Assembly (NCBI RefSeq): GCF_964204645.1 | Contig: NC_134026.1 | Location: 19,846,467-19,910,466 of the forward strand | DNA: 64,000 nucleotides | Source: Tubulanus polymorphus | Lineage: Eukaryota; Animalia; Nemertea | Direction: 5' to 3' | Shown: positions 1 through 64,000 of the stretch, one piece after another | Layout: every line of letters starts with the position of its first letter | Position numbering within the stretch: position 1 is the stretch's first letter | Notes under the pieces: generated by a model | What the model saw: the letters and a program-made list of their open reading frames with translations, nothing else | What the model was told of the DNA's origin: nothing | Database searches by the model: none | Position numbers and translations under genes: made by a program

Positions 1-20
1 AGCTTTATGTGAGTTGACCA

Positions 21-63
21 GATATTTTACAAATTTCTTGTATGAGGTGTCGTACAGATGCTC
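21..63 (+). CDS. SUPV3L1: Possible upstream SUPV3L1 exon, partial and low confidence. Ends at the CTC|gtaaga donor; its phase-1 end matches the 2-nt start of the exon at 227.
   Basis: Frame is open from 18 to 63. Donor is gtaaga at 64. Joining C + TG gives Leu before NFDNVRPGD. Similarity to the human segment is weak. Confidence 0.3.
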
Positions 64-226
64 GTAAGAGTTCATAGCGAGAGTTCATTTAGTAGGTACA
101 CTGAAAATAAAGCAAACCTTTGATCCTCTTCACGTACTTGGATGATCTCCGGCGCAAATATCATGAGTCGCATTTCTTAAACTACCGCCTAAACATCCAC
201 ATACATCCCTGAAAGGTGTTTTTCAG

Positions 227-355
227 TGAACTTTGACAATGTGCGCCCGGGTGACTGTTTTGTGTGCTTCAGTAAAAATGACATTTATCATATCAGCCGC
301 CAGTTAGAAAAGCGTGGACACCAATGCGCCGTTATATACGGGGGATTGCCACCAG
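227..355 (+). CDS. SUPV3L1: SUPV3L1 (Suv3 mitochondrial RNA helicase) exon: ..[43 protein letters not shown]
   Basis: Acceptor tttcag at 221-226; donor G|gttagt. Matches human [43 protein letters not shown]. Confidence 0.85.
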
Positions 356-540
356 GTTAGTCAGGTGACCAGTAACTGAAAATGAACTAATTTTTTACTC
401 TACTTATATAACCCACGATAGTCGGTCCTAATATTTTAATTGGCTGAAAGTTTTGTTTAGCTCTTTTTTCAATTATTTCCTAGTTTCTAATGAAAGAAAA
501 AATCGGTCTTGTTTATTGTTGCTTATTGGAATGATTTTAG

Positions 541-634
541 GTACGAAACTGGCGCAAGCACAAAAATTCAACGATCCCAACGATCCTTGCAAAATTATGG
601 TCGCAACTGACGCAATAGGCATGGGTTTGAATTT
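541..634 (+). CDS. SUPV3L1: SUPV3L1 exon: [32 protein letters not shown] (helicase C-terminal domain)
   Basis: Acceptor gattttag; donor TT|gtgagt. Near-identical to human [31 protein letters not shown]. Phases are consistent with the flanking exons. Confidence 0.9.
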
Positions 635-1304
635 GTGAGTGTTTATTTAACTATTACCAAAATAATTGATATGACTGCAAATGAAACTTACATCAAGTGA
701 TATCATTAGATATAAGACATGTGTTTCTCAAGGATGGTTTATATCCAAGGCCACCCAAAACTAAAATTCAAGACCAATCCAAAGACTTTATGCCAAAATC
801 AGGACTGGCTCCTATGATAATCATAGACCAGTGACGAGAAGTGGTATTATAATTCAATAAAACTTGTTCATTGCTGAAACGTCAAAACAATATTTTTATC
901 AATAATAATAATCAATTCAAATTTTTGATTGTCATTAGTAAAAACGTATGGCAAAGATTGGTCGACAAAATATCAGAAATTAATGAAAGTGTCTATCTAA
1001 GTTCGCCAAAAATGCCATCCAAAAAAAGATTGAAGACTACAAAATGAAAATGCAATGCTAAATTCAAAGCTTTTTAATGCAATGAAAATTTTTCTGATTC
1101 AATGCATTTCAAGGACTGCAATGAACCCTAGTGAGTTCCTATCAGTCAAAACCAGGACTATCAGGGGCATGACTCATTTTAGATTAACACTTTGAATTGA
1201 TATATCTGTGGGGGGGGGCACTGATATCAAATCTAAGGATATCAATATCGATAATTGTCTACTGTGTTTTGTCCTTACGTCTCACATTTGGCGTCGGATT
1301 TCAG

Positions 1305-1524
1305 GAGTATTAAACGTGTCATATTCTACTCGTTAATTAAACCGAAGATAAACGAAAAAGGCGATAAAGAAATGGATCTGATAAGCACTTCGCAGGCGTT
1401 GCAAATCGGCGGTCGAGCTGGGCGTTACCGAACTCATTTCCAAGACGGCGAGGTTACGACATTTCGCCGCGAAGATATACATTTATTACACGATCTTACC
1501 AATAGAATCGTCGAACCACTCGAG
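1305..1524 (+). CDS. SUPV3L1: SUPV3L1 exon: [73 protein letters not shown]
   Basis: Acceptor tttcag at 1299-1304; donor GAG|gtaaaa. Matches human [43 protein letters not shown]... Confidence 0.9.
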
Positions 1525-1671
1525 GTAAAATTATGCGAGGCCAGTTGTACAGTCATGACTTGAGACAAACTTAGCTAAATGCAAATCTATACATAAGTTG
1601 AAACCTCGATTCCTCTTAGTTAGAATGTTCGTTTTAGTTAACTGTATATCTTATTTTTCATTATCTGATAG

Positions 1672-1752
1672 CAAGCTGGATTACATCCTACTGCCGAACA
1701 AATTGAGCTTTTCGCCTACCACTTGCCAAATGCAACCCTGTCCAACCTTATT
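1672..1752 (+). CDS. SUPV3L1: SUPV3L1 exon: [27 protein letters not shown]
   Basis: Acceptor ctgatag; donor ATT|gtaagt. Matches human [27 protein letters not shown]. Confidence 0.9.
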
Positions 1753-1844
1753 GTAAGTAATGCACAAACCCTTCCATGGGAAGGGTAGAAAATTGGCCCC
1801 TTTTTGTTTAGAGTTGCATACGGTTGGCCGACAATAGATAAGCA

Positions 1845-2085
1845 ATTTGAGTGTTCTTACATTACGGAAGGCATCCTGTTACCTGTAGATAGTTTTGGAT
1901 TCAATTCAATTCTAGTGGACTTAGAAATATTTATCTTCAAATTCGGATTCAAACCTATCGAGCATTTTGAATGTACTTACATTACGGAAGGCATCCTGTT
2001 ACCGGTAGATAGTTTTGGATTAAATTCAATTCTAGTGGACTTAGAAATATTTATCTTCAAATTCGGATTCAAACCTAGGCATCCT
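1845..2085. repeat. Two-copy tandem duplication of about 120 bp inside a SUPV3L1 intron
   Basis: 1846-1965 and 1966-2085 are near-identical (gagtgttcttacattacggaaggcatcctgttacc...). ORF 1804..2100 is a translation artefact of this repeat. Confidence 0.9.
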
Positions 2086-2140
2086 CCCTTTTCTAGATAA
2101 CGGCGTATACAATGATCTAATACTATCCTCATTATTTCAG

Positions 2141-2320
2141 GATATATTCGTGACATTGTCTCAGTTGGATAATGACACGTATTTCATGTGCAACATCGAT
2201 GATTTTAAGTTTTTAGCTGATATGATCGAACACGTGCCGCTCGCGTTGAGGGTACGTTACGTGTTCTGTTGTTCGCCGATCCCAAAAAAACAGCCGTTCG
2301 TCTGCACAATGTTCCTCAGG
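2141..2320 (+). CDS. SUPV3L1: SUPV3L1 exon: [60 protein letters not shown]
   Basis: Acceptor ttatttcag; donor AGG|gtgagt. Matches human [54 protein letters not shown]. Confidence 0.9.
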
Positions 2321-2822
2321 GTGAGTTTTACTATAAAGGCTTATCGACGCAAGAGTTAAAATCCGGGGCCAGTTGCCCAAAATTTGGTTAAAGTTAACCA
2401 GTGGATAAATACCAAATAACAAGGAACTTTCAATTGTCATTATGCCAACTATCCAGTGGTTAACTCTAACCAACTTTTGAGCAACTGACCCCTGTATTGT
2501 AGCATATACAAATGATCAAATCCACAGAGCATTTATTGGAGCCGCATGTCTTAACCCTCTTTGTGCGTCCACGCAGTGCGGTGTATAAATCCAATATGTG
2601 ATGGGCTTAGCTAGTAAACCGCATTGCAGTGTATTGATGTTAGTGAAATATTAACAATAGTAGTACCAGTTATTGTTGACATGATGAAATATTAGTAACT
2701 AATGATATATTGCGCTGTGGTGTAGATGCACTAAAATGGTATGCCTTGAATTTGATGTATTTGTATGTTTGAAAATGTTAACATTTATCAAATCTTAGAA
2801 TTTCTTGCCTTTTTGTCGTCAG

Positions 2823-2971
2823 TTTGCCAGGCAATTTAGCCAAGGAGAGCCACTAACGTATGACTGGTTGTGTAGACAAGTGAATTGGCCGTTCAACACT
2901 CCTGTTACTATCACTGATCTGGTACACTTGGAAGGAGTTTTTGACGTAATGGACCTATATTTGTGGTTGAG
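2823..2971 (+). CDS. SUPV3L1: SUPV3L1 exon: FARQFSQGEPLTYDWLCRQVNWPFNTPVTITDLVHLEGVFDVMDLYLWLR
   Basis: Acceptor ttgtcgtcag; donor AG|gtacgt. Matches human [50 protein letters not shown]. Confidence 0.88.
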
Positions 2972-3162
2972 GTACGTACAGCGGTTTATGCTACAATCCG
3001 GTTTATGCTACAATCCGAAATATTTCTAAGTCTACTGTACTGTATTTCTTAATTTTTCTAGTATGGATGATATTAGAATCCAGGCAAGATATGTGGCTCA
3101 CGTTCGAGGTGCATAACATTTTGCAGACACTTTTGAAATCTCTGCTCTTCCATTTTTTTCAG

Positions 3163-3664
3163 TTATCGCTTTTCGGACATGTTCCCAGATACCGACCACG
3201 TGCGAGAAATGCAAAAACAACTGGACAACATAATACAGGAGGGGGTGATCAACATAACGAAACTGTTAAAAAAAGGCAACACCTTGACTCAGAGCGCGGC
3301 GTCGATCGACTCAACGGAATTAACGTCGACTGACAATCGCAAATCGAACGCTTCGAAAGCAGGATATCTTCGAAAACGCGATAAAACGCTGTACGGCGGC
3401 GGCGAACGGTTACGAATCGTTAAATCCGAACACGATGACGTCAACGGCTCGGTGTATTCGTCTCGATTGCAACGCGGCGACGTCGGGAAGGGCCGGCTGA
3501 CCGATCGGCTTTTGAAAGAGGGCCTTCTGACGCACGAGATGATCGAGAAACTCCGAGCGGAATGGACTCAAGATAAACAAACCAGCATATCATCGGCTGC
3601 CGATAGTGATAGTATTAGCGATAGCGAACGTTTACACGATAACTGGAAAAGCGACGATAGGTGA
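3163..3664 (+). CDS. SUPV3L1: SUPV3L1 terminal coding exon, ending at the TGA stop at 3662-3664: (S)YRFSDMFPDTDHVREMQKQLDNIIQEGVINITKLL...
   Basis: Acceptor tttttttcag at 3153-3162; joins in phase 2 with the previous exon. Matches human [35 protein letters not shown]. The C-terminal tail is CpG-rich and low-complexity. Confidence 0.85.
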
Positions 3665-6055
3665 AATGACCCGTTATGCGTGTAGAATCGATTGACATGA
3701 ACATATGTGATTTTATATGGAGGAGCGAGTATTATCTAATAAAACAGCCATTTCTGCCAAAAATATTTTTGTGATCGACTCCATGTTTTGTTACGTGACC
3801 AGGGTTCATAGCAGGCCTCGAAAGTCATGGACTGGGAATAGGTCATTTTATTATTTGGTCTAGTACACCAGTCCTCTTAGAATGACAGTCAGTGGAGATA
3901 TAAATTGTCACTTATATAGCGCAAGGCTCCTTATAATAGTTCAAATGTGCTTCTCTAGAAAATACGTGTTGCTACCACAGAATGGCAAACAGATTTTCAG
4001 GTCCCGTGAAGTTCGTTGTAACGAGGTTCCATTGTAGTTCAAGACTATAACCTATCGTGGGTGCAGCCAAATTGATTTCAATTGAATTGACGTACTGAAT
4101 GGAAGCATTATTTAACTAGGCGAGCAGAATGAACAATTTTTCCTCGGCGAATAATTAGAGAATATTTCGCACCATTATCAGTAGTAAGATGATTACCAAA
4201 ATTGATAGGGGTCGTAACTTGTGTCGCTTCATGCTTGTTCAAAAAGGGAACATTCTTTTAAATCGCCTTTTCAATAACGATGAAATAAGACCGAGGTTGT
4301 ATTTATTTTATCAAAGCACTTTATTGGAAAAATATATTAAAAACGTATTTACAAATGTCACAAAAATAAATGCAAAGGATATACACTAATCAATGAAAAC
4401 GATGTGGTATTTTTATGAAAATGATCACATCAGAGCTGCCCAGGTGAACTTGGGTCTTCTTATATAGTTAGTCTACTTGTGGTCAGAACTTATAACTCAA
4501 TGTGTTACGCTGTTTTAAACAAAAAAGAAGATATGAAAAATGCTGCGACACACAGGCACACTGATTGGTTTTCAATACAATAAAATATGGCCCAAAGCAA
4601 ACAGTGTTTTGGTCATATTCAGGAGATGTTTAGCAGCTTGAGTTACATCAAAACTAAATCGTTTTGTATATGAACAAATTAGATCAACGATGAAGTCCCA
4701 ATGAAATAACGCATTTCAAAAATTACCGTATTACAAAAATATCACAGGAACTAAATGGAAGCATTCAATAAGTACGTGTAAGCAAGAAATTTGGCAAATT
4801 TAGATGGTCCTTAACCTAGCATAGTAAATGAGCACGCCTTTGTCTAGAAACTTAAATCGGGCAATACAATATCAGACAAGTTCAACGAAAAGTCGTCCAA
4901 TTCGATGTCCTGTATCGGCTCATCGATGATGAAATTCGGAACTGAAAAAAACAATTGACATTCGTAAAGTCATTTGTCCTTATATACCCAGGAAGAAAGC
5001 CACTAAATATTTGGATGGATATATGAAAGCTGTGGGTACTGGAGTGTGTAATGGGTAGTGTAGTGTGATCTGTGTGCATTTGTGGCCAGCACACAGATCA
5101 CATTGTTCATTGGGGTTTAGTCCAGGACTCGCGAGATTTTCAACAACACGGAAGTAACGTGTAATAAATGATGACTTGAATTGCATGACTACCTACCACC
5201 CCTCATTATTGTTTGAAAAGTTAACGTTCCGCACTGACTAAAAATTAGTAATAATATTTAATAACATTTTAGAAATGGCCAGAATTTTAACTTAGGTTCT
5301 ATCTCATTTTTATTTTACAATTGCGATTGGTATAATTTTTTTTCAAATGGCCGTTAAGGCTTCATGTTTCGTCTGCAATTCACAGCAAATAGTTACGCAA
5401 CTACGCACATTTCAGTGTTTTTGGCAGCTGTACACTCAATCGGCACCGTTCGTGACTAGCTTCACTGCGGAATTATCATTAATTAACATCGCCATATCAC
5501 ATCATCAACTTATATTGTGCCTTAAAACCCTAACAGCCGAAATAATTGAAATGCACACACGATTTCTATCATTGAAAATTGAGAGAGTGGCCGTGTTTGT
5601 GTTCTGCTGCTTCGCGTAAATCCCGCGCGGTGGCGCAACCGCGCGGAGTGGGGCCGATACGTCTAGTAATGAGTAACAGTGCAGGGGTAGATCGATATAA
5701 TGTAGAATTTTCAAATTTTCGCACCTCCTACCGATTGGATCGCTAATCTCAATCTAGACAGATTGAAATAAGATTCTTAAACATTAACATGGCTTGTGTA
5801 TGAATTTTTAGCTCCAAGGTTTATGGCATAAAAAGGGGACCAAATAATTTTTCCAGCCACTTCTCTCAATATTTTTATGATTTTTCACCGGTTCTTAAGC
5901 AGACACCCATTTTTCAAAAACATTTCGAACAGCCTATTTCTCAAAAGTTTTGGGCATTTCGCTCAAATTAAAGGAGTTTCAACTTTAAAAGCACTTTCTT
6001 TTTAAGGGTTTTTTATGCAATCAATGAATCGTTGGGAACCTGCCATTCTACATAC

Positions 6056-6338
6056 CAGGCAAAGAATCCACGTGTGTTGGTGTGTATTCCTCGTCATCAC
6101 TGTCGTTGTCGACTACCATACACATCGGATACAAGTGCCGCCACGATTTCAACTTATCCATATAGGATGAAAGACAGTGAGCTGGAGCCAAAATATCTCC
6201 AAAAACATCTAAAATTGTAAGATAAAATGTCTTATTACACGTAGGCCTTCTAATTTTACAACTTGGAGTCAGATCCGCCCCTGAAATATTTTCATCACAA
6301 TTTTTCCCAGGAAAGAATTTCAATATTTTCTTCCGCAT
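6056..6338 (-). CDS. Hypothetical minus-strand exon of unknown function. ORF is MRKKILKFFPGKNCDENISGADLTP...DNDSDDEEYTPTHVDSLPG, followed by a gtatgt donor.
   Basis: A 94-aa open frame on the minus strand ends exactly at a CCTG|gtatgtag donor. No recognisable homology. Confidence 0.25.
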
Positions 6339-7479
6339 TTTCTTTTCCTTGGTATTTTTGCCTCTGGTGATTTTTTTTCATCCCTCACATGATTTGAATT
6401 CTATCAACATTACCCTCACTCCATTTTTAGTTTTTCCACAAACCTTCCACGTTCACATGTTGAAAAATACTTGAATTGTATAAAAGTTCTAATTTTTTTC
6501 CATCCATTTTAAAAAGTCTACTGGGTTGAAATGAAACAGTGTAATCATAGAAGATTATTTCCGGGGAATAAGCGGAGAACGTGCATGTATATATCTGATC
6601 AATCTGCTTCCTGAAATCCCTCCTTTAGGACCTCGAGACATTTCTAATGAACATATAAATGCCAGAAATTGGTAATTTGGTAACCATACCTTCAATAAGT
6701 GGAAGGTCAAGACTTGACACACAAAAATACTGAAGGGAGTACAATTACCACTGGCATGAAGCCTTATACAAACCTTCATTAGCTTTGTTTATATGCATCA
6801 ATTCAGTATCATCTGCAGGAGTATTGGCCTGCAAATATATAGGCCTAATATAAGATGCCATGAAAAATTCTTGCCAAAAAAGATCATCAATTACGAAGAA
6901 AAACTGCAAGTAGTGACATTTCAACTTGATTTTCTGAGCCATTTTCAAAACTGATTTAGTAAAAAAACGTAGGCCTACAGTTTTTCCTCGTAATTCAGTT
7001 GATTTTTCTTCAATTTTAGTCTATGAGAACCAACAAAAGCAGTTACAGTACCTTCTTTTCAGTACTAACTTCTTGTTTAGTCGACCGTTTAATATTCAGC
7101 CCTTTCTGCGGCTGTGTGGCGGGTCGGATCGATGACGATGGCTTTTTCATTGTTTTGCCAGCTGCATCCTTCTTCAAGTCCTGTTGTCGTATCTTCAAGT
7201 CTTGATTCACCGTGCCAAGCGCTTTTCTCGGAGTGACCAAACTTTTTTGTCGACTCTGGAAACTTTTACCCGCTTGAAGGAAAAAATTATAGACGTATCA
7301 CCTTTCCAATAACACTAGCGTAGTATAACCTATGCTAAGGTTGCAAGTGGATATTATATCAATGACATAATCAGTTACACAATCATTGATGGTAAGCTTA
7401 CAATCAGAAGGGCTTGAAAATATAATACTATATTAGTGAAACAAAACCACGGTTACTGACAAATGCCAACGCTACATCC

Positions 7480-8830
7480 TTTTTGGCTTGTTCTTAAAAA
7501 ACGCCATTTCCACCGTTTTCAGCTGTTACAGTTTTTAAAACTACATCGCCAGAAACGGCATTTTAGCTTAGATAGTTTTACAGGTGCTATTTATAGTGCT
7601 TAGTTCGATGGGAGTCCCTATTATGACATCATCGCTTTTCTGCTGGCATACATTTGTATATTTGCGCCGAAAAATTAATCTCATTGATCCATTCCAGGCT
7701 TCAAGAAAGAATTAAATATAAATGTACGGGTTTCCGATGGCAAATGTATTTGAATTCTGTTCTTTCTTTATACCTGTATTCTATGTAATAAATATATACA
7801 TACATGTATCCCAAATTGTTTCGAAAATGTTTGTTGTATTTTGAAATGAATCTAGATACAGCTGTATTGATTTTGAGTGTTGTAACGTCATCGGCCACCA
7901 ATTCATTCAATCACTACCCATCACAAGTCCAATTAGCTGGGAGGCATCGAAGATGTTAATTACCTTCAATTAACCAACATCATATGCAGTCCAATATATC
8001 CCTCAACCATTCTATGCTTTATTAGGCAAGATAAGACCATGGGCAAAACTTAAAACTAGATTTTTGATACACTAGTTTATACATGATCCATGATTGATTT
8101 GTCTTATGAGAATGATAATTATAATAATTATTTTATTTTTATTTCTAACATATAATATTTACACATCCGTGCACCTCAGCAAATTAATTATTTTATTCCG
8201 AAAAAAAGTACCCTGTAGACACTAGGGAAAACGTCTAAGCGGGTGGGGGAATCCTCATATATAACAAGTGGACTGCCAATAATGGCTTAATAGTTTATGA
8301 TTATAAAACTAGCTACGCCAAAAACGGCGGAATACGCCAGAAATGGCAAATGTTTTTATGTGTACCCATGGCAACATTTCATTGAAAACTTTATAATAGT
8401 TTTTAAAACTAGTTCCCAAATTTATTTTTAACAAAAATCATGATTAATAAACTTGTTTCATGCTGTAGTAGTTTTGAGAGTTTTCCCGGAGTTTTTGGGC
8501 TGCATATGACGTAATCATTTAGAAAAACGTGAATTTGACCACTTTACCTAGCTCAAAAATTTCCATCCTAGCGTCATATGAAAGCTTATCGTCTGCTCGA
8601 GATTATGACGTAATCAGCAACATGCGCTAATTTGACCGGAAGTGCGCAAAAAACTTTAAAGCAAAACTCGAAACTTAGTGAGCTGAAACTGGCTGATTAA
8701 GCCATAAACGACTGTAAAAGTTTCAAAACTGAGTGATCCATAAACGGCTGATTCTGCCGTTATTGGCGGAAAACGCCGAAATTGGCAGAATAAGCCGTTT
8801 TTGGAAAGTGTTCTAGTCAGTAACCTGTCT
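7480..8830 (-). mobile_element. 5'-truncated copy of a roughly 1.5 kb non-autonomous TIR DNA element, in inverted orientation to the complete copy at 10447-11924
   Basis: 7480-8830 is the reverse complement of about 10447-11796. It retains one terminal repeat (..ggaaagtgttctagtcag at 8830) but lacks the other. No ORF. Confidence 0.75.
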
Positions 8831-10446
8831 GTGGTTTAGTTTCACGATCGGATATTTTCACAAACCACAGTCAGGAATGGGAAGGTCATTTTTGTATGAA
8901 ATCTTCGTCAGCCAATTTGACTGACGAGTAATTTGCCTGGCATTTCATTGTCTCTTAAGATATCCGTCTAATTTTTGCTGTAATCGACGCACAACAGATT
9001 CGTAGTTTGTCTGATACCTATAACACCTCACCTGACGATCTTAATCCATGTGCAAATCGGCCGTAAAGTGAGAGTAAATTTCCGTCCAGTCAACAGCTGC
9101 CATTTTGAAAATTACTGGAGGTGCTGGCACCTGTGGACTGAGGCCAGGACAACAGCACAAACTCACGAAGCGAAACGACGAAATTGAAAAAATTAAGAAA
9201 TCAACACTTATTCCCATTTTTCTTTTACCAAAATTTATTACTTCATTATTTATCTTGGAAAACACGAAGATTTGAAATGTAAGTTGGAAAACCATCAAAA
9301 ATAAAAATTGTCGTTTCGTCTTGGAAGTTTTATAAAAATCCTTGTAGGTCCCCTTGTCTTATCATGCCACATGTGCAATACAGAGAAATGGCGGCTAATG
9401 GCGAAATTTGCTGAGAAATTAATTAATTTCTCAAAATAATGTTGATTAATCACTCGAAACATACATAAAATTGGATTATTTCGAAAGGTACCTGTGTTAG
9501 TTTGTGAATTAAGCCATTAATTATGGACTGAAGTGAATAGAAAGTATATTTTTGAAGTGTTACTTTTTTCAACCGAGTTTTGGTCCTTGTCATCCCTAAC
9601 GTTGGTATAAGCCCATCCGATTATAAAAAGCTTACCACCAACGATTAGGTAACTAACTAGAAAGTGTTCCTGACTGCTTACCAAAATAAAAATGCCAGGC
9701 CTTTTTAAGTTTTATTAGTTAGAAATTTTGACAGTAGACCTACCTCTCAATCCTGGATTGCCGCCATATCGAGGTCTTGTAACTGAGGCATTTTCCTTAT
9801 CTTGGTACGCATCGATAAGAGAAGCCATAGTTTTTTGTTGTGCCAGGAAAAAGTGTAAAAAAGTAGTACGGTGATTTTAAAAATTCGAACCGAGCTCCAC
9901 ACGAATTTGGTTTGGTAAAATAGAAAATGCGGATTCAGAATAGTTGGTGCTTTCGAGTCAGGGATCAGGGTTCCGAGGCCACAACCGGCATATAGGAAGC
10001 ACTTGCATTACGCAATCACGGAGGTACTTTTTCATTCTTAAAAAGTGTTTTCTTAAACAAACTTTCTTAAAAGGCTTGAAAAATACTGAAATAACATCAA
10101 TTCATACAAGCTCTGTGGTTGTGGCAGATCACCCTACTATAGAAAATGACGATTGATTATATAAACTGTAAAATAGAGAATTACACCAAAAATGGAGTTC
10201 TTCGTACCGCCGGCCTAGTCTTTGAAACCAAAAATGGCGGCTTATTCAATCGGGTTTAGCAATCATAGCGATCAAATCGAAGTTCAGACAGCATACTCTG
10301 CATCAATGCGGGACCCTACCCTACCCAGGCACACCTCTCCACTAAATCCTGATTTCTCGACCATTTTCTATCGAAAATTTTCAGCTGTCGCATCACCATA
10401 TTTAGGTTTACCCTTTTTCCTAGTTTTACTACCTTACTGAAATTGT

Positions 10447-11924
10447 CAGTCAGGAACACTTTCCAAAAACGGCTTATTCTGCCAATTTCGGCGTTTTCTG
10501 CCAATAACGGCAGAATCAGCCGTTTATGGATCACTCAGTTTTGAAACTTTTACAGTCGTTTATATGGCTTAATCAGCCAGTTTCAGCTCACTAAGTTTCG
10601 AGTTTTGCTTTAAAGTTTTTTGCGCACTTCCGGTCAAATTAGCGCATGTTGCCGATTACGTCATAATCTCGAGCAGACGATAAGCTTTCATATGACGCAA
10701 GGATGGAGATTTTTGAGCTAGGTAAAGTGGTCAAATTCACGTTTTTCTAAATGATTACGTCATATGCAGCCCAAAAACTCCGGGAAAACTCTCAAAACTA
10801 CTACAGTATGAAACAAGTTTATTAATCATGATTTTTGTTAAAAATGAATTTGGGAACTAGTTTTAAAAACTATTATAAAGTTTTCAATTAAACGTTGCCA
10901 TGGGTACACATAAAAACATTCGCCATTTCTGGCGTATTCCGCCGTTTTTGGCGTAGCTAGTTTTATAATCATAAACTATTAAGCCATTATTGGCAGTCCA
11001 CTTGTTGTATAAGAGGATTCCCCCACCCGCTTAGACGTTTTCCCTAGTGTCTACACGGTACTTTTTTTCGGAATAAAATAATTAATTTGCTGAGGTGAAT
11101 GGATGTGTAAATATTATATAATAAAGATAAAATAATTATTATAATTATCATTCTCATAAGACAAATCAATCATGGATCATGTATAAACTAGTGTATCAAA
11201 AATCTAGTTTTAAGTTTTGCCCATGGTCTTATCTTGCCTAATAAAGCATAGAATGGTTGAGGGATATATTGGACTGCATGTTAAGATGTTGGTTAATTGA
11301 AGGTAATTAACATCTTCGATGCCTCCCAGCTAATTGGACTTGTGATGGGTAGTGATTGAATGAATTGGTGGCCGATGACGTTACAACACTCAAAATCAAT
11401 ACAGCTGTATCTAGATTCATTTCAAGATAAAACAAACATTTTCGAAACAATTTGGGATACATGTATGTATATATTTATTACATAGAATACAGGTATACAG
11501 AAAGAACAGAATTCAAATACATTTGCCATCGGAAACCCGTACATTTATATTTGATTCTTTCTTGAAGCCTGGAATGGATCAATGAGATTAATTTTTCGGC
11601 GCAAATATACAAATGTATGCCAGCAGAAAAGCGATGATGTCATAATAGGGACTCCCATCGAACTAAGCACTATAAATAGCACCTGTAAAACTATCTAAGC
11701 TAAAACGCGTTTCTGGCGATGTAGTTTTAAAAACTGTAACAGCTGAAAACCGCGGAAATGGCGTTTTTTAAGAACAAGCCAAAAATGGCAGAAAACGCCG
11801 ATTTCGGCTAAATTGGCAGAAGCAGTTTAAAACTGAGTAATCCATAAATGGCTGATTCCGCCGTTATTGGCGGAAAACGCCGAAATTGGCAGAATAAGCC
11901 GTTTTTGGAAAGTGTTCCTGACTG
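10447..11924 (+). mobile_element. Complete non-autonomous TIR DNA transposon, 1478 bp with about 95-bp terminal inverted repeats and a 5-bp target site duplication ATTGT
   Basis: Left end cagtcaggaacactttccaaaaacggcttattctgccaatttcggcg...; right end ...cgccgaaattggcagaataagccgtttttggaaagtgttcctgactg. Flanks are attgt (10442-46) and attgt (11925-29). No coding capacity. Confidence 0.8.
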
Positions 11925-11959
11925 ATTGTTATTTGTTATCAATTGCATGTCTTTATCAG

Positions 11960-12082
11960 ATGGAATTTTTGACGCAGTTAAGGGATGGCTGTTGGAACTG
12001 TTTGTGGTATGCGATTATTTTCTATATGACATGGATTTTCTATAAGTTATTTATTCAGCCGTTTCTGTCACCTTTGCGAAAT
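11960..12082 (+). CDS. CYP4-family cytochrome P450, exon 1 (membrane anchor): MEFLTQLRDGCWNCLWYAIIFYMTWIFYKLFIQPFLSPLRN
   Basis: ATG at 11960. Hydrophobic N-terminal anchor. Donor AAT|gtaagt. Phase 0 join to the exon-2 start MPGKPYYPLIGN. Lies 36 bp downstream of the TIR element. Confidence 0.55.
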
Positions 12083-12166
12083 GTAAGTCTCTAGCTCTTA
12101 AACCTCTCTAGTACCGCTGACCACTTTAGCACTTGGTCGGTGTCTTATGGCATTTGAATTTTTCAG

Positions 12167-12221
12167 ATGCCTGGTAAACCGTATTATCCTTTGATCGGAA
12201 ATATGAGAGAAGCTTTGAAAA
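12167..12221 (+). CDS. CYP4 exon 2: MPGKPYYPLIGNMREALK (proline hinge / PGP..LGN motif). The 3' boundary is uncertain.
   Basis: Acceptor tttcag at 12161-66. The only usable donor is AAAA|gtaaag at 12222, which gives phase 1. Exon 3 needs phase 2, so a small intervening exon or different boundaries are required (see finding). Confidence 0.55.
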
Positions 12222-13161
12222 GTAAAGAACCAATGGAGACGACGACAAAGTAATAAACGAGCAGTTGAAACTGATCTTCCGTATCTTGCCGCAAATGCTC
12301 GTCCTCTGTCGACCGGGATTTGAACCAGATGGTATCCAGATGCTACTTGGCCAAAATATCATTATTAGCCAGAAATCAAGTTTCACGCCTGGTTATTCTT
12401 CTATTTTCATCAATCCAACTGGACCTATTCATCAGGCAGCATTTTTTGCTGTGGCAGAACCTTGCGATACCCTCAGGTTTGATTCCTCGCTGAGGGAGGA
12501 TGAAAAATGCAATGTCACAAATCCTTAATAGAAAAATTCCTGCGATAGAATTTTATTCAGAATTTTTACCTTCGAGTTTCGACGATTGAATAAAACGAAA
12601 CCAAAAATGTTTTTGCTGTTAACTAAATGCTGGGTTATGTTGGGCTGGAAAACTTGATTTATCAGTAACTAGCGCCCTAAGGTAGGCGCCAGTTACCATC
12701 TGATCAGCCAACAACTGAACGCAATAATTCTAGCCAATCAGAAATGGACATATACTCAGTAGTACAATGCGTCCTTGTGGTACTAAAATCAGAGTTTTTA
12801 TGTATAGTATATAGCTTAGTATATATCTATTTTAATCTGGTATGAATCTTACAAAATTAGTGGTTTTCATTTTCGATATTTACGTTTGAATTTGTTAAGA
12901 TGAGGAACACAGCGCAAGCCTAAAGGCTGCACTTATAAGTGTGATTATAAGCACTGCCCCCACTGATCAGTCGTAGTTTGGGATGTCGTAGCTTGATATA
13001 AGCTAGCATTAATGCTAGCTAGCCATCATAAGGTGGAAGAAAATTTTATTATCACTTAAATTATATTTTGGGACTTTTTAAACTAGGCCAACCTTGCTTA
13101 AATTTCTGTGAGCTTCGAACTTAAACTGATGCTACTTTTGTTTTTCATCGCTGGAATGTAG

Positions 13162-13299
13162 ATGGATGAAGCGTTACGGTGTTATATTTCGATACTATTT
13201 CTTTCGCGGAATGCCAAGAGTTCTTGTCTCCGATCCGGACATCATGAAATATATCATGGTAACGAATCAGAAGAATTTCGAGAAATCGACTGAGATTGG
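13162..13299 (+). CDS. CYP4 exon 3: (x)WMKRYGVIFRYYFFRGMPRVLVSDPDIMKYIMVTNQKNFEKSTEIG
   Basis: Acceptor tgtag; donor GG|gtacgt. Matches the CYP4V2 region [38 protein letters not shown]. Confidence 0.8.
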
Positions 13300-13698
13300 G
13301 TACGTGCGCAAAAAAAGTATTCATTTACTACAGCGAAATCTTGTTACAATAAACTCTTCACGCAACAGAAAAATAAGTTTGTTCTAACCGATAGTTCGTT
13401 CCAATATGACATTATTATTAAAATTGTCCTATTTGAGATGAAATTCTAGGATTGTACTTCCAGGTAAGTGATAAATTGTAACGAGGGTCCATTGTTAATG
13501 TATAGGAGGATGAGCCCTGTTGTTTTTTGTGGGGAGTTTTTGACCTATGTAGGTCATCCAACAAGGCTGCCAAAGCCATATTTGTAGAACCTTATGTTCG
13601 ACTGAAGGGTTTTGCTAGCATAGCTGTAGTTTCGTTTTGCAAATGTATGCGGAATATATGACATTATATAGCCTATTTGCGTGCTGTTTACATTTCAG

Positions 13699-13805
13699 GC
13701 TTCTTTCATTTGTTCTGCGTAACGGACTCGTCACATCAAATGGTGATGTCCATCGGCAGCACAGGAAACTAGCGAATCCAGCTTTTACTATCAAGTCTAT
13801 TAAAA
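13699..13805 (+). CDS. CYP4 exon 4: (G)LLSFVLRNGLVTSNGDVHRQHRKLANPAFTIKSIK
   Basis: Acceptor catttcag; donor A|gtgagt. Matches the CYP4 motif [25 protein letters not shown]. Confidence 0.8.
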
Positions 13806-14254
13806 GTGAGTGACAACTGTAAACATTGCTTAACTCGGGAGTTTACTGGTAATAGAGTGCAGTTATAACCCAAAAAATTACCATTTCTTTTCGTATTTCT
13901 TACCGTACTTCAGCAGGACCCGCTAAAGAATGACCATTTTGTAATTTCATTTCGGATTTAGCAATTTTGTTTCGTATTTAAGAAGGATCCGCCTAACTCG
14001 GACAAACTGGAATTGGTAAAATTGGTAAAATTAGGTAGTTAAAAGGATAGGGAAATATGTTGAGCAGTCAGAAAAATGATTTAGTTTTTGTCCAAGTAAG
14101 TCAAAAGTCTGAAGTTGGCCATATCCGAGTAAGGCGTGGTTTAACTGTAGTCATGGAAAATGTTGAATGTCTTGATTGGTAAGGCCCCGAGGCTGCAGAT
14201 CGATCACTCGTGAGCCCTTTAATAAATCATCACAACATCTCTGCTGTTGTTTAG

Positions 14255-14376
14255 AGATGATGCCCATATTCAAAAAGAAGAGCGTCGAGTTGGTCGACCT
14301 GTGGACTAGTAAGATGGATAAGAAAATTGACGGCGATAAGTGTATAGTTCCAGTATTCGAAGATCTAATGAGAATG
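14255..14376 (+). CDS. CYP4 exon 5: (K)MMPIFKKKSVELVDLWTSKMDKKIDGDKCIVPVFEDLMRM
   Basis: Acceptor tgtttag; donor ATG|gtatga. Phases are consistent with exons 4 and 6. Confidence 0.8.
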
Positions 14377-14493
14377 GTATGACCTAGTCAACAGCGATGC
14401 ATGCTCACCGCGATAAGTTGTTCTGCTTTGTTTGCTATAATCAAAATTATTTCCAACTTCTGTTGAAGCCGTGATGTGAATGCATATTTTCAG

Positions 14494-14606
14494 ACGTTGG
14501 ATGTTATAGGTTTATGCGCATTTAGTTACAACTTCGACTGTCTTCATGATCCGGACAATGAGATCAATAAGCACTTTCAAGGCGTCATCGGTGGCATTTA
14601 TCCAAG
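14494..14606 (+). CDS. CYP4 exon 6: TLDVIGLCAFSYNFDCLHDPDNEINKHFQGVIGGIYP(S)
   Basis: Acceptor atattttcag; donor AG|gtagac. Matches CYP4 ITLCALDIICETAMG... Confidence 0.8.
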
Positions 14607-15323
14607 GTAGACTAAGGGTTTTATTTCGGTATTGTTTCTTTACAGCCGTATATGCCTTAGCACAAAAAGGGGAAATACGTGACTGAAGTTTATATACAAT
14701 TAACGTTTTATCCTCAATCCTATCTTCTGAGTCAAGATGGACTGTGAACCCTGGCATGTGGCTGTCGAGGGTTCATACCATGGCATCTAAAGACTTTCGG
14801 TTCGAAACCCTGCAAGGATGGATGGTTCAGTTAGCTGTCATTAGCACGGAAATTAACAAATTCCAGGATAATAATAATGATAATAATTACGCGTATTTAA
14901 AGTGCCAGTATCCTCTGCAATTAAGTGATCACTTGACACCTGGCTAGTGGGATAGAATATTATTGAGCAGCTGCCCGTCAAAATAGATGGGTTTGATTTG
15001 CCAGGATTTCTTTTTTGGGAAGGGCGATATAGGGTGAAGAGCAACTGTAAAGAAACCTGTATTCCAACACAAATACCGGGGTAGCAGAAAACATTTAGAA
15101 TTTGATGATCTCATTTTTAGAATTTCCACAGCCACTTATAGAGGGAGGTATGCCCACAGCCCCTGACTCTACCGCTGGGATCTTAAAAAATTGTTTTTCA
15201 TATAACTGAACAATAAACAATAATGAAACCATCCTGTACATTTATATCGTTGTTTTAGCCCACTTGGGACTTAAGTCCCAGTTACTATTATATATGACCC
15301 CTAGTTACTATATTTATTTTTAG

Positions 15324-15457
15324 TTGGGAAATGTTGTTACCTTATTATCAGTACATTCCATTTTTACCAAATATGAGTCGAATGCGACATCATTTGAAAG
15401 CTGCTGATGAAGTCGTTCTTTCCGTGATTCATGAACGTATGGAAAAGATTTCCACCG
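15324..15457 (+). CDS. CYP4 exon 7: WEMLLPYYQYIPFLPNMSRMRHHLKAADEVVLSVIHERMEKIST(G)
   Basis: Acceptor tatttattttag; donor ACC G|gtaagt. The phase only works with this acceptor, not with the nearer tatcag. Confidence 0.75.
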
Positions 15458-15663
15458 GTAAGTCTTGTACATGACATAGAACCACAGTTGACTCGGCGCA
15501 AGTCATGTTTTCGTGACACCTCATATGAAATACATTACATTTAATAACACGGCTACAGTATCTTACATGCCTGACGTATGTTTGTGGTCGCATGACTCGT
15601 CAAACATCGGACTGGTCTGGAAAGCAGAGATTAAACATTTTTGTACTGTCACCTGTTTTACAG

Positions 15664-15791
15664 ATGGTGGGAACATCGATTACGATCTTCTTGGTATGCT
15701 GATGATGGCTAAGGATGAAGAAACTGGACAAGGAATGACTTCTGAAGAACTCAGGGATGAAGTATTGACCTTCCTTTTGGCAGGCCATGAG
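15664..15791 (+). CDS. CYP4 exon 8: (D)[42 protein letters not shown]
   Basis: Acceptor ctgttttacag; donor GAG|gtaggc. Contains the CYP4 signature EVxTFxFxGHE (continued as TT in exon 9). Confidence 0.85.
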
Positions 15792-16448
15792 GTAGGCACA
15801 TGAATGTCGCTCGTCGCTATATCCCTATACTATTGTTAGATTTCGGTATTTGAATATTTTTTAGTACATTAATTCCAAACTTACGTTGCCTTTATTAAGC
15901 TATTACTGATTCCTGATGACTATTAGTTACAGTTGAAATCAATAAATTATTAGCTTAAAAGAAACTGTTTGGACTTCATTTTTCTCATTTTATTAGTGTG
16001 GGATTCTCAATTTATTGTCAAAAAATGGTTGTAGTGTTTATCAGTGGTTTTGGTAATACATCATAGCATTTTGCTCAAATGCTTGCTGCAATTTGTAGTT
16101 GTAATTGTAATTATCTCTAATGAAAATGAATCAAATCAAATAATCTCTAATGAAAATGAATCAAATCAAATAATTTTGAAAATCGTTCCTTGAGATATGG
16201 CCAATTAACAAAAGGCAGAGTTTTGATTTCATGGAGCAAAGTCACAGTGATGTATATCGTTGTATGTATGTATATCGTTAGTCTTAAGTTCATCAGAAAA
16301 ATTTCCCAACTAAAGATCAATTAAGTAAGAAGATTTGCTCAGTTACTGATTTCTTCAGATCTTCAATCAGTTCTAAACTGTTTAACTGATATTTGTTGAA
16401 ATAAACAACACTGCATCTTTGTTCAAATGCCTATGACTCTTTCAACAG

Positions 16449-16624
16449 ACAACCAGTGTCGGTGTAACATGGGTCTTATATCACCTGGCCGATCATATTC
16501 ACATACAAAATCATCTGAGGGATGAGATCCATAACGTACTGATGCAAGAGAACACAAATGATTTAAGCTACGAAACGTTTGAAAAGATGCCATATTTGGA
16601 CGCAGTCATCAATGAAACGCTGAG
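16449..16624 (+). CDS. CYP4 exon 9: TTSVGVTWVLYHLADHIHIQNHLRDEIHNVLMQENTNDLSYETFEKMPYLDAVINETL(R)
   Basis: Acceptor tttcaacag; donor AG|gtaagg. Contains the ETLR K-helix motif. Confidence 0.85.
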
Positions 16625-17997
16625 GTAAGGTGGATTGTATTAATATTGAGTTGTTTCACTATCCGGGGCTGGCAGAAGCAAGTTGACTGGGACTATTTGA
16701 GACCATAGTTTTCTGGTATCATGATTCAGAATGACGATTTATCATTGATCGTTAATAAATGTTATGGATCATAATGTTTTAAACGCATCTGTTTCCAATT
16801 GTACATATACGCTTTCAGGCTTGGGAGCAGGCCTAACTTCAGTTTTTCAATAACCTTCAGGAAAGAAATCATCATGGGCAAAATTGTCGACCAAACCCCT
16901 TGAAAAAAATAGGCCACATTAGTTTTGCCTCTCATGTGATACAGATGGGTGTGGCCTTGGCGAGTGGGTTACTTGGGAAAAAGATGGCGGCTGATTAAAG
17001 CGACAATAATCTGACGTATTACGATGTGGAGAATGTTGGATGTTGCGGTATTGAATGTTGGATGGCAATGCATTTGGGCAAAGTCACCCAATATCGTTCA
17101 TTTATTTGCAACGACCCATGGAGCCGATCTAGGGAAATTGAAAGCCCAGGGTCCAGAAGAGAAGAAAGGCACTGTTCATTCAGTACGTACGCAAAAATAG
17201 GACCTTTTTTCAAGTTCCTACCTTCTGTACGCACATCGTACTATATTGCCGATGACCTTACGTGCTCAATGATTAATCATGTAGTATAAAAAACAAAAAC
17301 AAACACTTGTTAGTAGTCTACTGGTCTGTTTTATTTTTAAAGTATAGATAAATTATTTGAGACTTTAATTACCGTATCATGCCATAAGTTTGCCCCTCTT
17401 GAAGGGATTTACTAGGATGCAGCATTTTGAAAAGGGCAATGAATTCATTATCTTGTTCCAGACTCATGGCTGAATTAATACCTACAGATGAGTAAGGTCC
17501 AGGCTACTACAAAATTATACCGTAGAAATTAGAGCACTTTGATTTTTGAAGTACGTACGCTTTGTGTAAATAGCTAACTAGCTTTGCAGGTAGATCGTAC
17601 GCTTTTGCCGTTGAGGTCGTTGAGGGTTTGCGAACGTACTTAATGAATGGTCCCAAAAGGCATTTCTCGGATAGAGCACCCATGTCAAAGGCCACTCAGG
17701 GTCAACCCCGGATGAGCGTTAAATTTGCAGGTTTCATCGATCTCTTTCTAGATGAAAAGGAGGTTACCTCTGTGGGAAGGCAGGGTCCGGGCCCCTGAGA
17801 CTTCCCCCTAATTCCTGAGAGTGTAATCAAATAAGCATATCAAACAGACTACGTATCTATTTAAGTCAAGAGTTTTTCTTTCCTCGCAGAAATCTAATGA
17901 AAGATGTATGATTTGCATATACATGCATTTAGCGTTGAAAATAGAATAATGAACATTAAAAGGTACTTTCATGCGTTTTTGGCCTTTGTTTATGTAG

Positions 17998-18111
17998 ATT
18001 CACACCTCCAGTTGTTATGGTCGTAAGAAAATCAAAAGATCACGATGTTTTGGGTGGTTACGAAGTTCCTGCTGGTACAAATATTTTGTTAGCAACTGGT
18101 GCTATGATGAG
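17998..18111 (+). CDS. CYP4 exon 10: FTPPVVMVVRKSKDHDVLGGYEVPAGTNILLATGAMM(R)
   Basis: Acceptor tttatgtag; donor AG|gtatgt. Aligns with CYP4V2 [37 protein letters not shown]. Confidence 0.85.
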
Positions 18112-19082
18112 GTATGTTGAGTAAGCTAAACGATGCCACTTTCCAATGTTAATATTAAACTAGATTAATTTGTCTTAACGCTGGTTGAATTTTGCTCAAC
18201 AATGAATACATGGAACCTAACGCAAACATATTATAGATATACCTATAATTTCGTCTCTCAAGAGAAAATTTAGTGAATCTTTATACTGTACTGAATATGA
18301 CGAGCTATCAGTGACCATCCATATCAGATATGATTAAAAATACATAAAGAGCCTCTTTATGTATTTTTGATATCCCCGGTAATGAATAGATTTGTAGATC
18401 GGCTTAAGTTCATTGACAAAAGGTTCCATTGTATTTAGGTATTACTAGGATAGATCAGCGCAGCTTTGTTTGAATATTGTTACTCAGTTATTGTATAGTG
18501 TGTATATAGTATACTGACTTCTAAAGTCCATTCAGTGTTATACTTGATAAAAGCTAAAAAGAAATTATGCCATTATATCGTTTCTCCTAATCAACTTTTG
18601 GTCATTTTGTAAATCGCGATAAAATTTGTAATCACTTCATTTCATTAGCTGATGGGTCTGTTACGGTAAGCTTGATCATGATTTTCAAAAAAGTAATGTA
18701 CAGTGGGTAGATAGGCGACTGGCCGGTTTAACTTTTAAGCTCAGCGGAAAGGAGAAATTAGGTATTTTTTCAGCCTAACAGCTAAACTTATACCTATATA
18801 GATTTATCTGTTTGTAACCACCTCTATCCCAGCCACAGTACTCTCTAATTAACGTATGTTGAATTATTCTACGTCTGGCATGGTCGTTTGTTTTGTGGTG
18901 TATTTCGACCCTGGAGTTGGATCCAAATAAGAATTGGGTATTTCAGCCCTGGAGTTCCATTCGGTAACAATACCATTGTTAATAACAATTATGAATTGTC
19001 TAATCTTTGAGCTCCTGGACTTAAAAGCTTATTGTGAAATAAATAGATATATTGATCTAATAAAATAGCCCAAATGCAGATC

Positions 19083-19135
19083 ATTATGAAGTTTCTGCTG
19101 GTAGAAATATTTTGGTAGCAACTGGTACAGTTTGT
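19083..19135 (+). pseudogene. Decayed partial duplicate of CYP4 exon 10, located in intron 10
   Basis: tcattatgaagtttctgctggtagaaatattttggtagcaactggtacag resembles exon-10 cgaagttcctgctggtacaaatattttgttagcaactggtgct. There is no open frame or splice context. Confidence 0.5.
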
Positions 19136-19419
19136 AGGCTCGAATCCCGGCAGGGTTTCGATCTAGCCTTTCCTTTCCACTCAATTAGGGAAGGGAAACT
19201 TCAAACCTGCCAGTAATGGGTTGAGGGGCGAAAGAAAATGATTTTGACAAAACACACATTCAACATATGCATAGAATCAAGATTCATACAGACATATACA
19301 TGTATAGTCTTAATAAATTTTTCGTAGAATTATAAATTCTTCATTGAACTATTTTAATGCCGGGCTCTCTGATTTGTGATGGTCCTGACAAACTGGGAAT
19401 GCCTACTTCTAAATTCCCA

Positions 19420-19620
19420 TCCTCGCTTGCCAGGCTTTGATTTTGCCTCCCGCCTATGCTCACACCAACACAAACCCTGCCTGCTGAGGCTTTATTGGTC
19501 TATTACACCACCCATGGATTCTTAGGTGGACAGGTTGCCGCTCAGCAGCAATGAAGGGTTTGCGGCCAGGGTTTGTGTTGGCGTGAGCTTCGGTGGGTGG
19601 CAATCCAAAGCCTGGTAAAC
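19420..19620. repeat. Hairpin-forming inverted repeat (MITE-like), about 200 bp, in CYP4 intron 10
   Basis: ctcacaccaacacaaaccctgcc at about 19460 pairs with ggccagggtttgtgttggcgtgag at about 19565. ccaggctttgattttgcc at about 19430 pairs with ggcaatccaaagcctgg at about 19600. Confidence 0.6.
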
Positions 19621-19743
19621 ACGGATGCTACATTCCAAGAGTGAAGCATTCTTATTAGCCCCTCTCCTCTCGCCCCTTGATAGGAATCGCTACTTTTTCT
19701 GTATGAGCACCGATACCACATCTTTGTTAATTTTTTCATTCAG

Positions 19744-20011
19744 GAATGAACAATTTTGGGATGACCCAGATACGTTCGATCCCGACCGATTCTACCGAAA
19801 GGAAGTCGATTCGTCGAAGTTTTTGCCATTCGTAGCCGGTCCTCGTATGTGCATCGGTTATAAATTCGCGTTGCTCGAAATGAAAATGATCGTCGCTCGC
19901 GCGTTGAGGTCGTTTCGATTTACGAAGATCCCCGGCAGCAATTACACGAAAAAGATACGCGTCACCATGAGGCCGGATCCTCCGCTCGAGTTGTATATCA
20001 AAGCTGTTTGA
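19744..20011 (+). CDS. CYP4 terminal exon with heme-binding loop: (R)NEQFWDDPDTFDPDRFYRKEVDSSKFLPFVAGPRMCIGYKFALLEMKMIVARALRSFRF...ELYIKAV*
   Basis: Acceptor ttttttcattcag. Contains the P450 Cys-ligand motif FxxGxRxCxG (FVAGPRMCIG) and the PDRF motif. Stop TGA at 20009-20011. Confidence 0.9.
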
Positions 20012-20544
20012 GTGAATCATAGCTAGAGCGTCGTCGCTACGGCAGGGATTCGGACCTGATGGCATCGCTAGACTCGGCTGTGGCATGAAATCCTGCCACA
20101 CAACGGGGGTGTGCTGAAAGAAAATTTGTGGCACCAATCGGATTGCTTGTATAATCGCTGGGGCGAATTTCACGCGGAAGAACTATAACTAGAAAAACCC
20201 AGGCTGAAACAAAGAGATAATTTCTGATTGGTAAATAATGACATCTAAGCAGCGCATGTAGCTCCGCACCCGGTCTAGGGTGGCAGGTTTTCGCAACATG
20301 GCAGCCTCACTTCCGTCAGGTTTTAATCCATTTGGTGCAGGATGACCTAGAGAGTTTTTAGGACGATCGAAAATCATAGATGCGTTAACGAGATAAACCT
20401 CATTTTTTGAATGACTATATAGGGTCTTACTCGTGATGTCATAGTTCGTTTGCCAACTAGTGCACAGGGGCTGGTCGCAATCGGTAGTGAATGAACAAAA
20501 CCAGTATCAGCCACCTGAAAACTGATTTTATTTGAGATCTTATA

Positions 20545-20748
20545 CAGTGGAACCTCGTTATAACGAACTCTGATATAACGATTCATCGGATATAACAAAT
20601 AAAGAATTTCATCCCAAGTAAAAGAATTTGATTAATTTCATACTGGATATAACGAACTATCGGTTATACGCAGAAGAGTTATAGAATCCATGGTAATAAC
20701 GAACATATTTTCTGGTGCCGTGAAGTTCGTTGTAGCGAGGTCCCACTG
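20545..20748. mobile_element. MITE of about 204 bp with TIRs cagtggaacctcgtta.../...cgaggtcccactg, flanked by a TA target site duplication (Tc1/mariner or Stowaway-like)
   Basis: TA at 20543-44 and at 20749-50. Related copy at 46128-46286. Solo end fragments occur at about 3995-4040 and 13480-13510. Confidence 0.75.
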
Positions 20749-20929
20749 TAGTAGCTTCATCGGGTACCTTATTTACGCGATGAAGCTACTATGCACTGAT
20801 AGCGGAAGCACGTGATATCAAACAAAATCAGTTACTTTTTGATTAATTTGATACAAATTGTGAAGAAACATGATAACTTTAATAAAATCTGTCGAAAATC
20901 GTGAAAATGTGAACAATTAAGAAAAGTAT

Positions 20930-21250
20930 CTGGTCTAAATGTGTTGATCCTCTTTTTATGACATATAAATGGAGCTCAGAATTTGTGCAAACTGTGTTAA
21001 AGTTTTAAAGAAATTTCCATTTTCGATCAGTCCATATTGTGACCAGTCACCGCTCATGTTATTGTGACCTAAAAAGTCGATTGTTAGGTTAAAGAAAAGC
21101 GTGAAAATTCTAGTGTTAATCAACTTAACTTCCAAGACTTGAATGAACTTGATCTATGCACAAGCATTATATAATCTCTTTACATTTCCTTTACTTTCTT
21201 ATTACCTATATTCGGGATAACAATGTTAATTATTTTGCGTATATACATAA
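20930..21250. repeat. Interspersed repeat family; second copy at 33340-33600
   Basis: Shared blocks: ggagctcagaattt..., gaaaattc(t/a)agtgttaatcaa(c/t)ttaac..., aatgaacttgatctat...caagcattatataatct(c/a)tttacattt. Confidence 0.6.
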
Positions 21251-21444
21251 ATTATGAAATTATTGTCTGCCATATAGAAAGTTTATTATATTGAAAACTT
21301 ATATACTCAAGATATTTTGGAGATTTTAATTTGTAATTATGAACTTACTCTATGAACGTTATGAACATTTTATTTATGCCAATAAAGAAATTCTGATTAC
21401 TAATATGTGTTTGAAAAGTCTGAACTCTTGGCACCATTTGAACT

Positions 21445-22375
21445 AATCATAACCTGTCGTTCCAGATTATAAAGAATTTTGATGTTTTAGATTTCGAACC
21501 ACTTGTATCTGATGTGCATGCGGCCATTAGAAACAACACCTAATGTCTATTTATTAATTGATGAGACCTGTTTTTCTTGGATATTTTGCTTACTTTTTGG
21601 GGTACATACCTCATTGATGTCTTTACAGAATGCCAAAAATCGCGGACAACAACTGAATATCCGATATATTTCCAGTTCCGTACCAATTAGATGGATTGGC
21701 AAAAAGACTCCTTAAGTCCAGTTGAATGAGAGAGAAAATCCTCCATTTTGTGAAATTTCTTGAATTTTTACATTGTCACCATGCCTACGAAATGAAGTTA
21801 TTTTTCTTGTGGGGTCTCAACAACTAAATCAGGGTGGCGTAGGCATGGTAACAATGTTCAAATCCAAGAAATTTGACAAAATGGAGGATTTTCTCTCTCA
21901 TTCAACTGGACTTAAGGAGTCTTTTTGCCAATCCATCTAATTGGTACAGAACTGGAAATATATCGGATATTCAGTTGTTGTCCGCGATTTTTGGCATTCT
22001 GTTAAGACATAAATGAGGTATGTACCCCAAAAAGTAAGCAAAATATCCAAGAAAAACAGGTCTCATCAATTAATAAATAGACATTAGTAGACAGTTTTTT
22101 AATAAAGAAGTTTCCAGTTTCTAGGTGCCATTTTGTGGCGGTCCCTCGAGGTCCCTATTGTTGCGATAATTTGCGCTCAGTTTTAAAACATAAGTTTAGA
22201 TTGAATATCATATAGTTCTGCAGTCCCTTGCTCGACGAAATCAATTTATACACCATTTTAAAGGAAATGAAATGCAGATATTTGCTGGCGATTCTTGGAA
22301 TTTTTGAACGCAACAATTGAGAACAGTGACGATGTGAAACCAAGGACCGCATATCTTAACCGTGCGTAAAAGAAA
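21445..22375. repeat. Copy 1 of a local tandem duplication (unit about 465 bp, aatcataacctgtcgttccagattataaag...) that carries the foldback insertion at 21543-22084
   Basis: Segments 21445-21540 and 22087-22375 are repeated at 22381-22470 and 22556-22845. Confidence 0.8.
21543..22084. mobile_element. 542-bp foldback/palindromic MITE inserted at a TA dinucleotide. The uninterrupted (empty) target is preserved in the adjacent duplicate at 22551-22560.
   Basis: Filled site: cacc-TA-[atgtctatttattaattgatgag ... ctcatcaattaataaatagacat]-TA-gtagacag. Empty site in copy 2: cacc-TA-gtagacag. The arms (21543-21760 and 21840-22084) are reverse complements; the spacer also carries the small palindrome ttgtcaccatgcctacg/cgtaggcatggtaacaa. 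Confidence 0.85.
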
Positions 22376-22380
22376 TCGCA

Positions 22381-22845
22381 ATCATAACCTGTCGTTCCAG
22401 ATTATAAAGAATTTTGATGTTTTAGATTTCGAACCACTTGTATCTGATGTGCATGCGGCCATTATTTGCGAAATTAAAATCATCAAAAAAATCCACACTG
22501 AAGAAGCCCAACCCGGCAACAACTATAAGATGGAAACAACACCTAGTAGACAGTTTTTTAATAAAGAAGTTTCCAGTTTCTAGGCGCCATTTTGTGGCGG
22601 TCCCTCGAGGTCCCTATTGTTGCGATAATTTGCGCTCAATTTTAAAACATAAGTTTAGATTGAATATCATATAGTTCTGCAGTCCCTTGCTCGACGAAAT
22701 CAATTTATACACCATTTTAAAGGAAATGAAATGCAGATATTTGCTGGCGATTCTTGGAATTTTTGAACGCAACAATTGAGAACAGTGACGATGTGAAACC
22801 AAGGACCGCATATCCTAACCGTGCGTAAAAGAAATCGCAATATTT
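22381..22845. repeat. Copy 2 of the local tandem duplication (carries the empty site). It contains a 78-bp segment that copy 1 lacks.
   Basis: Identical 65-aa minus-strand ORFs (22155..22352 and 22614..22811) are a consequence of the duplication and are not genes. Confidence 0.8.
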
Positions 22846-24049
22846 ATTAATTTTAAAATATCTAAGTATCTCTTCAAGCTATATTTCCTGTTTTCACAGA
22901 GGTTAAAGAGGGTTATTTGCAGTTTAAGCCTGCGTTGAATTTTTTTAAATATCTTTCCTGACGACTGATCTGTACCCGCTTGAGTTTGAGATTACGCGCG
23001 AAAGGGGTCTGCCCACTGCGCACCGCCATTTCACTGAACATTGAGATTTGTGAAAAGAAATCGCAAAAATAAGATTTTATACTGGTTTGTAATTATCAAT
23101 ATTGCTTCTGATGGTTATATATTACCTTTATTTTCGTATGGTTGAAAATGGACTTTGAGTGTTTTGATGAATTCGAGTTTTGTAGCGTTGGGAAATTAAA
23201 GGATTTCTTGTAAGAGTGGGGACTTTCTGTGTTGGTTGCAAATGTGGCCTAGTTGATAACCTAATTTGCGTTTCAACCGAATGTACCACTCATGGTTGGA
23301 CACTAGAAAAAAAATCTAAGTTTTTATATATTTTTGAATATGCGGCGCAGCTGAAAGTTGCCAAACTGGACGTTGACCCCCTAAAACAGAATATCAAATG
23401 GGGACAGATATGAACCCCTTTAAATATTATATTGGAATTTTATATCAGTAAGGTTTTCTGGTCGATGTTTTCCAGCAAGAAGGTTGAGATTCATTAAATT
23501 CATCGTATGATCGTAGAATGAGGGATTACTAGAGAGAGATATGTGTTAAATATGTCCTAAGCGTTTAAATCTACTGGCACATTTCACCATCGACTCTAAA
23601 ACGTTTGATTTCACCGAACACAAAATCGGCGCTAGGCTGGACGGGCTGTATACGACAATTCCTCAACTGGACCGTTCACACTTCAATAGCGGGACAAACC
23701 GGATCCCGAAACCAGATTAACTAATTGCCCCCGCCAAAATACGGTACAAAGAAGATATGGATTATCATCTAGGACTCGACGGACAATTTACCGCCGGTCA
23801 AAACAGGTCCATAAAAGGACACGTTCTGTACATAGTAAGTTGGAAACGAATAGAGATTTTCGTAAGTATAAGTGACTAATTAAGATAAATAAGAGGGCTG
23901 GTGTATCGTGTTTTAATGCATCTCTGCGGCAAATGCATAACGCGCGTCCTCGACAATTCTGGAAAATCTTCAGGAAAACAGGTGACAGAGACTGCATAGC
24001 GTCCCTTGACGATCTATATTCTATGAGAATTTAAATCGAAACCCGCGAA

Positions 24050-26040
24050 ACGCAACCCCAGAACATTTATATGAACTGGATGACTTTTTCGATTTAGGGG
24101 ATCACAGCCCATTGAATGCCCATTTTAGTGTAGAAGAAATAAAAAAGGCCATTAATTTGTTAAGTAACAACAAAGCCCCTGGCGTCGACGAGATATCCAA
24201 TGAGATTTTAAAGCATTCTCAGGATGAAATACTACCAATTTTGTTGGGACATTTTAATAATGTATTGGATACGGGAATGATTCCAGAAAATTGGGGGATC
24301 GGAATAATAATACCTATATATAAGGGCAAAGGTAACCGCGAAGACCCTGAAAACTACAGAGGAATAACCCTTTTGAGTTGCGTCGGAAAACTTTTTACTA
24401 ATATACTCAACCAGCGTCTGAAGCAATACCTAGAAGTGAACAACCTCCTCTTAAGGAATCAGGCCGGTTTCCGAAAGGATCACGGAATACTAGATCATAT
24501 ATTTACCTTGTAAAGCATTGTAGACTAATTGTTTTTTTGCAAATGGTAAGAAATTATATTGTATTTTTATAGATTTTCAAACATGTTTTGACACAATAAA
24601 CCGAAAGGCCTTATGGCAAAAGCTCATCCAATTAGGAATCACCGGTAAAATTCTCAAAGTGATCCATAATCTATGTGAAAATGCAAAATCCTGCATTAGA
24701 GTGAATGGAGAAATTTCTGATTACTTAGAGAGTTTTACAGGATTAAGACAGGGGGAAAACCTCTCGCCTGTGGTTTTTTCAATATTTGTAAACGACTCAG
24801 AGGAATATTTATCAAATGAAGGGTGCTCAGGGATAAACTTTTTAACAGATGATGATAATTTATGGATTAAATTATTATCGCTTCTTTATGCTGATGATAC
24901 CGTCTTATTATCGGAGAGCCTAGAAAACATTCAGCTTTTGGCTAGCAAAATGGCTGAATACTGCGAAAAGTGGCAACTGAAAAACAATTACGCCAAAACG
25001 AAGGTTATAATTTTTGAAAAAAGGAAGAGCCGTCGTCGGCCTGACATAACTATAAACAGTCACCATATTGAAGCGGTGGATCACTTTAGATATCTAGGAA
25101 TTATTTTCGACTACAATAGAAAATTCACTCTGTGTAAGAAGTCTGTATTTGAGCATGCCAACAGGGCTATATTCTTTAAACTGAACAAAGTTCAAGAACA
25201 TTCGCTTGCAATTGACATAGCTTTAAAACTTTATGACAGCATGGTTCTATCGATACTTATACATTCGGATGTGAGATTTGGGGGATGGAGAACATATCAA
25301 TTTTGGAGAAAATACAATTGAAATTTTTTAATACATTCTTGAACTGAAAAGGTCTACCCCAAATATGTTTGTATATGGCGAACTAGGCCGATATCCGTTG
25401 GAATTAACGGTCAAATATCGAATGATAAAATTGTGGGCCAAGCTTTTAAACAGCAACAAACTGTCTTCTGACATGTATCATATGCCACTAAAATCGCATG
25501 AAAATGGCAATTTGAACCCCTGGATATCCTTTGTCCGCAAACCATTAGAAACAAATGGTCTTGGGAATTTGTGGCACGACCAGACACCCCTAATCCTGAT
25601 TACGCAGCACACAGCCTTTCTTTGCGACTGAGGGACCAATACGTTCAAAACTGGGATAACCAATGTAAGATTTCTAATATTGCCGACTCGTATAGAATTT
25701 TTAATGGGGCTCTGAAAACTATTTAGCTGAATTACCTGATCATCTAAGGATATCATTTTGCAGATTCCTATGTTCCAACCATCCCCTCCCAATAGAAAAG
25801 GGAGATGTAATCGTATACCCCGAGCAGACAGGCTGTGTACTAAGTGCGATATGGGAGTTGTATGTGATGAATTTCACTTTATATTTATTTGTCCTTTTTT
25901 CAATGACCAGCGCAGGAAGTATGTCAAGCAATATTATATAAACAATCCTACATCGCATAAATTTAAAGTTATTTAGAGTTATTTTGTGCAACTGGCGTGA
26001 AATTAAAAAACCTCATTTTATATATACAGAAATGTTTTAA
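24050..26040 (+). mobile_element. 5'-truncated, frameshifted non-LTR (LINE) retrotransposon: reverse transcriptase domain plus a C-terminal Cys-rich region
   Basis: ORFs 24112..24513 and 24659..25321 encode RT motifs (KAPGVDEISNEILK, NYRGITLLSCVGKLF, FRK..., YADDTVLL), with a frameshift between them. 25758..25976 encodes CTKCDMGVVCDEFHFIFICPFF (zinc-knuckle-like ORF2 tail). Confidence 0.8.
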
Positions 26041-26753
26041 GATAAATTGTTACCTAAGTGCAGTGTTATAAATGCCAGATAATGCACTCGTTGCATATAT
26101 ATGTCCACCAATTGTATATATTGTCAATTTTCATTGTCTGTAATTTGTATAATAATGTATCTTGTAACTGGCTTTTGTAAATTTTGTGAGCAATAAATCT
26201 ATCCATCCATGATTTCGTTTTAGCTCTTTAATATACTCCAGGGTTATAAAATAATGAATAATAACATTCCCGCTATGGAACTATTCTCGTGACCAACGCC
26301 ACCACATTTGGGGAGGGCCGACGACCAACCTCGGGACCTGATTCGCCCACCAAGCCCCCAAGAATTAATGTTCTTAGTTCTGGTGAGGAAACAAGCCCGG
26401 AGCTGTCTCGGTTTCCAAACATGTAGACGTTGACACTTGACTAATCCCTTAGGATTTAGGATTTTTACAATTGTCTTGAAACCTAAATCCAAAAATTTCT
26501 TATCAATCCGAGACATAAACTGAACCAGTAACAAGCAAATAAACAGTAGATAATCATTAAGCCAATACTTGCCGTTTGTGAATTTCTAGTGAAAGAAAGC
26601 AAATAGACCTCGAAAAACTAGTAGTCAAAACATACCTGTTTATGAATTCCCAGTGAATTGATCAAAAATTGCCTATCATAACAGTAATGCTCTACAACCG
26701 CGAGATATACAAGCTCAAATAGATCAGTGCCGTACATACACCAGGAATCGAAG

Positions 26754-26781
26754 ATGAAACTATTTCAAGATCATTTTACAG
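26754..26781 (+). CDS. TCTP paralog A, exon 1: MKLFQDHFT(G)
   Basis: ATG at 26754; donor G|gtaaca. Canonical TCTP N-terminus (MIIYKDIISGDE family). The 28-nt exon is identical in length to exon 1 of copy B. Confidence 0.7.
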
Positions 26782-27179
26782 GTAACATTTATGACCATCG
26801 ATGAAACACTCCATGTTGTAACGATGATACATGTATGAAGTATTAAAAGAATGAACAAAATATTCTAGAGCAGGGGCGGATCTAGGGGGGGGGGTGGATG
26901 AGTAACCCACGCTCCTGAAATTTTAAGAACTTCCTTAAAAACTTCCGTATTATTTTTTCCATTTTTCATTTTTTTCTAATTGTGGCCTACAGAGTAAAAT
27001 GTTCTTGGTGGGTATTTAGGTTTCCGCCCGCCGAAGGATACGCCAACATAAACCCTGACCGTTAACCCTTCATCTCCCCAAATGAAGACCCTGCGTATTT
27101 GCCTCTGTAGAGCACACCGACGTAACTGGTTACTGTTGATGTTCATGGATAGAATTCAACTTCTCAATTCAACTTTTAG

Positions 27180-27358
27180 GAAAAGACGTATTTAACGATG
27201 CCTTTAAATACACGCTCGTCGACGACCTGTACTATATAGTAGAAGATGATGGACAGGAAGAATGTGATGAAAAACCGGAAGTAAGCGTTATTGCCGCCTG
27301 CAAACTAGAAGAGGCATCCACTATTGTTACGAAAAATGACTTCAAACAACATTTAAAG
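27180..27358 (+). CDS. TCTP paralog A, exon 2: (G)KDVFNDAFKYTLVDDLYYIVEDDGQEECDEKPEVSVIAACKLEEASTIVTKNDFKQHLK. It lacks the flexible-loop segment present in copy B.
   Basis: Acceptor aacttttag; donor AAG|gtatgt. Aligns with TCTP [24 protein letters not shown] ... [29 protein letters not shown]. Confidence 0.75.
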
Positions 27359-28122
27359 GTATGTATTTTCATATTCGCATGGATCGTTCTTTTCCCGGGC
27401 ACAAAACGGATGATTCTTATTAAAGCGCAGCACTGCAGTTAAATACCCTGAAAACTATGAGGCCAGATATTTTTGGATTTTAAATTTCACATGAAAGAGG
27501 GGGTTTATACGCAAAGTTACTGAAATATTTGAATTTTTTCGAAAATCATATAAAAAACTAACGAATTTCAAATCTGAATACCCTGACATTTTTGCCAGAT
27601 TAGACTAGAGATTCGCACGGTTTAAATGTTGCTAAAACCGCCAAAATCTAAGTGTGTGAAGTTAGTTTGAAAACCGTCAAAGTTCGTTTGTATTAACCGT
27701 GAAATTAGTTAGTTTGCGAAGTTAGTTTGACGATGGACGAATTGACGATCAACAAAACCGTCAAACTCAAAGGAAATAATCCGCCGCAGTATATCGAGTC
27801 CGGTATCACGTTTCTCGCGTTTGTCATAGCGAGTCGTGGGCTCGGTCCTCGATGCGATATGACCCGAAGATCCGCTATTGAAGATACGTATATCATCTAC
27901 CGCGTTCTGGCAGATCAAAATGTATAATCTATTGCCCCGGTCGTGGGGTGATACGACCTAGTAAACTTTTTCGCTCGAAATGTGCTCTAATAAAGTTATG
28001 CATTTTACCGTGTGATAGATTCGTCAAAATTAGCCATTCGTCCCTTTTGGTCAATCGTCGCTTCGTCAATCTGTTTTGACGAATTGACGATTGAAGAATA
28101 TTGACAAAACCGTCAAAATTGT

Positions 28123-28400
28123 ATGGAAGCCCTGAAACGACATTACGAATTACGAGTTACGTTTTACAAATTACATTTTACGTTTTACGAATTACGAGTT
28201 ACGTTTTACAAATTACGAGTTAGGTTAACGATTTACCATATAAGCTCCCTGCATTGCGTATGTCGCGCGAGGTCAAGGTCTTATACAATTACGTTTTACG
28301 AATTACGTTTTACGACTTACGTTCTACGAATTACGTTTTACGAATTATGTTTTACGAATTTCGTTTTACGAATTACGTTTAACGACTTACGTTTTCTATT
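28123..28400. repeat. Satellite-like tandem array of 8/16-bp units (ttacgaat tacgtttt) forming the left arm of a foldback-like structure
   Basis: Repeated ttacgaattacgttttacgaattacgagttacg. Its reverse complement recurs at 29040-29165. ORF 28123..28455 is an artefact of the repeat. Confidence 0.8.
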
Positions 28401-29039
28401 GACTTATTGGCTATTGCTTCAAAAGTTTTTCGGAAAAACACGGGCTTTGCAATGAAGTCGAATCATGACGAAGAATGAATCTGACTGAATTTATTTTGCA
28501 TTTTGAAATATATACATGTATATCCGTGAAATTGAGGGAGTTTATCGTACGCATTTTTATTACAAGTAATAATGAGACCAAGGAAGTCAAAAAGTGACAT
28601 GATAATTTCAAAATGATCAAAAGTATAGAGATTCAGCCTGCATACGCCCGGATTCATTAGATAATAAATTACAAACACTAACACTGTCCTGTTTGGCAAG
28701 GAAGGGCACGATGATTAAGACGATACAAAACTGGAAATTATTCGGGCTTCATGGAGATAAAAAGAAATTGGACTCCATATCGGTGCAGATACAATTCTTC
28801 AATTGTAACAAATGATCATAACAAGTCTTAGCTTTTAATTATGAAAATATATATTTTTATTTGAAAGAAAAGCGTTTGTCATCCATCATCGTTATTAGTT
28901 GAAGTATTCGGCAAAAAATTACAATCGATTTCACCACAGTGCTGCCTTCTGCTTGCTACCCAAAGTTTAATATTCACGACACGGAGAGTGCACCACAACC
29001 TTGACCTCTTGTGAGAAATTGAACCGAAATGTAGTGGTA

Positions 29040-29165
29040 AATCGTTGCCCAAAATAACTCGTAAGACGTAATTCGTAAAACGTAATTCGTAAAACGTAAT
29101 TCGTAAAACGTAAAACGTATTTCGTAAAACGTAATTCGTAAAACGTAAAACGTAATTCGTTATGT
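29040..29165. repeat. Right arm (reverse-complement satellite cgtaaaacgtaattcg) of the foldback-like element in the TCTP-A intron
   Basis: cgtaagacgtaattcgtaaaacgtaattcgtaaaacg is the reverse complement of the 28123-28400 array. Confidence 0.8.
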
Positions 29166-29519
29166 CGTTTCGTTCAGGGCTTCCATAAAATTGTCTCAAG
29201 AAGTCAAACTCAATATCCACATCGCACTAATAATAACCGCGGTACAATTATCGAGTCATGAATCAAGTTTCTTACCTCGGTCAGAGCCAGCCAAAATCCA
29301 TCTATGGTCCAATGAAATTTGACAAAACACGCATCACAAATAGTTTTTAAAAAAGAGAATAAATAATAATACAGGACAAAATACTGTATAGCCTAACAAA
29401 ATGGCGGCTAGCAATTGTAAAATGATTTATCATCTGGTCCCGTTTCGGCCACTCACAAATGTTTGGCTTGAATTTTCTAATCGGCATTACGAATATATTG
29501 TTAAATGTTCTTTTTGTAG

Positions 29520-29649
29520 TCGTGGTCGAAGAAATTGCTTGCTAGAATCAAGGAAACCGATGCGGAAAGAGCTGAATTTTTAAAGAAACATTTACCAGAT
29601 TTTACTGAGAAACTTGTTGATGATTATGACGCATTAAGCTTCTATGCCA
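29520..29649 (+). CDS. TCTP paralog A, exon 3: SWSKKLLARIKETDAERAEFLKKHLPDFTEKLVDDYDALSFYA
   Basis: Acceptor ttctttttgtag; donor A|gtcagt. The 130-nt exon has the same length and phase as exon 4 of copy B. Aligns with TCTP [41 protein letters not shown]. Confidence 0.75.
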
Positions 29650-29729
29650 GTCAGTAAAAAACACCGTCGACATTTCTGTCGCAATTTCATTTAACCAATA
29701 CTCTATGTTTTGTCATTTCAATCTTACAG

Positions 29730-29851
29730 CTGAGGACGATGAATACGATTTGGAAGGTGGTATCTATTTGCTCAGATATCGCGACCCAGTCAATGAAAAA
29801 GAGCCATATCTGACTGTTTTGAAAGATGCCGGTTCTTTCGTTCAGATATAA
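29730..29851 (+). CDS. TCTP paralog A, terminal exon: (T)EDDEYDLEGGIYLLRYRDPVNEKEPYLTVLKDAGSFVQI*
   Basis: Acceptor atcttacag; stop TAA at 29849-51. The 122-nt exon matches copy B. Aligns with the TCTP C-terminus [28 protein letters not shown]. Confidence 0.75.
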
Positions 29852-30094
29852 ATTTCGTGTCCTTCCCATCACCAAAAATGATGATTTTACTATAATAATC
29901 CAAAAATAAAGTCTATATTGTACTCGGAGACAGCGGTGTTGAACGTGTTCTTTCATTGTGGATCCATTTCGATACCCGCGGCGAAGTATGCGCCGACGAT
30001 TCGGACTCGAGAGAATATACATATATACTTGTGGGCTGCACTGCCACTTATGAGGACCAGGTCCGTAAGAGAAGAAGAGAGTAAACCGGGAGAA

Positions 30095-30255
30095 CACGTC
30101 TTTACTGTATCAGCATCATAAGACAACTAACTTTATTTCCTATACTGTAAACTACACTAAAAAGAGTACATGTGGTCAAGTAATTACATAGATCCATCAT
30201 CTTGACAGCTGCGGTTCAAAGACTACTTCAAAGAATACTTCGGCTGTTGCCGACA
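30095..30255. repeat. Direct repeat of about 160 bp; second copy at 30752-30905, with about 500 bp between them
   Basis: cgtctttactgtatcagcatcataagacaactaa(c/a)tttatttcctata...tcggctgttgccgaca is repeated nearly perfectly. Could be LTR-like or a segmental tandem duplication. Confidence 0.8.
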
Positions 30256-30751
30256 CTGCCGGGGGGCCAAGGTGTGGTTTAGCATGTCAAGTCTGGTAGT
30301 AAAGTAAACAAAGTACGTAAGTAAATCTAGCAAATACGAGGAAAATTAAAAAATTAAAAGTAATTAAAACGTTATACATGAATTCGAAGAAGGCAAATTT
30401 AAGTACAGTGAGTATAATGATAAGCGATCGTCTAATTTGAATTTCTAACAGGCATTGCGTTGTGTTTGTAACATATTTGATATAATTATGAATTCTAAAA
30501 TCATATTAGTTTAATGTAATCATCATTTAAACATTAATCTACATTTCCTACATTCATTGATAAACATAGTTCATAGAAATGTTATTTATGAAAGCATATT
30601 GAAGAAATTGATAAGCATTTAAATACATGTAGCGGTATATATAATCATACGTAATTGAGAATTTCAGCAAATTAAGGTTATAGGCGTAAACAGTAAACAT
30701 TTTAACGAGTCATTAATTACAGTCGGGGTGGCGCGTGATTTTCGTTCGTGT

Positions 30752-30905
30752 TTACTGTATCAGCATCATAAGACAACTAAATTTATTTCCTATAATGTAA
30801 ACTACACTAAAAAGAGTACATGTGGTCAAGTAATTACATAGATCCATCATCTTGACAGCTGCGGTTCAAAGACTACTTCAAAGAATACTTCGGCTGTTGC
30901 CGACA
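30752..30905. repeat. Second copy of the 160-bp direct repeat
   Basis: See 30095-30255. Confidence 0.8.
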
Positions 30906-31338
30906 ACTACTGTATACTCTTTACCAATAAGAAGAGGGCTCCAGGAAAAAATCTCAACCTCAGAATGCATCTTGTATACATTTTCTGTTTTACTCCGATG
31001 AGGGGCTTCGTTCTTCGGGCGCTCGCGCAAGCACACACCTAACTTTGGAACGTTTATCGTGTTAAAATGCCAACCCTTTCAGTGGCATAGTCACTAGGAG
31101 TGACGATGAAATCCGATAGATCCTGGCAGTCACCTGCCAGGTGACACGTTACTTACTAACCTACTTACTTTCACTAGATGACAACCAGTCGAATCTGGCT
31201 GCTCAAACTTAATGTCTTACAGTCGTTTAAATGCTCTAGTACTGATAAAAAGTGCTGGCTATGTTTTTTATTAGCAAACTAGGTCATGTAAACAAATACG
31301 TGACCTAAATTTGACATAAGGAATGAAAAGATAGATAT

Positions 31339-31500
31339 GTGCATGTCGGATACGAATTCGTGTTGCTCGGATTGAAAATGATCGTCGCTCACGTGGTGGA
31401 AGTCGATTTACGAAGATCTCCCGATAGGAATTACATGAAAAAGTTACGAGTCGCACCAGATCCTCCGCTCGAATTGTACATTTTAGCTGCTTTTAGAATG
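31339..31500 (+). pseudogene. Pseudogenised fragment of the CYP4 terminal exon (heme-loop to C-terminus), about 11 kb downstream of the intact gene
   Basis: MHVGYEFVLLGLKMIVAHVVEVDLRRSPDRNYMKKLRVAPDPPLELYILAA versus intact MCIGYKFALLEMKMIVARALRSFRFTKIPGSNYTKKIRVTMRPDPPLELYIKAV. Indel, heme Cys lost (MHVGY), and no acceptor context. Confidence 0.7.
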
Positions 31501-32142
31501 AATTTTGAGAGTTTTGATTTTTAGATGATTATTAATCAATAGATGCGTGTTAACGAGATGAGCCCCATTTTCAAATGGGTATAGGTCTTGCGCGTGACGT
31601 CATAGTTTGTTTGCTGGCCATTTCGAGGGTCTGTCATGTAAATCACATGTATATACATGTATATATGTTTATTCGACCCATGTGGCGTAGTCACTTTGAA
31701 AAAGCACAGGGCTGCAAGACCTTTGTAATATCTATTTCGACGAACGTTTTTGTGAACGTTTTCCAAGGAGAATACAAGGAGAATTTTTTCATCTGGAAAA
31801 AATTGGTTATGATTTGTTTCTGGCAAAACATTTTGTGCATGAATTTAAAGTCAAGGCATGGGAGTTATTTTTTTTATAATCATTTCTCAACTGTTCACAC
31901 TCTTGCACTGGGATTGACCCGTTCCTGTTCAAACCATGTGTTCAATTCACTTCAATTCAATTTCAATATTTTTCATAAGAAAGCATGTTATAAGAAAGAA
32001 ACAGGACCCAGTTCGACAGTCGTAAGTTAGAGTTAACTCTGAGTTTAAGTTAGTTCATTTTCAATGTTTTAACCCAGAGTCAAATCTTAACTCGGAACTG
32101 TGGACATGGGCCCAGAACAAAAATAAAATTGAGAAGGCTTTC

Positions 32143-32470
32143 TTATGAGGGCCTAGCCACGGCCAAAAGGCTGCTATAGCAAGCACCGCTCGTTCGGTGT
32201 AGGCTCCATGTTGTCCTATTACAGCAACGGACAGCCACGTTCTCTATCACTTTGGGAAATGTTTTTGGCGATATGTTCTGCATCTCCCTGCGGATATTGT
32301 TCTTCAGTTGGTCAAGTGTTCGAGGCTTCGGGCTCCCATAGATTCTCTCTTTCAGATGACCCCACTGGAAGAAGTCTGTGGGCGCAATGTCGTGTGGATA
32401 ACCGGGCCACTCCACATCCTCATAGAGATTACTCGATCTGGAAAATGTTCACGGAGAAAATGTATTGATT
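32143..32470 (-). mobile_element. Mariner-like (Tc1/mariner superfamily) transposase C-terminal relic
   Basis: Minus ORF ...WPGYPHDIAPTDFFQWGHLKERIYGSPKPRTLDQLKNNIRREMQNISPKTFPKVIENVAVRCCNRTTW matches the mariner PYSPDLAPSDYHLF...L....I...W consensus. Upstream parts are degraded. Confidence 0.65.
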
Positions 32471-32635
32471 CTCCGGTTATGCGAGGTGGAGCCATATCCT
32501 GATACGAATAATGTTATTTCTCCTTCGGGCCTGAGTACGCTGACAGAAATAGATTCTCGTATCACATTCGGTTGTTTACTTGGTTGATGGTAACTATGTG
32601 TCCTTGGTCATCCTCACAGAAATGCGGGCTAGCCA

Positions 32636-32966
32636 CATTAGCCGCGATCACACGAGCATTTTTGGCCCGTACCAAATTTAGCTCGGAAAACTGTTCACAC
32701 GGGTGCCAAATGGGCCCGAGCCTGTTTGGCCCGACAAAAATTGTTGGACAAGGCCAAGCAAAATTTTAGCACCAGACAAATGATTGCGTTTGAATAGCAA
32801 CTGGCACCGGAAATGATCCACTTCGCTTTGTTTGAGCATTTTTTAGTATCGAGTGAATGGTTTACGTGTGAACGCGCTCTCTAATTAGGCACGGGCCAAA
32901 GTTGGCCCGAGCCTGATCCGTGCCAATTTGGCCCGGGCCAGATCGTCACCGTGTGATCGCGGCTAT
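32636..32966. repeat. Palindromic element of about 330 bp with TIRs tagccgcgatcacacg / cgtgtgatcgcggcta, adjacent to the mariner relic
   Basis: 32638-32655 agccgcgatcacacgag is the reverse complement of 32950-32966 ccgtgtgatcgcggct. Internal ggcccg-rich subrepeats (tttggcccg, ttggcccgagcctg). Confidence 0.6.
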
Positions 32967-33339
32967 TGTCGCAGTTAAAAAATCATTATAGAAACAAAAT
33001 CTCGCATGCAGGGTTCCACGGTTGCGGTCCTTATTTGTCCTTCTTTTGGAAGAAGTTTGGACAAACTTCATCTTTGTGCTTTATGTGCTTTATGCACATA
33101 TTGTTTTGTCAGTCAAAGCATTTTTGGGACACCCTGTATATGGATTAATTGATTTTATTCGAAAACATTAGAGCGATAGCCTGTGATCTAACATAAGATC
33201 CGTTTAGTTGAACTGTTTTATCAATTTGATAAAATGTGAAGAGATCTGATGCATTTTTTTTTATAAAACCTGTGAAATATCGTAAAAATGCGAAAAATTC
33301 AAGAAAACTGTAAAAAAATGTTTTGATAGCTTCTTATGC

Positions 33340-33600
33340 CAAACACGACGGAGCTCAGAATTTATTTCAGCTCAGAAATTCTATCTTAATCTTATTAGAT
33401 CGGGATGAGTAAACGCTCATATTATTGTATCTTTCAAAAAAAGTAAATTATGGTGAAAATTCAAGTGTTAATCAATTTAACCTCTGAGACAGTAATGAAC
33501 TTGATCTATATTTCATTTCATTTCATTATACTGTACCGTACAAGCATTATATAATCTATTTACATTTATATTCAGGATAACAAACTTTATATTGAGCCCG
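33340..33600. repeat. Second copy of the interspersed repeat seen at 20930-21250
   Basis: gaaaattcaagtgttaatcaatttaacc...aatgaacttgatctat...caagcattatataatctatttacattt...ttcaggataacaa. Confidence 0.6.
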
Positions 33601-34649
33601 CTTATGGATAATTTATACGCCCAGTCGAACCGGAACTTTATAATACATGTACAATTTTGCGAATATTGATTATGAAATTACCTGTTGTGATACGCGTGCA
33701 TGTATGTATTTATAAAACTTGTATGTTGTATTTTGGAGATATGATTTTAGAAAAAATAAAATTGTTCTTAAAATGATGGAGATATTTTTGAATTTAGAAA
33801 AGTCTGAAATCTTAACACCATTCGAACGTAATTATGGAAGGAACGCGGAGATGGTGGAGGCTGTGCCATTATTCAGCAGAAATTGTCAAATTACGATTCA
33901 ATAGAAATGCTACCAGAGACTTTTGAAGCATCGACAAAATCGGACATTATCAAGCCAAAATGGGGCAAGGAATATATATGTTCACTACTATAGATCGAAG
34001 AAAATACGATTGCGGTGATCCAGGGAAGTGTGATGAGATCTCATCACACTTCCCTGGCTGATCTACCATTAGTTACCGAGTGACACTGGGCGATGATATA
34101 TGATATGTTGAATTATATCATATATCATATTATTCAGCCCCTCTCAACCCCTGAAATGAACGACATAACAATATTGCGACCTAGACAACGATGATTACCA
34201 CCCGTTTACTTTAGCACTGAAAATATGAATGATAAAAGGATTATAACACAGCCGGTTTTGAGCCGATTAATTTCTGCAATGCTTTTATACGACCCAGAGC
34301 AGCGTCATTGGGGGGACGCAATCAACCATAATGGATTCCCATTGAAATTATGTGACTACGTACAAACCCGCTCTCCCGTCCGACTTCTTATAATCTTAGG
34401 GATTATATTCTTACGAGACTATAGCAGAAATGTATCTACAGTGTCAAAGTGGTATTTGCTAATATAGAAAATTGTTTCTCTTCGCTCCCCTCATCCAAAA
34501 TAGGTGACGCCGCCTCAACGGCCGTGCACTTTTTAATAAGACCAAGGCTATAAAACCTGTATGAACAGATTACATACGTTTGTATAAAGCCTGTGTGATT
34601 TGGACGAGACACAACTATACAATTCGAAAGGACACCAACGGACTTGAAA

Positions 34650-34677
34650 ATGAAAGTATTTCAAGATCATTTTACAG
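34650..34677 (+). CDS. TPT1: TCTP (TPT1) paralog B, exon 1: MKVFQDHFT(G)
   Basis: ATG at 34650; donor G|gtaatt. Near-identical to exon 1 of copy A, including the downstream intron start. Confidence 0.75.
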
Positions 34678-35511
34678 GTAATTTTCATAACCATTGATGA
34701 AATTCTCTGTTCGTGTTGTGACGATCTGAGAAAATCTAAGAAAGATGAAAGAGTATTTCTGAAGATAGCTATTAAGATATAGGCCTGGTCGAAACGCTTA
34801 TCACGACTTGTACAAGTCTGGCATATTTTTTTACGTGCCCTATATTCATTTTGCCAACAAAGATAATTGGTGCATTTTAGTGGGAGTGCGCCTAATATTG
34901 CTTTTTTGGACATCATGTGACAAGTCCTTCAAAATTGGCATTTGGGTCAGCCCCTGAAATCATAAACTCAAGGAGACTTTACTTCTTTCTTAATGTGGAA
35001 TATATTATATGTAAAGATAATTTGCATATTTGGATTGAATTAAAACAACAAGATAATCCTGTTACTTAAAGATGCCGGCCTTGAAGATTTGAGCATCGAT
35101 TTCGAAAGATTCACTATTTGGTAATCTTTTTTCATCCGTTTTGGTATGTACTTGATTTGAGGCCAAATGTTAATCCCAAATATGCGAGTTGTGAAATTGC
35201 TCCTTTTGGTATATTTTCAATAATTTTCTGCGTGAGTTCTCCTATAGGAACCGACATGTGTACCTAACAAAAAGTTCCACTGTAAATAGAAGAACTGTAA
35301 GTTAAGCTCCACGCGGGTCTCTCTGGCTTTTATGACTTATTCATTAATTCGATAATATGGAAGAACATACAAGCTACTAATTTCGGTATAACAGCCAATC
35401 AAATTGGTCCCTGGAGGTAAAGCCAGAGTACGCGGTCTGAGCCTGGTCAATCAGCAGATTAAGTCAGTGAAATATAAGGAATTGTTCACGGTTAGCAGTC
35501 ACCTTTTTCAG

Positions 35512-35582
35512 GAGAAGACGTATTTAGCGATGCATATAAATACACGCTCGTTGATGACCTGTACTATACAGTAGATGGAAAG
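35512..35582 (+). CDS. TPT1: TCTP paralog B, exon 2: (G)EDVFSDAYKYTLVDDLYYTVDGK
   Basis: Acceptor cacctttttcag; donor AAG|gtgagt. Aligns with TCTP [24 protein letters not shown]. Confidence 0.8.
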
Positions 35583-35736
35583 GTGAGTTTAGAAATCTAA
35601 AAAACAAAATTCATCCAAGTTCAAAATCTAAACACTTTAATGGAGAACCGGCTGAACTACTGCCACTCGCGACCGGTGGTATGCCGGTTCCCCATTGACA
35701 CGACGAAAATTTACAAGGATTGTTCGTGTTTTTCAG

Positions 35737-35910
35737 TGGGTATCGTCGAAAACTGCAGTAAGCGAATCACTGATTGGTGGTAATAGGTCTGCAGAAAATG
35801 ATGAACAAGAGAAGGCTGATGTAGAATGGGAAGTAGACTTTATTGGTAGTAGCACTTTAAGAGAGATAACCACTGTTGCTTCCGTTACAGACTTCAAACA
35901 ACAATGGAGC
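35737..35910 (+). CDS. TPT1: TCTP paralog B, exon 3: WVSSKTAVSESLIGGNRSAENDEQEKADVEWEVDFIGSSTLREITTVASVTDFKQQWS
   Basis: Acceptor gtgtttttcag; donor AGC|gtatgt. Contains the TCTP flexible-loop motif SLIGGNxSAE (human DDSLIGGNASAEGPEGEG). Confidence 0.75.
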
Positions 35911-36310
35911 GTATGTATTTCAATGTTTGCAACTTGGCTGATTCGAGCTATCGGTGGGCGTCGTTGCGGGCCGTCTTCGGGCGGTGCTTTCGGGGTTACG
36001 AGCCCCTGTCGAGCGGCGCTGAAAAGACTTCGAACCCAGAAGCCGAAACGCGAAATTATTCGCAGACGACTTAGATCTCGGTCGTGTCGCACTCGGCAGA
36101 GCAGCTACCACACTGCGAACCGTTATGTCCTTTGACCGATGGATTTGTCCCGGGGGCGGCCCGTCCAGGGAGAATGTCTGGGGTAATAGGTCGTTCATTT
36201 CCGAGGCAGAAAGATTGCCATTATCTGGTCCCGAATCAGCCACTCAAATGTTTGGTCTCTATTTTCTAATCGGCAGCGAATATAGTGCTAAATTTCCTTG
36301 AATATTGTAG

Positions 36311-36440
36311 ACGTTCTCGAAGAAACTGCTTGCGAGAATCAAGGAAACCGATGCGCACAGGGTTGAACATTTCAAGAATGGTTTAAACGATTTAACTAAA
36401 AACCTTATTGCTGATTTCGACGCATCAAAATTCTATGCCA
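36311..36440 (+). CDS. TPT1: TCTP paralog B, exon 4: TFSKKLLARIKETDAHRVEHFKNGLNDLTKNLIADFDASKFYA
   Basis: Acceptor aatattgtag; donor A|gttagt. Paralogous to 29520-29649. Confidence 0.8.
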
Positions 36441-36519
36441 GTTAGTAAAAACGCTGTCTATATTACAGTCGCATTTTCATTCAACCAATGCTCTATGTTT
36501 CGTCATTTTAATCTTGCAG

Positions 36520-36641
36520 CTAAAGATGATGAATTCGATTTGGAAGGCGGTATTTATGTGCTCAGATTTCTCGACCTCGTCAATAAAGAACAGCCATATT
36601 TGACTGTGTTGAAAGCGGCGGGTTCTTTTGTGACGTTTTGA
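36520..36641 (+). CDS. TPT1: TCTP paralog B, terminal exon: (T)KDDEFDLEGGIYVLRFLDLVNKEQPYLTVLKAAGSFVTF*
   Basis: Acceptor atcttgcag; stop TGA at 36639-41. Paralogous to 29730-29851. Confidence 0.8.
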
Positions 36642-37814
36642 GTTTTGGTTGCCGTCTATAGCAACTTGTTGTTTTGTGTAGAACTGTATTCGTCAGTCGT
36701 GTTTGTAAAGTAATTAGCCATGGCCTCACTGTCTTCGGCATGTTGTTGCTCAAATTCTCTGCTCACTGTCTGTCAGCTTTGTTTTTCATACCAAGGTTTT
36801 TTTTGTTATTATGCGGGAATTTAAATAAGGTATAGTCGATATAGAATGGGACACACTTGTTTCGGTCGGAAGCCGGGAAAGGGATTTTATCTAAATTGAT
36901 CGTTGACGACTGTGGATTTATTTGCCGAGCTAGTTCCCAAGCTCAGTGAAAATTCTAATTACTTTACCACCACGCAAATCTAATCCAAGCAAGCCTCAGA
37001 ATGACGACGCATTATGATGTATAATCCGATAATAAAGTCTGTTGTAGAGACATGATGATAATAATGTTAACGATAGTAATGGCAGATGCTTTTAAGCTTT
37101 CGCTCGCTTTTCGATGGACGCATGCTCAAAGCCCGGTTAATGCGTATGGAAAAAGCTGATTGCTTCATGTGTCCAAAAGAAAATATGAAATGCGGAACAG
37201 ATTATAACACCGCCGGTTTCTAGCCGATTAACTTCCACAATGCTTACGACCCAGGGTGGTGTCAGTGGAGGGGCCGTACCAACCGTTATAGATTCCAATT
37301 TCACTGTACTCCACACTTAATGTTTTTCATTATTCATGCCATCAAGTTGATGTAAATATTGTTATAAAGTTGATGAAATAAACTTCTATGAAAAGCCACT
37401 TTATAGAAATCAGTCGATATCGAATGTACGTAAGATATGAATCGTGCATATTTTACTTTCTTAAACCCTTTTTTCTCAAGGGGCCTGAACGTCGTAGTGA
37501 TTGTACAGCCTAAGGCTCTGCTGAGGTCGCTATCATCAATCGTCGTAAAAGCAACCGGACAACAATCGAAAATTTGGCACAAAAGTTTTGTGCCAAATTT
37601 TCGATACTTGAAGGTGTCTTTCCGATACTTGAAGGTGTCCTGAGTTCACATAAGTATGTTCGGTGCCAAGCTCTAAAAACATTCATTTTCCTGTTCACTC
37701 GAGTGAATTGCAGACCATCACGTTTATTGTTGGGGCGCTAATTTCACATAAAATTGGAGAATTCGTTCGCATTAGAACATCAATTTATAACGTATACATG
37801 TACTTAATTTTAGC

Positions 37815-38108
37815 AAAAGGTTAGGGTCCAGTTATATTGGCCGGGGTGCCAACCGGCGACTATTCACAGGCGCGAACCCACTACTGCTCGACGCGGGATC
37901 TTTCCACCCTGGGCCGATTCGATCCTCCTTAGACAACCTGGTCAGCCTAGGCTCCCCGTGCTGGCCATATTGACGCCGAGCTTAGCGCGGACGCCCGGTC
38001 GAACGACATAGACCGACGACTGACAGTAATGTTATCCCGGCTTCAAGCTGTCCACCAAACCAAGCCTCCAAGTCGCTGGATTACAGGAGTGCGCCACGAC
38101 TCGCAGCT
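37815..38108 (-). ncRNA. RN7SL: 7SL RNA (signal recognition particle RNA) gene, about 290 nt
   Basis: Plus strand reads ...ctattcacaggcgcgaacccactactg...cctgggccgattcgatcctccttagacaacctggtcag...ccatattgacgccgagcttagcgcggacgcccggtcg...gcctccaagtcgctggattacaggagtgcgccacgactcgcagc. This is collinear with reverse-complemented human 7SL over both the Alu and S domains. Minus-strand TTTT terminator at about 37814-37820. TAAATA lies about 30 bp upstream of the minus-strand 5' end. Confidence 0.8.
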
Positions 38109-41100
38109 AGTAATAGTGCGCTCGTTTGTGGTATTTACCAGACAAACACCAGATGACACCGATTTACATTGTTACTGGCGCCTTTTAAATCAAATCAGTT
38201 CATTAGATAAAGGGCATAGGGCCAGTACGCATACATATACACACATACGTAACTGGGCTCTTTTTCACATTCTTGCTCCTTCACCCGAATTCAAAGTTCC
38301 CTTTTCCCATGGCCCGCTGAAAACTCACTTTCGCACTCAATATCCCCACTCGACATTCTATGAAACCGGAATTCGCCAAGTACCACGGGACGAATAACTT
38401 AGAGTATACATTAGTTATAAAATCAGAATAGCTGTTCGTGAACATATTCATATTTTTATCTATATAATAGAAGCAGGTATTTCAAAAGCCCCCTATTGAA
38501 ATGTTGGTAACCGCGTTCGAATGCTAGTTTGTGGGAAAAAAGGGCGAATTGAAGACTTGGTAGGTGTAATCAGCGCAGCGTAGAATTCATTAAAAGCATT
38601 AGCGTCACAATCGTTTCTATGTGAATGAACCATCATAGCTATAGCCTGCAATCCGCAACTGACCGATGTCACATTGTTCATGGACGCCCATCATTGTAGG
38701 GAAATTCTAGACAACGGATAGCGTTTTGCTGAAACTTGTGAAACTGCATTTGAATTGAAAGTTCCATCAAAGCATTTTATGCGATGAAATTTATTAGAAT
38801 GAAACCAAAAGAAGGTTTTCTCTTACATCCCTGTAGGCCTACAGTATGTTTGTACTAAACATTGAAACCCCTCCCACAACAGAGGTAAGCATTAATTGAT
38901 TGAATACCCCCTTGGTGTAGATAACACAGAAACTTAGGATTTCCTGGTTACTGCCCTGTGTATTTCTATGTGGTTGAATAATAAACAGATGCTGTGACCT
39001 GTACGGAAGAGCAATGCGGCCAACAGCATTTTATTTTCAGTTCAAAAAGTCGACTTTTCGAAATAGTAATTCGACTTTTCGACTTAATAAGTCGACTCTA
39101 ACCACACTGTCATTGTAAACATGGCGGATGTTTATTTGACCGGGCACTTTCCGAACTAAACAGGGCACATTTTTACAATAGGCGGATGTATAATCATTGT
39201 GTGCAAAAAGGGCAATTTGCTGCAAACATTAACATGTTTTTCCTTGCAAAAGAAACTCAAATGCTTGAATATTGCATCTGCAGGGCTTTTTAATTTTCCT
39301 TCGGAGCTCGCCACTCGTGGATAGTTCTTCTTTACAATAATTAGTGCCCTTCTTACCCCTCCCTCCTATTATATCCATATATGCCCTGGATGCGCCCCTG
39401 CGTATCGATCCTTCTATATGAATGAACTACGTTTCTTTTTTTTCTATTTGTTTTTATGTTTTTTTATAAACAATACTATCATCAGGAGAATATAGTTGAA
39501 TCAAACTTAAACTAAGTCAACGACGGCTCAATAATGTATGGAAATTCTCCTAATGATGTGCACGGCGGCAGCACCTTTCGGTGTGAGAATGGTATTTCCA
39601 TTCCACATTGGAACCTATGCATATTTTGCAACCACGGTCGAGATGCCATGCTTTACGATAATGCTGCGTTTAAAGGTGATTGGTTTCTGTATTTGTTCAT
39701 CAGGGGCGTTTAATATTGAATGTGTCCCTGGACCCCTCGTTGTTAGTTCGATGGTCATTCGGGACCACGGTCGGACAGTCGTCAAGGACTGGGGTTGCAG
39801 TTGGGACCGGTCCCTTCCGGTTTGAAATAAGGCGACAAACAATGAATTGAAACAGAACTGTTATAATCAGTTTTACTCGCTTTGCGCTACAGGCATTTAT
39901 TTCATAGATAACAGAAAATATAAGCAGCATTTCAAATAAAATACATTTCAATTGATTGAAAATTATTGATTTATTATATGAAATTAAATAAATGAATCCA
40001 TCAAGAAATCCTAATTCTAATCGATTAATCTAATCAGCCAATCAGCAGTGTTCATTTTCAACACGAGTTGATTTGAAATCGATCGCGTCCAATTAAGAAA
40101 ATAATCATTTTGAAAAAAACATTCGTTGAAAATGCTACGATTAGAGAAGATAAGATATATTACACCCTAACCACACTAAGTGGGACATAGGGGATTACAG
40201 TATTTATAACAGAAAGAAAAGAAAATTAGCATTATCACATAGAATGCTATTATCATAATATATTGCACATCAGTTTTGTCAAATTTGTATACCTTTTTCC
40301 AATGATGAATCACATAGTTCTGAAAGAGACTACTACAAAAAAATTACAACTTAGTTTTGAACGTTGCTTTCACAAATTCAGCAATTTTCGTCAGGAGATT
40401 TAAATTTTCAGATCTCATCATCGCGATTAATCTTTCCAAAGGTGAGCAGCATAGAATAGAGTTGAATATCAAATTCAAAAAATAGTATCAAGTTTTGGAC
40501 ACATGATGAAAACCATCGTCAACAGTTTTGAGATGAAATCTCATACATAACCTCAAACGCCTCTCCTCATTTGAAAAATAATAACTAATCATAAGTCGAA
40601 AATTCCAAATGGTAAACAATGCCGCTTTTCATCTCTGAGTGAATCTATGTACATTTCTTTTCCGTGACTATTTTAGATACATAATATAAGGAGAATTGCT
40701 GTTTAGATTGAACATAATGTTAACCATTTATTTCTCTGATTATTTTCTATGGCAGTACGTATATTATTTTTTTCACAGATTTCCCGTTTTGTAAGTCCCA
40801 GATTCCATTCCCAATGCCGTACAAATTTTCTTTTACGTGCGAAATGTTTTACACAATGCCCTCTTTATTCTACGGTAGTCACCTAAGCGTAATCACGAGA
40901 GAGGTGAACCAGGTTTACAACAGTTCTAGCCTAACAAAGCAACTTAAAGTCCAATCTCTAATTTTACTTAAACCACCTAACACCGGAAACAACCATAACG
41001 AGTATCACCATATTCATCCTGTAGATGGTAGCACTGTTACAATAGTCGTAATCAAATTTCAAATTTCATAATCAGATGTGCAGCAATACACTAGGGCCGA

Positions 41101-41275
41101 GTTCACGTTTTCTCCCCTGATGATGTCTAATGACTTGCTGCAATCCTTGAAGCAACCTCGAACAAACGCTGAAAATCTGTAAGCCACTTTCTAAAATAAA
41201 ACAAACGGACGTGAGTTAAAAACCGGCGACTTAGCAACTAACTTCGCCGGGAGGTAATTAAATCAGCTCACTTAC

Positions 41276-41460
41276 CCCGCATTGATAACCTTCAGGACAC
41301 GTTATGTTCAGTATGTTCTCTTTGTAAAATTTATGCAATTCAGGTCTTGGCTTGGCAGTCGCACCTGTTGCGTCTTCTGGATCAAATTTACCGCGTGAGC
41401 ATCCTTCCGTAAAATAAAGCTCTCTTCCGGTCTCGTTTGCGGCGTTAGATATAAAACCAC
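41276..41460 (-). CDS. Exon of an unidentified minus-strand gene: (S)GFISNAANETGRELYFTEGCSRGKFDPEDATGATAKPRPELHKFYKENILNITCPEGYQCG
   Basis: Minus acceptor tttgattcag and donor GGG|gtaagtgag. In phase with the exon at 42176-42271. No family recognised. Confidence 0.5.
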
Positions 41461-41961
41461 CTGAATCAAATAACAAAACATTTACACTGTGGCGACATCA
41501 GCAACACTCCCCTAAATTCTCCCCTAAAACTTCAAGAAGCTTTTTCAAATTATCAAAACTTATGGTGTATAAGTGGCATGGAAACTGTTAACGTTAAACA
41601 TTTAAATCGAGTCACTTTTCTTTATTAAACCCTGCATTCAATGAAGACTTTTGGCAATCCTTCAATGTAGTGTAAAATGGATTAAAAGACGTTGTTTTAG
41701 TTCAACTGCCAGTAAAGTCTGGAGTCCTATTACCACCTACCAGGGGCCAGTTGCTCAAAAGTTGGAAAGATAAGCAACCCCGTTATAAATCCTTGGACGC
41801 AGTTTGTCAAAGCGTCACGATTCATCTACGAAACGCGTGGTATACATAGGTTATTATGAACAGATATTACCGGTACTTGGTAACTATACAGACATAACCA
41901 TATATTCTAACGTTTTGTCATGTATAACCGAAACTGACTGAGGTAGCCCACCAAATGCACA

Positions 41962-42112
41962 GGGGCTCGTATCATAAGTTTGGGGGTAAACAGTAGCTCA
42001 GATCATCCAGTATCCCTGGTACTATATATAGTTCTTTTTATATATGGTACCAGGGATACTGGATGATCTAAGCTACAGTTCACCCCCAAACTTATGATAC
42101 GAGCCCCCGTGA
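41962..42112. repeat. Near-perfect long palindrome (arms of about 70 bp) at the edge of the unidentified gene
   Basis: gggctcgtatcataagtttgggggtaaacagtagctcagatcatccagtatccctggtacta | tatata... | ...taccagggatactggatgatctaagctacagttcacccccaaacttatgatacgagccc. Confidence 0.85.
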
Positions 42113-42175
42113 CCAAATGTGCTCTCAAGTCAAGTTGAAATAGACATAAGATATTGATGTGACAAATGAACTTAC

Positions 42176-42271
42176 TTTCTTCAGCTAATCGTTTAATCTT
42201 ATCATATTGTGTCTTATAACCGTCTTCATGATATTCACAAGATGCGCAGACCATGTCTTGAACAGCTGACG
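42176..42271 (-). CDS. Exon of the same unidentified minus-strand gene: (x)SAVQDMVCASCEYHEDGYKTQYDKIKRLAEE
   Basis: Minus acceptor ctatttcag and donor GAAGAAA|gtaagttc. Its phase-1 end matches the 2-nt start of the exon at 41460. Confidence 0.5.
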
Positions 42272-45200
42272 CTGAAATAGATGAACCTAGGACCTACAAC
42301 TTTAATGCGGTAGAATCTCTGGTAAAATGACAAAACTGATCATGGAAATCGTCTGAACAGAAAATAAAGTGGCGTTCTAAATAATTGATATATTCTATAA
42401 GTACATAAACCATAATTTCCAAATATGGCATTTGGCAAAATTCAGTATCATCTATGAGGTCAGGGTCAAGGTCAAGCCCCGTTGGCCACTCACAGAGGTT
42501 GGCTGAGTTTCCTTTTTTTATAGTGGAAAACTTTCTTATCAATCAATGTATTTTTGGAATAAAATGTATTTCCAAGATATTAAGAATAATATCATGGATA
42601 ATGAATGTGAATAAGTACTCCTTCACATATATAAGTGTTCCTTTCAGTATTTAAAAAAGTTTCTACAATAACTACATTTTTAAGGTTAACTTCTGAGAAA
42701 TGCCCTTCCCTCAAATCTTGAAATATATCAAAACTGATCTTTCAGGTTCGATTTAGTAAAATTGATAGATAAAAAAGTTTCAAAATTTAGTGCGGCAGGC
42801 ATAATTCCATTCACTGATTTTCATACTTAATGCTTTAGTTCCACCCGTTAATGTAAAAATTTCTCGGGTTCAAGCCAAGTATAGCGTGGAATAGTTCCCC
42901 GCGCAAAGATACATTAAAAAAGGAGTAATTCGAATGCGCACTCTTTCTCAAATGCGTTTTCTACCAACATACAGACAAACAGACATACCGACAAACTGGC
43001 ATGACAAAAAAATCTTTCGGGGGGGGGGGGGTAATTCGTCTACGAACTTTGCGTTTTTCGACTTACACACCGACAAACCGACATACCCATAGTCGGTTTG
43101 TCAGTATGTCAAAATATATGACGCGTGACTAATCTATTTTTGGACAACCCTGTATTCAATATGGCGGGATATCATTTAAGTGTGAGCAGTCCATCAGTTA
43201 TATGTATCGTCCCCCCAGACACGTGGCGCCCCTGTCAAGGCAAGGCCTATAAGCTTGACTTAACAAATCGACTGATGATTTTTTAAATGACCAACGGGTG
43301 GATTTAAAGTGCAAAAATCGTCACTAAAATTTAGTCAGATTGATTTCTACTCAATAAGATTTGCAAGTCCGTAGATAGCGTTTTGCCACTTTACTGTACG
43401 CTGCCTAAAATGTCCATTTCAACTTTGCTTGAGAGGATCTGGTGGATTCATTTTAGTAGCACGTACTAGAATAGGTCGTGATAGAACCAGCACCCAGATG
43501 GGTAGCTTAACTAAAACATTGTTTTTAATCCATTTTACACTGTATTGAAGGATTGAAAAAAGTCTTCATTGAAACGGGTTAAATCATAGAAAAGAAACAC
43601 CATTTATCAGTTTAACGATGCAATATGTTTAATTACCAAAAATTATGGTATGTAGGCATGGAAACATATCGTGGAACATTCAAATTATGGAGTCACTCAA
43701 CCACATTCAAAGAAGACTTGTCAATATAATCCATCAATAAAGTTTAAGATGTATTAAAATCTGATTAAAATCAACATCAGGCTGAGGCAAAGTTGAAAAA
43801 GACATCAGACAGCCGAAATAGATACAAAAATCAAGAATGCGATTTACTACCTCAATACGTTTTTGATCATATTCTATTCTGGGACGGGAAACACAGTGCT
43901 TATCATCACGTTAAAATACCCTGAACAAATTTACCATGAGAAAACAGGACAAGTTAAACTGCTGCCGCCGCCACAAACATTATCTGTAACTGATCCATCC
44001 TTCCGTAGAGTCCTCTGTTACCAGTAGAACTGCTGTCGTCTGTATCCAGTAGAACTGATAGTCTGCCTCTCACGGGTGCTCTCCTATCTCAGCGGACACC
44101 GTTTGAGCTTCACAAAATATTTAGAAGTTATAGATAATGAAGGCGGTTTGAAGAATTTAATTTTATTCTATGAAAACAATTTTCAGTTGAACAAGAACGG
44201 ATTTAATACATTATATAATAGTAATCTGAATTTTAAAATTCCTGGAGCTAGACTACATCCCTCTTTCCCGACTAAAGAACACTTTACTGAATTGCTGAAA
44301 CATAGAGATACAGTCAAAACTGATTCTTCTGGACTAGAAACTATTCCATTAATTTCATCAGCTCAATTTCAGCCGGAAAAAAACTCGTAATATATAAATA
44401 TAATTAAATTCGTTCACTCTAAAACATGATCGATTATTTCATACCAAACGACCAGTTATAATTAAAGTTATAATTTTTATTTTGTCTTCCCTAAGCCGCG
44501 CATTGTATGGTTGTCACTAACAGTTACACATATCATTGTTTTATATTGTTTAATTTGAATATCGTTACTACTGTGGCAAAAAGCTAGCCGATAAAAACAA
44601 AGTATATACAGTGAAAATATTTATGATTTCGTGTAATTCTATTTTTACTGATAACTGAGGAGGGTTGGCTCGAAATTTCGATGTAAATAAATGTATCTCG
44701 TATACAAGTATTGTAACCATGATGATGATGATGACGATGATGATGATATTCGAATAAAGTTAAGATGATGATTTAACAACCAGTTATATTCTTGATTAGC
44801 ACAAAGATGGGGAGTCTTAGACAGTTACTCTAGTTATACGCAAAGGAAACTCTATTGACTAGTCGTCACGGGTCGATCACTCTGCTTTGCTCTGAGCACT
44901 TGTCAACGCTTTTTGCAAACGCAAAATTCAACGATGATACTCCACCTGTTTATATCGCTGCTCACCTGTAAATGCAAAACAATAGATGGAATTTGACGGT
45001 CTCAAACAAATCCCTTCGTCCACCTACTAGTGTAAGTATAAATACAATACCGAAATATTTAAGTGAACACCGTATACGTTATAACAACGCTCTACCGACA
45101 GCTACCTACAGCTTTCAGCAAAGAAACAGTCATCCGGCGAATTCCGCATAGAAAATGAAAGGAAAGGAGAATTTTGTTCATGGTTCAAGTGAAAACGGTC

Positions 45201-45299
45201 CACCTGGTAAATATAAACCGACTTTCCGAAAGAACAAAACCACTTTAAAGTATAAGAAGCGTTATTACATCATATTTCATTTCGTAAAAGGTCTAATTT

Positions 45300-45470
45300 A
45301 CAACTATAGCGATGTATATACCAGTCAACCCCCGATATACCGCCCTCCCATTCACCGCCAGTCCCACCTACAGCCATGTACATCTCAATACAAATACATA
45401 GTAAAACACCCCCGATATACCTCGATAATCGTTGTGCACCGATGTGGGCAGTATATCGGGTATTGATCAC
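45300..45470. mobile_element. MITE family B copy (TIR cagtcaacccccgatata ... tatatcggg)
   Basis: Shares cagtcaacccccgatatacc...cacatcggtgcagaacgattttgg...tatatcggg with 46960-47100 and 50663-50786. Confidence 0.6.
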
Positions 45471-45752
45471 TGTATATGCCTTCGATAAAACGAATGCGGT
45501 GCCTTTCCTGAAAAAGTTGTCTCAGATACGCTCCATGAAACCGATAAACTTTTCCCGGTTTCTCCGACGTAATCATTTCCTCTAATATAATTCGTTCCAC
45601 GAATTGAGAGATTTTCCACAACCCGTAAGGCCGCAAACTAACATAGTAAAAAACAGCGTTTAAATTTCACGGGCCCGTACATATTCATATACAATTTCAT
45701 CCGTAAGTGCATTAGATAATAGTAACGTAGGTTTTTTGCTTTGATTTTATAG

Positions 45753-46180
45753 GTTCGGTGTATTCGTGCCCAGTCTGCGCGCCTATAAAGATATTCTCCA
45801 GAAAAGACGCTTTGAAACGACACATGAAGAGACACGACGACAACGATGATTGGCTTCATTGCTCGATATGTTCGAGGCGATTTAGTCGTCGGGACTGTCT
45901 TCAGAGGCACTATAAAATGATACACGGAAGCGGTGTAAAATGTGACGCCATTCAACCGTCGACGTCAAAATCGTACACCCAGTCGTCAATGTCTCCTTCT
46001 ACTACACCATTAGAAAATGATGCTCAAAATAACAAGAAACGCAGGGCCGCGGCAAACGGGATGATTTCTGAACATGAAAGTACACAGAACTTTAGGCCTA
46101 TATATAATATAGTAATCAACGTTTATACAGTGGAACCTCGTTACAGCGATTTTTACGGGACCTGGAAATGTGTTTATTAA
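45753..46180 (+). CDS. C2H2 zinc-finger protein exon (two fingers): ..YSCPVCAPIKIFSRKDALKRHMKRH ... LHCSICSRRFSRRDCLQRHYKMIH.... The 3' end runs into a MITE.
   Basis: Acceptor ttgattttatag at 45741-52. Two C-x2-C-x12-H-x3-H motifs. The open frame continues into MITE sequence from 46128 (VEPRYSDFYGTW), so the native C-terminus is uncertain. Confidence 0.4.
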
Positions 46181-46286
46181 ACGAATCCGATAGTTCGTTA
46201 CATCCGGTAGTATGAAATTAATCAAATTTTCTTACCCGAGACGAAATTCTATATTTGTTATATCCGATGTATCCGAGGTTCCGCTG
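46128..46286. mobile_element. MITE family A copy (cagtggaacctcgtta ... cgaggttccgctg), 159 bp, TA target site duplication
   Basis: Same TIRs as 20545-20748. TA at 46126-27 and 46287-88. Confidence 0.75.
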
Positions 46287-46959
46287 TATGTATGCGGTTT
46301 TATCGCGTGTTGGAAAACGCGTGAACGTGAAATTTTGAATCACGTTTTATTGCGTAGCAATCATTGCACAAATGCAAAAATTCGTATGCAATTTTTATTG
46401 CATTTTTGAAAGTTATAATATGTGAATATAGCGTGTGAATATAGCGTTTGACATCATTCCTTATTCGTCTAAGAAAAGAATAAGAAAAACAGAAAAGAAA
46501 ATCGTCATTTTTACATTTTCTATTTACAAAATACATATTCTTATTCATATAGTACACATATATTCTTATTCATTTATATGTTATTTTTTACTAAATACTC
46601 CGAGGAACATATCCATGTTTTGATCATCGACAGGAATAATCGATTACGGACAATAAACACATTTACACCCAGGTGTGGTATATGGTGATCGGTATAGTAA
46701 AAACATTCTGGAAGTTTTAACAGTCCGGGTTCCGCTGTTTCGAAATCTATTTTGCGGAGGCATAGCCATTGCCCTAAACTAAGATCATCACCGTCGTGTC
46801 GATATCTGATGTCGGTATAAATACGTCAAGTATCGTGATGTGAAAATATTTTCACTATTAGTAAAAAGTTCGATCTTCCTAAATGCTGAACGAAAATATG
46901 GTCCTCATCTTTTTATACGTTCGTTTTCGTGCTCGATCTCGGCGAAACAGGATGCCCTA

Positions 46960-47100
46960 TGGGTCCATTCTTGCAAATGTAGCGAAACACCTGTCTTAGT
47001 AGGGTATACCGCCCACATCGGTGCAGAACGATTTTGGCGGCATAGAGAGTATAGCGGTATATCGGGTGTGATTTACTACGTATTTGTATAGTGATATACA
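46960..47100. mobile_element. MITE family B copy
   Basis: cgcccacatcggtgcagaacgattttggcggcatagagagtatagcggtatatcgggtg. Confidence 0.55.
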
Positions 47101-47164
47101 TAGAGAAAATCTGGCGGTAGGGCCACAACCGAAAAAATCTTGGGCGGGGCAATCACCAAAATGG

Positions 47165-47262
47165 GTAGGTAGGTAGGGATTTTTTTTCTTTATATAGAAA
47201 ATACAATTTTGGGGGATTTTTTCTCTTTTTATAGAAAATCCAATTTTGGGTATACTTCTGAA
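47165..47262. repeat. Two-copy tandem repeat of about 48 bp
   Basis: gattttttttctttatatagaaaatacaattttgggg / gattttttctctttttatagaaaatccaattttggg. Confidence 0.7.
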
Positions 47263-49487
47263 ATTGGGTAGGTCGCCGTAAATACTTTTTTTACAGGAAC
47301 AAATTCTTAGTCAGGAATAAAATATATATATATGAATTAAAAATTTATTATATCTATAATTTTATGATGTGGATCTCAGTGCCGACATATGACGATTTGA
47401 TTTAAAAGAAACAAATATTTACGAGAATGGAGAGTTTGATAGTTAGGGTAAGATTGCAAAATCTGATAGTACAAGTAAAATTGAAATTCAAAGACAAATG
47501 TACATACCATCATTTCGCTTTTCCGACGGAATTGGATATTCTTGGTAGATATTATTGAGCTAAATCTGATATCATTTAATTTGAATTTTTGGCGCATTTC
47601 AAAAGACTTTCCAGTGACGGTTCCAGAAGCGTACTTGTACTCCAGCAGAAAGAAATGAAAAGGGCATGTAGTAAAAAGTGCAAGTATCCGGACACAGCGC
47701 CAAAACATGGGTCAGGAAAATCTATGAATTCCAGTGTATTTTCATACAACTTCTGGACACTTGAGTGACATATAGAATAGCTAAATCTTGCGCTGCGGAC
47801 TGCTGTTCTATTATTCGTGGGTGGAAAATTGCCCGGAAAAAATGATGCCATCGTATTTTCAAAAAGGGACGGAAGATTTGCGATAGCAGCACGCGCCCTT
47901 AACGCTCCCGCCCCTGCTTTGACAGACACAACACGCTCCTGGCAGAAAGGTGATTACTTCAGCAGATTTAAAACCACATAATTAACGGTTAGATTACTTG
48001 CATCATACGGCGCAGTATACGGTACGCGCAAGACTCGAACATCGGTCAGTAATAGTTCTGACAGAAGGGGCAAATATTTATCCAGTTATTGTAGCTGAAA
48101 GTTTATTTAAGGTACGCAGAGTGAGCTAATTGCCCTATTGGTCTCGTTATTGACAAATCGCTAGATCTTGGCGAAGAAATAATTTCCGTCTAGTGAGATT
48201 AGAACCGAGCACGGATCGACGACGAATATACGCACGAGGGTGGATACTTTCAGAAAGTGAGTTACGGGGATTGATTCGGGGACTTCGCGCCTGAATCGAG
48301 GGGAATATGAAACAAGATTACGATACAGAAGCATGATGGTAAGTCATTGATTTATTATTTCTTCATTTAAATACCTTTAGTCTGATCACCAGACGATGTT
48401 ATGGATCGAACAACAGTTAGATACATAAGATGCCCATGCCTTGCCTACTTAGTAGTTAATAACCCATTCAGTATGGATCAGGGGGGTGATAAACCTCAGC
48501 TTATCAATTCAAAAGCGCGAAAGAAACTCTTCCAATTTAAGTGTCTCATTGTCACAATTCATATTTAGAAATAGTCCACGCATTCCCTATAGGTAAATGT
48601 TGGCCTTTGAGTTCGCGCAATTATCATCATATTGCGATCCATTGCCCACAAGTGCAGCATTGTTTTCAAGCGTTCAGGTTGTCTACGAACTGTACCATTG
48701 ACTTTTTCATCCATGGTTGAATCAAATATAGAACACTGCGTGCTACTGGATTTTCACTTCGATGTAAATAGGTATTCTTAAGCCAAATTAATAAATCAAT
48801 TCATTAAATGAACACTCAATATCTTGATGCAATCTATTTACAGCCTGCACCAATACCGACATTTTTTTGCCCTTCCAAAATTTGATCACAGGACTTCACA
48901 CATTTTGTTCATAATAATTGAAAATTGACTTAGCAATGGACTACAAATGCAGAACATTCAACAAACTTGACAACTTGAATGATCTTTTCTAACTCGCTTT
49001 TCCAGGTTTCAAAAGACGAAATAGGCGCTTTTTTCAACCGGTTTAAGGTCTAGAGGGTGTAGGGATAGGGATTTTACTCTCTACTTCCAATAAGCAATTT
49101 GCCTAACATGAACATATGAATGGTGCGACAGAAAACGATGATGATGAAATTGAAATTATGAAATAATGCATGGAAAACGTAATTGCAAATTTTCAATATT
49201 GTCTATGTAGACATAGAAGTGACCTTAATGGATGTGACAAGTTGTTAAAAATCAACAACAAAGATAATTGGTGTATTTCAAAGCAGGAGTGCACCTTTTT
49301 GGAAATGAAAGAACCCTAAACAGATATAAGTTCTTCAAAATTAGCCCCTCAGTGCAGGAGTACGCCTAATATTGCCTTTTTCGGATATTGAGGTGCCTTT
49401 TTAGGCTTTGACAGGTCCTTCAAAATTAGCCCCCGGATCCGCCAACCTGTAATCAAAGTGTATCTCGTTATGTTTTTACATTTGCAG

Positions 49488-50510
49488 GATGCGTACAAGG
49501 CCATGAAAATATTCGTCATATCATGCTACATATTTTTCGGCGTCGCCGGAAATCTATTGATCATAATCGCCGTCGCTCGCAAGAAAAAACTACAAGTAAC
49601 AACAAGCGTTTTCATCGTCAACGTCGCCATTTCCGACATGGTAGTCGCCGCCGTCGTGATGCCGACGATTCTGGTAAATCTGCTCACCGACGGACGCATG
49701 GTCGGCTACGACGAATGCGTGTTTTTCGCGTTCGTCCTGCTCACGTCGTGCGGCGTATCGTTGATCAGTCTTTCGTTGATCGCGTTCAACCGTTACGTCA
49801 ACGTCTGCCATCACGCGTACTACAAACGCGTGTTCGAAAACCGTTTCGTCGTCGTAATGGTCGCCGCCGTTTGGAGTTTTTCGTTCTCGATAGTCGCCAT
49901 CGGTAGTTTCACGCCGCTCGCGAAATTCAGCTACGACCCGCGGCTGTACACGTGCACGTACATCAACCGAGAATCGCGCGTGTACACGTTATTGCTGATG
50001 ACGGTCGGCATCGTTTTACCCTGCGTGCTGACGTCGTTCGGCTACATCAAAATCTTCCGGAAAATCCGCGACTCTCAGAACAACATGATGGCGCACGCGT
50101 CCGCGACGCATAACAATAAGGAAAAGAAAGCCATATTCGCGATGTTTTCGGCGTTCGCGGCGTTCGCTATTTGTTGGTTTCCGTACGGTACGATTGCGAT
50201 CGTCGACGCGTTCACGAAAGGAATCTCCGACGAGGCTCATTTGATCGTCGCGTGGCTCGCGTTCGGCAACTGTTCGTTGAACTGGCTCATCTACGGCGGG
50301 TTGAACTCGAATTTTCGACAAGGATACAAGAAAATCTTCGTTACCTGCCGCAGTCGCAACAAAAGAGCGATCGCCGATTCGACGACGACACAGACGAACG
50401 GGAATCTACATCGAGCGAAACGGGATACTCGGACCTCCGTCGTAAATCTACCGCAGAGACAGATGATCAGCGCTAGTTCAACTGTTCCCACTTTATCGGA
50501 AACATCATAA
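49488..50510 (+). CDS. Melatonin-receptor-like rhodopsin-family GPCR. Main coding exon; first in-exon Met at 49503; TGA stop at 50508-50510.
   Basis: Seven hydrophobic spans. TM1 GNLLIIIAV; TM3 NRY (not DRY), as NRYVNVCHHAYY versus MTNR1A NRYCYICHSLKY; ECL2 YDPRLYTCTY versus YDPRIYSCTF; TM7 NWLIYGGLNSNFRQGYKKIF versus NAIIYGLLNQNFRKEYRRII. An acceptor ttacatttgcag at 49476-87 suggests a short upstream exon. Confidence 0.85.
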   Translation, partial: DAYKAMKIFVISCYIFFGVAGNLLIIIAVARKKKLQVTTSVFIVNVAISDMVVAAVVMPTILVNLLTDGRMVGYDECVFFAFVLLTSCGVSLISLSLIAFNRYVNVCHHAYYKRVFENRFVVVMVAAVWSFSFSIVAIGSFTPLAKFSYDPRLYTCTYINRESRVYTLLLMTVGIVLPCVLTSFGYIKIFRKIRDSQNNMMAHASATHNNKEKKAIFAMFSAFAAFAICWFPYGTIAIVDAFTKGISDEAHLIVAWLAFGNCSLNWLIYGGLNSNFRQGYKKIFVTCRSRNKRAIADSTTTQTNGNLHRAKRDTRTSVVNLPQRQMISASSTVPTLSETS

Positions 50511-50662
50511 CATTACGTACTGCATATTTAAAAATGTATTCATTATAGAGGAGTGTAAATAAACAGATGCCGGTTCATTAATACAGATCAGACACTACCC
50601 GATATCTCTAATCGTAGTAGTTTTTACAAAAATGAGAATAATTTCACTTCATAATGTAGTAC

Positions 50663-50786
50663 AGTCAACCCCCCCCCCCGATATATCACCCACATCGGTG
50701 CAGAACGATTTTGGTGGTATAGAGAGTATGGCCGTATATCGGGGGCGGTGGTATATTGTTAATACTCGTATATCGGGAGTTGACTG
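50663..50786. mobile_element. MITE family B copy, 124 bp, immediately 3' of the GPCR
   Basis: cagtcaaccccccccccgatatatcacccacatcggtgcagaacgattttggtgg...tatatcgggagttgactg; the termini are reverse complements. Confidence 0.7.
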
Positions 50787-52272
50787 CAGTTAAAATGAAA
50801 ATGAGAAATTTTCTGATTTTGAGAGTATTTTGATTATTTTGGGAGTGGTTGAGCTCCAGAAACTACTATCGACTAGTTAGTAGTCGTATTCAGGTCTGTT
50901 AATACTCGAATATTGCCGCTTATATTGATTGCCCTTTCAAATTAAAAGCATTGTCAGAGTCAATATTGTTCGACCGAGATCAAAACCGAGATGAAGTTTG
51001 TTTTGAATGTGCAGGCATTCTAAGAAGTATTGGCGAGCATTCCCGTAACAACACCGCGTATTGCTCTTATGAGATTCGATACAAATATCCATATCTACCT
51101 CGCAGATTGCTGAATAAACAAGAATGTTTGCCGACGAAATATACGTAACAATTTCAATTTCGTTAAAATATCTAATATAAAATCCCAACCGATGAGTATA
51201 TAGACATTTATTGCTAATCTAATGGATTGTCAAAATTGCACTATTACCTAGTTATTACAGATGAGAAATACCACTTACGGGAGAGGTACTGCTTGCTGCA
51301 TACAAATGTTATAAATAAGCTAATTAGAAGTTAACATCATCTGTTCCCGAACTATTCAAACCTATCATGTTTGCATACATTAACATTCTAGTATCTTTAC
51401 CATGCATTTAAAATCCGAAAATTTTAGTATAGTTACAACGTTTTATTAAAATCACAATTTTCTGAACATATTTTCCTACTGAGGCAAATACCTTGTTTGG
51501 TCATGGGGAATTTATACATCAAGGGCGGATCCGGAAACAAACTCTGAGGGTCTTACCAAATTCTTTTCGGGCAAAGTAATTAGAAAAGGGCATTCTGTTA
51601 GTACCCTTTTGACAGAAAAAGCTGTTCATTTCACTGATATGAAGTGAAAGTGTTGTAAGTTCCCCTGAATCCACCCCTGACACTGGCTAGCTTATTAAAC
51701 AAGCAACTCTTTCATTCAAACTACATATAGTGAACAATACACCGATATGATTGATGATTGATGAAATATCAGTCTTTTCAGACCAGATTACCTGATATAT
51801 CTAATTTCAGTAGTTTGCGCCTAACAGGGCGGCCACTTTCCACCAATTTACAAATTCCGATGTTACAACACAAAATTCCCTGAGTAAATCCGAGGAATTT
51901 CTTAAAATGTTACAATTCATTAATTTTTTATGAATCCCATTTTGATAAAGAAACGCTTGAACAAATAACATATCAAAATAACCTGAGTTTTCCAGGTTTA
52001 TTTGGCAAAAATTCCCTGGTTCCCTGAGTTTTCCCTGATTTTTTGTTCCAGGTTTTTCAGGTCAGTGGCCACCCTGAAAAATGAGAGTAATTTGAAATAC
52101 AAGATAGTTGATAATTTGAAATACAAGATAGTAGTTTAATTGAAAATTAACTAGAAATCATTCTGATTTTGAGAGTATTTTTGATATTTTTCGTCGTAGT
52201 TGAGCACTAAGAAAAAGAGCTTAATCTACTCTCAAATCATAGTTGTAGTCAGGTCTGGTCTGTTAATCGACA

Positions 52273-53141
52273 TCAAAAGCTAAACAAATCATCCACATTT
52301 TCATTGTCGCGTTTTCTAGATTTTTTCGGAGGAGGTTTGCGTTTTTCGTCGATCCGCCGAAGACCGGCATCGTCATCGTTATCGCCGACGGAGAATAAAT
52401 CGTCCAGTAAATCGGCGCACGTGTTCTCTGTAACGGCGCTACACGACGAGCGTTCGGTGATTTGAACATCGGCGGCGCTGGCGGGCGCCGGATTTCGTGG
52501 AGGTTTTTTAAACGTTCGGCGATTCGGTCGCGCCGGAGTAAAATCGAGAAAACTGTCTAAAAACAGCGAATTTTCGTCAGTCATGTGAATTCCGGTAGCT
52601 GATTCCGATACAGCTGCGCTGCTAACGTTACGCGGCAATAACGCCGGTTTATCGAAAACCGCACTTTTTGAACGTTCATCCGCATGTACCATGACCAAAG
52701 AATCATTCCCTTCAATTTTTTCTCTACGCGAGCTCGATTTTCCGATACCTTTCTTGAACGTCGTAGTTCGCAAATTTTCATCGCATCCGTTCCGCACTTT
52801 CGATTCATCCAAATGACCGCGATTTGAATCGGGTATCGCTGTCCTTTCACCGCAACTATTATCCGAGATATAGTCATCCGCCGACGAATGGTTCAGACCG
52901 ATCCGCCGGCAATTTCTATCCCTATCTCCGGGAAAAATTTGATAATCGTCTTTTCGATTGGGTGACACCCGAGACGGACCGGGTCCTGCATCTAAATCTA
53001 GATCTGCATCCGATCGGCCGCGTCCGAACACGTCTTCATCGTCACTAGAAATTACATATTCGACGCCTTTCCTAGATTTGCGAGTCTTCAACGGAGCTTT
53101 GCGACGCACACGAGGACACGTCAGTTGCTTTTTGTTATTTA
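52273..53141 (-). CDS. ERCC6L2: ERCC6L2-like SNF2 helicase, terminal exon of the long isoform. Acidic, Ser-rich tail ending ...[47 protein letters not shown]
   Basis: Minus acceptor ctatttcag (AG at + 53142-43); stop at 52273-75. Human ERCC6L2 C-terminus has LLGDTSILDDLFKSHG. In phase with the exon at 53865-54085. The N-terminal YIYIYI portion of ORF 52273..53400 is the intronic (TA)n and was excluded. Confidence 0.75.
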
Positions 53142-53169
53142 CTGAAATAGAATGCATGTAACACGGAGT

Positions 53170-53260
<91 letters not shown>

Positions 53261-53262
53261 GT
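53170..53262. repeat. (TA)n microsatellite, about 45 units
   Basis: atatatatat... run in an ERCC6L2 intron. Confidence 0.95.
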
Positions 53263-53864
53263 ATATATATATGTATTATATAAATGTATTATATAAATGT
53301 ATATATATATGTATTCGTATTCAAGTTCATTAACCCCATAAAGGTTTTGAGCATATTCCAAACATTTTGTCCTCATTCTATCATTTTGTTTAGATATCAC
53401 TGCTCTTCATTCAGAACAACATAGCAGCTCGGGGTCAAGGCAGAATGCTCATGATTGAAAATTATGAATTAATTGAAACCCTGGGATAAAACAATTGGAG
53501 AGTGTACCAATGTTTGAGAGTATTAAACTGATCTCATTCCTTGTTGATATTTACACATAAAATACTGAACATTTGAGTATCTTAAGTATCGACATTAGAC
53601 AAGGAATGTGATGTATTTGAAATACTGAAATCATAACCATAAGATGATTTATCCTTATGAAAACTACATTGCACTGTTCAGCATATCAAATAATCTTTTT
53701 TTATGAAGGCAAAAAATTGATACCTTGTTTCTCATTTCTGATGAGCTTTAAAGTTGACCCAGCCAGTCGCTTATTTTCCCTGTACATTACTTTGATTTAC
53801 AAAACGACCCGGCTGATTAGGCATCAAGGCATCATTTCTTTTAGCCTTAGTGTAAAACCAGTAC

Positions 53865-54085
53865 CTGATTTAGAAGCTTTAGCAGGACGGGGGTTTTTCT
53901 TCGTAAGTTTCTTCTCATCGACTTTCGCGTTCAAAGCGTCGAACACTTGTCCGAAATCGGCATCCAGCGACGAGTAATACGTTTCTAATAGTTTCATTAA
54001 TGCATCGTGTTCAAGATTGACAATACGCCGCGCGAACGATTTCAAACTTTCTCCTGATGATTTGGCTATTTCCTCGAACTCGCCC
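53865..54085 (-). CDS. ERCC6L2: ERCC6L2-like exon: (R)GEFEEIAKSSGESLKSFARRIVNLEHDALMKLLETYYSSLDADFGQVFDALNAKVDEKKLTKKNPRPAKASKS
   Basis: Minus acceptor ttccaacag and donor TCA G|gtactg. Its 1-nt end plus the 2-nt start of the next exon gives GTA; both junction phases match. Confidence 0.7.
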
Positions 54086-54674
54086 CTGTTGGAAAAAAGA
54101 ATTTTGGTCCATTGTTAGGTTTCTCACTTCTTATGACAATTTGTTACAATCATTGTGAACTTTGAAAAAACATTTAAGTAATGCACATTTTGATCCTGCA
54201 TCATTTTGATGAGCTCGATAAGGATAATTCAATACATGTACAAAATTCTCCTATTTGAGCTTATCAAAATGATGCCCAATATGATAGCGCCAATTTTATA
54301 ACATCATTATTTTGATAAGAAAAAGACCTAATAAAAAATCGTATCGTTAAATACTCTTCCGGTGTGTTCTTTTCAACCAGAATACACTCGGTCTATTCGA
54401 GAAAAAGTATTATCTGTAAACATGAAGTATATAGTTTGTAATCCAAAATTACTATTCCTAAACCAGAATATGTTCAATCGAAACCTGCCTTAGTAATAGT
54501 ATTCTATTTGAAATGTCTAACAGGATTCTTCTCCAGTCAGTTGCAGCATCAATCATCCCAATTACCTGGTTAAGTAACAAGCTCGATCAATATTTATCTT
54601 ACCTTTTGATTAGCGGAGGCGTCTGGCCAATTAGCACCTTTTTCGATCCGATCATCATGCTCTGCAGTGTATAC

Positions 54675-54739
54675 CGGCGCGCATTTTCAGTTTTTGATTT
54701 ATCGCACTGCTGCTCACCAGTTGAGCATTCCTCTTCAGG
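54675..54739 (-). CDS. ERCC6L2: Candidate small ERCC6L2 exon PEEECSTGEQQCDKSKTENA(R), needed to reconcile phases between 55189 and 54085
   Basis: Minus acceptor ttctatccag and donor CCG|gtatac. 65 nt, phase 0 in and phase 2 out, exactly what the flanking exons require. The donor is weak. Confidence 0.35.
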
Positions 54740-55188
54740 CTGGATAGAATATACACAACCAAATTTTGTTAATTAAATGGAGCTGTTATCATCGCTTCAG
54801 AGAATCTATTTCCATACAAGATATCTTCATAGCTATCAACATGAAAATCACGGTTAATTTATACAGTAAACCTCGCTCTAACTTGGAAAAACTAGGACCG
54901 ACAAAATTGCCAAGCAGCTTAAGCGAATTTCCGAGTTAGGGATCACGTGTGGACAGAAAGTGGTTCCAGATGTGGAAATATGTGTAGAAATCAGAAAATG
55001 ATTTCATTTTTGTCAAATGTAGTCAAAAGTTGGCCATGTCTGAGTTGGGTGAGGTTTAGTGTATAACCGATTCTCTGATACGCGTACAACAGATTTTAAA
55101 CAAAAAATTCTTAAAACGTTAGAAACGAAAATATTGTATGATTCTGATAAAGAATCTATATATGATAAAAAAAGCCCTTTAAATTCAC

Positions 55189-55340
55189 CTCAGATAAAGG
55201 ATCGCATGCCATTGCTGGCATCTGCGAAAACATCCGATTTTCGTAGACGTCTTTGATAGCACATTTCGACATGTGGTCTTCCGCTTTACTGCCACCAATC
55301 AACTTCTTATTTTCATGGATGTGCACGACTCCAAACTTTT
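55189..55340 (-). CDS. ERCC6L2: ERCC6L2-like exon: (E)KFGVVHIHENKKLIGGSKAEDHMSKCAIKDVYENRMFSQMPAMACDPLSE
   Basis: Minus acceptor ttttctacag and donor GAG|gtgaat. Matches human ERCC6L2 [47 protein letters not shown]. Confidence 0.75.
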
Positions 55341-55900
55341 CTGTAGCAGATTATTTACAAAATAGCAATTCAATACCCATGGCATATATCATGAAATATA
55401 CTCATGAGACTTAGATATTGATATTCTAGTAACATCACTGCAGGTATCAATCTGGGATCATTTGTGCCAAAAAGTTGGTTGAGGAAAAGCTGGTAGACAA
55501 GCTGGCTTTGTGATGACGAAATACCATGGTAACAGCGCAATTTCAATTGTCACTATGGCATCTACCTGTACCTCAGCCTGAACTACAGAAGACTCTGCCC
55601 GGATCCGTTCAACTCATGCTTTTAAAAATATTTTTTGTGACACTATATATGAAATCAATATGAATTTTTGATGAAATACATAACATCCAACTTGGTTATC
55701 ACTCAAGTCAAACATATTCTTACAGTCACTTTTTATTAAATTGTGATGACAAAATATCTAAATATTTGGGTTCATTTGTTAGTTCATTTTCAAATAAGAA
55801 TGTCATCGAAAATTAGGGAAATATTGATGAAGTATTGGAAGTCTGAAGGAGTGGGTCCTGGCTGTCAATTAATACCTGCACAATCGCAGCAAAAACCTAC

Positions 55901-56395
55901 CGAACACGTCCGAAACTGACTCAAAGCTCTCTTGGCAACTTTTCCCATCGAACCGGACATCTTTCTTGTGCCTTTTCAGTTTACGAGGTGGCACATTATT
56001 TTCCGAATTCCTGTCGGTAATGGTGGCAGCAGCGCGTTTATTCAATGGACGTTCATCACTGTCATCGGACGAAATCAGACATTTATCCCGTGATGGGATT
56101 TCTCGACAACGAACAGATTTTGCTGGTAGTGATTTTTCCGTCACAGTAGCAACGTTATCAATAAATTCATCCGTACATTTATGGGAGTTTTCGTCGTCTT
56201 CGAGTTTTTCTTGATCCTCTTCAAGTTCATCGTTCAAATCGTTACTGTTGTTAAGTTCATGTAATTCCACACTTTCATCGTCAGAGTCCGATATATCGCC
56301 CAAATTTTCAGCGGAATCAGATCGTTCTTGTTCGCGTCGTTTTACACTTCTTCGCAGTTTTATGTTTTTGGAATTGCCAGTTTCATTTAGCATTT
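55901..56395 (-). CDS. ERCC6L2: ERCC6L2-like exon (long isoform): (E)MLNETGNSKNIKLRRSVKRREQERSDSAENLGDISDSDDESVELHELNNSNDLNDELEEDQEKLEDDENSHKCTDEFIDNVATVTEKSLPAKS...FESVSDVF
   Basis: Minus acceptor ttgttccttag and donor TTC G|gtaggt. Phase-compatible with 56814-56898 (G + AA = Glu). Acidic, CK2-site-rich, like the vertebrate ERCC6L2 tail. Confidence 0.65.
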
Positions 56396-56415
56396 CTAAG
56401 GAACAAACAAATAAT

Positions 56416-56654
56416 TCAAATTCTACGCAGCAAAATCGAGATCAGTTTACTGGATTTTGATCTATTATCAGTTTTATTACGAATAAATTTATGTATATGA
56501 TATAAATGCTCTCTGATTTCTCGGAATTGTTTGACTTTCTTTTTCCCTGACACTTCCCTGACTATTTCCTCACATGCATGTAGTTTCCCTGACTTGAATC
56601 TGCTAAGAATCCAATCAATTAACACAGTCGAATACGTAAACACATTCATGGAGA
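56416..56654 (-). CDS. ERCC6L2: Alternative terminal exon giving a short ERCC6L2 isoform: (V)SMNVFTYSTVLIDWILSRFKSGKLHACEEIVREVSGKKKVKQFREIREHLYHIHKFIRNKTDNRSKSSKLISILLRRI*
   Basis: Minus acceptor aaatcaaacag, also phase-compatible with 56814-56898 (G + TC = Val). The frame ends at a stop 20 nt before the next exon's acceptor. Human ERCC6L2 has short and long C-terminal isoforms. Confidence 0.45.
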
Positions 56655-56813
56655 CTGTTTGATTTTATGCGTAATCTCATCTCATCAAATTTCCTTGCCT
56701 TTCCCTATTTGTAGCTTTTTCATCACAAAATTCCCTGGTCTTCTTAACAGAAATAAACATTCCCAGACGAAATAAATGAAATAATGATCCGATACATTTA
56801 CAGAACTACATAC

Positions 56814-56898
56814 CATCTACATCTAGTTTCATATCAGGATTTGGAGGCACATACGGAGACGTCTTGATTCCCAGGTTCTCTTCAACTTGTTGATGTCT
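56814..56898 (-). CDS. ERCC6L2: ERCC6L2-like exon: RHQQVEENLGIKTSPYVPPNPDMKLDVD
   Basis: Minus acceptor ttgtttcag and donor GAT G|gtatgtag. Phase 0 in, matching the end of 57179-57331. Confidence 0.65.
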
Positions 56899-57178
56899 CT
56901 GAAACAAAATAGATTGATCGTGCTATTAAACCATTGCAGTATACGTAGTCTAAATTCTAATTGTGAGGCATTTTCAGTTCGTTACAGATGACTACTCTTA
57001 ACTTGGACCAGTTTAAGTTGAATTATCAGTTGAACACAAATCTTAGAAATGTTGCAATAGGATATAAACTAAGTTTCCATTGTTTTAAAACCCAACAAAA
57101 GAATCATTGGTCCCAAATTGATTAAAGTTAGCAGGAGTCTACTGTATAACTTGAGTACAACAGCATTATCCAACGCAC

Positions 57179-57331
57179 CTGTAATATTTCCATGGTAAGA
57201 CATCTTTCTCCCGTGCGTAGCTTGAACATGTTATCAATGCCAAACAGCTCGTTGTAGCCGCTTTTATCACCTTGATTTGTGAAGAAATATCTACGAGAAT
57301 TCTCATCGGACACGGCTACTTGATCCAATTG
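57179..57331 (-). CDS. ERCC6L2: ERCC6L2-like exon: QLDQVAVSDENSRRYFFTNQGDKSGYNELFGIDNMFKLRTGERCLTMEILQ
   Basis: Minus acceptor gatttcag and donor CAG|gtgcgt. Matches human [51 protein letters not shown]. Confidence 0.85.
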
Positions 57332-58112
57332 CTGAAATCAACATTGAAATTTCTATGGCGTATTAGATTTCATGTATCAGTAAAGCATCATCATAATAGG
57401 TACATTTGATGATGTTTAAAAATGGTACAAGATGAATGATTTATAGGACAAACAAGTAAGTTTGCAAACTAGTTGACCAAACTCTTATTACCCCTATTGC
57501 ACTCATCAGCAGTTTCATTTCATTGTGGTATATTCACAATTTCTAACAATATGTGATAAGAATGCCATAGAATAGATAAGTCCTGGTTCAGATTGATGGA
57601 CTCAGGAATTTTCATATTTTTTTCACATCCTTACCGTTGGCTTTTTCACATTTTATCACAAAAATGTACTAGGATTTTTTGTCACATAATTTTTCACATT
57701 TTGTCATGTCAAGGTACAATAATATATGTGTTTAAGTGATTACAGATCACAATTTGGACAGATTAAATTAAATTTTCTTAATCTTTAACACAGCTTGTGT
57801 ATATATTCTGGCGTAAAAATTGTTTGACTGACACTTTTCATTAATTCTTCATTTATTTTCAAAATTTTTTTGCGCATTTTTCAGATTTTTCCACAATTTT
57901 ACAAGCATACCATCCATTTTTCCCATCAATCTGAGTCCCAGAGTTGATTATCTGCCTCTCATGAAATTGATAGATTTTTAGCGCCACTAAACACAATCTT
58001 AATTGACCAGACAATAATGAACTAATTTCAAGTAATCAATGACATGTAAATTTTCCCAAAAGGTTCAGTTTATAAGACCTATACCCAGTAGGTTAATCAC
58101 GTTCTTTCTTAC

Positions 58113-58212
58113 CTGCTTGTATATTTGTCTGAGATACATGTTCTCCTCGATGGTTCCCATCGATATCAATCTGTACACACGAACATCTCTTCTCTGTCCA
58201 ATACGGTATGCC
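58113..58212 (-). CDS. ERCC6L2: ERCC6L2-like exon carrying helicase motif VI: (R)[33 protein letters not shown]
   Basis: Minus acceptor ttttttccctcacag and donor CAG|gtaaga. Matches human [34 protein letters not shown]. Confidence 0.9.
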
Positions 58213-58419
58213 CTGTGAGGGAAAAAAGTTATGAAAAAGCCATAGGTGACCACGTTTCTCAGACTCGGACTCAAACTCCCGAATTCCCATGCCTTTGTTC
58301 CCATTGCTTTTGGATATGTTGAATCTAGAGCCAATCGCTAAATTTTGTCGAGACAACTTTAAGAATCCACAGTTTTGAGGTCATCCTCAAAGTCAAGTCG
58401 CTTAAAAACAGAATTTTTA

Positions 58420-58557
<138 letters not shown>

Positions 58558-59572
58558 TCAACCTACAATTAAATGACTTAACGAAATGAGCAACCTTGCT
58601 TTAAACGAGCACCTACCACTGATATTGGAACATCCTTTATAAATATAAGATTTGTTACAATTACTTGTGGAAATAAAATATTATTATTATTATTAAAAGA
58701 ATGGCGTACACTTCAGGAAATTGGATTGGAAATACAAATTGGGACTCATAAATAGAGCCAAATCAAGTAATGTGATGACAGTATCTGATGAAGGTTTTAG
58801 CTGAGTTGGGCTGTATTAGATTAGTAGTTTGCCATGAAGGAATGTATCCAGAATTGAATCAAGATTTTTCGATGAAATTAGCAGAAATGGGATTTGATAC
58901 AGGAATATTTTCACAATAGGAATCATTAGTACATGTAGCATAAAATGGATATCCAAGTCAACACCAACCGCTTTTAAACAAAAGAACCTTTTCAGTACAC
59001 AATTCAGAGATCGAGAGTAAAGTTGAGTACAAGTTACAATCAGTCAAACCTCGGAACAGCAATTCTGAAAAACCAATGATCATAACAACTTGAGCATCAG
59101 AATTTGCACAAGATTACAGCCAAAAACACCCTCAAATGTTACATCTTTTAATAATCTTGGCAGTATCTTGTTTGGAATACAGGACCTGATTTCGCTGTGA
59201 GTTAGAATTAACTCAAAATTAGCTCATTTTCAATGTTTTCAGCCGAATCTTAACCCATAATTATGGAACTGGATCCAGACGGCTTATAATCCTAAACATC
59301 AAACTGATCAGTTCATGAATTGGATAGAATTAAGCGTCATCACTTTTTTCATCGATATCATCAATATGAACCTAATCAAAACGACATGTTCAAACACATT
59401 TTTTATCTCGTTTAATTTCATTAGTTTTATAGATAACTGATAAGAGCCGGTTAACCTATATTTTCAAAATTATACCATCGATCGATTTGGACGCGTGCCC
59501 ATGCTTATCGCATACAAGTAGTGAAAACGCATTCCTTCATCGATCTAATTGTCCTCATTTCTTATCACTTGC

Positions 59573-59576
<4 letters not shown>

Positions 59577-59662
<86 letters not shown>
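59577..59662. repeat. (TA)n microsatellite
   Basis: tatatatata... run. ORF 59487..59783 (YIYIYI) is an artefact. Confidence 0.95.
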
Positions 59663-59666
<4 letters not shown>

Positions 59667-60208
59667 CATGCATACGAATATATAAGTGACATCCAGGAAG
59701 GTAATGTCATTAAACAGGCAGGTCAATTTCTCACCAACAAATATACAAACAAGAAAAGTGACCGACGAAAGGTAAGCAAGTAATTCAATTCTTTTTATAA
59801 GTTTAGATAATGAACGAGTAATGAAACGGTCTCGATTATATGCGAGTATTTTCTATCAAGAACTTTCATTAGTTACCCTTAAAAATCTCATAGTTAGCAC
59901 GCATAAAGCTGGCTGTAATGAGTGTGAAAGTGTCTCTCAAAATCAAGTGCACATTGAATGCAATACCGACACTAATTTACAAATTAGTCCATCTTTAGAC
60001 AATGCAATTGAGTTAGATTTACATCTTATGAAAAATCGACTGTTTTACGATTTATGAAGAACTAAAATTTAACTTGTTTTATGGATATTTATCCGGATCT
60101 ACCGGTTAAAACTGAGGCATTTCACTTATCGTCATTCGATATGGTTTCTTTTTAGGGAAAATGCGCGAATATATCAAGTATCTAAATCACTAGATAGATG
60201 AAAGAATC

Positions 60209-61648
60209 ATGAAAATAGAAATACTTTTCGTTTCACTAATTTTGCTAACAGTGTTCTGCGGTAATGGAGAGAGCAGACGACACCACCCGAAAAACCTGCA
60301 CAGACGGCAGCGAATTCATTTAAAAAGTAACAGCAGAAACAACGGCGAAAACGCAATGAGTCAACTCGATCGACGAAAATACACGAATCAAGCCGCACGA
60401 CTCGAGGAGAATAAGCAATTCATAGATCACCCGAAGTATATCGGATTTCAGCAAGAAAATTCACAAGCGGTGAACACGTCAGACGACGGCGAAGAAAAAC
60501 TCGCACTTAACGACGAGAATAACTACGCGGCGATCAAAACGCGTAACGAAATCATATTCGTCGTGATATTTTTGTTGATGTATTGCAGCGGGTTCGTGAT
60601 GGTTTTGGGCTACAATATGACGATGCCGTACACCGACGAAGACGACGAAAAAGTACAAGAAATGACACGGCAAGCGATCGCCGAACGGGAAACGCGCGTG
60701 CACAATGACAAAATGCGTTTGTACAATTCGTTCAAGAGGAAATACGGCGGCAAGCCGGAAATACGCGTCGAGAGTCCGACTCCGACGACTTCGACGACTC
60801 CCGTGCAGTCGAAGAGACACGCGCTGAAACGAATCGGAAGTTTCCTACGTTCCAGCAGCATTTCGTTACCGAGACGCGCAAATTCGTCGAGCCTTGGCGT
60901 CGCGAGCTCAACGAAAACGCGACGCAGTCAGCCGCTGCCGATGACGACGCGAACGCCGCAACTCAGCCCGAAAAAACGAGACGAAGCGGATTACGATGAC
61001 GACGATTTGAACTACCGAACCATCAGCAGCCTGAACGAGTTTAAACGAATGGTCGCGAAAAAAGCGTTGAAGAACCGACAGCTAAGCGTCGCGTCGGTGG
61101 GAACTACGCGCAGCGAACCGGAGTTTTCATTCGAGAAGGGACCGATGCGTAGTTCGGTCGACACGCCACCGATGAAGACATCGCCGTATAGCAGCGCGGC
61201 CACATCGGTCGAGTGGGAATTTGGAGGCGCCGATTCTCCGTTACTGGACGAGCGGAAAAACGATACAGGTAAGACACGCGACGAAAACCAACTGTCCGAA
61301 AAGGAGCCACTCCTTCAAAACGCCGACGAAAACTCATCGGCAATCATCGATATGTCCGAGTTGAGAAAGAGCCTCGAACAAAAAAGACGGGACTTCTTTA
61401 ACCCGCCACCCCCACAACCAATAGAGGTAATAGTAAAAGTAGATAACAATAATGAGCCAAATAGATCAAAATCACCAAAACGAAATACTTCGGACGCGAG
61501 CTTGAAAATGCCGGGAGTGCGCGCAAATTCACAGGTTCGATTTGCGATACCGGTTAAAACCGTTCGTAGTTTTTCCGCCCCGGCTAGTCCTATCCTCCCC
61601 GAAAAAGATCCCTCACTTTTTACTCCACAGAGAGTCAAAACAGAATAA
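60209..61648 (+). CDS. Intronless 479-aa ORF nested in an ERCC6L2 intron: predicted signal peptide plus single-pass membrane protein with a Ser/Thr/Arg-rich, CpG-rich tail. Function unknown.
   Basis: 1.44-kb uninterrupted frame in otherwise AT-rich, stop-dense DNA. N-terminal MKIEILFVSLILLTVFCGNG (signal-like) and a hydrophobic span IIFVVIFLLMYCSGFVMVLGY. Codon and CpG style match the other bona fide exons here. No homolog recognised. Confidence 0.45.
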   Translation: MKIEILFVSLILLTVFCGNGESRRHHPKNLHRRQRIHLKSNSRNNGENAMSQLDRRKYTNQAARLEENKQFIDHPKYIGFQQENSQAVNTSDDGEEKLALNDENNYAAIKTRNEIIFVVIFLLMYCSGFVMVLGYNMTMPYTDEDDEKVQEMTRQAIAERETRVHNDKMRLYNSFKRKYGGKPEIRVESPTPTTSTTPVQSKRHALKRIGSFLRSSSISLPRRANSSSLGVASSTKTRRSQPLPMTTRTPQLSPKKRDEADYDDDDLNYRTISSLNEFKRMVAKKALKNRQLSVASVGTTRSEPEFSFEKGPMRSSVDTPPMKTSPYSSAATSVEWEFGGADSPLLDERKNDTGKTRDENQLSEKEPLLQNADENSSAIIDMSELRKSLEQKRRDFFNPPPPQPIEVIVKVDNNNEPNRSKSPKRNTSDASLKMPGVRANSQVRFAIPVKTVRSFSAPASPILPEKDPSLFTPQRVKTE

Positions 61649-63295
61649 AGTAACAGTTAACAAATGAAAGTACCATAATAAAAACTTCCTAGAAGAATTT
61701 GTGAGGGCATCAACTAGCAACATTTAGTCGATATGAAAGTGCCGTACATCTCTCTACTAGCCATAGCCATACTAGAATATATTTTGTGTGTATATTTTTG
61801 TAAATAAGGAAAGGAGCTTTTTCAAACAGGTCCCTTAAAAAGGGTGAAAATTAATGGGACAGACAATACAGAGGGTCAATGGGTCCTATTGACCCCCCTG
61901 TATTATCTGTCCCATGTTTTTCGTGAACTTTTAATTTGACATGTGATTTCGTGAAATCGAGGAAAAAAGTGAATTTGAGAGACTGTAATTGTGAATGTGA
62001 ATTCGACATAGAATCAGCGTGATTTATTGAATCTCTTGGTATATTTCTGGGAATCATTAATTTAATTGAATGGTTCATTCATATAAGGCAAGTGAGGCTA
62101 TGTAATTATAGACATTCATTTGCCTGTATGTTATGGTTTTGAATACCAAAGTTGGGTTGTTACAACTTTAATGCATCGCTTTTTCATAAAAGCTAACAAT
62201 TTTCATGAATTTACCGCATGAATTGTGAATTATCAAAAAACGTGAATCATATTTTCGTCCCTGATCAATAGAATCTGATGCACAACTGTGATTTTTATCA
62301 AAGAAATATATTCTTACCTAATTCATACAATCATATATATTTTGTACATCACATATATACACTAATCACAAAAGTATTGATGATTTTTTCAGAAAGAAAG
62401 CTTAACTACTAAAAACGGGAAATCATGTTCGATATGCCTTATTTTTGAAATAAAATGATATTTTTTCGAAGAAAAAAAATCTTTGATCTATGGAGTGATA
62501 AGGTTAAATCTGCAATATCAACTTTCTCATCGAAAAAGGAGTGACAAAAAAGGCTGGCACATGCTCGTTCATTTAATCCGCAATTTCCCTTTTCATTTCT
62601 CAACCCACTGAGCCCAACTGGGACCCTCCTTAAGCAGATTCAAGGTGTCTTTTCCCAAGGGAGAAACGTCTGTCAGAGAAAAATCTTTGACCAACAAAAC
62701 TCTGCTGCCCTAAGGATTCGGGTCTGTGCACCCTCCATTGGTAGACCAGTGCCCAGTTGCTCATACCCCTCAGCCACTTTGCCTCATCTGAACTGGCTAT
62801 TAGCTAATCTTCCCCGCATTACCATATGAAAAAACTTAACATAACCATCAACTTGAATCTAAAGCCTCAATTTTTCGGCCCAAGCCTTTTAGATTTTGCC
62901 ATTCGGCCTGGCTTACTAAGGAATCTGCCCAACAAAAGCTACAAACCTGTGGATAAGTGAGCGACGGCCATTAAAGACAAAGCCAATCCAGGGGCCAGTT
63001 TTATAGACAGGTGTTAACTTTAACTTGGGGGGCTAACTCAATTCAATTTCAATTGAGTTAGCCCCTGGGTTAAAGTTGCACAAATCCATCAAATTTTTCA
63101 AAAGTGCCTCGTTTCATTTTGTCAAAGAAAATTTTCGGACATCAAAGAGCCCTGTTGGGACTTGACAAGTTCTTCAAAACTGGCCCCTCAGTGCAGGATT
63201 ACACCTTATATCGCCTTTTTGGACATCAAAGTGCCCTTTTGGGATGTGACATATCCTTCAAAAATGGCCTCTGAATCCACCCCTGAAATACTCAC

Positions 63296-63441
63296 TTCGT
63301 AGATATGAGGAAGATGAACAGATCCGGATCGCGATTGAACTCTCGAACCATCATGTGTCGTTGTCGGTCTGGCACTTTGCCGTCCAGTCTTCTATATTCA
63401 TATCCTTCACTGATGACATAATGTTCGACGATATCAAGGAG
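63296..63441 (-). CDS. ERCC6L2: ERCC6L2-like exon, helicase C-terminal lobe: LLDIVEHYVISEGYEYRRLDGKVPDRQRHMMVREFNRDPDLFIFLIST(K)
   Basis: Minus acceptor cgtcatacag and donor AA|gtgagt. Phase 2 out joins the G of 58522 to give Lys before AGGLG. Matches human [52 protein letters not shown]. Confidence 0.85.
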
Positions 63442-64000
63442 CTGTATGACGTAGAAGAAAATGACAATCATTCAACTCTGGGTCTAGTTAATAGGTTTTT
63501 TTTAAATCTTCTAATTTCAAAGTTTGTATCAGTTGTAAGACTCAATACGGATAGAGGTACAGAATCAATATACCCACAATATTAACAGAATAGTAGAATA
63601 ATGTTCTATCACTAAAGTTCTAAAAGATTGAAGGCTTTAACATATCAAATATTGTACTGAAGAAAACTTTGGAGTAAAAGGATAAGTACGCAACGAGGAC
63701 TTCAATTTTACAAGGTCTTTGGTTGTTGAATAAAAACCCACAGTAGATTTGTAGAAACAGTTTACAGAAACAGAGGAACAAAAAATACAATGTATGTTTT
63801 CTTCCCCTGAAGATGAGGTTTAGTTTTAATTTTTAGGAAACTGTTAGGAAATAAACTGTTTCTACAAATCTACTGTGGGTTTTTATCTGTTAACTATAAT
63901 GTGATTTATATCAGTTCACTACAGTCACGGGTTTAGTAGCTGATTAGTAAAGCAAGTTTCACCTCACAGCTCATGTCGTATGGAGACCCCAAATTTGGCG

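Follow-up and report, generated by a model that had tools for sequence, protein, structure and literature searches.

The expression of detoxification enzymes is known to change through insertion of transposable elements (TEs) at the 5' ends of cytochrome P450 genes. In Drosophila, Accord lies upstream of Cyp6g1. TE insertions are also present upstream of P450 loci of Helicoverpa zea (PMC1852546). These loci and the locus of the ribbon worm Tubulanus polymorphus described here have in common a P450 gene with a transposon at its 5' end, either abutting it or within ~1 kb, but the insect cases rest on allele comparisons or expression data, whereas the T. polymorphus locus is known from the sequence of one haplotype. 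A clean ribbon worm example would extend the P450-TE pattern outside insects; to our knowledge, gene regulation in nemerteans is essentially unstudied.

Several groups of class II elements are relevant to this locus by their target site duplications (TSDs) and termini. Harbinger/PHIS elements have TSDs of 0-4 bp, typically 3 bp, and Ginger2 elements have TSDs of 4-5 bp (PMC10045372). Transib elements combine a 5-bp TSD with invariant CAC termini and GC-rich targets, and in hAT termini the third base is always G (PMC1131882). The CACTA-Mirage-Chapaev-Transib clade as a whole has 5'-CA..TG-3' termini and TSDs of 2-5 bp. Within the hAT superfamily, the hAT5 group of invertebrates and fish has 5-bp TSDs, while the TSD of hAT elements outside this group is 8 bp (PMC12730594, PMC9004415); the group is that of Kapitonov and Jurka (2007), as cited in PMC12730594.

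Results

We analysed a 64-kb window of T. polymorphus DNA (the whole stretch under study), which contains the following gene.

11960..20011, plus strand: P450 gene LOC141900394 with 11 GT-AG exons, exon 1 being 11960-12082

The gene model reproduces RefSeq XP_074643376.1 exactly. Two isoforms are annotated for LOC141900394, and RefSeq isoform X1 starts with the ATG at 11960. When compared with homologues from other spiralians, the peptide encoded by exon 1 aligns to their N-terminal membrane anchor and SPLR/PG hinge. The protein contains the P450 domain (PF00067, E = 1.8e-100) and carries the haem-binding motif FxxGxRxCxG as FVAGPRMCIG, which identifies it as a member of the cytochrome P450 superfamily. 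Hence, the original prediction was right that the gene is a real P450 gene with an element up against its start codon. Its naming of the gene as CYP4 found no specific support. Membership of a P450 family corresponds to >40% identity, and LOC141900394 shares 34-35% identity with proteins automatically named CYP4A4-like and CYP4X1-like. Nor is CYP4 clearly the best match, with CYP3A5/3A4 and CYP97 scoring about equally (among solved structures, 163.8 bits for CYP3A5, 163.7 for CYP97A and 154.4 for CYP4B1). The I-helix reads LAGHETT, and the CYP4 I-helix signature EVDTFMFEGHDTT, which includes the haem-linking Glu, is absent from the protein.

The element next to the gene, which we call copy B, and its surroundings are made up as follows.

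10442..10446, no strand: left TSD of copy B, ATTGT (boundary reading and BLAST)
10447..11924, plus strand: copy B, a complete 1478-bp non-autonomous element with terminal inverted repeats (TIRs) and the termini CAGTCAGGAAC...GTTCCTGACTG (TIRs, boundaries and ORF scan)
10447..10548, plus strand: left TIR of copy B, with 19-bp-spaced copies of the motif TGGCNGAWWHNGCCG (BLAST against the right TIR)
11824..11924, minus strand: right TIR of copy B, with 35 bp between its end and the ATG
11925..11929, no strand: right TSD of copy B, ATTGT (boundary reading and BLAST)
11930..11959, plus strand: 30-bp gap from TSD to ATG, with another ATG, out of frame, at 11947 and, directly before the ATG of the gene, the acceptor-like tgtctttatcag

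The inverted ends of copy B matched over 102 nt with 95.1% identity in BLAST and over 100 nt with 95% in a repeat search. Its boundaries read ...GAAATTGT/CAGTCAGG...CCTGACTG/ATTGTTAT... (slashes mark the element ends), with the 5-bp direct repeat ATTGT exactly at both, for which we estimated a chance match of ~0.0014 from base composition; the TSD length is evidence from one insertion, that of copy B, among the two copies examined. The last base of the element is 11924, leaving 35 bases before the ATG at 11960. The longest ORF overlapping either this copy or its upstream relative, copy A, encodes 72 amino acids, so both copies are non-autonomous. Copy B is thus a non-autonomous class II ("cut-and-paste") TIR transposon: it has TIRs at its exact ends, a flanking TSD, a second copy with a common terminal base and no transposase ORF. 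The sequence agreed with what had been predicted for this element, namely a complete, non-autonomous 1478-bp unit with TIRs of about 95 bp (~100 bp at 95% identity in our analysis), the TSD ATTGT and an end "36 bp" from the ATG.

The TIRs are arrays of the 15-nt motif at 19-bp spacing. Sixteen of the 17 matches to this motif in the window fall inside copies A and B, compared with 0.33 expected by chance. Subterminal repeats rich in ACGG/CCGT recall the binding sites of the Ac transposase. The motif copies are probably transposase binding sites, and the array could help to identify an autonomous partner.

Copy A lies upstream of copy B in the opposite orientation and is interrupted by another element.

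7480..8813, minus strand: copy A, inverted, 97.4% identical to copy B in a gapped alignment and lacking 139 bp that correspond to 11786-11924 of copy B
8804-8813 and 9660-9669: 10-bp direct repeat GAAAGTGTTC around the nested element
8814..9659, no strand: nested 846-bp non-coding element in the TIR of copy A, with imperfect 13-bp TIRs TAGTCAGTAACCT and TAGTTAGTTACCT
9670..9676, minus strand: displaced terminus of copy A, its last 7 bp (CCTGACT-G) and true end
9677..10446, no strand: non-repeated sequence of 770 bp that separates the copies

Copy A aligns to positions 8-1339 of copy B, with the 97.4% identity calculated over 1339 gapped columns. Of the 1334 aligned bases, 23 are mismatched, and 15 of these mismatches are transitions; a divergence of 2-3% gives no indication of whether either copy derives from the other. 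When the nested element and one copy of its direct repeat are removed, the end of copy A reads ...GGAAAGTGTTCCTGACTG and equals the terminus of copy B over the last 40 bases compared. The terminal base is identical and the flanks differ (CTTAC at copy A, ATTGT at copy B). The nested element is unrelated to the 1478-bp family and inserted into copy A later; in addition, the outer end of copy A has been shortened by 139 bp. With the nested insertion lying inside its TIR, copy A in fact extends to 9676, which leaves 770 bp between the copies. The original prediction had correctly recognized a second, inverted and incomplete copy, and had placed it 1.6 kb upstream by counting in the stretch occupied by the nested element. 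The two copies belong to one family and occupy separate insertion sites ~0.8 kb apart in opposite orientations.

Before the insertion of copy B, the sequence 9677-10446 adjoined the 30 bp next to the ATG. The homologues have 4-15 more N-terminal residues than the LOC141900394 protein, and we considered whether the insertion of copy B had severed a formerly longer N-terminal part from the gene. This was ruled out, as joining the pre-insertion flanks places a TGA in frame 7-9 nt upstream of where copy B inserted.

Self-BLAST of the 64-kb window detected no copies of the 1478-bp element besides A and B, and the window contains no autonomous partner or transposase. Scans of metagenome and viral collections with the exact 24-nt terminus gave no match, and neither, as expected, did megablast against phage sequences. 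Neither Rfam nor tRNA scans of 3600-12500 gave a hit, and hence the elements are not SINE-like or derived from non-coding RNA.

Discussion

We propose that the 4.6 kb upstream of the P450 gene represents a small nest of class II insertions. A transposase acting in trans would bind the 15-nt motif, arrayed at 19-bp intervals in the two ~100-bp terminal repeats, and thereby move the family; the same transposase would make target cuts staggered by 5 bp. The close pairing of copies A and B would fit re-insertion at short range or recurrent insertion into open chromatin at the 5' end of the gene. Taken as a whole, this account of a class II nest upstream of the gene, with one family moved in trans and an insertion that was tolerated, is one that we consider reasonably probable. 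An origin of copy A other than by transposition, as a partial inverted duplication of copy B through an error of replication or repair, would fit the closeness and inverted orientation of the copies and the incomplete end of copy A. We regard it as very improbable, since the intact end of copy A stops exactly at the terminal nucleotide of the element, as transposition predicts and unlike a random breakpoint, the flanks have no extended homology and the spacer is not palindromic. A segmental inverted duplication is rejected because the homology breaks off precisely where the element ends and the flanking sequences show no relationship.

To which superfamily the 1478-bp family belongs is a matter of termini and TSD. 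PIF/Harbinger, to which the 5-bp TSD had been taken to point, resembles it as a source of non-autonomous TIR elements of MITE-like design, but the duplications there do not reach the 5 bp seen here (PMC10045372). The best fit is the hAT5 group, because of the 5-bp duplication and the CAG...CTG ends, in which the third base is G as in the CAG/TAG...CTG/CTA ends of hAT elements; hAT5 is also known in invertebrates. Our candidate assignment to hAT5, which we put a little below an even chance, is based on the length of the TSD and on three bases of the termini. The inverted repeats here are ~100 bp, whereas hAT TIRs are usually short (typically 10-25 bp). The commonly quoted hAT terminal pattern is YARNG, with G at the fifth base; the fifth terminal base of the 1478-bp element is C. 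A place in Transib, or in the wider CACTA-Mirage-Chapaev-Transib clade, would account for the 5-bp TSD, a hallmark of Transib, for the CA...TG ends together with a TSD in the range of the clade, and for the terminal motif arrays, as CACTA elements typically carry arrays of subterminal repeats. Here, however, the termini are CAG (CAGTCAGG) where Transib has invariant CAC, the target ATTGT is AT-rich and not GC-rich, and the layout of heptamer (CACAATG), spacer and A-rich nonamer is absent, with no nonamer at the expected spacing. We therefore consider this placement unlikely. An uncatalogued group has a similarly low probability, and a Mutator-like lineage is less likely still. Ginger2, whose 4-5 bp TSDs would suit, is ruled out by its expected TGT..ACA termini, as CAG..CTG is seen. 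In Nemertea, the 1478-bp family may be the first non-autonomous one with 5-bp duplications to be described.

How the gene is transcribed across copy B has more than one plausible answer. The element ends 35 bp from the ATG and leaves the reading frame untouched, so the transcript would either be spliced from an upstream exon or have its start within copy B or at its edge. The junction tgtctttatcag/ATG resembles the ten verified splice acceptors of the gene, so that copy B could lie in a 5'UTR intron and may not be part of the promoter. Splicing from an upstream non-coding exon to this junction has, judged from the sequence, close to an even chance, and a transcript start inside or at the edge of copy B is appreciably less probable. 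Under either scenario the insertion would have been tolerated.

Two broader readings of the role of the element follow the same division. Copy B could be a passenger without effect on the gene, located in intergenic DNA or in an intron of the 5'UTR, the promoter and a non-coding first exon lying further upstream. The acceptor-like junction speaks for this, as do the intact ORF and the two annotated isoforms. The terminal CCTGACTG moreover holds CTGAC ~38 nt upstream of the acceptor AG; the branch-point consensus is YNYURAY, and CTGAC is branch-point-like. An upstream exon was not identified from the sequence, and the next annotated-looking CDS upstream ends near 3664, which leaves room for one. 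We would give the passenger reading nearly even weight. Alternatively, copy B could supply the core promoter and transcription start site (TSS), with transcription starting in its ATG-proximal part to give a TE-derived 5'UTR. A TSS in the 35-bp gap would put the -30 region inside the terminal repeat, and a canonical-looking CTATAAATAG is present at ~11670-11680, inside copy B and 280 bp upstream of the ATG. It is, moreover, common for TEs to be inserted beside P450 genes, and sometimes they drive expression (PMC1852546). The TATA-like string is, however, a single match without statistical support, a start near 11700 would produce a 5'UTR with upstream ATGs at ~11719, ~11758 and 11947 (the last out of frame), and the sequence before the ATG looks like an acceptor. 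A promoter within copy B therefore appears doubtful to us.

In a more far-reaching scenario, of co-option, the ATG exon would obtain its core promoter, TSS or branch point from the terminal repeat of copy B, and the 1.33-kb arms of copies A and B would be transcribed as a long hairpin, giving rise to small RNAs with feedback on either the P450 gene or the transposon family. We consider this quite unlikely; if true, it would be a TE-built regulatory module in Nemertea. The locus as sequenced documents an insertion history and shows no sign of an effect on gene function, and its value lies mainly in annotation and in the building of TE libraries. A practical caution is that a naive 1-kb upstream window may misplace the promoter of LOC141900394.

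The nested element has features of its own. It lacks a long ORF, and its TIRs match at 11 of 13 positions. Its 10-bp TSD falls within the 9-11 bp of Mutator-like elements, and it is like Mutator-like MITEs in this and in having no coding capacity. The TIRs of Mutator-like elements are typically long, whereas those of the nested element, of which one full copy was examined, are short and imperfect. A relative lies close by.

~7368..7462, no strand: miniature relative (~95 bp) of the nested element, inverted and keeping both ends

The miniature relative is 18 bp from the truncated end of copy A, and none of 300 shuffles reached the alignment score of either of its ends.

The P450 gene and its annotated start

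We searched protein databases with a rough exon concatenation, and the match was 'uncharacterized protein LOC141900394' from the nemertean Tubulanus polymorphus. Its cluster comprises two isoforms, X1 (XP_074643376.1, 501 aa) and X2 (431 aa, with a start inside exon 3). An exact spliced search rebuilt isoform X1 at 100% from 11 GT-AG exons (11960-20011), and hence the window comes from T. polymorphus, and the ATG at 11960, from which the original prediction had the gene begin, is the annotated start. The product of exon 1 comprises a membrane anchor and an SPLR-xPG hinge, and both can be aligned to Lineus, Helobdella and mollusc homologues. Isoform X2 begins at Met71 of isoform X1 (MKRYG..., exon 3, window 13162 onward), implying that it either has another 5' end or skips exon 2.

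The protein is a P450 (PF00067, E = 1.8e-100), with the haem-binding motif FVAGPRMCIG encoded at 19829. Its earlier naming as CYP4 thus held at the level of P450 but proved unspecific within it. Among solved structures CYP3A5 (163.8 bits) and CYP97A (163.7) scored level with or above CYP4B1 (154.4), with CYP3A4 at ~159-161 and CYP46A1 at 143.6, and identity to proteins automatically named CYP4-like was 34-35%. The CYP4 I-helix signature includes a Glu, and the I-helix of this protein differs from that signature.

Transposon insertions upstream of the gene

A complete non-autonomous TIR element (the main element, copy B) had been described next to the start codon (1478 bp, TIRs, TSD ATTGT), and repeat finding and BLAST against the whole window bore this out almost to the base.

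Transposon copies upstream of the P450 gene
10447-11924: copy B, 1478 bp, starting CAGTCAGGAACACTTTCC and ending GGAAAGTGTTCCTGACTG
7480-8813: copy A, a shortened copy of the main element, inverted relative to copy B, 97.4% identity over 1339 gapped alignment columns
8814-9659: nested element, 846 bp, starting TAGTCAGTAACCT and ending in an imperfect reverse complement of TAGTCAGTAACCT
~7368-7462: miniature relative of the nested element, ~95 bp, both ends of the nested element kept

The ends of copy B are inverted repeats of ~100 nt with 95% identity, and ATTGT lies directly outside both (10442-10446 and 11925-11929), a pair with a probability of chance match of ~0.0014 as estimated from base composition. 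Each ~100-bp terminal repeat of the main element consists of successive units, 19 bp long, that bear the motif TGGCNGAWWHNGCCG. With one mismatch allowed, 16 of 17 matches in the 64-kb window fall within copies A and B (0.33 expected by chance), and we infer that a transposase would most naturally bind at these arrays. No ORF of more than 72 aa occurs in either copy, and BLAST against the window found no further copies of the main element within it.

Copy A lacks the 139 bp matching copy B 11786-11924 and differs from copy B at 23 of 1334 aligned bases (15 transitions), a substitution difference of ~1.7%. At its other end, homology to copy B seems to break off at 8813, seven bases before the element terminus, and a second copy of GAAAGTGTTC followed by the missing seven bases occupies 9660-9676. 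Removing the 846-bp stretch together with one of the two 10-bp repeats rebuilds a terminus identical to that of copy B over the last 40 bases compared. A different, non-coding element has therefore inserted into copy A and duplicated 10 bp of its target. The true end of copy A is 9676, with the flank CTTAC, and the gap to copy B is only 770 bp (9677-10446). A second, inverted copy does lie upstream as originally predicted, but the 1.6-kb spacer then assigned to the pair includes the nested insertion. The ~95-bp relative sits 18 bp outside the truncated end of copy A, and the alignment score of either of its ends was reached in 0 of 300 shuffles. Copies A and B, the nested element and this relative together amount to at least four transposon insertions within 4.6 kb upstream of the gene.

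Homology between copies A and B ends exactly at the element terminus, their flanks are unlike and the spacer is not palindromic. These features rule out a segmental inverted duplication as the source of the pair and argue for two separate transposition events. One copy may be the offspring of the other through a local hop, or the two may have arrived from elsewhere.

Degenerate repeats, AATGACA and AATGCCA, may flank the ~95-bp relative. The nested-element terminus TAGTCAGTAAC and the main-element terminus CAGTCAGGAAC (10447-10457) are the same at 9 of 11 positions, but the duplications differ (10 bp and 5 bp); the likeness could reflect chance or a distant relationship. CAGTCAGGAA is also present within the nested element, at 8868.

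Superfamily of the main element

The 5-bp TSD had suggested PIF/Harbinger, a placement that the literature contradicts: Harbinger and its PHIS relatives either leave the target unduplicated or duplicate 1-4 bp of it (a range of 0-4 bp), and Ginger2 duplicates 4-5 bp (PMC10045372). The main element ends in CAG...CTG and sits in an AT-rich target. It resembles hAT5, a hAT group with 5-bp duplications found in invertebrates and fish (PMC12730594, PMC9004415), in duplication length and in its third terminal base, which in hAT termini is always G (PMC1131882). Transib shares the 5-bp duplication but has invariant CAC termini and GC-rich targets (PMC1131882), and the wider Transib/CACTA-type clade shares CA..TG ends and 2-5 bp duplications (PMC12730594). 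The ends, the target and the published duplication rules lead us to rank a hAT5-like origin first, as a tentative assignment for which a single duplication and the first three bases of the termini are the basis. No transposase could be tied to the main element, and no autonomous partner lies in the window. On the same grounds, membership of the Transib/CACTA-type clade comes second and would be unlikely, and a Mutator-like lineage third and somewhat less likely still; the remaining probability falls to something uncatalogued so far.

Copy B and the 5' end of the gene

Transposons are known to occur next to P450 genes (PMC1852546), and copy B might, as originally proposed, take up promoter or 5'UTR space and influence regulation. 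The insertion of copy B left the coding sequence untouched. When the pre-insertion flanks are joined, an in-frame TGA lies just upstream of the insertion site, which rules out that copy B severed an older N-terminal extension.

Only 35 bp separate copy B from the ATG, with a further ATG, out of frame, among them at 11947. The bases before the start codon, caattgcatgtctttatcag followed by ATGG, resemble the ten verified acceptors of the gene. We tentatively favour an upstream non-coding exon spliced to 11960, which would place the transposons in a 5'UTR intron. Transcription might instead start inside copy B or at its edge, a doubtful reading for which the string CTATAAATAG at ~11670-11680 is the only hint and carries no statistical weight. 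Read-through of copy B from a start further upstream is less likely, since the transcript would then carry many upstream ATGs.

Other features of the window

ORFs in the window outside the P450 gene
1255-3664, + strand: presumably 3' exons of an SUV3-type RNA helicase, from their appearance (...QIGGRAGRY...); zero matches in a Pfam search
24112-25321, + strand: two adjoining ORFs with matches to reverse transcriptase (RVT_1; second E = 3.3e-14; first E = 3.4e-05 with 24.1 bits, under the Pfam cut-off of 29.6 bits)
32143-32415, - strand: 90-aa ORF (...HDIAPTDFFQWGHLKERIY...) that we take to resemble the C-terminal region of a transposase of mariner/Tc1 type; zero matches in a Pfam search
49458-50510: single-exon rhodopsin-family GPCR ORF (7tm_1, E = 8.3e-43)

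The ORFs ending at 3664 are probably part of the next upstream gene, in which case an intergenic interval of ~8.3 kb precedes the P450 ATG. The pair at 24112-25321, ~4 kb downstream from the P450 gene, looks like a non-LTR retrotransposon that has degraded. Just downstream of that gene, a 548-bp foldback palindrome (21540-22087, its own reverse complement at 91.6%) stands beside tandem duplicates (22544-22841 and 22085-22382, 99%; 22380-22464 and 21445-21529, 100%), and the palindrome is probably another foldback-type repeat.

A degenerate P450 last exon with downstream sequence lies at ~31330-31500 (also 31534-31614 and 33212-33363), with 76.6% DNA identity to 19846-20009. Its translation reads ...GYEFVLLGLKMIVAH...APDPPLELYILA and the haem cysteine region is absent; it looks like a pseudogene remnant from tandem duplication. 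Intron 10 holds a short piece of ORF (~19064-19140, HYEVSAGRNILVATGTVCR) that is similar to exon 10 (GGYEVPAGTNILLATGAMMR) and looks like a decayed duplicate of it. The Lineus homologue P0002 has an in-frame duplicate of the exon 10 equivalent.

Follow-up and report, generated by a model that had tools for sequence, protein, structure and literature searches.

The locus lies in a 64-kb window of the Tubulanus polymorphus genome, the whole stretch of DNA analysed here, with a G+C content of 34-45%. A cytochrome P450 segment recognised by the Pfam p450 model occupies positions 19625-20011 on the plus strand, and a weaker match to the same model, below its curated cut-off, spans 15513-15803 on that strand. 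Farther along, a single-exon GPCR open reading frame (49458-50510) matches the NCBI protein 'melatonin receptor type 1A-like [Tubulanus polymorphus]' at 100% identity, which marks the DNA as that of a palaeonemertean ribbon worm. Two pairs of older paralogous segments, 19846-21450 with 31336-33835 and 26738-29841 with 34632-36631, share 70-87% identity and look like the traces expected of cytochrome P450 genes copied in tandem. A young tandem duplication begins about 1.4 kb past a P450 stop codon, exactly at the point where the older paralogy fades out (21450/33835). Both the duplicated locus and the element that it carries are intergenic.

Other transposon-like sequences are present in the window. 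A 5'-truncated, frameshifted non-LTR retrotransposon with an RVT_1 match occupies ~23900-26210 on the plus strand, and its nearest public proteins share 40-56% identity with it among the 120 matches listed. On the minus strand, a decayed, frameshifted open reading frame at ~32143-32620 contains ...YQDMAPP...WPGYPHDIAPTDFFQWGHLKERIY... and looks like the catalytic C-terminal portion of a Tc1/mariner-type transposase. Pfam returned no match for this frame, and its only PDB match, a weak one at E = 0.042, is the catalytic domain of the Sleeping Beauty transposase SB100X. A single query joining the mariner-like remnant to the reverse transcriptase of the LINE gave a best identity of 56%, and none of the 120 matches listed was named Tubulanus. 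The remnant at best hints at past Tc1/mariner elements in the genome, and nothing connects it with the 542-bp element described below. Nested within the remnant is an element of ~325 bp (32640-32964) with 15-nt terminal inverted repeats, AGCCGCGATCACACG / CGTGTGATCGCGGCT, and, as read by eye, ATT on both sides. Its ANT duplication and its terminal repeats starting with AG match the description of Pangu, a member of the PHIS superfamily (PMC4482050).

The window also contains several repeats of other kinds. A large inverted repeat at 7480-11785 has arms of ~1334 nt with 97% identity, 1640 bp apart, and possibly represents either a large element of foldback type or a segmental duplication in inverted orientation; related pieces of 92-100 nt lie at 11824-11925. 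Arrays of 7-nt and 14-nt TTACG-type units (TTACGAATTACGTTTTACG...) at 28117-28414 and 29035-29192 are inverted and ~860 bp apart, giving a structure like terminal inverted repeats built of tandem subrepeats. Reading by eye also reveals a perfect 38-bp palindrome, CCAGGGAAGTGTGATGAGATCTCATCACACTTCCCTGG, at ~34021-34058 and a second, AT-rich palindrome at ~34095-34135. Young local duplications include a 159-nt direct repeat (30097-30255 / 30747-30905; 98% identity, spacing 650) and a 117-nt tandem pair (1841-2077; 96% identity, period 120). Long (TA/TATATG)-type simple repeats at 53120-53349 and 59523-59730, inverted and 6.3 kb apart, account for most of the reported inverted-repeat pairs of the window.

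The duplication near the P450 gene consists of two copies in tandem. Copy 1 (21445-22379) has a period of 935 bp and holds a 542-bp insert together with a second TA, and copy 2 (22380-22838), 459 bp long, has its insertion site unoccupied. The copies were compared with a repeat finder and by aligning copy 2 with copy 1 after removal of the insert. On the left, 21445-21529 and 22380-22464 agree at 85/85 bases, followed by a further 13/13 up to the insert; on the right, 22085-22382 and 22544-22841 agree at 295/298. The flanks differ by three substitutions in 394 compared bases (0.76%). Copy 2 additionally carries a 68-bp segment (22465-22532) that is missing from copy 1, where the breakpoint falls between 21529 and 21530, 11 bp upstream of the insertion-site TA. 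Neither microhomology nor a flanking direct repeat was found at this breakpoint.

The junction between the two copies reads ...GAAATCGC|AATCATAACC... and contains the trinucleotide AAT (22380-22382). Since AAT also stands both after copy 2 (22839-22841) and at the start of copy 1 (21445-21447), the duplication appears to have joined at a 3-bp microhomology. Such a junction is what a genuine small tandem duplication is expected to leave, and on this evidence the duplication looks real. By blastn, the 459-bp unit has no other copy within the 64-kb window. A tRNA or SINE origin of the unit was considered and set aside, given that no tRNA was found in the surrounding 20500-24000 and that the window holds no further copy of the unit. 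A 14-mer, AAAAGAAATCGCAA, closes each duplicated unit (22368-22381 and 22827-22840) and occurs a third time at 23053-23066, 212 bp downstream of copy 2, in surroundings that are otherwise dissimilar.

The insert itself is a non-coding, foldback-like element of 542 bp (21543-22084) with 35% G+C. It begins with the 23-mer ATGTCTATTTATTAATTGATGAG and closes with the reverse complement of that 23-mer, and nearly its whole length is taken up by two inverted arms of 247 nt each, the left at 21543-21789 and the right at 21838-22084, separated by a non-palindromic, asymmetric centre of 48 nt (21790-21837). The arms start at the first base past each TA and end exactly at the TAs. They are 96.8% complementary, with eight mismatches in 247 nt: the inner 38 nt contain five of these and the outer 209 nt the other three. 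Folded as DNA, the element reaches -276.9 kcal/mol, compared with -52 +/- 4.8 for dinucleotide shuffles (z = -47), a predicted hairpin of far greater stability than chance would give. The only Rfam matches are two models of plant long-hairpin miRNAs, which score well below their gathering thresholds on the element (MIR2670, 76.8 against 117; MIR7504, 55.6 against 83), and we read these scores as generic long-hairpin matches. Across six frames, the longest open stretch is 58 codons, and searches with the three forward-frame translations yielded no protein homologue at E <= 10. No tandem array is reported by TRF, and direct repeats within the element amount to no more than short two-copy matches estimated to be at chance level.

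Searches for further copies covered several collections. The terminal 23-mer occurs in the window only at the two ends of the element, where none would be expected by chance, and allowing up to three mismatches yields no second copy in the 64 kb. Likewise, blastn at word size 7, with the whole element and with one arm as queries, finds nothing in the window beyond the element itself and no source sequence for the arms. The concatenated forward-frame translations returned nothing at E <= 10 from 5.8 billion predicted proteins, a set in which the species is apparently represented only by NCBI proteins. The exact 23-mer has no match in JGI metagenome contigs, a collection that seemingly excludes this genome. 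A literature search found no published description of MITEs in Nemertea.

Comparing the two copies defines the insertion site. In copy 1, the filled site reads CACC-TA-[542 bp]-TA-GTAGACAG, with the left TA of the target-site duplication at 21541-21542 and the right TA at 22085-22086. In copy 2, the empty site reads GAAACAACACC-TA-GTAGACAG, with a single TA at 22544-22545 in the context CACC-TA-GTAG and with no base extra or missing. The target read from the empty site is the palindrome C|TA|G. The TA alone is also palindromic, which leaves each boundary of the element uncertain by one base. In this sequence, a 2-bp flank match arises by chance with a probability of ~0.07, so the call of a TA duplication rests on one locus with an expected chance rate of about 7%. 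Direct observation covers the tandem duplication, the boundaries of the insert, the exactness of the TA duplication, the undisturbed empty site and the element's lack of coding capacity.

These observations bear on the initial annotation, which had described a two-copy local duplication containing a perfectly palindromic 542-bp element bounded by TA...TA, with an identical but empty site in the second copy. The two-copy arrangement is borne out by the coordinates and flank matches given above, and the insert measures exactly 542 bp with a TA on each side. The pairing of filled and empty sites also stands, with an exact TA duplication in copy 1 and a single TA and no footprint in copy 2; the flank alignment proposed there as a check confirms both the homology and the exactness of the duplication. 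The description of the element as perfectly palindromic fails, given eight mismatches between the two 247-nt arms and the asymmetric 48-nt centre. The flanks are homologous, as claimed, yet not identical: they differ by the three substitutions in 394 bases, and the 68 bp that copy 1 lacks had gone unmentioned.

The order of events and the age of the insertion can be approached through the divergence of arms and flanks. The arms differ by 3.2% and the duplicated flanks by 0.76%. Had the arms been identical at insertion, and had the insertion followed the duplication, the expectation would be ~1.9 mismatches between them, and eight are observed (8/247 in the arms against 3/394 in the flanks; Fisher p = 0.026; Poisson P = 7e-4). 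The excess is confined to the inner 38 nt, and the outer 209 nt, with three mismatches, fit the rate seen in the flanks. With more divergence in the arms than in the flanks that bound their age, the insert was already an imperfect inverted repeat with an asymmetric core when it arrived. This argues for an insert copied from a pre-existing imperfect element, which favours a transposon and speaks against a freshly made fold-back repair product.

For the same reason, arm divergence cannot serve as a measure of time since insertion, and dating by it was dropped. The flank divergence of 0.76% is only an upper bound on the age of the insertion. The older paralogous segment (31336-33835 / 34632-36631) was tried as an outgroup and abandoned, as its homology ends at 21450/33835, where the young duplication starts; consequently, it offers no ancestral state for either the 459-bp unit or the 68-bp indel. 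With copy 2 lacking a footprint, a duplication followed by insertion into copy 1 needs one event fewer than insertion, duplication and exact loss.

Classification of the element draws on published systems. MITEs are assigned to superfamilies by the size of their target-site duplication and by the similarity of their terminal inverted repeats to those of an autonomous element (PMC3814204). Stowaway-like MITEs, which derive from Tc1/mariner and carry terminal inverted repeats, 'always' duplicate TA, and several of them, including Milord, Cele1, Cele2 and Tc6, have terminal inverted repeats far longer than those of their autonomous Tc1/mariner relatives (PMC3814204). The element is small and non-coding, carries terminal inverted repeats, and has a target-site duplication checked against an empty site, albeit at one locus; the duplicated dinucleotide is TA, as in Stowaway-like, Tc1/mariner-derived MITEs. 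It resembles the long-repeat members of that group, namely Milord of Culex and Cele1, Cele2 and Tc6 of C. elegans, which are likewise small and non-coding with a TA duplication. As in these MITEs, its repeats much exceed the typical autonomous Tc1/mariner ones, making it essentially a hairpin. Unlike them, it resides in a nemertean, and the likeness concerns the TA duplication and the length of the repeats, not the end sequence. The best classification appears to be a long-repeat, foldback-like, non-autonomous, TA-duplicating element of Tc1/mariner type, a placement made from the duplication alone.

The sequence of the termini is less typical. Canonical ends of Tc1, mariner and pogo elements include CAGT... 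and YYAGGT..., which the termini of the element (5'-ATGTC...) do not appear to resemble. Tc1-like elements of the IR/DR type, such as the Sleeping Beauty group, have inverted repeats of ~200-250 bp, each with two transposase-binding direct repeats. Arms of 247 nt with a TA duplication would fit a deletion derivative that kept both inverted repeats. No convincing internal direct repeats of the IR/DR type were found in the element; the sole candidate pair, TTTCTTGGATATTT / TTTCTTGAATTTTT, agrees at 12/14 positions with a spacing of 183, is AT-rich, and is estimated to lie at about chance level. In Drosophila, FB elements have arms of tandem subrepeats and generate 9-bp duplications. The element shares with FB its long inverted arms, which snap back into a hairpin, and its scant internal sequence, but identity with the Drosophila type was rejected, as TRF detects no tandem subrepeats and the duplication is 2 bp as against 9 bp.

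Other cut-and-paste groups were also compared. Among PHIS elements, ISL2EU, PIF/Harbinger, NuwaII and Spy similarly use short AT-rich targets, and NuwaII prefers a C...G context. ISL2EU duplicates AT in A|AT|T (PMC4482050), and the site here is TA in C|TA|G. The TWA of PIF/Harbinger (Tourist-like) and the C|TNA|G of NuwaII (PMC4482050) are excluded, given that only two bases lie between C and G in the empty site; moreover, a 3-bp duplication would require a direct repeat, and the left TAA and right TTA do not form one. Spy inserts in AAA|TTT with no target-site duplication (PMC4482050), which differs from the site CC-TA-GT even when the latter is read as T|A without duplication. Pangu, with its published ANT signature (PMC4482050), does not match a 2-bp TA in C|TA|G. 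The 542-bp element was compared with three further signatures as well. PiggyBac targets TTAA, hAT elements duplicate 8 bp, and Helitrons insert at A|T without terminal inverted repeats; none of these signatures matches C|TA|G with a 2-bp TA duplication.

Taken as a whole, the locus points to the following history. A 459-bp intergenic stretch would have been duplicated in tandem at AAT, by way of the 3-bp microhomology. Later, a 542-bp non-autonomous cut-and-paste DNA transposon would have integrated at C|TA|G in copy 1, where staggered cleavage at TA followed by gap repair would have duplicated the dinucleotide, with copy 2 retaining the unoccupied site. Two 247-nt inverted arms making up nearly the whole element would mark it as a long-repeat, foldback-like MITE. 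Since the element encodes nothing, any movement must rely on a trans-acting transposase able to recognise its ends, and this enzyme would most probably belong to the Tc1/mariner superfamily, known for TA duplications. Integration by a transposase, the superfamily assignment and the sequence of events are inferences, and we hold a tandem duplication followed by Tc1/mariner-type, transposase-mediated insertion at the TA of copy 1 to be the probable account, with good though incomplete confidence. Confidence in the mechanism is held down mainly because no second copy was found. The earlier claim of insertion after duplication survives as the simplest history, given the exact TA duplication and the footprint-free copy 2, and the earlier TA-targeted, Tc1/mariner or Stowaway-type reading agrees with the published Stowaway-like signature of a TA duplication with terminal inverted repeats (PMC3814204). 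The expectation that the pair would be useful for dating holds in part: the flank divergence of 0.76% provides an upper bound, and the arm divergence of 3.2% is unusable. The earlier mention of an active MITE family gains no support from the searches of the window, the predicted proteins and the metagenome contigs, in which no second copy turned up.

Different histories of the two copies have to be weighed against this account. The element might have been present before the duplication, in a unit of ~1 kb, and then have been precisely lost from copy 2, whether through perfectly repaired excision or through a deletion between the TAs stimulated by the palindrome. The sequence forbids nothing in such an order, and long palindromes are unstable, with deletion between flanking direct repeats a known outcome. 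Cut-and-paste excision of TA-duplicating elements, however, normally leaves extra bases behind, and a repeat of only 2 bp hardly favours slippage, whereas copy 2 is entirely free of a footprint; two events, insertion and exact loss, would be needed where one suffices, and we consider this sequence of events very improbable. The copies could also be two haplotypes assembled head to tail, in which case the difference between them would be an allelic insertion polymorphism accompanied by a 68-bp indel and three SNPs. A substitution rate of 0.76% with two indels would be in the range of the haplotype difference of a heterozygous marine invertebrate. The junction nevertheless consists of a clean 3-bp microhomology within unique sequence, and a false duplication of 459 bp in the middle of a chromosome-scale contig is unusual, which makes an assembly artefact highly unlikely.

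The nature of the insert invites two further explanations. It could be palindromic filler captured during double-strand-break repair or made there through fold-back priming or an inverted duplication, in which case TA...TA would be a coincidence. That only one copy is known after searches of the window, the predicted proteins and the metagenome contigs would suit such an origin, the 2-bp match has its ~7% chance, and the 68-bp deletion 11 bp away may be the trace of a repair event. Fresh fold-back synthesis, however, should yield a perfect palindrome; instead, eight arm mismatches go beyond the age of the flanks and the 48-nt centre is asymmetric. In addition, the window holds no source for the arms, and the arms stop exactly at the TAs, leaving repair filler with very little probability. 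Alternatively, the insert could be a transposon outside Tc1/mariner, either one that inserts at T|A without duplication (AATGTC...GACATT, 544 bp) or a member of an undescribed 2-bp TA group. The one-base ambiguity of each boundary permits this, the termini do not look like canonical Tc1/mariner ends, and no partner transposase was identified. Against it stand the signatures of Helitrons (A|T, no terminal inverted repeats) and piggyBac (TTAA), which do not fit, as well as the mismatching signatures of ISL2EU, PIF, NuwaII, Spy and Pangu (PMC4482050) and the fact that a TA duplication is the standard signature of Tc1/mariner (PMC3814204). We regard such an assignment as quite unlikely, if somewhat less remote than the histories above.

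If a Tc1/mariner-type insertion is accepted, its wider meaning is modest. The understanding of transposition is unchanged, as TA-duplicating MITEs with long terminal inverted repeats are well documented in nematodes, mosquitoes and plants, and the insertion is a neat but ordinary instance of a well-known kind of small cut-and-paste transposon. The particular 542-bp element may be uncatalogued. More speculatively, and improbably in our view, it could belong to an uncatalogued lineage of nemertean transposons and have been mobile recently, with ends 5'-ATGTCTATTTATT... unlike canonical Tc1/mariner/pogo, moved by an undescribed clade of TA-targeting transposases; its 247-bp hairpin just downstream of a P450 gene could then also feed small-RNA pathways as hairpin RNA. 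What the locus offers is a paralogous empty site that fixes the element boundaries and the 2-bp TA duplication, and that gives the insertion a maximum age, that of a duplication with 0.76% difference between its copies. Although its direct value is small, the element can seed the annotation of DNA transposons in Tubulanus polymorphus.

Follow-up and report, generated by a model that had tools for sequence, protein, structure and literature searches.

A 7SL RNA homologue in a 64-kb stretch of DNA of Tubulanus polymorphus (the whole of this stretch is called the window) is probably a defective, DNA-duplicated 7SL paralogue, either a pseudogene or a solitary 'orphon', and not a supplier of working SRP RNA. 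This reading was preferred because three kinds of damage coincide in the copy: a deletion in helix 8, a base change at the position of human A240 and a set of broken base pairs. By homology the locus is a member of the 7SL family, and its sequence lacks two features that define a working SRP RNA, the symmetric loop of helix 8 with its tetraloop and the conserved A of 5e. In the proposed course of events, a 7SL gene of T. polymorphus would have been copied at the DNA level, and the copy would have kept its signals of the pol III type, namely the TATA-like box at -30 and the T4 run. Disabling lesions would then have accumulated: a 14-nt deletion that took the apical half from helix 8, with the binding site of the SRP54 M domain, an A-to-U exchange at the SRP72-critical position of 5e, and broken pairs in the helices 3, 5 and 6. 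Working 7SL genes are presumably located elsewhere in the Tubulanus genome, possibly in arrays. The coordinates of the features are collected in Table 1.

Table 1 Features of the Tubulanus 7SL copy and of its neighbourhood, in positions of the window
Feature	Position	Strand	Remarks
7SL/SRP RNA homologue	37815..38107	-	292-293 nt, end to end versus Metazoa_SRP
Alu-domain 5' part, helices 2-4 and UGUAAU turn	38060..38107	-	from the cmscan alignment
Helix 6 with GGAG tetraloop	37940..37966	-	loop at about 37953..37950
Helix 8 stub	37896..37925	-	30-31 nt instead of 45; deletion junction between 37908 and 37907
A240 equivalent, 5e loop	37876..37876	-	U here; A in human and in L001-L005
TATA-like TAAATA, candidate pol III upstream element	38132..38137	-	-30..-25 relative to base 1 of the model
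T4 run, minimal pol III terminator	37815..37818	-	T5-T6 at the same place in the relatives
TCTP-B gene, 5 exons	34632..36641	+	convergent with the 7SL copy
Chance ORF, 122 aa	38029..38397	+	antisense; covers 79 nt at the 7SL 5' end and the upstream flank

Homology and extent of the RNA gene

A search of the whole 64 kb with Rfam (cmscan) yielded a single match above the gathering score; the family was RF00017 (Metazoa_SRP), and the match runs on the minus strand from 38107 to 37816; no other Rfam match reached this level. The score of 176.5 bits (E-value 2.1e-46) was far above the gathering score of 70, and the match spanned the positions 1-299 of the 299 in the model and was not cut off. The covariance model had been named in the sequence-only reading as the check on its minus-strand 7SL RNA, and this part of the reading was confirmed. 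CCTGTAATCCAGCGACTTGGAGGC was located at 38087..38064 and GTCCGCGCTAAGCTCGGCGTCAATATGG at 37992..37965, both on the minus strand. The description of a GC-rich locus amid an AT-rich region also agreed with the composition: the GC content is 58.7 % in the 7SL copy, 39-41 % in the 2-kb flanks and 37.8 % in the whole window. Global alignment gave an identity of about 72 % to human 7SL, for which a sequence of 298 nt versus the expected 299 was used; its A240-U241-C242 and G243/C244 context matches the literature (PMC2995471, PMC5224484).

The gene had been described as full-length with both domains. Its two ends and the greater part of the S domain are indeed present, while helix 8 is short of 14 nt. 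Thus a truncated structure, named beforehand as an argument against a 7SL gene, was observed in part: the copy is shortened by an internal deletion, unlike the truncation of the SINE type. Outside the lesions the sequence is well preserved. S-domain blocks of 28/28 and 25/31 nt are nearly identical to the relatives and to human 7SL, and CpG dinucleotides are not depleted (observed/expected 1.04). The well-conserved S domain and this CpG ratio count against the pseudogene reading, as they suggest a copy that is young or under some remaining constraint.

The comparators were fetched by scanning a metagenome collection for a 25-nt motif of the S domain in its Tubulanus form. Five JGI metagenome contigs (L001-L005) with 7SL genes of an invertebrate other than a nemertean were obtained, and RF00017 matched on all five. 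Helix 8 is intact in the three complete copies and in a fourth that lacks the last 6 nt, and their scores are 241-258 bits; the Tubulanus copy scores 65-82 bits below intact invertebrate 7SL genes and is 76-78 % identical to the metagenomic ones. Like these it has the identical 25-nt motif, a TATA-like element some 30 bp upstream and a T-run terminator. The metagenomic genes differ from it by a helix 8 of 45 nt, by an A at 5e and by the upstream boxes TGACGTCA (or TGACATCA) and GGGCGGGG.

Loss of the apical half of helix 8

The loss in helix 8 was seen in three independent ways. The cmscan alignment has only 2 nt at the apex of the helix in place of 14 consensus positions, and two more positions of the 3' strand are deleted. 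The global alignment to human 7SL places human GGCCCAGGTCGGAAACGGAGCAGGTCAAAACTCCC against GGCCCAGGGTGGAAA--GA------------TCCC of the Tubulanus copy. An alignment with the five invertebrate 7SL genes (MAFFT) presents one clean gap of 14 nt in the Tubulanus copy opposite CCCGCGAGGGAGCA, where the relatives read CCAGG[CCCGCGAGGGAGCA]GCC. Three elements fall within this gap: a distal stem of 3 bp, the GNRA tetraloop and, from the symmetric loop, the 3' strand AGCA. When the segment was folded by itself, helix 8 of the relatives formed over 45 nt a basal stem, an asymmetric loop, a stem, the symmetric loop, a further stem and the tetraloop; the Tubulanus segment 37925..37896 folds into a 31-nt stub with a triloop. 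A symmetric loop was absent from every suboptimal fold of the Tubulanus helix 8, and the string AGCA does not occur in the segment.

These losses affect the binding site of the SRP54 M domain, a symmetric loop with the invariant A-C pair, AGCA and a GNRA/GNAR tetraloop, which is not formed by the Tubulanus copy. Helix 8, conserved across all domains of life, presents the binding surface for SRP54; even in those known SRP RNAs that deviate most, the A-C pair of the symmetric loop is kept (PMC4605306). In the Tubulanus copy this pair cannot form, as the strand supplying the C is deleted. Since the missing element is universally conserved, we infer that the SRP function of the RNA is lost.

Further lesions and retained elements

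A second lesion affects helix 5: in its 3' strand, a U at 37876 replaces the A of the conserved GAU. The surrounding sequence reads GGGUUCGCG in the Tubulanus copy, GGGAUCGCG in human and GGGAUAGCG in the five relatives. The human counterpart, A240, opens the 5e loop, which consists of the three nucleotides A240-U241-C242; this A is described as a highly conserved base and the key one for the binding of SRP72 (PMC2995471, PMC5224484). The conserved 5e A expected in a functional SRP RNA is thus absent from the copy. Together with the A240 equivalent, 5 of the 60 strongly conserved consensus positions, those in upper case, are violated.

Several helices are weakened. Helix 3 contains two C·C mismatches, at 38103/38086 and 38098/38091; the corresponding pairs of the relatives are G-C and G-U. 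In helix 6 the pairs 37959/37947 and 37958/37948 near the loop are broken; both are intact in the relatives. Five pairs of helix 5 are broken in the Tubulanus copy and intact in the relatives. A count of pairs on the MAFFT alignment gave nine that are broken in the Tubulanus copy only, the two C·C of helix 3 included; this count is noisy in the indel-rich helix 5 and was used for individual pairs only. For this reason the totals were taken from the cmscan flags, which mark 16 negatively scoring non-canonical pairs in the Tubulanus copy versus 8-10 in the relatives.

Other modules are retained. The Alu domain has the GUGGCG loop, CUGUAAUCC and helix 4, along with the weakened helix 3, and the GGAG (GNAR) tetraloop of helix 6, the site of SRP19, is present. 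The lesions are scattered over several protein-binding modules, and in sequence this looks like decay rather than a targeted remodelling.

Transcription signals

The T-run and the TATA-like element about 30 bp upstream, both pointed out from the sequence beforehand, were found as TTTT at 37818..37815 and as TAAATA at -30..-25. The position of TAAATA matches the TATA-like boxes of the five relatives, which read TTATAAG or TTATG(A/T)AAG at about -32..-24. The upstream boxes of the relatives, a CRE and a GC box, were not found in the flank of the Tubulanus copy; this absence says little, since the relatives come from a different species. A literature search on the promoters of invertebrate 7SL genes gave nothing useful. 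Other pol III genes (tRNA, U6 etc.), from which an upstream element typical of the species could be derived, were not found in the 64-kb window. With the TATA-like box and the terminator intact, the Tubulanus copy may still be transcribed.

A transcribed copy could serve a role independent of SRP54; it might, for example, bind SRP9/14 and SRP19 and act as a decoy or in regulation, in loose analogy to the Alu, BC200 and 4.5S-type RNAs. Such a 7SL-derived RNA would account for the pol III-type signals, for the intact U-turn and loops of the Alu domain and GGAG loop of helix 6, and for the high conservation beyond the lesions. We consider it doubtful: only a single locus was observed, with neither a second copy nor a remnant in the window, and the damage extends across helix 3, helix 6, 5e and helix 8, a decay-like pattern and not the loss of one module.

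Comparison with known SRP RNAs

With metazoan 7SL (RF00017; human RN7SL1/2) the Tubulanus copy shares, in the same order, the helices 2-4 with the UGUAAU turn, the long helix 5, the GGAG loop of helix 6, 5e/5f and the T-run. It differs by the 14 nt missing from helix 8, by the U at A240 and by the extra mismatches in the helices 3, 5 and 6. An alteration within helix 8, which is conserved more strongly than any other part of SRP RNA, is also known from the non-canonical SRP RNAs of Basidiomycota. Those RNAs, however, were purified from the SRP or occur phylum-wide, they keep the A-C pair, and matching changes are present in Srp54 (PMC4605306); the Tubulanus copy is known from one locus, and in it the A-C pair cannot form. 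A literature search on the Tubulanus genome or on Tubulanus 7SL returned nothing relevant.

The Basidiomycota variants are a precedent for regarding the locus as a working SRP RNA gene, in which the deletion would be an assembly or sequencing artefact or the reduced helix 8 would be tolerated by a co-evolved SRP54. The end-to-end Rfam match well over the gathering score, the TATA-like box at -30 with the T-run, and the strongly conserved sequence of the helices 5 and 6 would fit a working gene. It is nevertheless improbable. All of the real but non-canonical helix 8 variants retain the A-C pair of the symmetric loop (PMC4605306), while the C-bearing 3' strand is absent here and no alternative fold restores the pair. 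The second lesion at A240, the added mismatches in helix 3 and helix 6, and the distance of 65-82 bits to the intact invertebrate genes also stand against it. As to an artefact, the gap is a clean one of 14 nt in non-repetitive sequence, and deletions of this type are atypical of consensus errors in assemblies.

That the helix-8-less RNA is the SRP RNA actually used by Tubulanus, or by palaeonemerteans generally, has to be seen as very unlikely. If it were true, an animal SRP would work without the universally conserved symmetric loop that binds SRP54. As a defective paralogue of a housekeeping RNA gene the locus is biologically ordinary, a known kind of object, and it would matter more only as the sole or the expressed 7SL of T. 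polymorphus. The locus matters mainly for annotation: a covariance hit over the whole model and well above the threshold can still be a dead gene. Rfam-based pipelines would label the locus "signal recognition particle RNA" despite the missing universal element.

Origin of the copy

The sequence-only reading had named target site duplications and an A-rich tail as marks of a retropseudogene, and neither was detected. No direct repeat of at least 6 nt is common to the 60 nt upstream and the 80 nt downstream, and the T-run is followed by TGCTAAAATTAAGTACATG, not by an A-rich tail. Nor is the S domain lost or the 3' end truncated, as in SINEs and retropseudogenes; both ends are present. The absence of an A-tail and of target site duplications, together with a near-complete S domain, argues for an origin of the copy at the DNA level, with its own upstream flank. 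The Alu, B1, BC200 and 4.5S-type elements share sequence similarity in the Alu domain with the Tubulanus copy; they lack the entire S domain and carry A-rich tails and target site duplications, in all of which the Tubulanus copy is the opposite.

Within the 64 kb, neither Rfam at its gathering score nor blastn with a word size of 7 nt detected a second 7SL copy or fragment, and a permissive E-value threshold gave none over 33-41 kb. A search of a protein database with the concatenated stop-free translations of 7SL had no hit at E<=10, a search in which short matches could not reach significance. One of the contigs differs in this respect from the Tubulanus copy, which is solitary in the window: L005 carries a 7SL match at each of its ends, with about 5.8 kb between the two, and closely spaced 7SL copies are thus present in at least one invertebrate.

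A SINE derived from 7SL or a processed retropseudogene, to which the Alu-like 5' sequence and the internally truncated structure could point, is highly improbable, for the S domain is complete except for 14 nt, A-rich tail and direct repeats of at least 6 nt are both absent, the upstream TATA-like box is placed as in bona fide genes, and other copies or fragments are absent within 64 kb. The DNA-duplicated paralogue that we favour would belong with the DNA-duplicated 7SL pseudogenes and the 'orphon' copies of multicopy small-RNA genes. Such non-processed copies are, like the Tubulanus copy, single and dispersed, with gene-like flanks, an internal deletion and lesions at functional sites.

Genomic neighbourhood

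The 7SL copy had been placed next to a gene named TCTP-B, and this assignment held. Between the stop codon of TCTP-B (about 36641) and the 7SL 3' end lie some 1.2 kb. Its translation, joined by hand from the exons, matched the Pfam family PF00838 with 56.9 bits versus a cutoff of 24.3 over the profile positions 4-161 of 164, and the protein (P0012) is named 'translationally-controlled tumor protein homolog [Tubulanus polymorphus]' by NCBI; it is a true gene of the TCTP family. The Alu-like appearance had been judged not to be a primate contamination, and rightly so: a primate origin of the sequence was ruled out, because the flanking genes match T. polymorphus, which makes the window chromosomal DNA of a nemertean, and because the identity of the RNA to human 7SL is no higher than about 72 %.

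A second TCTP gene, TCTP-A, is located at about 27.2-29.8 kb. The two TCTP genes, together with the last exon of a cytochrome P450, are part of a tandem segmental duplication (19.8-29.84 kb versus 31.3-36.63 kb). The duplication stops at the TCTP stop codon, so that the 7SL copy lies outside, just past the second unit; a 7SL counterpart was not found after the first unit.

The overlapping ORF 38029..38397 had been regarded as an artefact. This view is supported by the translation, in which no Pfam family was detected at or above threshold, and by a similar antisense ORF that covers the 7SL gene on the metagenome contig L001. The antisense ORFs are a by-product of a GC-rich RNA gene. Farther along the window, at 49458..50510, the intronless ORF of a GPCR matches with 100 % identity an NCBI entry on a 31.9-Mb contig, melatonin receptor type 1A-like [Tubulanus polymorphus].

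Flanking sequences of the 7SL copy and its metagenomic relatives

The TATA-like box of the probably defective 7SL copy sits, by eye, within an imperfect inverted repeat, GTTTGTCTGGTAAATACCACAAAC, whose tabulated segment lies just upstream of the box. On the downstream side a near-perfect palindrome of 41 nt, ATCGAAAATTTGGCACAAAAGTTTTGTGCCAAATTTTCGAT, was found with 40 of its 41 positions paired, the odd one being the centre base, and it is directly followed by two tandem copies of ~20 nt (ACTTGAAGGTGTC...). This palindrome is a candidate for a transposon end or a protein-binding site. The upstream flanks of the invertebrate 7SL genes on four JGI metagenome contigs (L001-L004) have in common TGACGTCA (or TGACATCA) and GGGCGGGG, together with a TATA-like box at ~-30, a layout resembling that of the vertebrate 7SL promoter. 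The spacing of the two copies on a further contig, L005, points to a tandem array.

Features of the window and of contig L005
Feature	Position	Strand	Remark
Tandem segmental duplication units	19846-29841 and 31336-36631	+	collinear blastn blocks
P450 exon of second unit	31345-31488		
Two adjoining reverse-transcriptase-like ORFs	24112-25321	+	by eye
126-bp repeat	37180-37300 and 34219-34343		75% identity between copies
GC-rich block, ~300 nt	35930-36250	+	inside TCTP-B intron 3
Palindrome and tandem copies	37565-37645		~210 nt downstream of 7SL terminator
Imperfect inverted repeat	38141-38165	-	by eye only
Intronless class-A GPCR	49458-50510	+	100% identity to NCBI protein
Long microsatellite (TA-rich codon)	~53150-53330	-	reads IYIYIY...
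Two 7SL copies	1-139 and 5800-6045 (L005)		~5.8 kb apart

Duplication of the TCTP genes and further features

The TCTP-family genes TCTP-A and TCTP-B belong to a tandem duplication, with 70-87% identity across the collinear blocks. Each unit includes the last exon of a cytochrome P450 and a TCTP-like gene of five exons. The P450 exon of the second unit is shortened and diverged, and therefore probably a relic. Between the P450 exon and TCTP-A, the adjoining ORFs look like a putative fragment of a non-LTR retrotransposon. The 126-bp repeat, present downstream of TCTP-B and upstream of its exon 1, is probably a dispersed repeat.

The block in intron 3 of TCTP-B, with a GC content of up to 56% and open frames on both strands, had no counterpart in the equivalent intron of TCTP-A; only the last ~80 nt are common to both introns. 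A comparison to Rfam revealed no match at E<=1 and the folding z-score was -0.68, thus the block presented no sign of a structured RNA.

The protein identical to the GPCR is annotated as 'melatonin receptor type 1A-like [Tubulanus polymorphus]', and the next-nearest homologues share only ~34% identity. The microsatellite falls within a mechanical ORF (52273..53400).

What the first reader, a model, noticed from the sequence alone, without database searches (positions are those of the whole stretch)
48230..50510. Melatonin-receptor-like GPCR with a probable 2-codon first exon
The GPCR has the melatonin-receptor hallmarks NRY in TM3, YDPRLYTCTY in ECL2 and a non-NPxxY TM7 (NWLIYGGLNSNFRQGYKKIF). 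Its coding exon starts at a strong acceptor (tttgcag at 49481-87) only 5 codons before the first Met, leaving almost no extracellular N-terminus. About 1.15 kb upstream, gcATGATG|gtaagt (48333-48340) would splice in phase 0 to give MMDAYKAMKIF.... If correct, this is an invertebrate melatonin-type receptor with an unusually short N-terminus and an intron position different from vertebrate MTNR1 (which has its intron after TM1).
Basis: partly seen in the sequence, partly recalled or inferred. Interest (0 to 1): 0.55.

Follow-up and report, generated by a model that had tools for sequence, protein, structure and literature searches.

The report
Annotated melatonin-receptor-like GPCR gene, uncertain start
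This is an intact ribbon-worm (Tubulanus polymorphus) gene for a melatonin-receptor-like cell-surface receptor that is already in RefSeq; the proposed two-codon first exon is in no public gene model and is only one of four possible starts that sequence alone cannot tell apart.

Summary
Window 49488-50510 (+) encodes a complete seven-helix class A GPCR (Pfam 7tm_1, E 8e-43). Its best solved relatives by sequence and by fold are human MT2, MT1 and GPR50.

The protein is 100% identical to RefSeq XP_074641264.1, 'melatonin receptor type 1A-like' of the nemertean Tubulanus polymorphus. It is one of at least six such paralogs in that species.

That RefSeq exon looks weak: a poor donor, background codon usage and an N-tail far longer than in the paralogs. 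A 9-codon uORF overlaps its ATGATG, and two other starts (ATG 49470 unspliced, Met 49503) also fit.

So the 5' end is unresolved and the two-codon exon is unsupported but not refuted. Several melatonin-contact residues of MT1/MT2 are replaced, so the ligand is uncertain, and my NJ tree does not resolve deep placement.

This is an ordinary, already catalogued gene. Interest is low.

The parts
49488..50510 (+). Main coding exon: 340 codons plus TAA. It holds all seven TM helices, helix 8 and the C-tail of the GPCR.
   Evidence: ORF. Pfam 7tm_1 E 7.9e-43 over residues 21-269. 100% identical to residues 65-404 of XP_074641264.1. AlphaFold model pLDDT 78.6, pTM 0.76, with seven helices plus helix 8.
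49466..49487 (+). 3' splice acceptor: T-rich tract plus CAG (ttatgtttttacatttgcag|GAT), phase 0.
   Evidence: Sequence. It has the same form as the 8 acceptors of the neighbouring P450 gene. The RefSeq protein changes exon exactly here.
40856..41047 (+). First coding exon of the RefSeq model (64 codons, MPSLFYGS...GSTVTIV). Its donor is GTC|GTAATC at 41048.
   Evidence: Exact k-mer mapping of XP_074641264.1 residues 1-64 and sequence. Weak points: donor -0.1 bits; GC3 0.41 and CpG o/e 0.69; codon-usage score equal to the noncoding null; no Pfam hit.
41048..49487 (+). Intron of the RefSeq model (8440 bp). It contains a C2H2 zinc-finger ORF and several repeat copies.
   Evidence: It is about five times longer than the longest of the 8 P450 introns, which span 117-1632 bp.
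48333..48344 (+).
   Evidence: Sequence. Donor 9.8 bits; only 3 of 593 GT sites in 38000-49400 score as high. The implied intron is 1149 bp, within the local range. CpG is raised in 48000-48400 and low in 48400-49400. It is in no public model.
48307..48336 (+). Upstream ORF (ATG AAA CAA GAT TAC GAT ACA GAA GCA TGA).
   Evidence: Read directly. It is out of frame with ATG 48333 and would be met first by a scanning ribosome if the transcript starts upstream of 48307 (inference).
49470..49472 (+). In-frame ATG inside the presumed intron end. An unspliced start here gives MFLHLQDAYKAMKIF... (346 aa).
   Evidence: The in-frame stop upstream is at 49389. It puts N1.50 at residue 28, close to the paralogs' 29-38.
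49503..49505 (+). First Met inside the main exon (MKIF...). The TM1 hydrophobic stretch starts here.
   Evidence: The hydropathy scan starts TM1 at about residue 69-70 of the 404-aa protein. MT1 TM1 aligns from here.
49788..49814 (+). NRYVNVCHH: the NRY motif in place of DRY at the end of TM3, with the Cys-His that follows it in melatonin receptors (NRYCYICHS).
   Evidence: [quoted passage not shown]
49932..49961 (+). ECL2 motif YDPRLYTCTY (MT1 YDPRIYSCTF). It is predicted as a beta-hairpin.
   Evidence: Strands at residues 147-150 and 155-158 in the model.
50280..50339 (+). TM7 and helix 8: NWLIYGGLNSNFRQGYKKIF. N7.49 and Y7.53 are kept, with W at 7.50 instead of P (most class A) or A (vertebrate MT).
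50558..50563 (+). AATAAA polyadenylation signal 48 nt after the stop codon.
49328..49453 (+). Copy of a short interspersed repeat ending 34 nt upstream of the acceptor.
   Evidence: 79% identical over 126 nt to 63167-63289.

Best explanation
The window carries an intact gene of the nemertean Tubulanus polymorphus for a class A GPCR of the melatonin-receptor-like group. It is identical to RefSeq XP_074641264.1.

Gene structure. All seven helices, helix 8 and the C-tail are encoded by one exon (49488-50510). A polyadenylation signal lies 48 nt downstream of the stop. The exon most likely begins at a real splice acceptor (49487|49488; my estimate is about 0.75).

Where translation starts is not settled. 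My subjective shares are:
- (A) about 0.4: the RefSeq structure, a 64-codon exon at 40856-41047 joined across an 8.4-kb intron. This is the single most likely option, but only weakly so.
- (D) about 0.2: no splicing, start at ATG 49470.
- (C) about 0.15: a non-coding 5' exon, start at Met 49503.
- The rest goes to structures not listed here.

How it works (inferred from homology). A small ligand binds in the helical bundle under a lid formed by the ECL2 hairpin, which carries the YDPRLYTCTY motif. Activation is passed on through NRY, CWFP and NWLIY to a heterotrimeric G protein; vertebrate relatives use Gi. Most of the side chains that hold melatonin in MT1/MT2 are replaced. The ligand may therefore be another indole- or arylalkylamine-type compound rather than melatonin bound in the vertebrate manner.
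For: Identity and family:
- Pfam 7tm_1 E 7.9e-43.
- The best PDB sequence hits are MT2 (8.6e-42), MT1 (1.4e-37) and GPR50 (4.4e-32). The next family is the histamine H2 receptor at 8.4e-30.
- phmmer gives 143.6 bits to MT against 95.7 to the best of ADRB2/A2A/HRH2 and 45.7 to rhodopsin.
- The seven best Foldseek hits are MT1/MT2.
- It is 100% identical to XP_074641264.1.
- Five more T. polymorphus paralogs carry the same kind of name.
- Motifs are at the stated coordinates.

Acceptor:
- It has the consensus form.
- It is the exon boundary of the RefSeq protein.
- A repeat copy lies just upstream of it.

For (A):
- It is the only public model.
- A donor this poor is unlikely to be picked without transcript evidence, given a stronger in-phase donor at 40904 in the same ORF (inference).
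- The frame is open for 64 codons.

Uncertainty of the start.

Pocket (with for N162):
- Lost or changed: MT1 N162 aligns to Phe or a gap, H195->G, N255->G, Y281->A, Y285->F, G108->L.
- Conservative: F179->Y, Q181->N.
- N162, F179 and Q181 are named as the ligand contacts in bioRxiv 10.1101/2025.04.18.649542.
Against: Against (A):
- The donor GTC|GTAATC scores -0.1 bits, against 5.0-11.2 for all 8 introns of the neighbouring P450 gene. The intron is 8440 bp against 117-1632 bp.
- The exon's codon-usage score (-0.105 bits per codon) equals the mean of 326 stop-free noncoding windows (-0.102, sd 0.15). The main GPCR exon scores +0.12 to +0.37.
- CpG o/e is 0.69, against 1.5-2.1 in the window's likely host coding ORFs.
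- It puts N1.50 at residue 86, against 29-38 in five paralogs.
- The CDS starts at the third of three in-frame ATGs, which would suit a model with no 5' UTR evidence.

Against a firm 'melatonin clade' call: bootstrapped NJ gives only 9% support for a group of all the hits plus MT that excludes the aminergic outgroups.

No transcript data could be reached with these tools.
Confidence: 0.8

Rival explanations
1. Reader's model (B). A first exon ends with ATGATG at 48338 and splices in phase 0 to 49488. This gives MMDAYKAMKIF... (342 aa) with an extracellular N-tail of about 7-9 residues.
For: - The donor ATG|GTAAGT scores 9.8 bits; only 3 of 593 GT sites in 38000-49400 score as high. That is inside the 5.0-11.2 range of the local P450 donors.
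- The implied 1149-bp intron is inside their 117-1632 bp range.
- CpG is raised in 48000-48400 and falls right after the donor.
- Strong donor-like sites cluster in 46673-48339, with none between 48340 and 49480.
- The second ATG would have a good context after splicing (ATGATGG; read).
Against: - It is in no public model, and the exact 342-aa protein is absent from about 15 billion sequences.
- An ATG at 48307 opens a uORF that ends inside the ATGATG.
- 158 ATG...|GT phase-0 candidates exist upstream.
- Two codons cannot carry any coding signal.
- It puts N1.50 at residue 24, shorter than in all five paralogs.
Confidence: 0.12
2. Non-coding 5' exon (C). The acceptor is real, but the upstream exon or exons (possibly the one ending at 48338) are untranslated. 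Translation starts at Met 49503 (335 aa), leaving practically no extracellular N-tail.
For: - GCCATGA is a good start context.
- The uORF at 48307-48336 would favour re-initiation at the next in-frame ATG, which is Met 49503 (inference).
- In the closest non-Tubulanus homolog (P0006, 46% identity) an acceptor-like ttattttag lies 3 nt before the start ATG. That fits a 5'-UTR intron just upstream of the coding exon.
Against: - The TM1 hydrophobic stretch starts at this Met, so N1.50 would be residue 17. Paralogs have 29-38.
- Class A receptors with no N-tail at all are very unusual (my own knowledge).
- The exact 335-aa protein is not in the collection.
Confidence: 0.15
3. Single-exon gene (D). 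There is no splicing at 49487. The T-rich 'acceptor' is coding sequence and translation starts at ATG 49470, giving MFLHLQDAYKAMKIF... (346 aa).
For: - ATG 49470 is in frame, with the nearest in-frame stop at 49389.
- N1.50 falls at residue 28, next to paralog XP_074642545.1 (29) and close to the others (34-38).
- The six extra codons use codons that also occur in the main exon.
- The closest homolog encodes its N-tail and TM1 in one ORF.
Against: - RefSeq splices here.
- The sequence is a textbook acceptor, like the 8 P450 acceptors.
- GC3 and CpG change at this point.
- A repeat copy ends 17 nt upstream of this ATG.
- The exact 346-aa protein is not in the collection.
Confidence: 0.2

Closest known systems
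Human melatonin receptors MT1 (MTNR1A) and MT2 (MTNR1B)
   Same: - They are the best sequence and fold matches among solved structures.
- Shared features are N1.50, D2.50, NRY instead of DRY, Cys-His after NRY, the ECL2 motif YDPR(I/L)Y(S/T)CT(F/Y), CW.P in TM6, and no Pro at 7.50.
   Different: - Identity is only about 30%.
- Melatonin contacts N4.60, H5.46, N6.52 and Y7.38 are lost. Y7.43 becomes F, Q181 becomes N and F179 becomes Y.
- Position 7.50 is W, not A.
- There is no intron between TM1 and TM2. The vertebrate genes have two exons split by a large intron (PMC2323367).
- Ligand binding has not been tested.
GPR50 (melatonin-related receptor, orphan)
   Same: It belongs to the same group and has lost melatonin binding through changes that include ECL2 (PMC6778780). 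It is a PDB hit at E 4.4e-32.
   Different: GPR50 is a vertebrate-specific derivative of Mel1c with a long C-tail. The window protein does not fall inside the chordate MT/GPR50 clade, which has 100% bootstrap support on its own.
Tubulanus polymorphus paralogs XP_074642545.1, XP_074642991.1, XP_074641449.1, XP_074646079.1 and XP_074647491.1
   Same: - They come from the same species, and three lie on the same 31.9-Mb chromosome record.
- RefSeq gives them the same kind of name.
- They are 24-39% identical over the 7TM core and share NR(Y/F) and Gly at 5.46.
   Different: Their RefSeq N-tails are short (N1.50 at residue 29-38), against 86 in the RefSeq model of the window gene. Their exon structures could not be read with these tools.
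Placozoan receptors Tadh153/165/168/170, which the authors place with melatonin receptors
   Same: These are melatonin-receptor relatives that lack the MT1/MT2 ligand-contact residues. They respond to tryptamine, tyramine, serotonin or phenethylamine rather than N-acetylated amines (bioRxiv 10.1101/2025.04.18.649542). They set a precedent for a different ligand in this group.
   Different: They come from a different phylum. No direct comparison was made here, and the window receptor is untested.

Membership tests
Class A (rhodopsin-like) GPCR | Seven-helix 7tm_1 domain with N1.50, D2.50, R3.50, W6.48/P6.50 and N7.49/Y7.53 | tested here: met
   Pfam PF00001 E 7.9e-43 over model positions 1-260 of 260. 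The key residues are present. The AlphaFold model has seven helices plus helix 8. Foldseek TM-scores are up to 0.89 when normalised by target length.
Melatonin receptor group (MTNR1A/1B/1C, GPR50) | NRY instead of DRY at the end of TM3, followed by C.ICHS | tested here: met
   NRYVNVCHH at 49788-49814. N, R, Y, C and H are kept; the first Cys and the final Ser are not. NRY is described as the group signature in PMC2323367.
Melatonin receptor group (MTNR1A/1B/1C, GPR50) | NAxxY in TM7 in place of NPxxY (feature from my own knowledge) | tested here: inconclusive
   The sequence is NWLIY. As in MT, there is no Pro at 7.50, but the residue is Trp, not Ala. Trp is shared with P0006, P0007, P0010 and the Haliotis homolog P0017.
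Melatonin receptor group (MTNR1A/1B/1C, GPR50) | ECL2 motif YDPRIYSCTF forming the lid of the ligand pocket | tested here: met
   YDPRLYTCTY matches 7 of 10 positions exactly, and the other three changes are conservative. It is predicted as a beta-hairpin.
Melatonin receptor group (MTNR1A/1B/1C, GPR50) | Melatonin-contact residues N4.60 (N162), F179 and Q181 in ECL2, plus H5.46, N6.52, Y7.38 and Y7.43 | tested here: not met
   N162 aligns to Phe or a gap. F179->Y, Q181->N, H195->G, N255->G, Y281->A, Y285->F. The contact list for N162, F179 and Q181 comes; the other positions are from my own knowledge of the MT1/MT2 structures.
Melatonin receptor group (MTNR1A/1B/1C, GPR50) | Falls in one clade with vertebrate MT receptors, to the exclusion of other class A families | tested here: inconclusive
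   Similarity ranks MT first by about 40-48 bits, and 136 of 139 relatives are closer to MT than to ADRB2/A2A/HRH2. However, NJ bootstrap support for such a clade is 9%.
Melatonin receptor group (MTNR1A/1B/1C, GPR50) | Two coding exons split by a large intron in the first cytoplasmic loop | tested here: not met
   TM1 to the stop codon is one ORF. The only candidate intron lies before TM1.
Melatonin receptor group (MTNR1A/1B/1C, GPR50) | High-affinity melatonin binding and Gi coupling | not testable with these tools
   This needs a ligand-binding or signalling assay.

The most novel reading that the evidence does not exclude
The window gene belongs to a nemertean-expanded subgroup of melatonin-receptor relatives. 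The subgroup keeps the family scaffold (NRY, the YDPR lid) but has a remodelled pocket: Gly at 5.46 and 6.52, no Asn at 4.60, and Trp at 7.50. On this reading it has a very short or absent N-tail and responds to a ligand other than melatonin. By analogy with the placozoan relatives, that ligand could be a non-acetylated or differently acylated arylalkylamine.
Probability: 0.35. Interest if true: 0.3.

Novelty: already known. Interest (0 to 1): 0.12.

Why it matters
It matters little beyond annotation quality. The gene is already catalogued with the same family label.

Two points have modest value. First, the RefSeq N-terminus of this receptor rests on an exon with none of the usual marks of a coding exon. 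Anyone cloning the receptor should therefore map the 5' end before expressing a 404-aa construct. Second, the pocket residues argue against assuming that 'melatonin receptor type 1A-like' proteins of nemerteans bind melatonin.

Tried and rejected
1. Transcript-level evidence.
- Exact look-ups of the three alternative proteins (342, 335 and 346 aa) found nothing.
- A search with the RefSeq N-terminus plus the junction (100 aa) returned no hit at all, not even the RefSeq protein itself. I take that as a limit of the word index, not as evidence.
- The look-up of encoding contigs has neither XP_074641264.1 nor the paralog XP_074642545.1 on record, so the paralog's exon structure could not be read.

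2. Orthologous genomic DNA.
- The metagenome scan with the protein found no relative.
- Only one related locus (L001, 46% identity) was obtained.

3. Phylogeny.
- The first MAFFT L-INS-i run timed out.
- The NJ tree and bootstrap gave no resolution of the deep nodes, so I do not use them for or against clade membership.

4. RefSeq exon 1 as a repeat. No other copy was found in the window, so I dropped this idea.

5. Pseudogene. I rejected this: the 340-codon ORF is intact, all class A key residues are kept and codon bias is strong (GC3 0.70).

6. Opsin. I rejected this: phmmer gives 45.7 bits to rhodopsin against 143.6 to MT.
Full report
1. The observation

The ORF 49458-50510 on the + strand is open. 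tttgcag occupies 49481-49487 and is followed by GAT GCG TAC AAG GCC ATG, so the first Met (49503) is five codons after the acceptor. ATGATG occupies 48333-48338 and is followed by GTAAGT, and splicing there would be in phase 0. NRY (49788-49796), YDPRLYTCTY (49932-49961) and NWLIYGGLNSNFRQGYKKIF (50280-50339) are present.

- An ATG at 48307 opens a nine-codon uORF. Its TGA stop (48334-48336) lies inside the ATGATG.
- An in-frame ATG at 49470, inside the presumed intron end, would give MFLHLQDAYKAMKIF... without any splicing. The nearest in-frame stop upstream is at 49389.
- An AATAAA signal at 50558 lies 48 nt after the stop codon.

2. What the protein is

The 340 codons from the acceptor match Pfam 7tm_1 over the whole model (E 7.9e-43).

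Against all PDB sequences the best hits are MT2 (8.6e-42), MT1 (1.4e-37) and GPR50 (4.4e-32). The next family, the histamine H2 receptor, follows at 8.4e-30.

A local phmmer comparison gives 143.6 bits to MT. The best of ADRB2/A2A/HRH2 gets 95.7 bits and rhodopsin gets 45.7. Of 139 relatives, 136 are closer to MT than to the aminergic receptors.

An AlphaFold model built on a nine-sequence alignment (pLDDT 78.6, pTM 0.76) shows seven helices, helix 8 and an ECL2 hairpin. Its seven best Foldseek hits in the PDB are MT1 and MT2.

3. It is already catalogued

The protein is 100% identical to residues 65-404 of XP_074641264.1, 'melatonin receptor type 1A-like [Tubulanus polymorphus]'. The window is therefore nemertean DNA.

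The exhaustive representative search found 60 proteins at E <= 1e-30. Five further T. polymorphus proteins have the same kind of RefSeq name, and three of them are on the same 31.9-Mb chromosome record. Named homologs also occur in Haliotis and Amphiura. The gene is thus one member of a lineage expansion of melatonin-receptor-like GPCRs.

4. The gene's 5' end

The extra 64 N-terminal residues of the RefSeq protein map exactly to 40856-41047 on the + strand.

I then asked how well each candidate fits local splice and coding signals. For calibration I retrieved the RefSeq P450 protein of the neighbouring gene (LOC141900394) and mapped it to the window. This gave eight GT-AG introns, each fixed by an exact match of the spliced translation to that RefSeq protein. 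Their donors score 5.0-11.2 bits on a generic donor matrix, and the introns are 117-1632 bp long.

The RefSeq donor of the GPCR gene compares poorly:
- GTC|GTAATC scores -0.1 bits and ranks about 250th of 593 GT sites.
- Its intron is 8440 bp.

- It scores 9.8 bits and implies an 1149-bp intron.

The RefSeq first exon also lacks coding signals:
- GC3 is 0.41 and CpG o/e is 0.69, the same as background. The main exon has 0.70 and 2.05. The window's other likely host coding ORFs have CpG o/e of 1.5-2.1.
- A codon-usage log-likelihood trained on the window's other coding sequences gives the exon -0.105 bits per codon. That equals the mean of 326 stop-free noncoding 64-codon windows (-0.102, sd 0.15). 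All five 64-codon pieces of the main GPCR exon score +0.12 to +0.37.

The RefSeq N-tail is an outlier among paralogs. N1.50 is at residue 86, against 29-38 in the five paralogs.

CpG is raised in 48000-48400 and drops right after 48339. Strong donor-like sites cluster in 46673-48339, and none lies between 48340 and 49480.

Some points still favour the RefSeq exon:
- It is the only public model.
- A gene finder would hardly choose so poor a donor without spliced-read evidence, because a 7.0-bit in-phase donor exists at 40904 in the same ORF. This is inference.
- If the exon is really transcribed, 64 stop-free codons in the right frame would be unlikely by chance. I estimate about 1% from a stop frequency of roughly 6.6% per codon.

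Nothing here can decide between the models without transcript data. My subjective split is:
- RefSeq structure: 0.4.
- Unspliced start at 49470: 0.2.
- Non-coding 5' exon with start at Met 49503: 0.15.
- Other structures: the rest.

The closest non-Tubulanus homolog (P0006, 46% identity, JGI contig L001) encodes a 22-residue N-tail and TM1 in one ORF. An acceptor-like ttattttag lies 3 nt before its ATG. This shows that short N-tails and an intron just upstream of the coding exon may be usual in this subgroup.

5. Is it a melatonin receptor?

The family scaffold is kept. This includes N1.50, D2.50, NRY, the Cys-His after it, the ECL2 motif, CW.P, N7.49 and Y7.53.

The ligand contacts of MT1/MT2 mostly are not kept:
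- N162 (4.60) aligns with Phe or a gap.
- H195 (5.46) and N255 (6.52) are Gly.
- Y281 (7.38) is Ala and Y285 (7.43) is Phe.
- G108 is Leu.
- Only F179->Y and Q181->N are conservative.

N162, F179 and Q181 are the contacts named in a 2025 preprint. That preprint also shows that placozoan relatives lacking them respond to other monoamines.

Position 7.50 is Trp, not the Ala of vertebrate receptors. The intron that splits the vertebrate genes is absent.

A bootstrapped NJ tree recovers the chordate MT/GPR50 clade (100%) and the aminergic outgroup (98.5%). It gives only 9% support for uniting the invertebrate relatives with MT, so clade membership is not shown here.

The safe statement is 'melatonin-receptor-like orphan GPCR'.

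6. Verdict

The two-codon exon is unsupported and is only one of four options.

The gene is already in RefSeq under the same label, so novelty is nil and interest is low. The useful by-product is a warning that the annotated N-terminus is doubtful.

Noticed in passing
window 13166-20008 (+): Cytochrome P450 gene (RefSeq LOC141900394 isoform X2, 431 aa). I mapped it to nine coding exons with eight GT-AG introns of 117-1632 bp and used it as a local splice-site calibration.
   Followed up: yes
window 45758-46180 (+): A 140-codon ORF with two C2H2 zinc fingers (Pfam zf-C2H2, E 1.3e-8) and raised CpG. It lies on the same strand inside the 8.4-kb intron of the RefSeq GPCR model. It may be a nested gene, a last exon of another gene, or transposon-derived. 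If it is a separate gene, it makes the long intron more suspect.
   Followed up: partly
window 24112-25321 (+): Two adjacent ORFs of a reverse transcriptase (Pfam RVT_1, E 3.3e-14) with low GC3 and CpG. This is a retrotransposon fragment.
   Followed up: partly
window 49328-49453 and 63167-63289; 47005-47066 and 50682-50743; 41592-41710 and 43501-43617 (inverted): Short interspersed repeat copies at 79-90% identity flank the GPCR exon on both sides and lie within the RefSeq intron. The family was not identified.
   Followed up: no
window 7804-7959 (+) and 11307-11462 (-): Two nearly identical 51-codon ORFs (MYPKLFRKCL...AGRHRRC) lie in opposite orientation about 3.4 kb apart. They are probably the arms of a large inverted repeat or two copies of a mobile element.
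   Followed up: no
likely host coding ORFs across the window, e.g. 3179-3664, 49488-50510, 52273-53400 (-), 60209-61648: The window's likely host coding ORFs have CpG observed/expected of 1.5-2.1. The window as a whole has about 1.1 and the transposon ORFs have 0.8-0.9. CpG excess looks like a usable marker of coding exons in this genome.
   Followed up: partly
window 52273-53400 (-): The long ORF runs into a (TA)n/(ATA)n-type microsatellite that translates as YIYIYIY... at its 5' end. The ORFs at 52273-53400 (-), 55869-56393 (-) and 60209-61648 (+) have no Pfam match.
   Followed up: no
L001 2195-2216: In the JGI contig that carries the closest non-Tubulanus homolog (P0006, 46% identity), an acceptor-like ttattttag lies 3 nt before the start ATG, with an in-frame TAG at its end. 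The source organism of the contig is unknown.
   Followed up: partly
window 40442 and 40760-40778 (+): A very strong donor-like site (AAG|GTGAGC, 11.5 bits) lies about 410 nt upstream of the RefSeq first exon, and a strong acceptor-like site (tatattatttttttcacag) lies about 80 nt upstream of it. Two more in-frame ATGs (40814 and 40844) also precede the annotated start. There may be further upstream exons or another transcript here.
   Followed up: no
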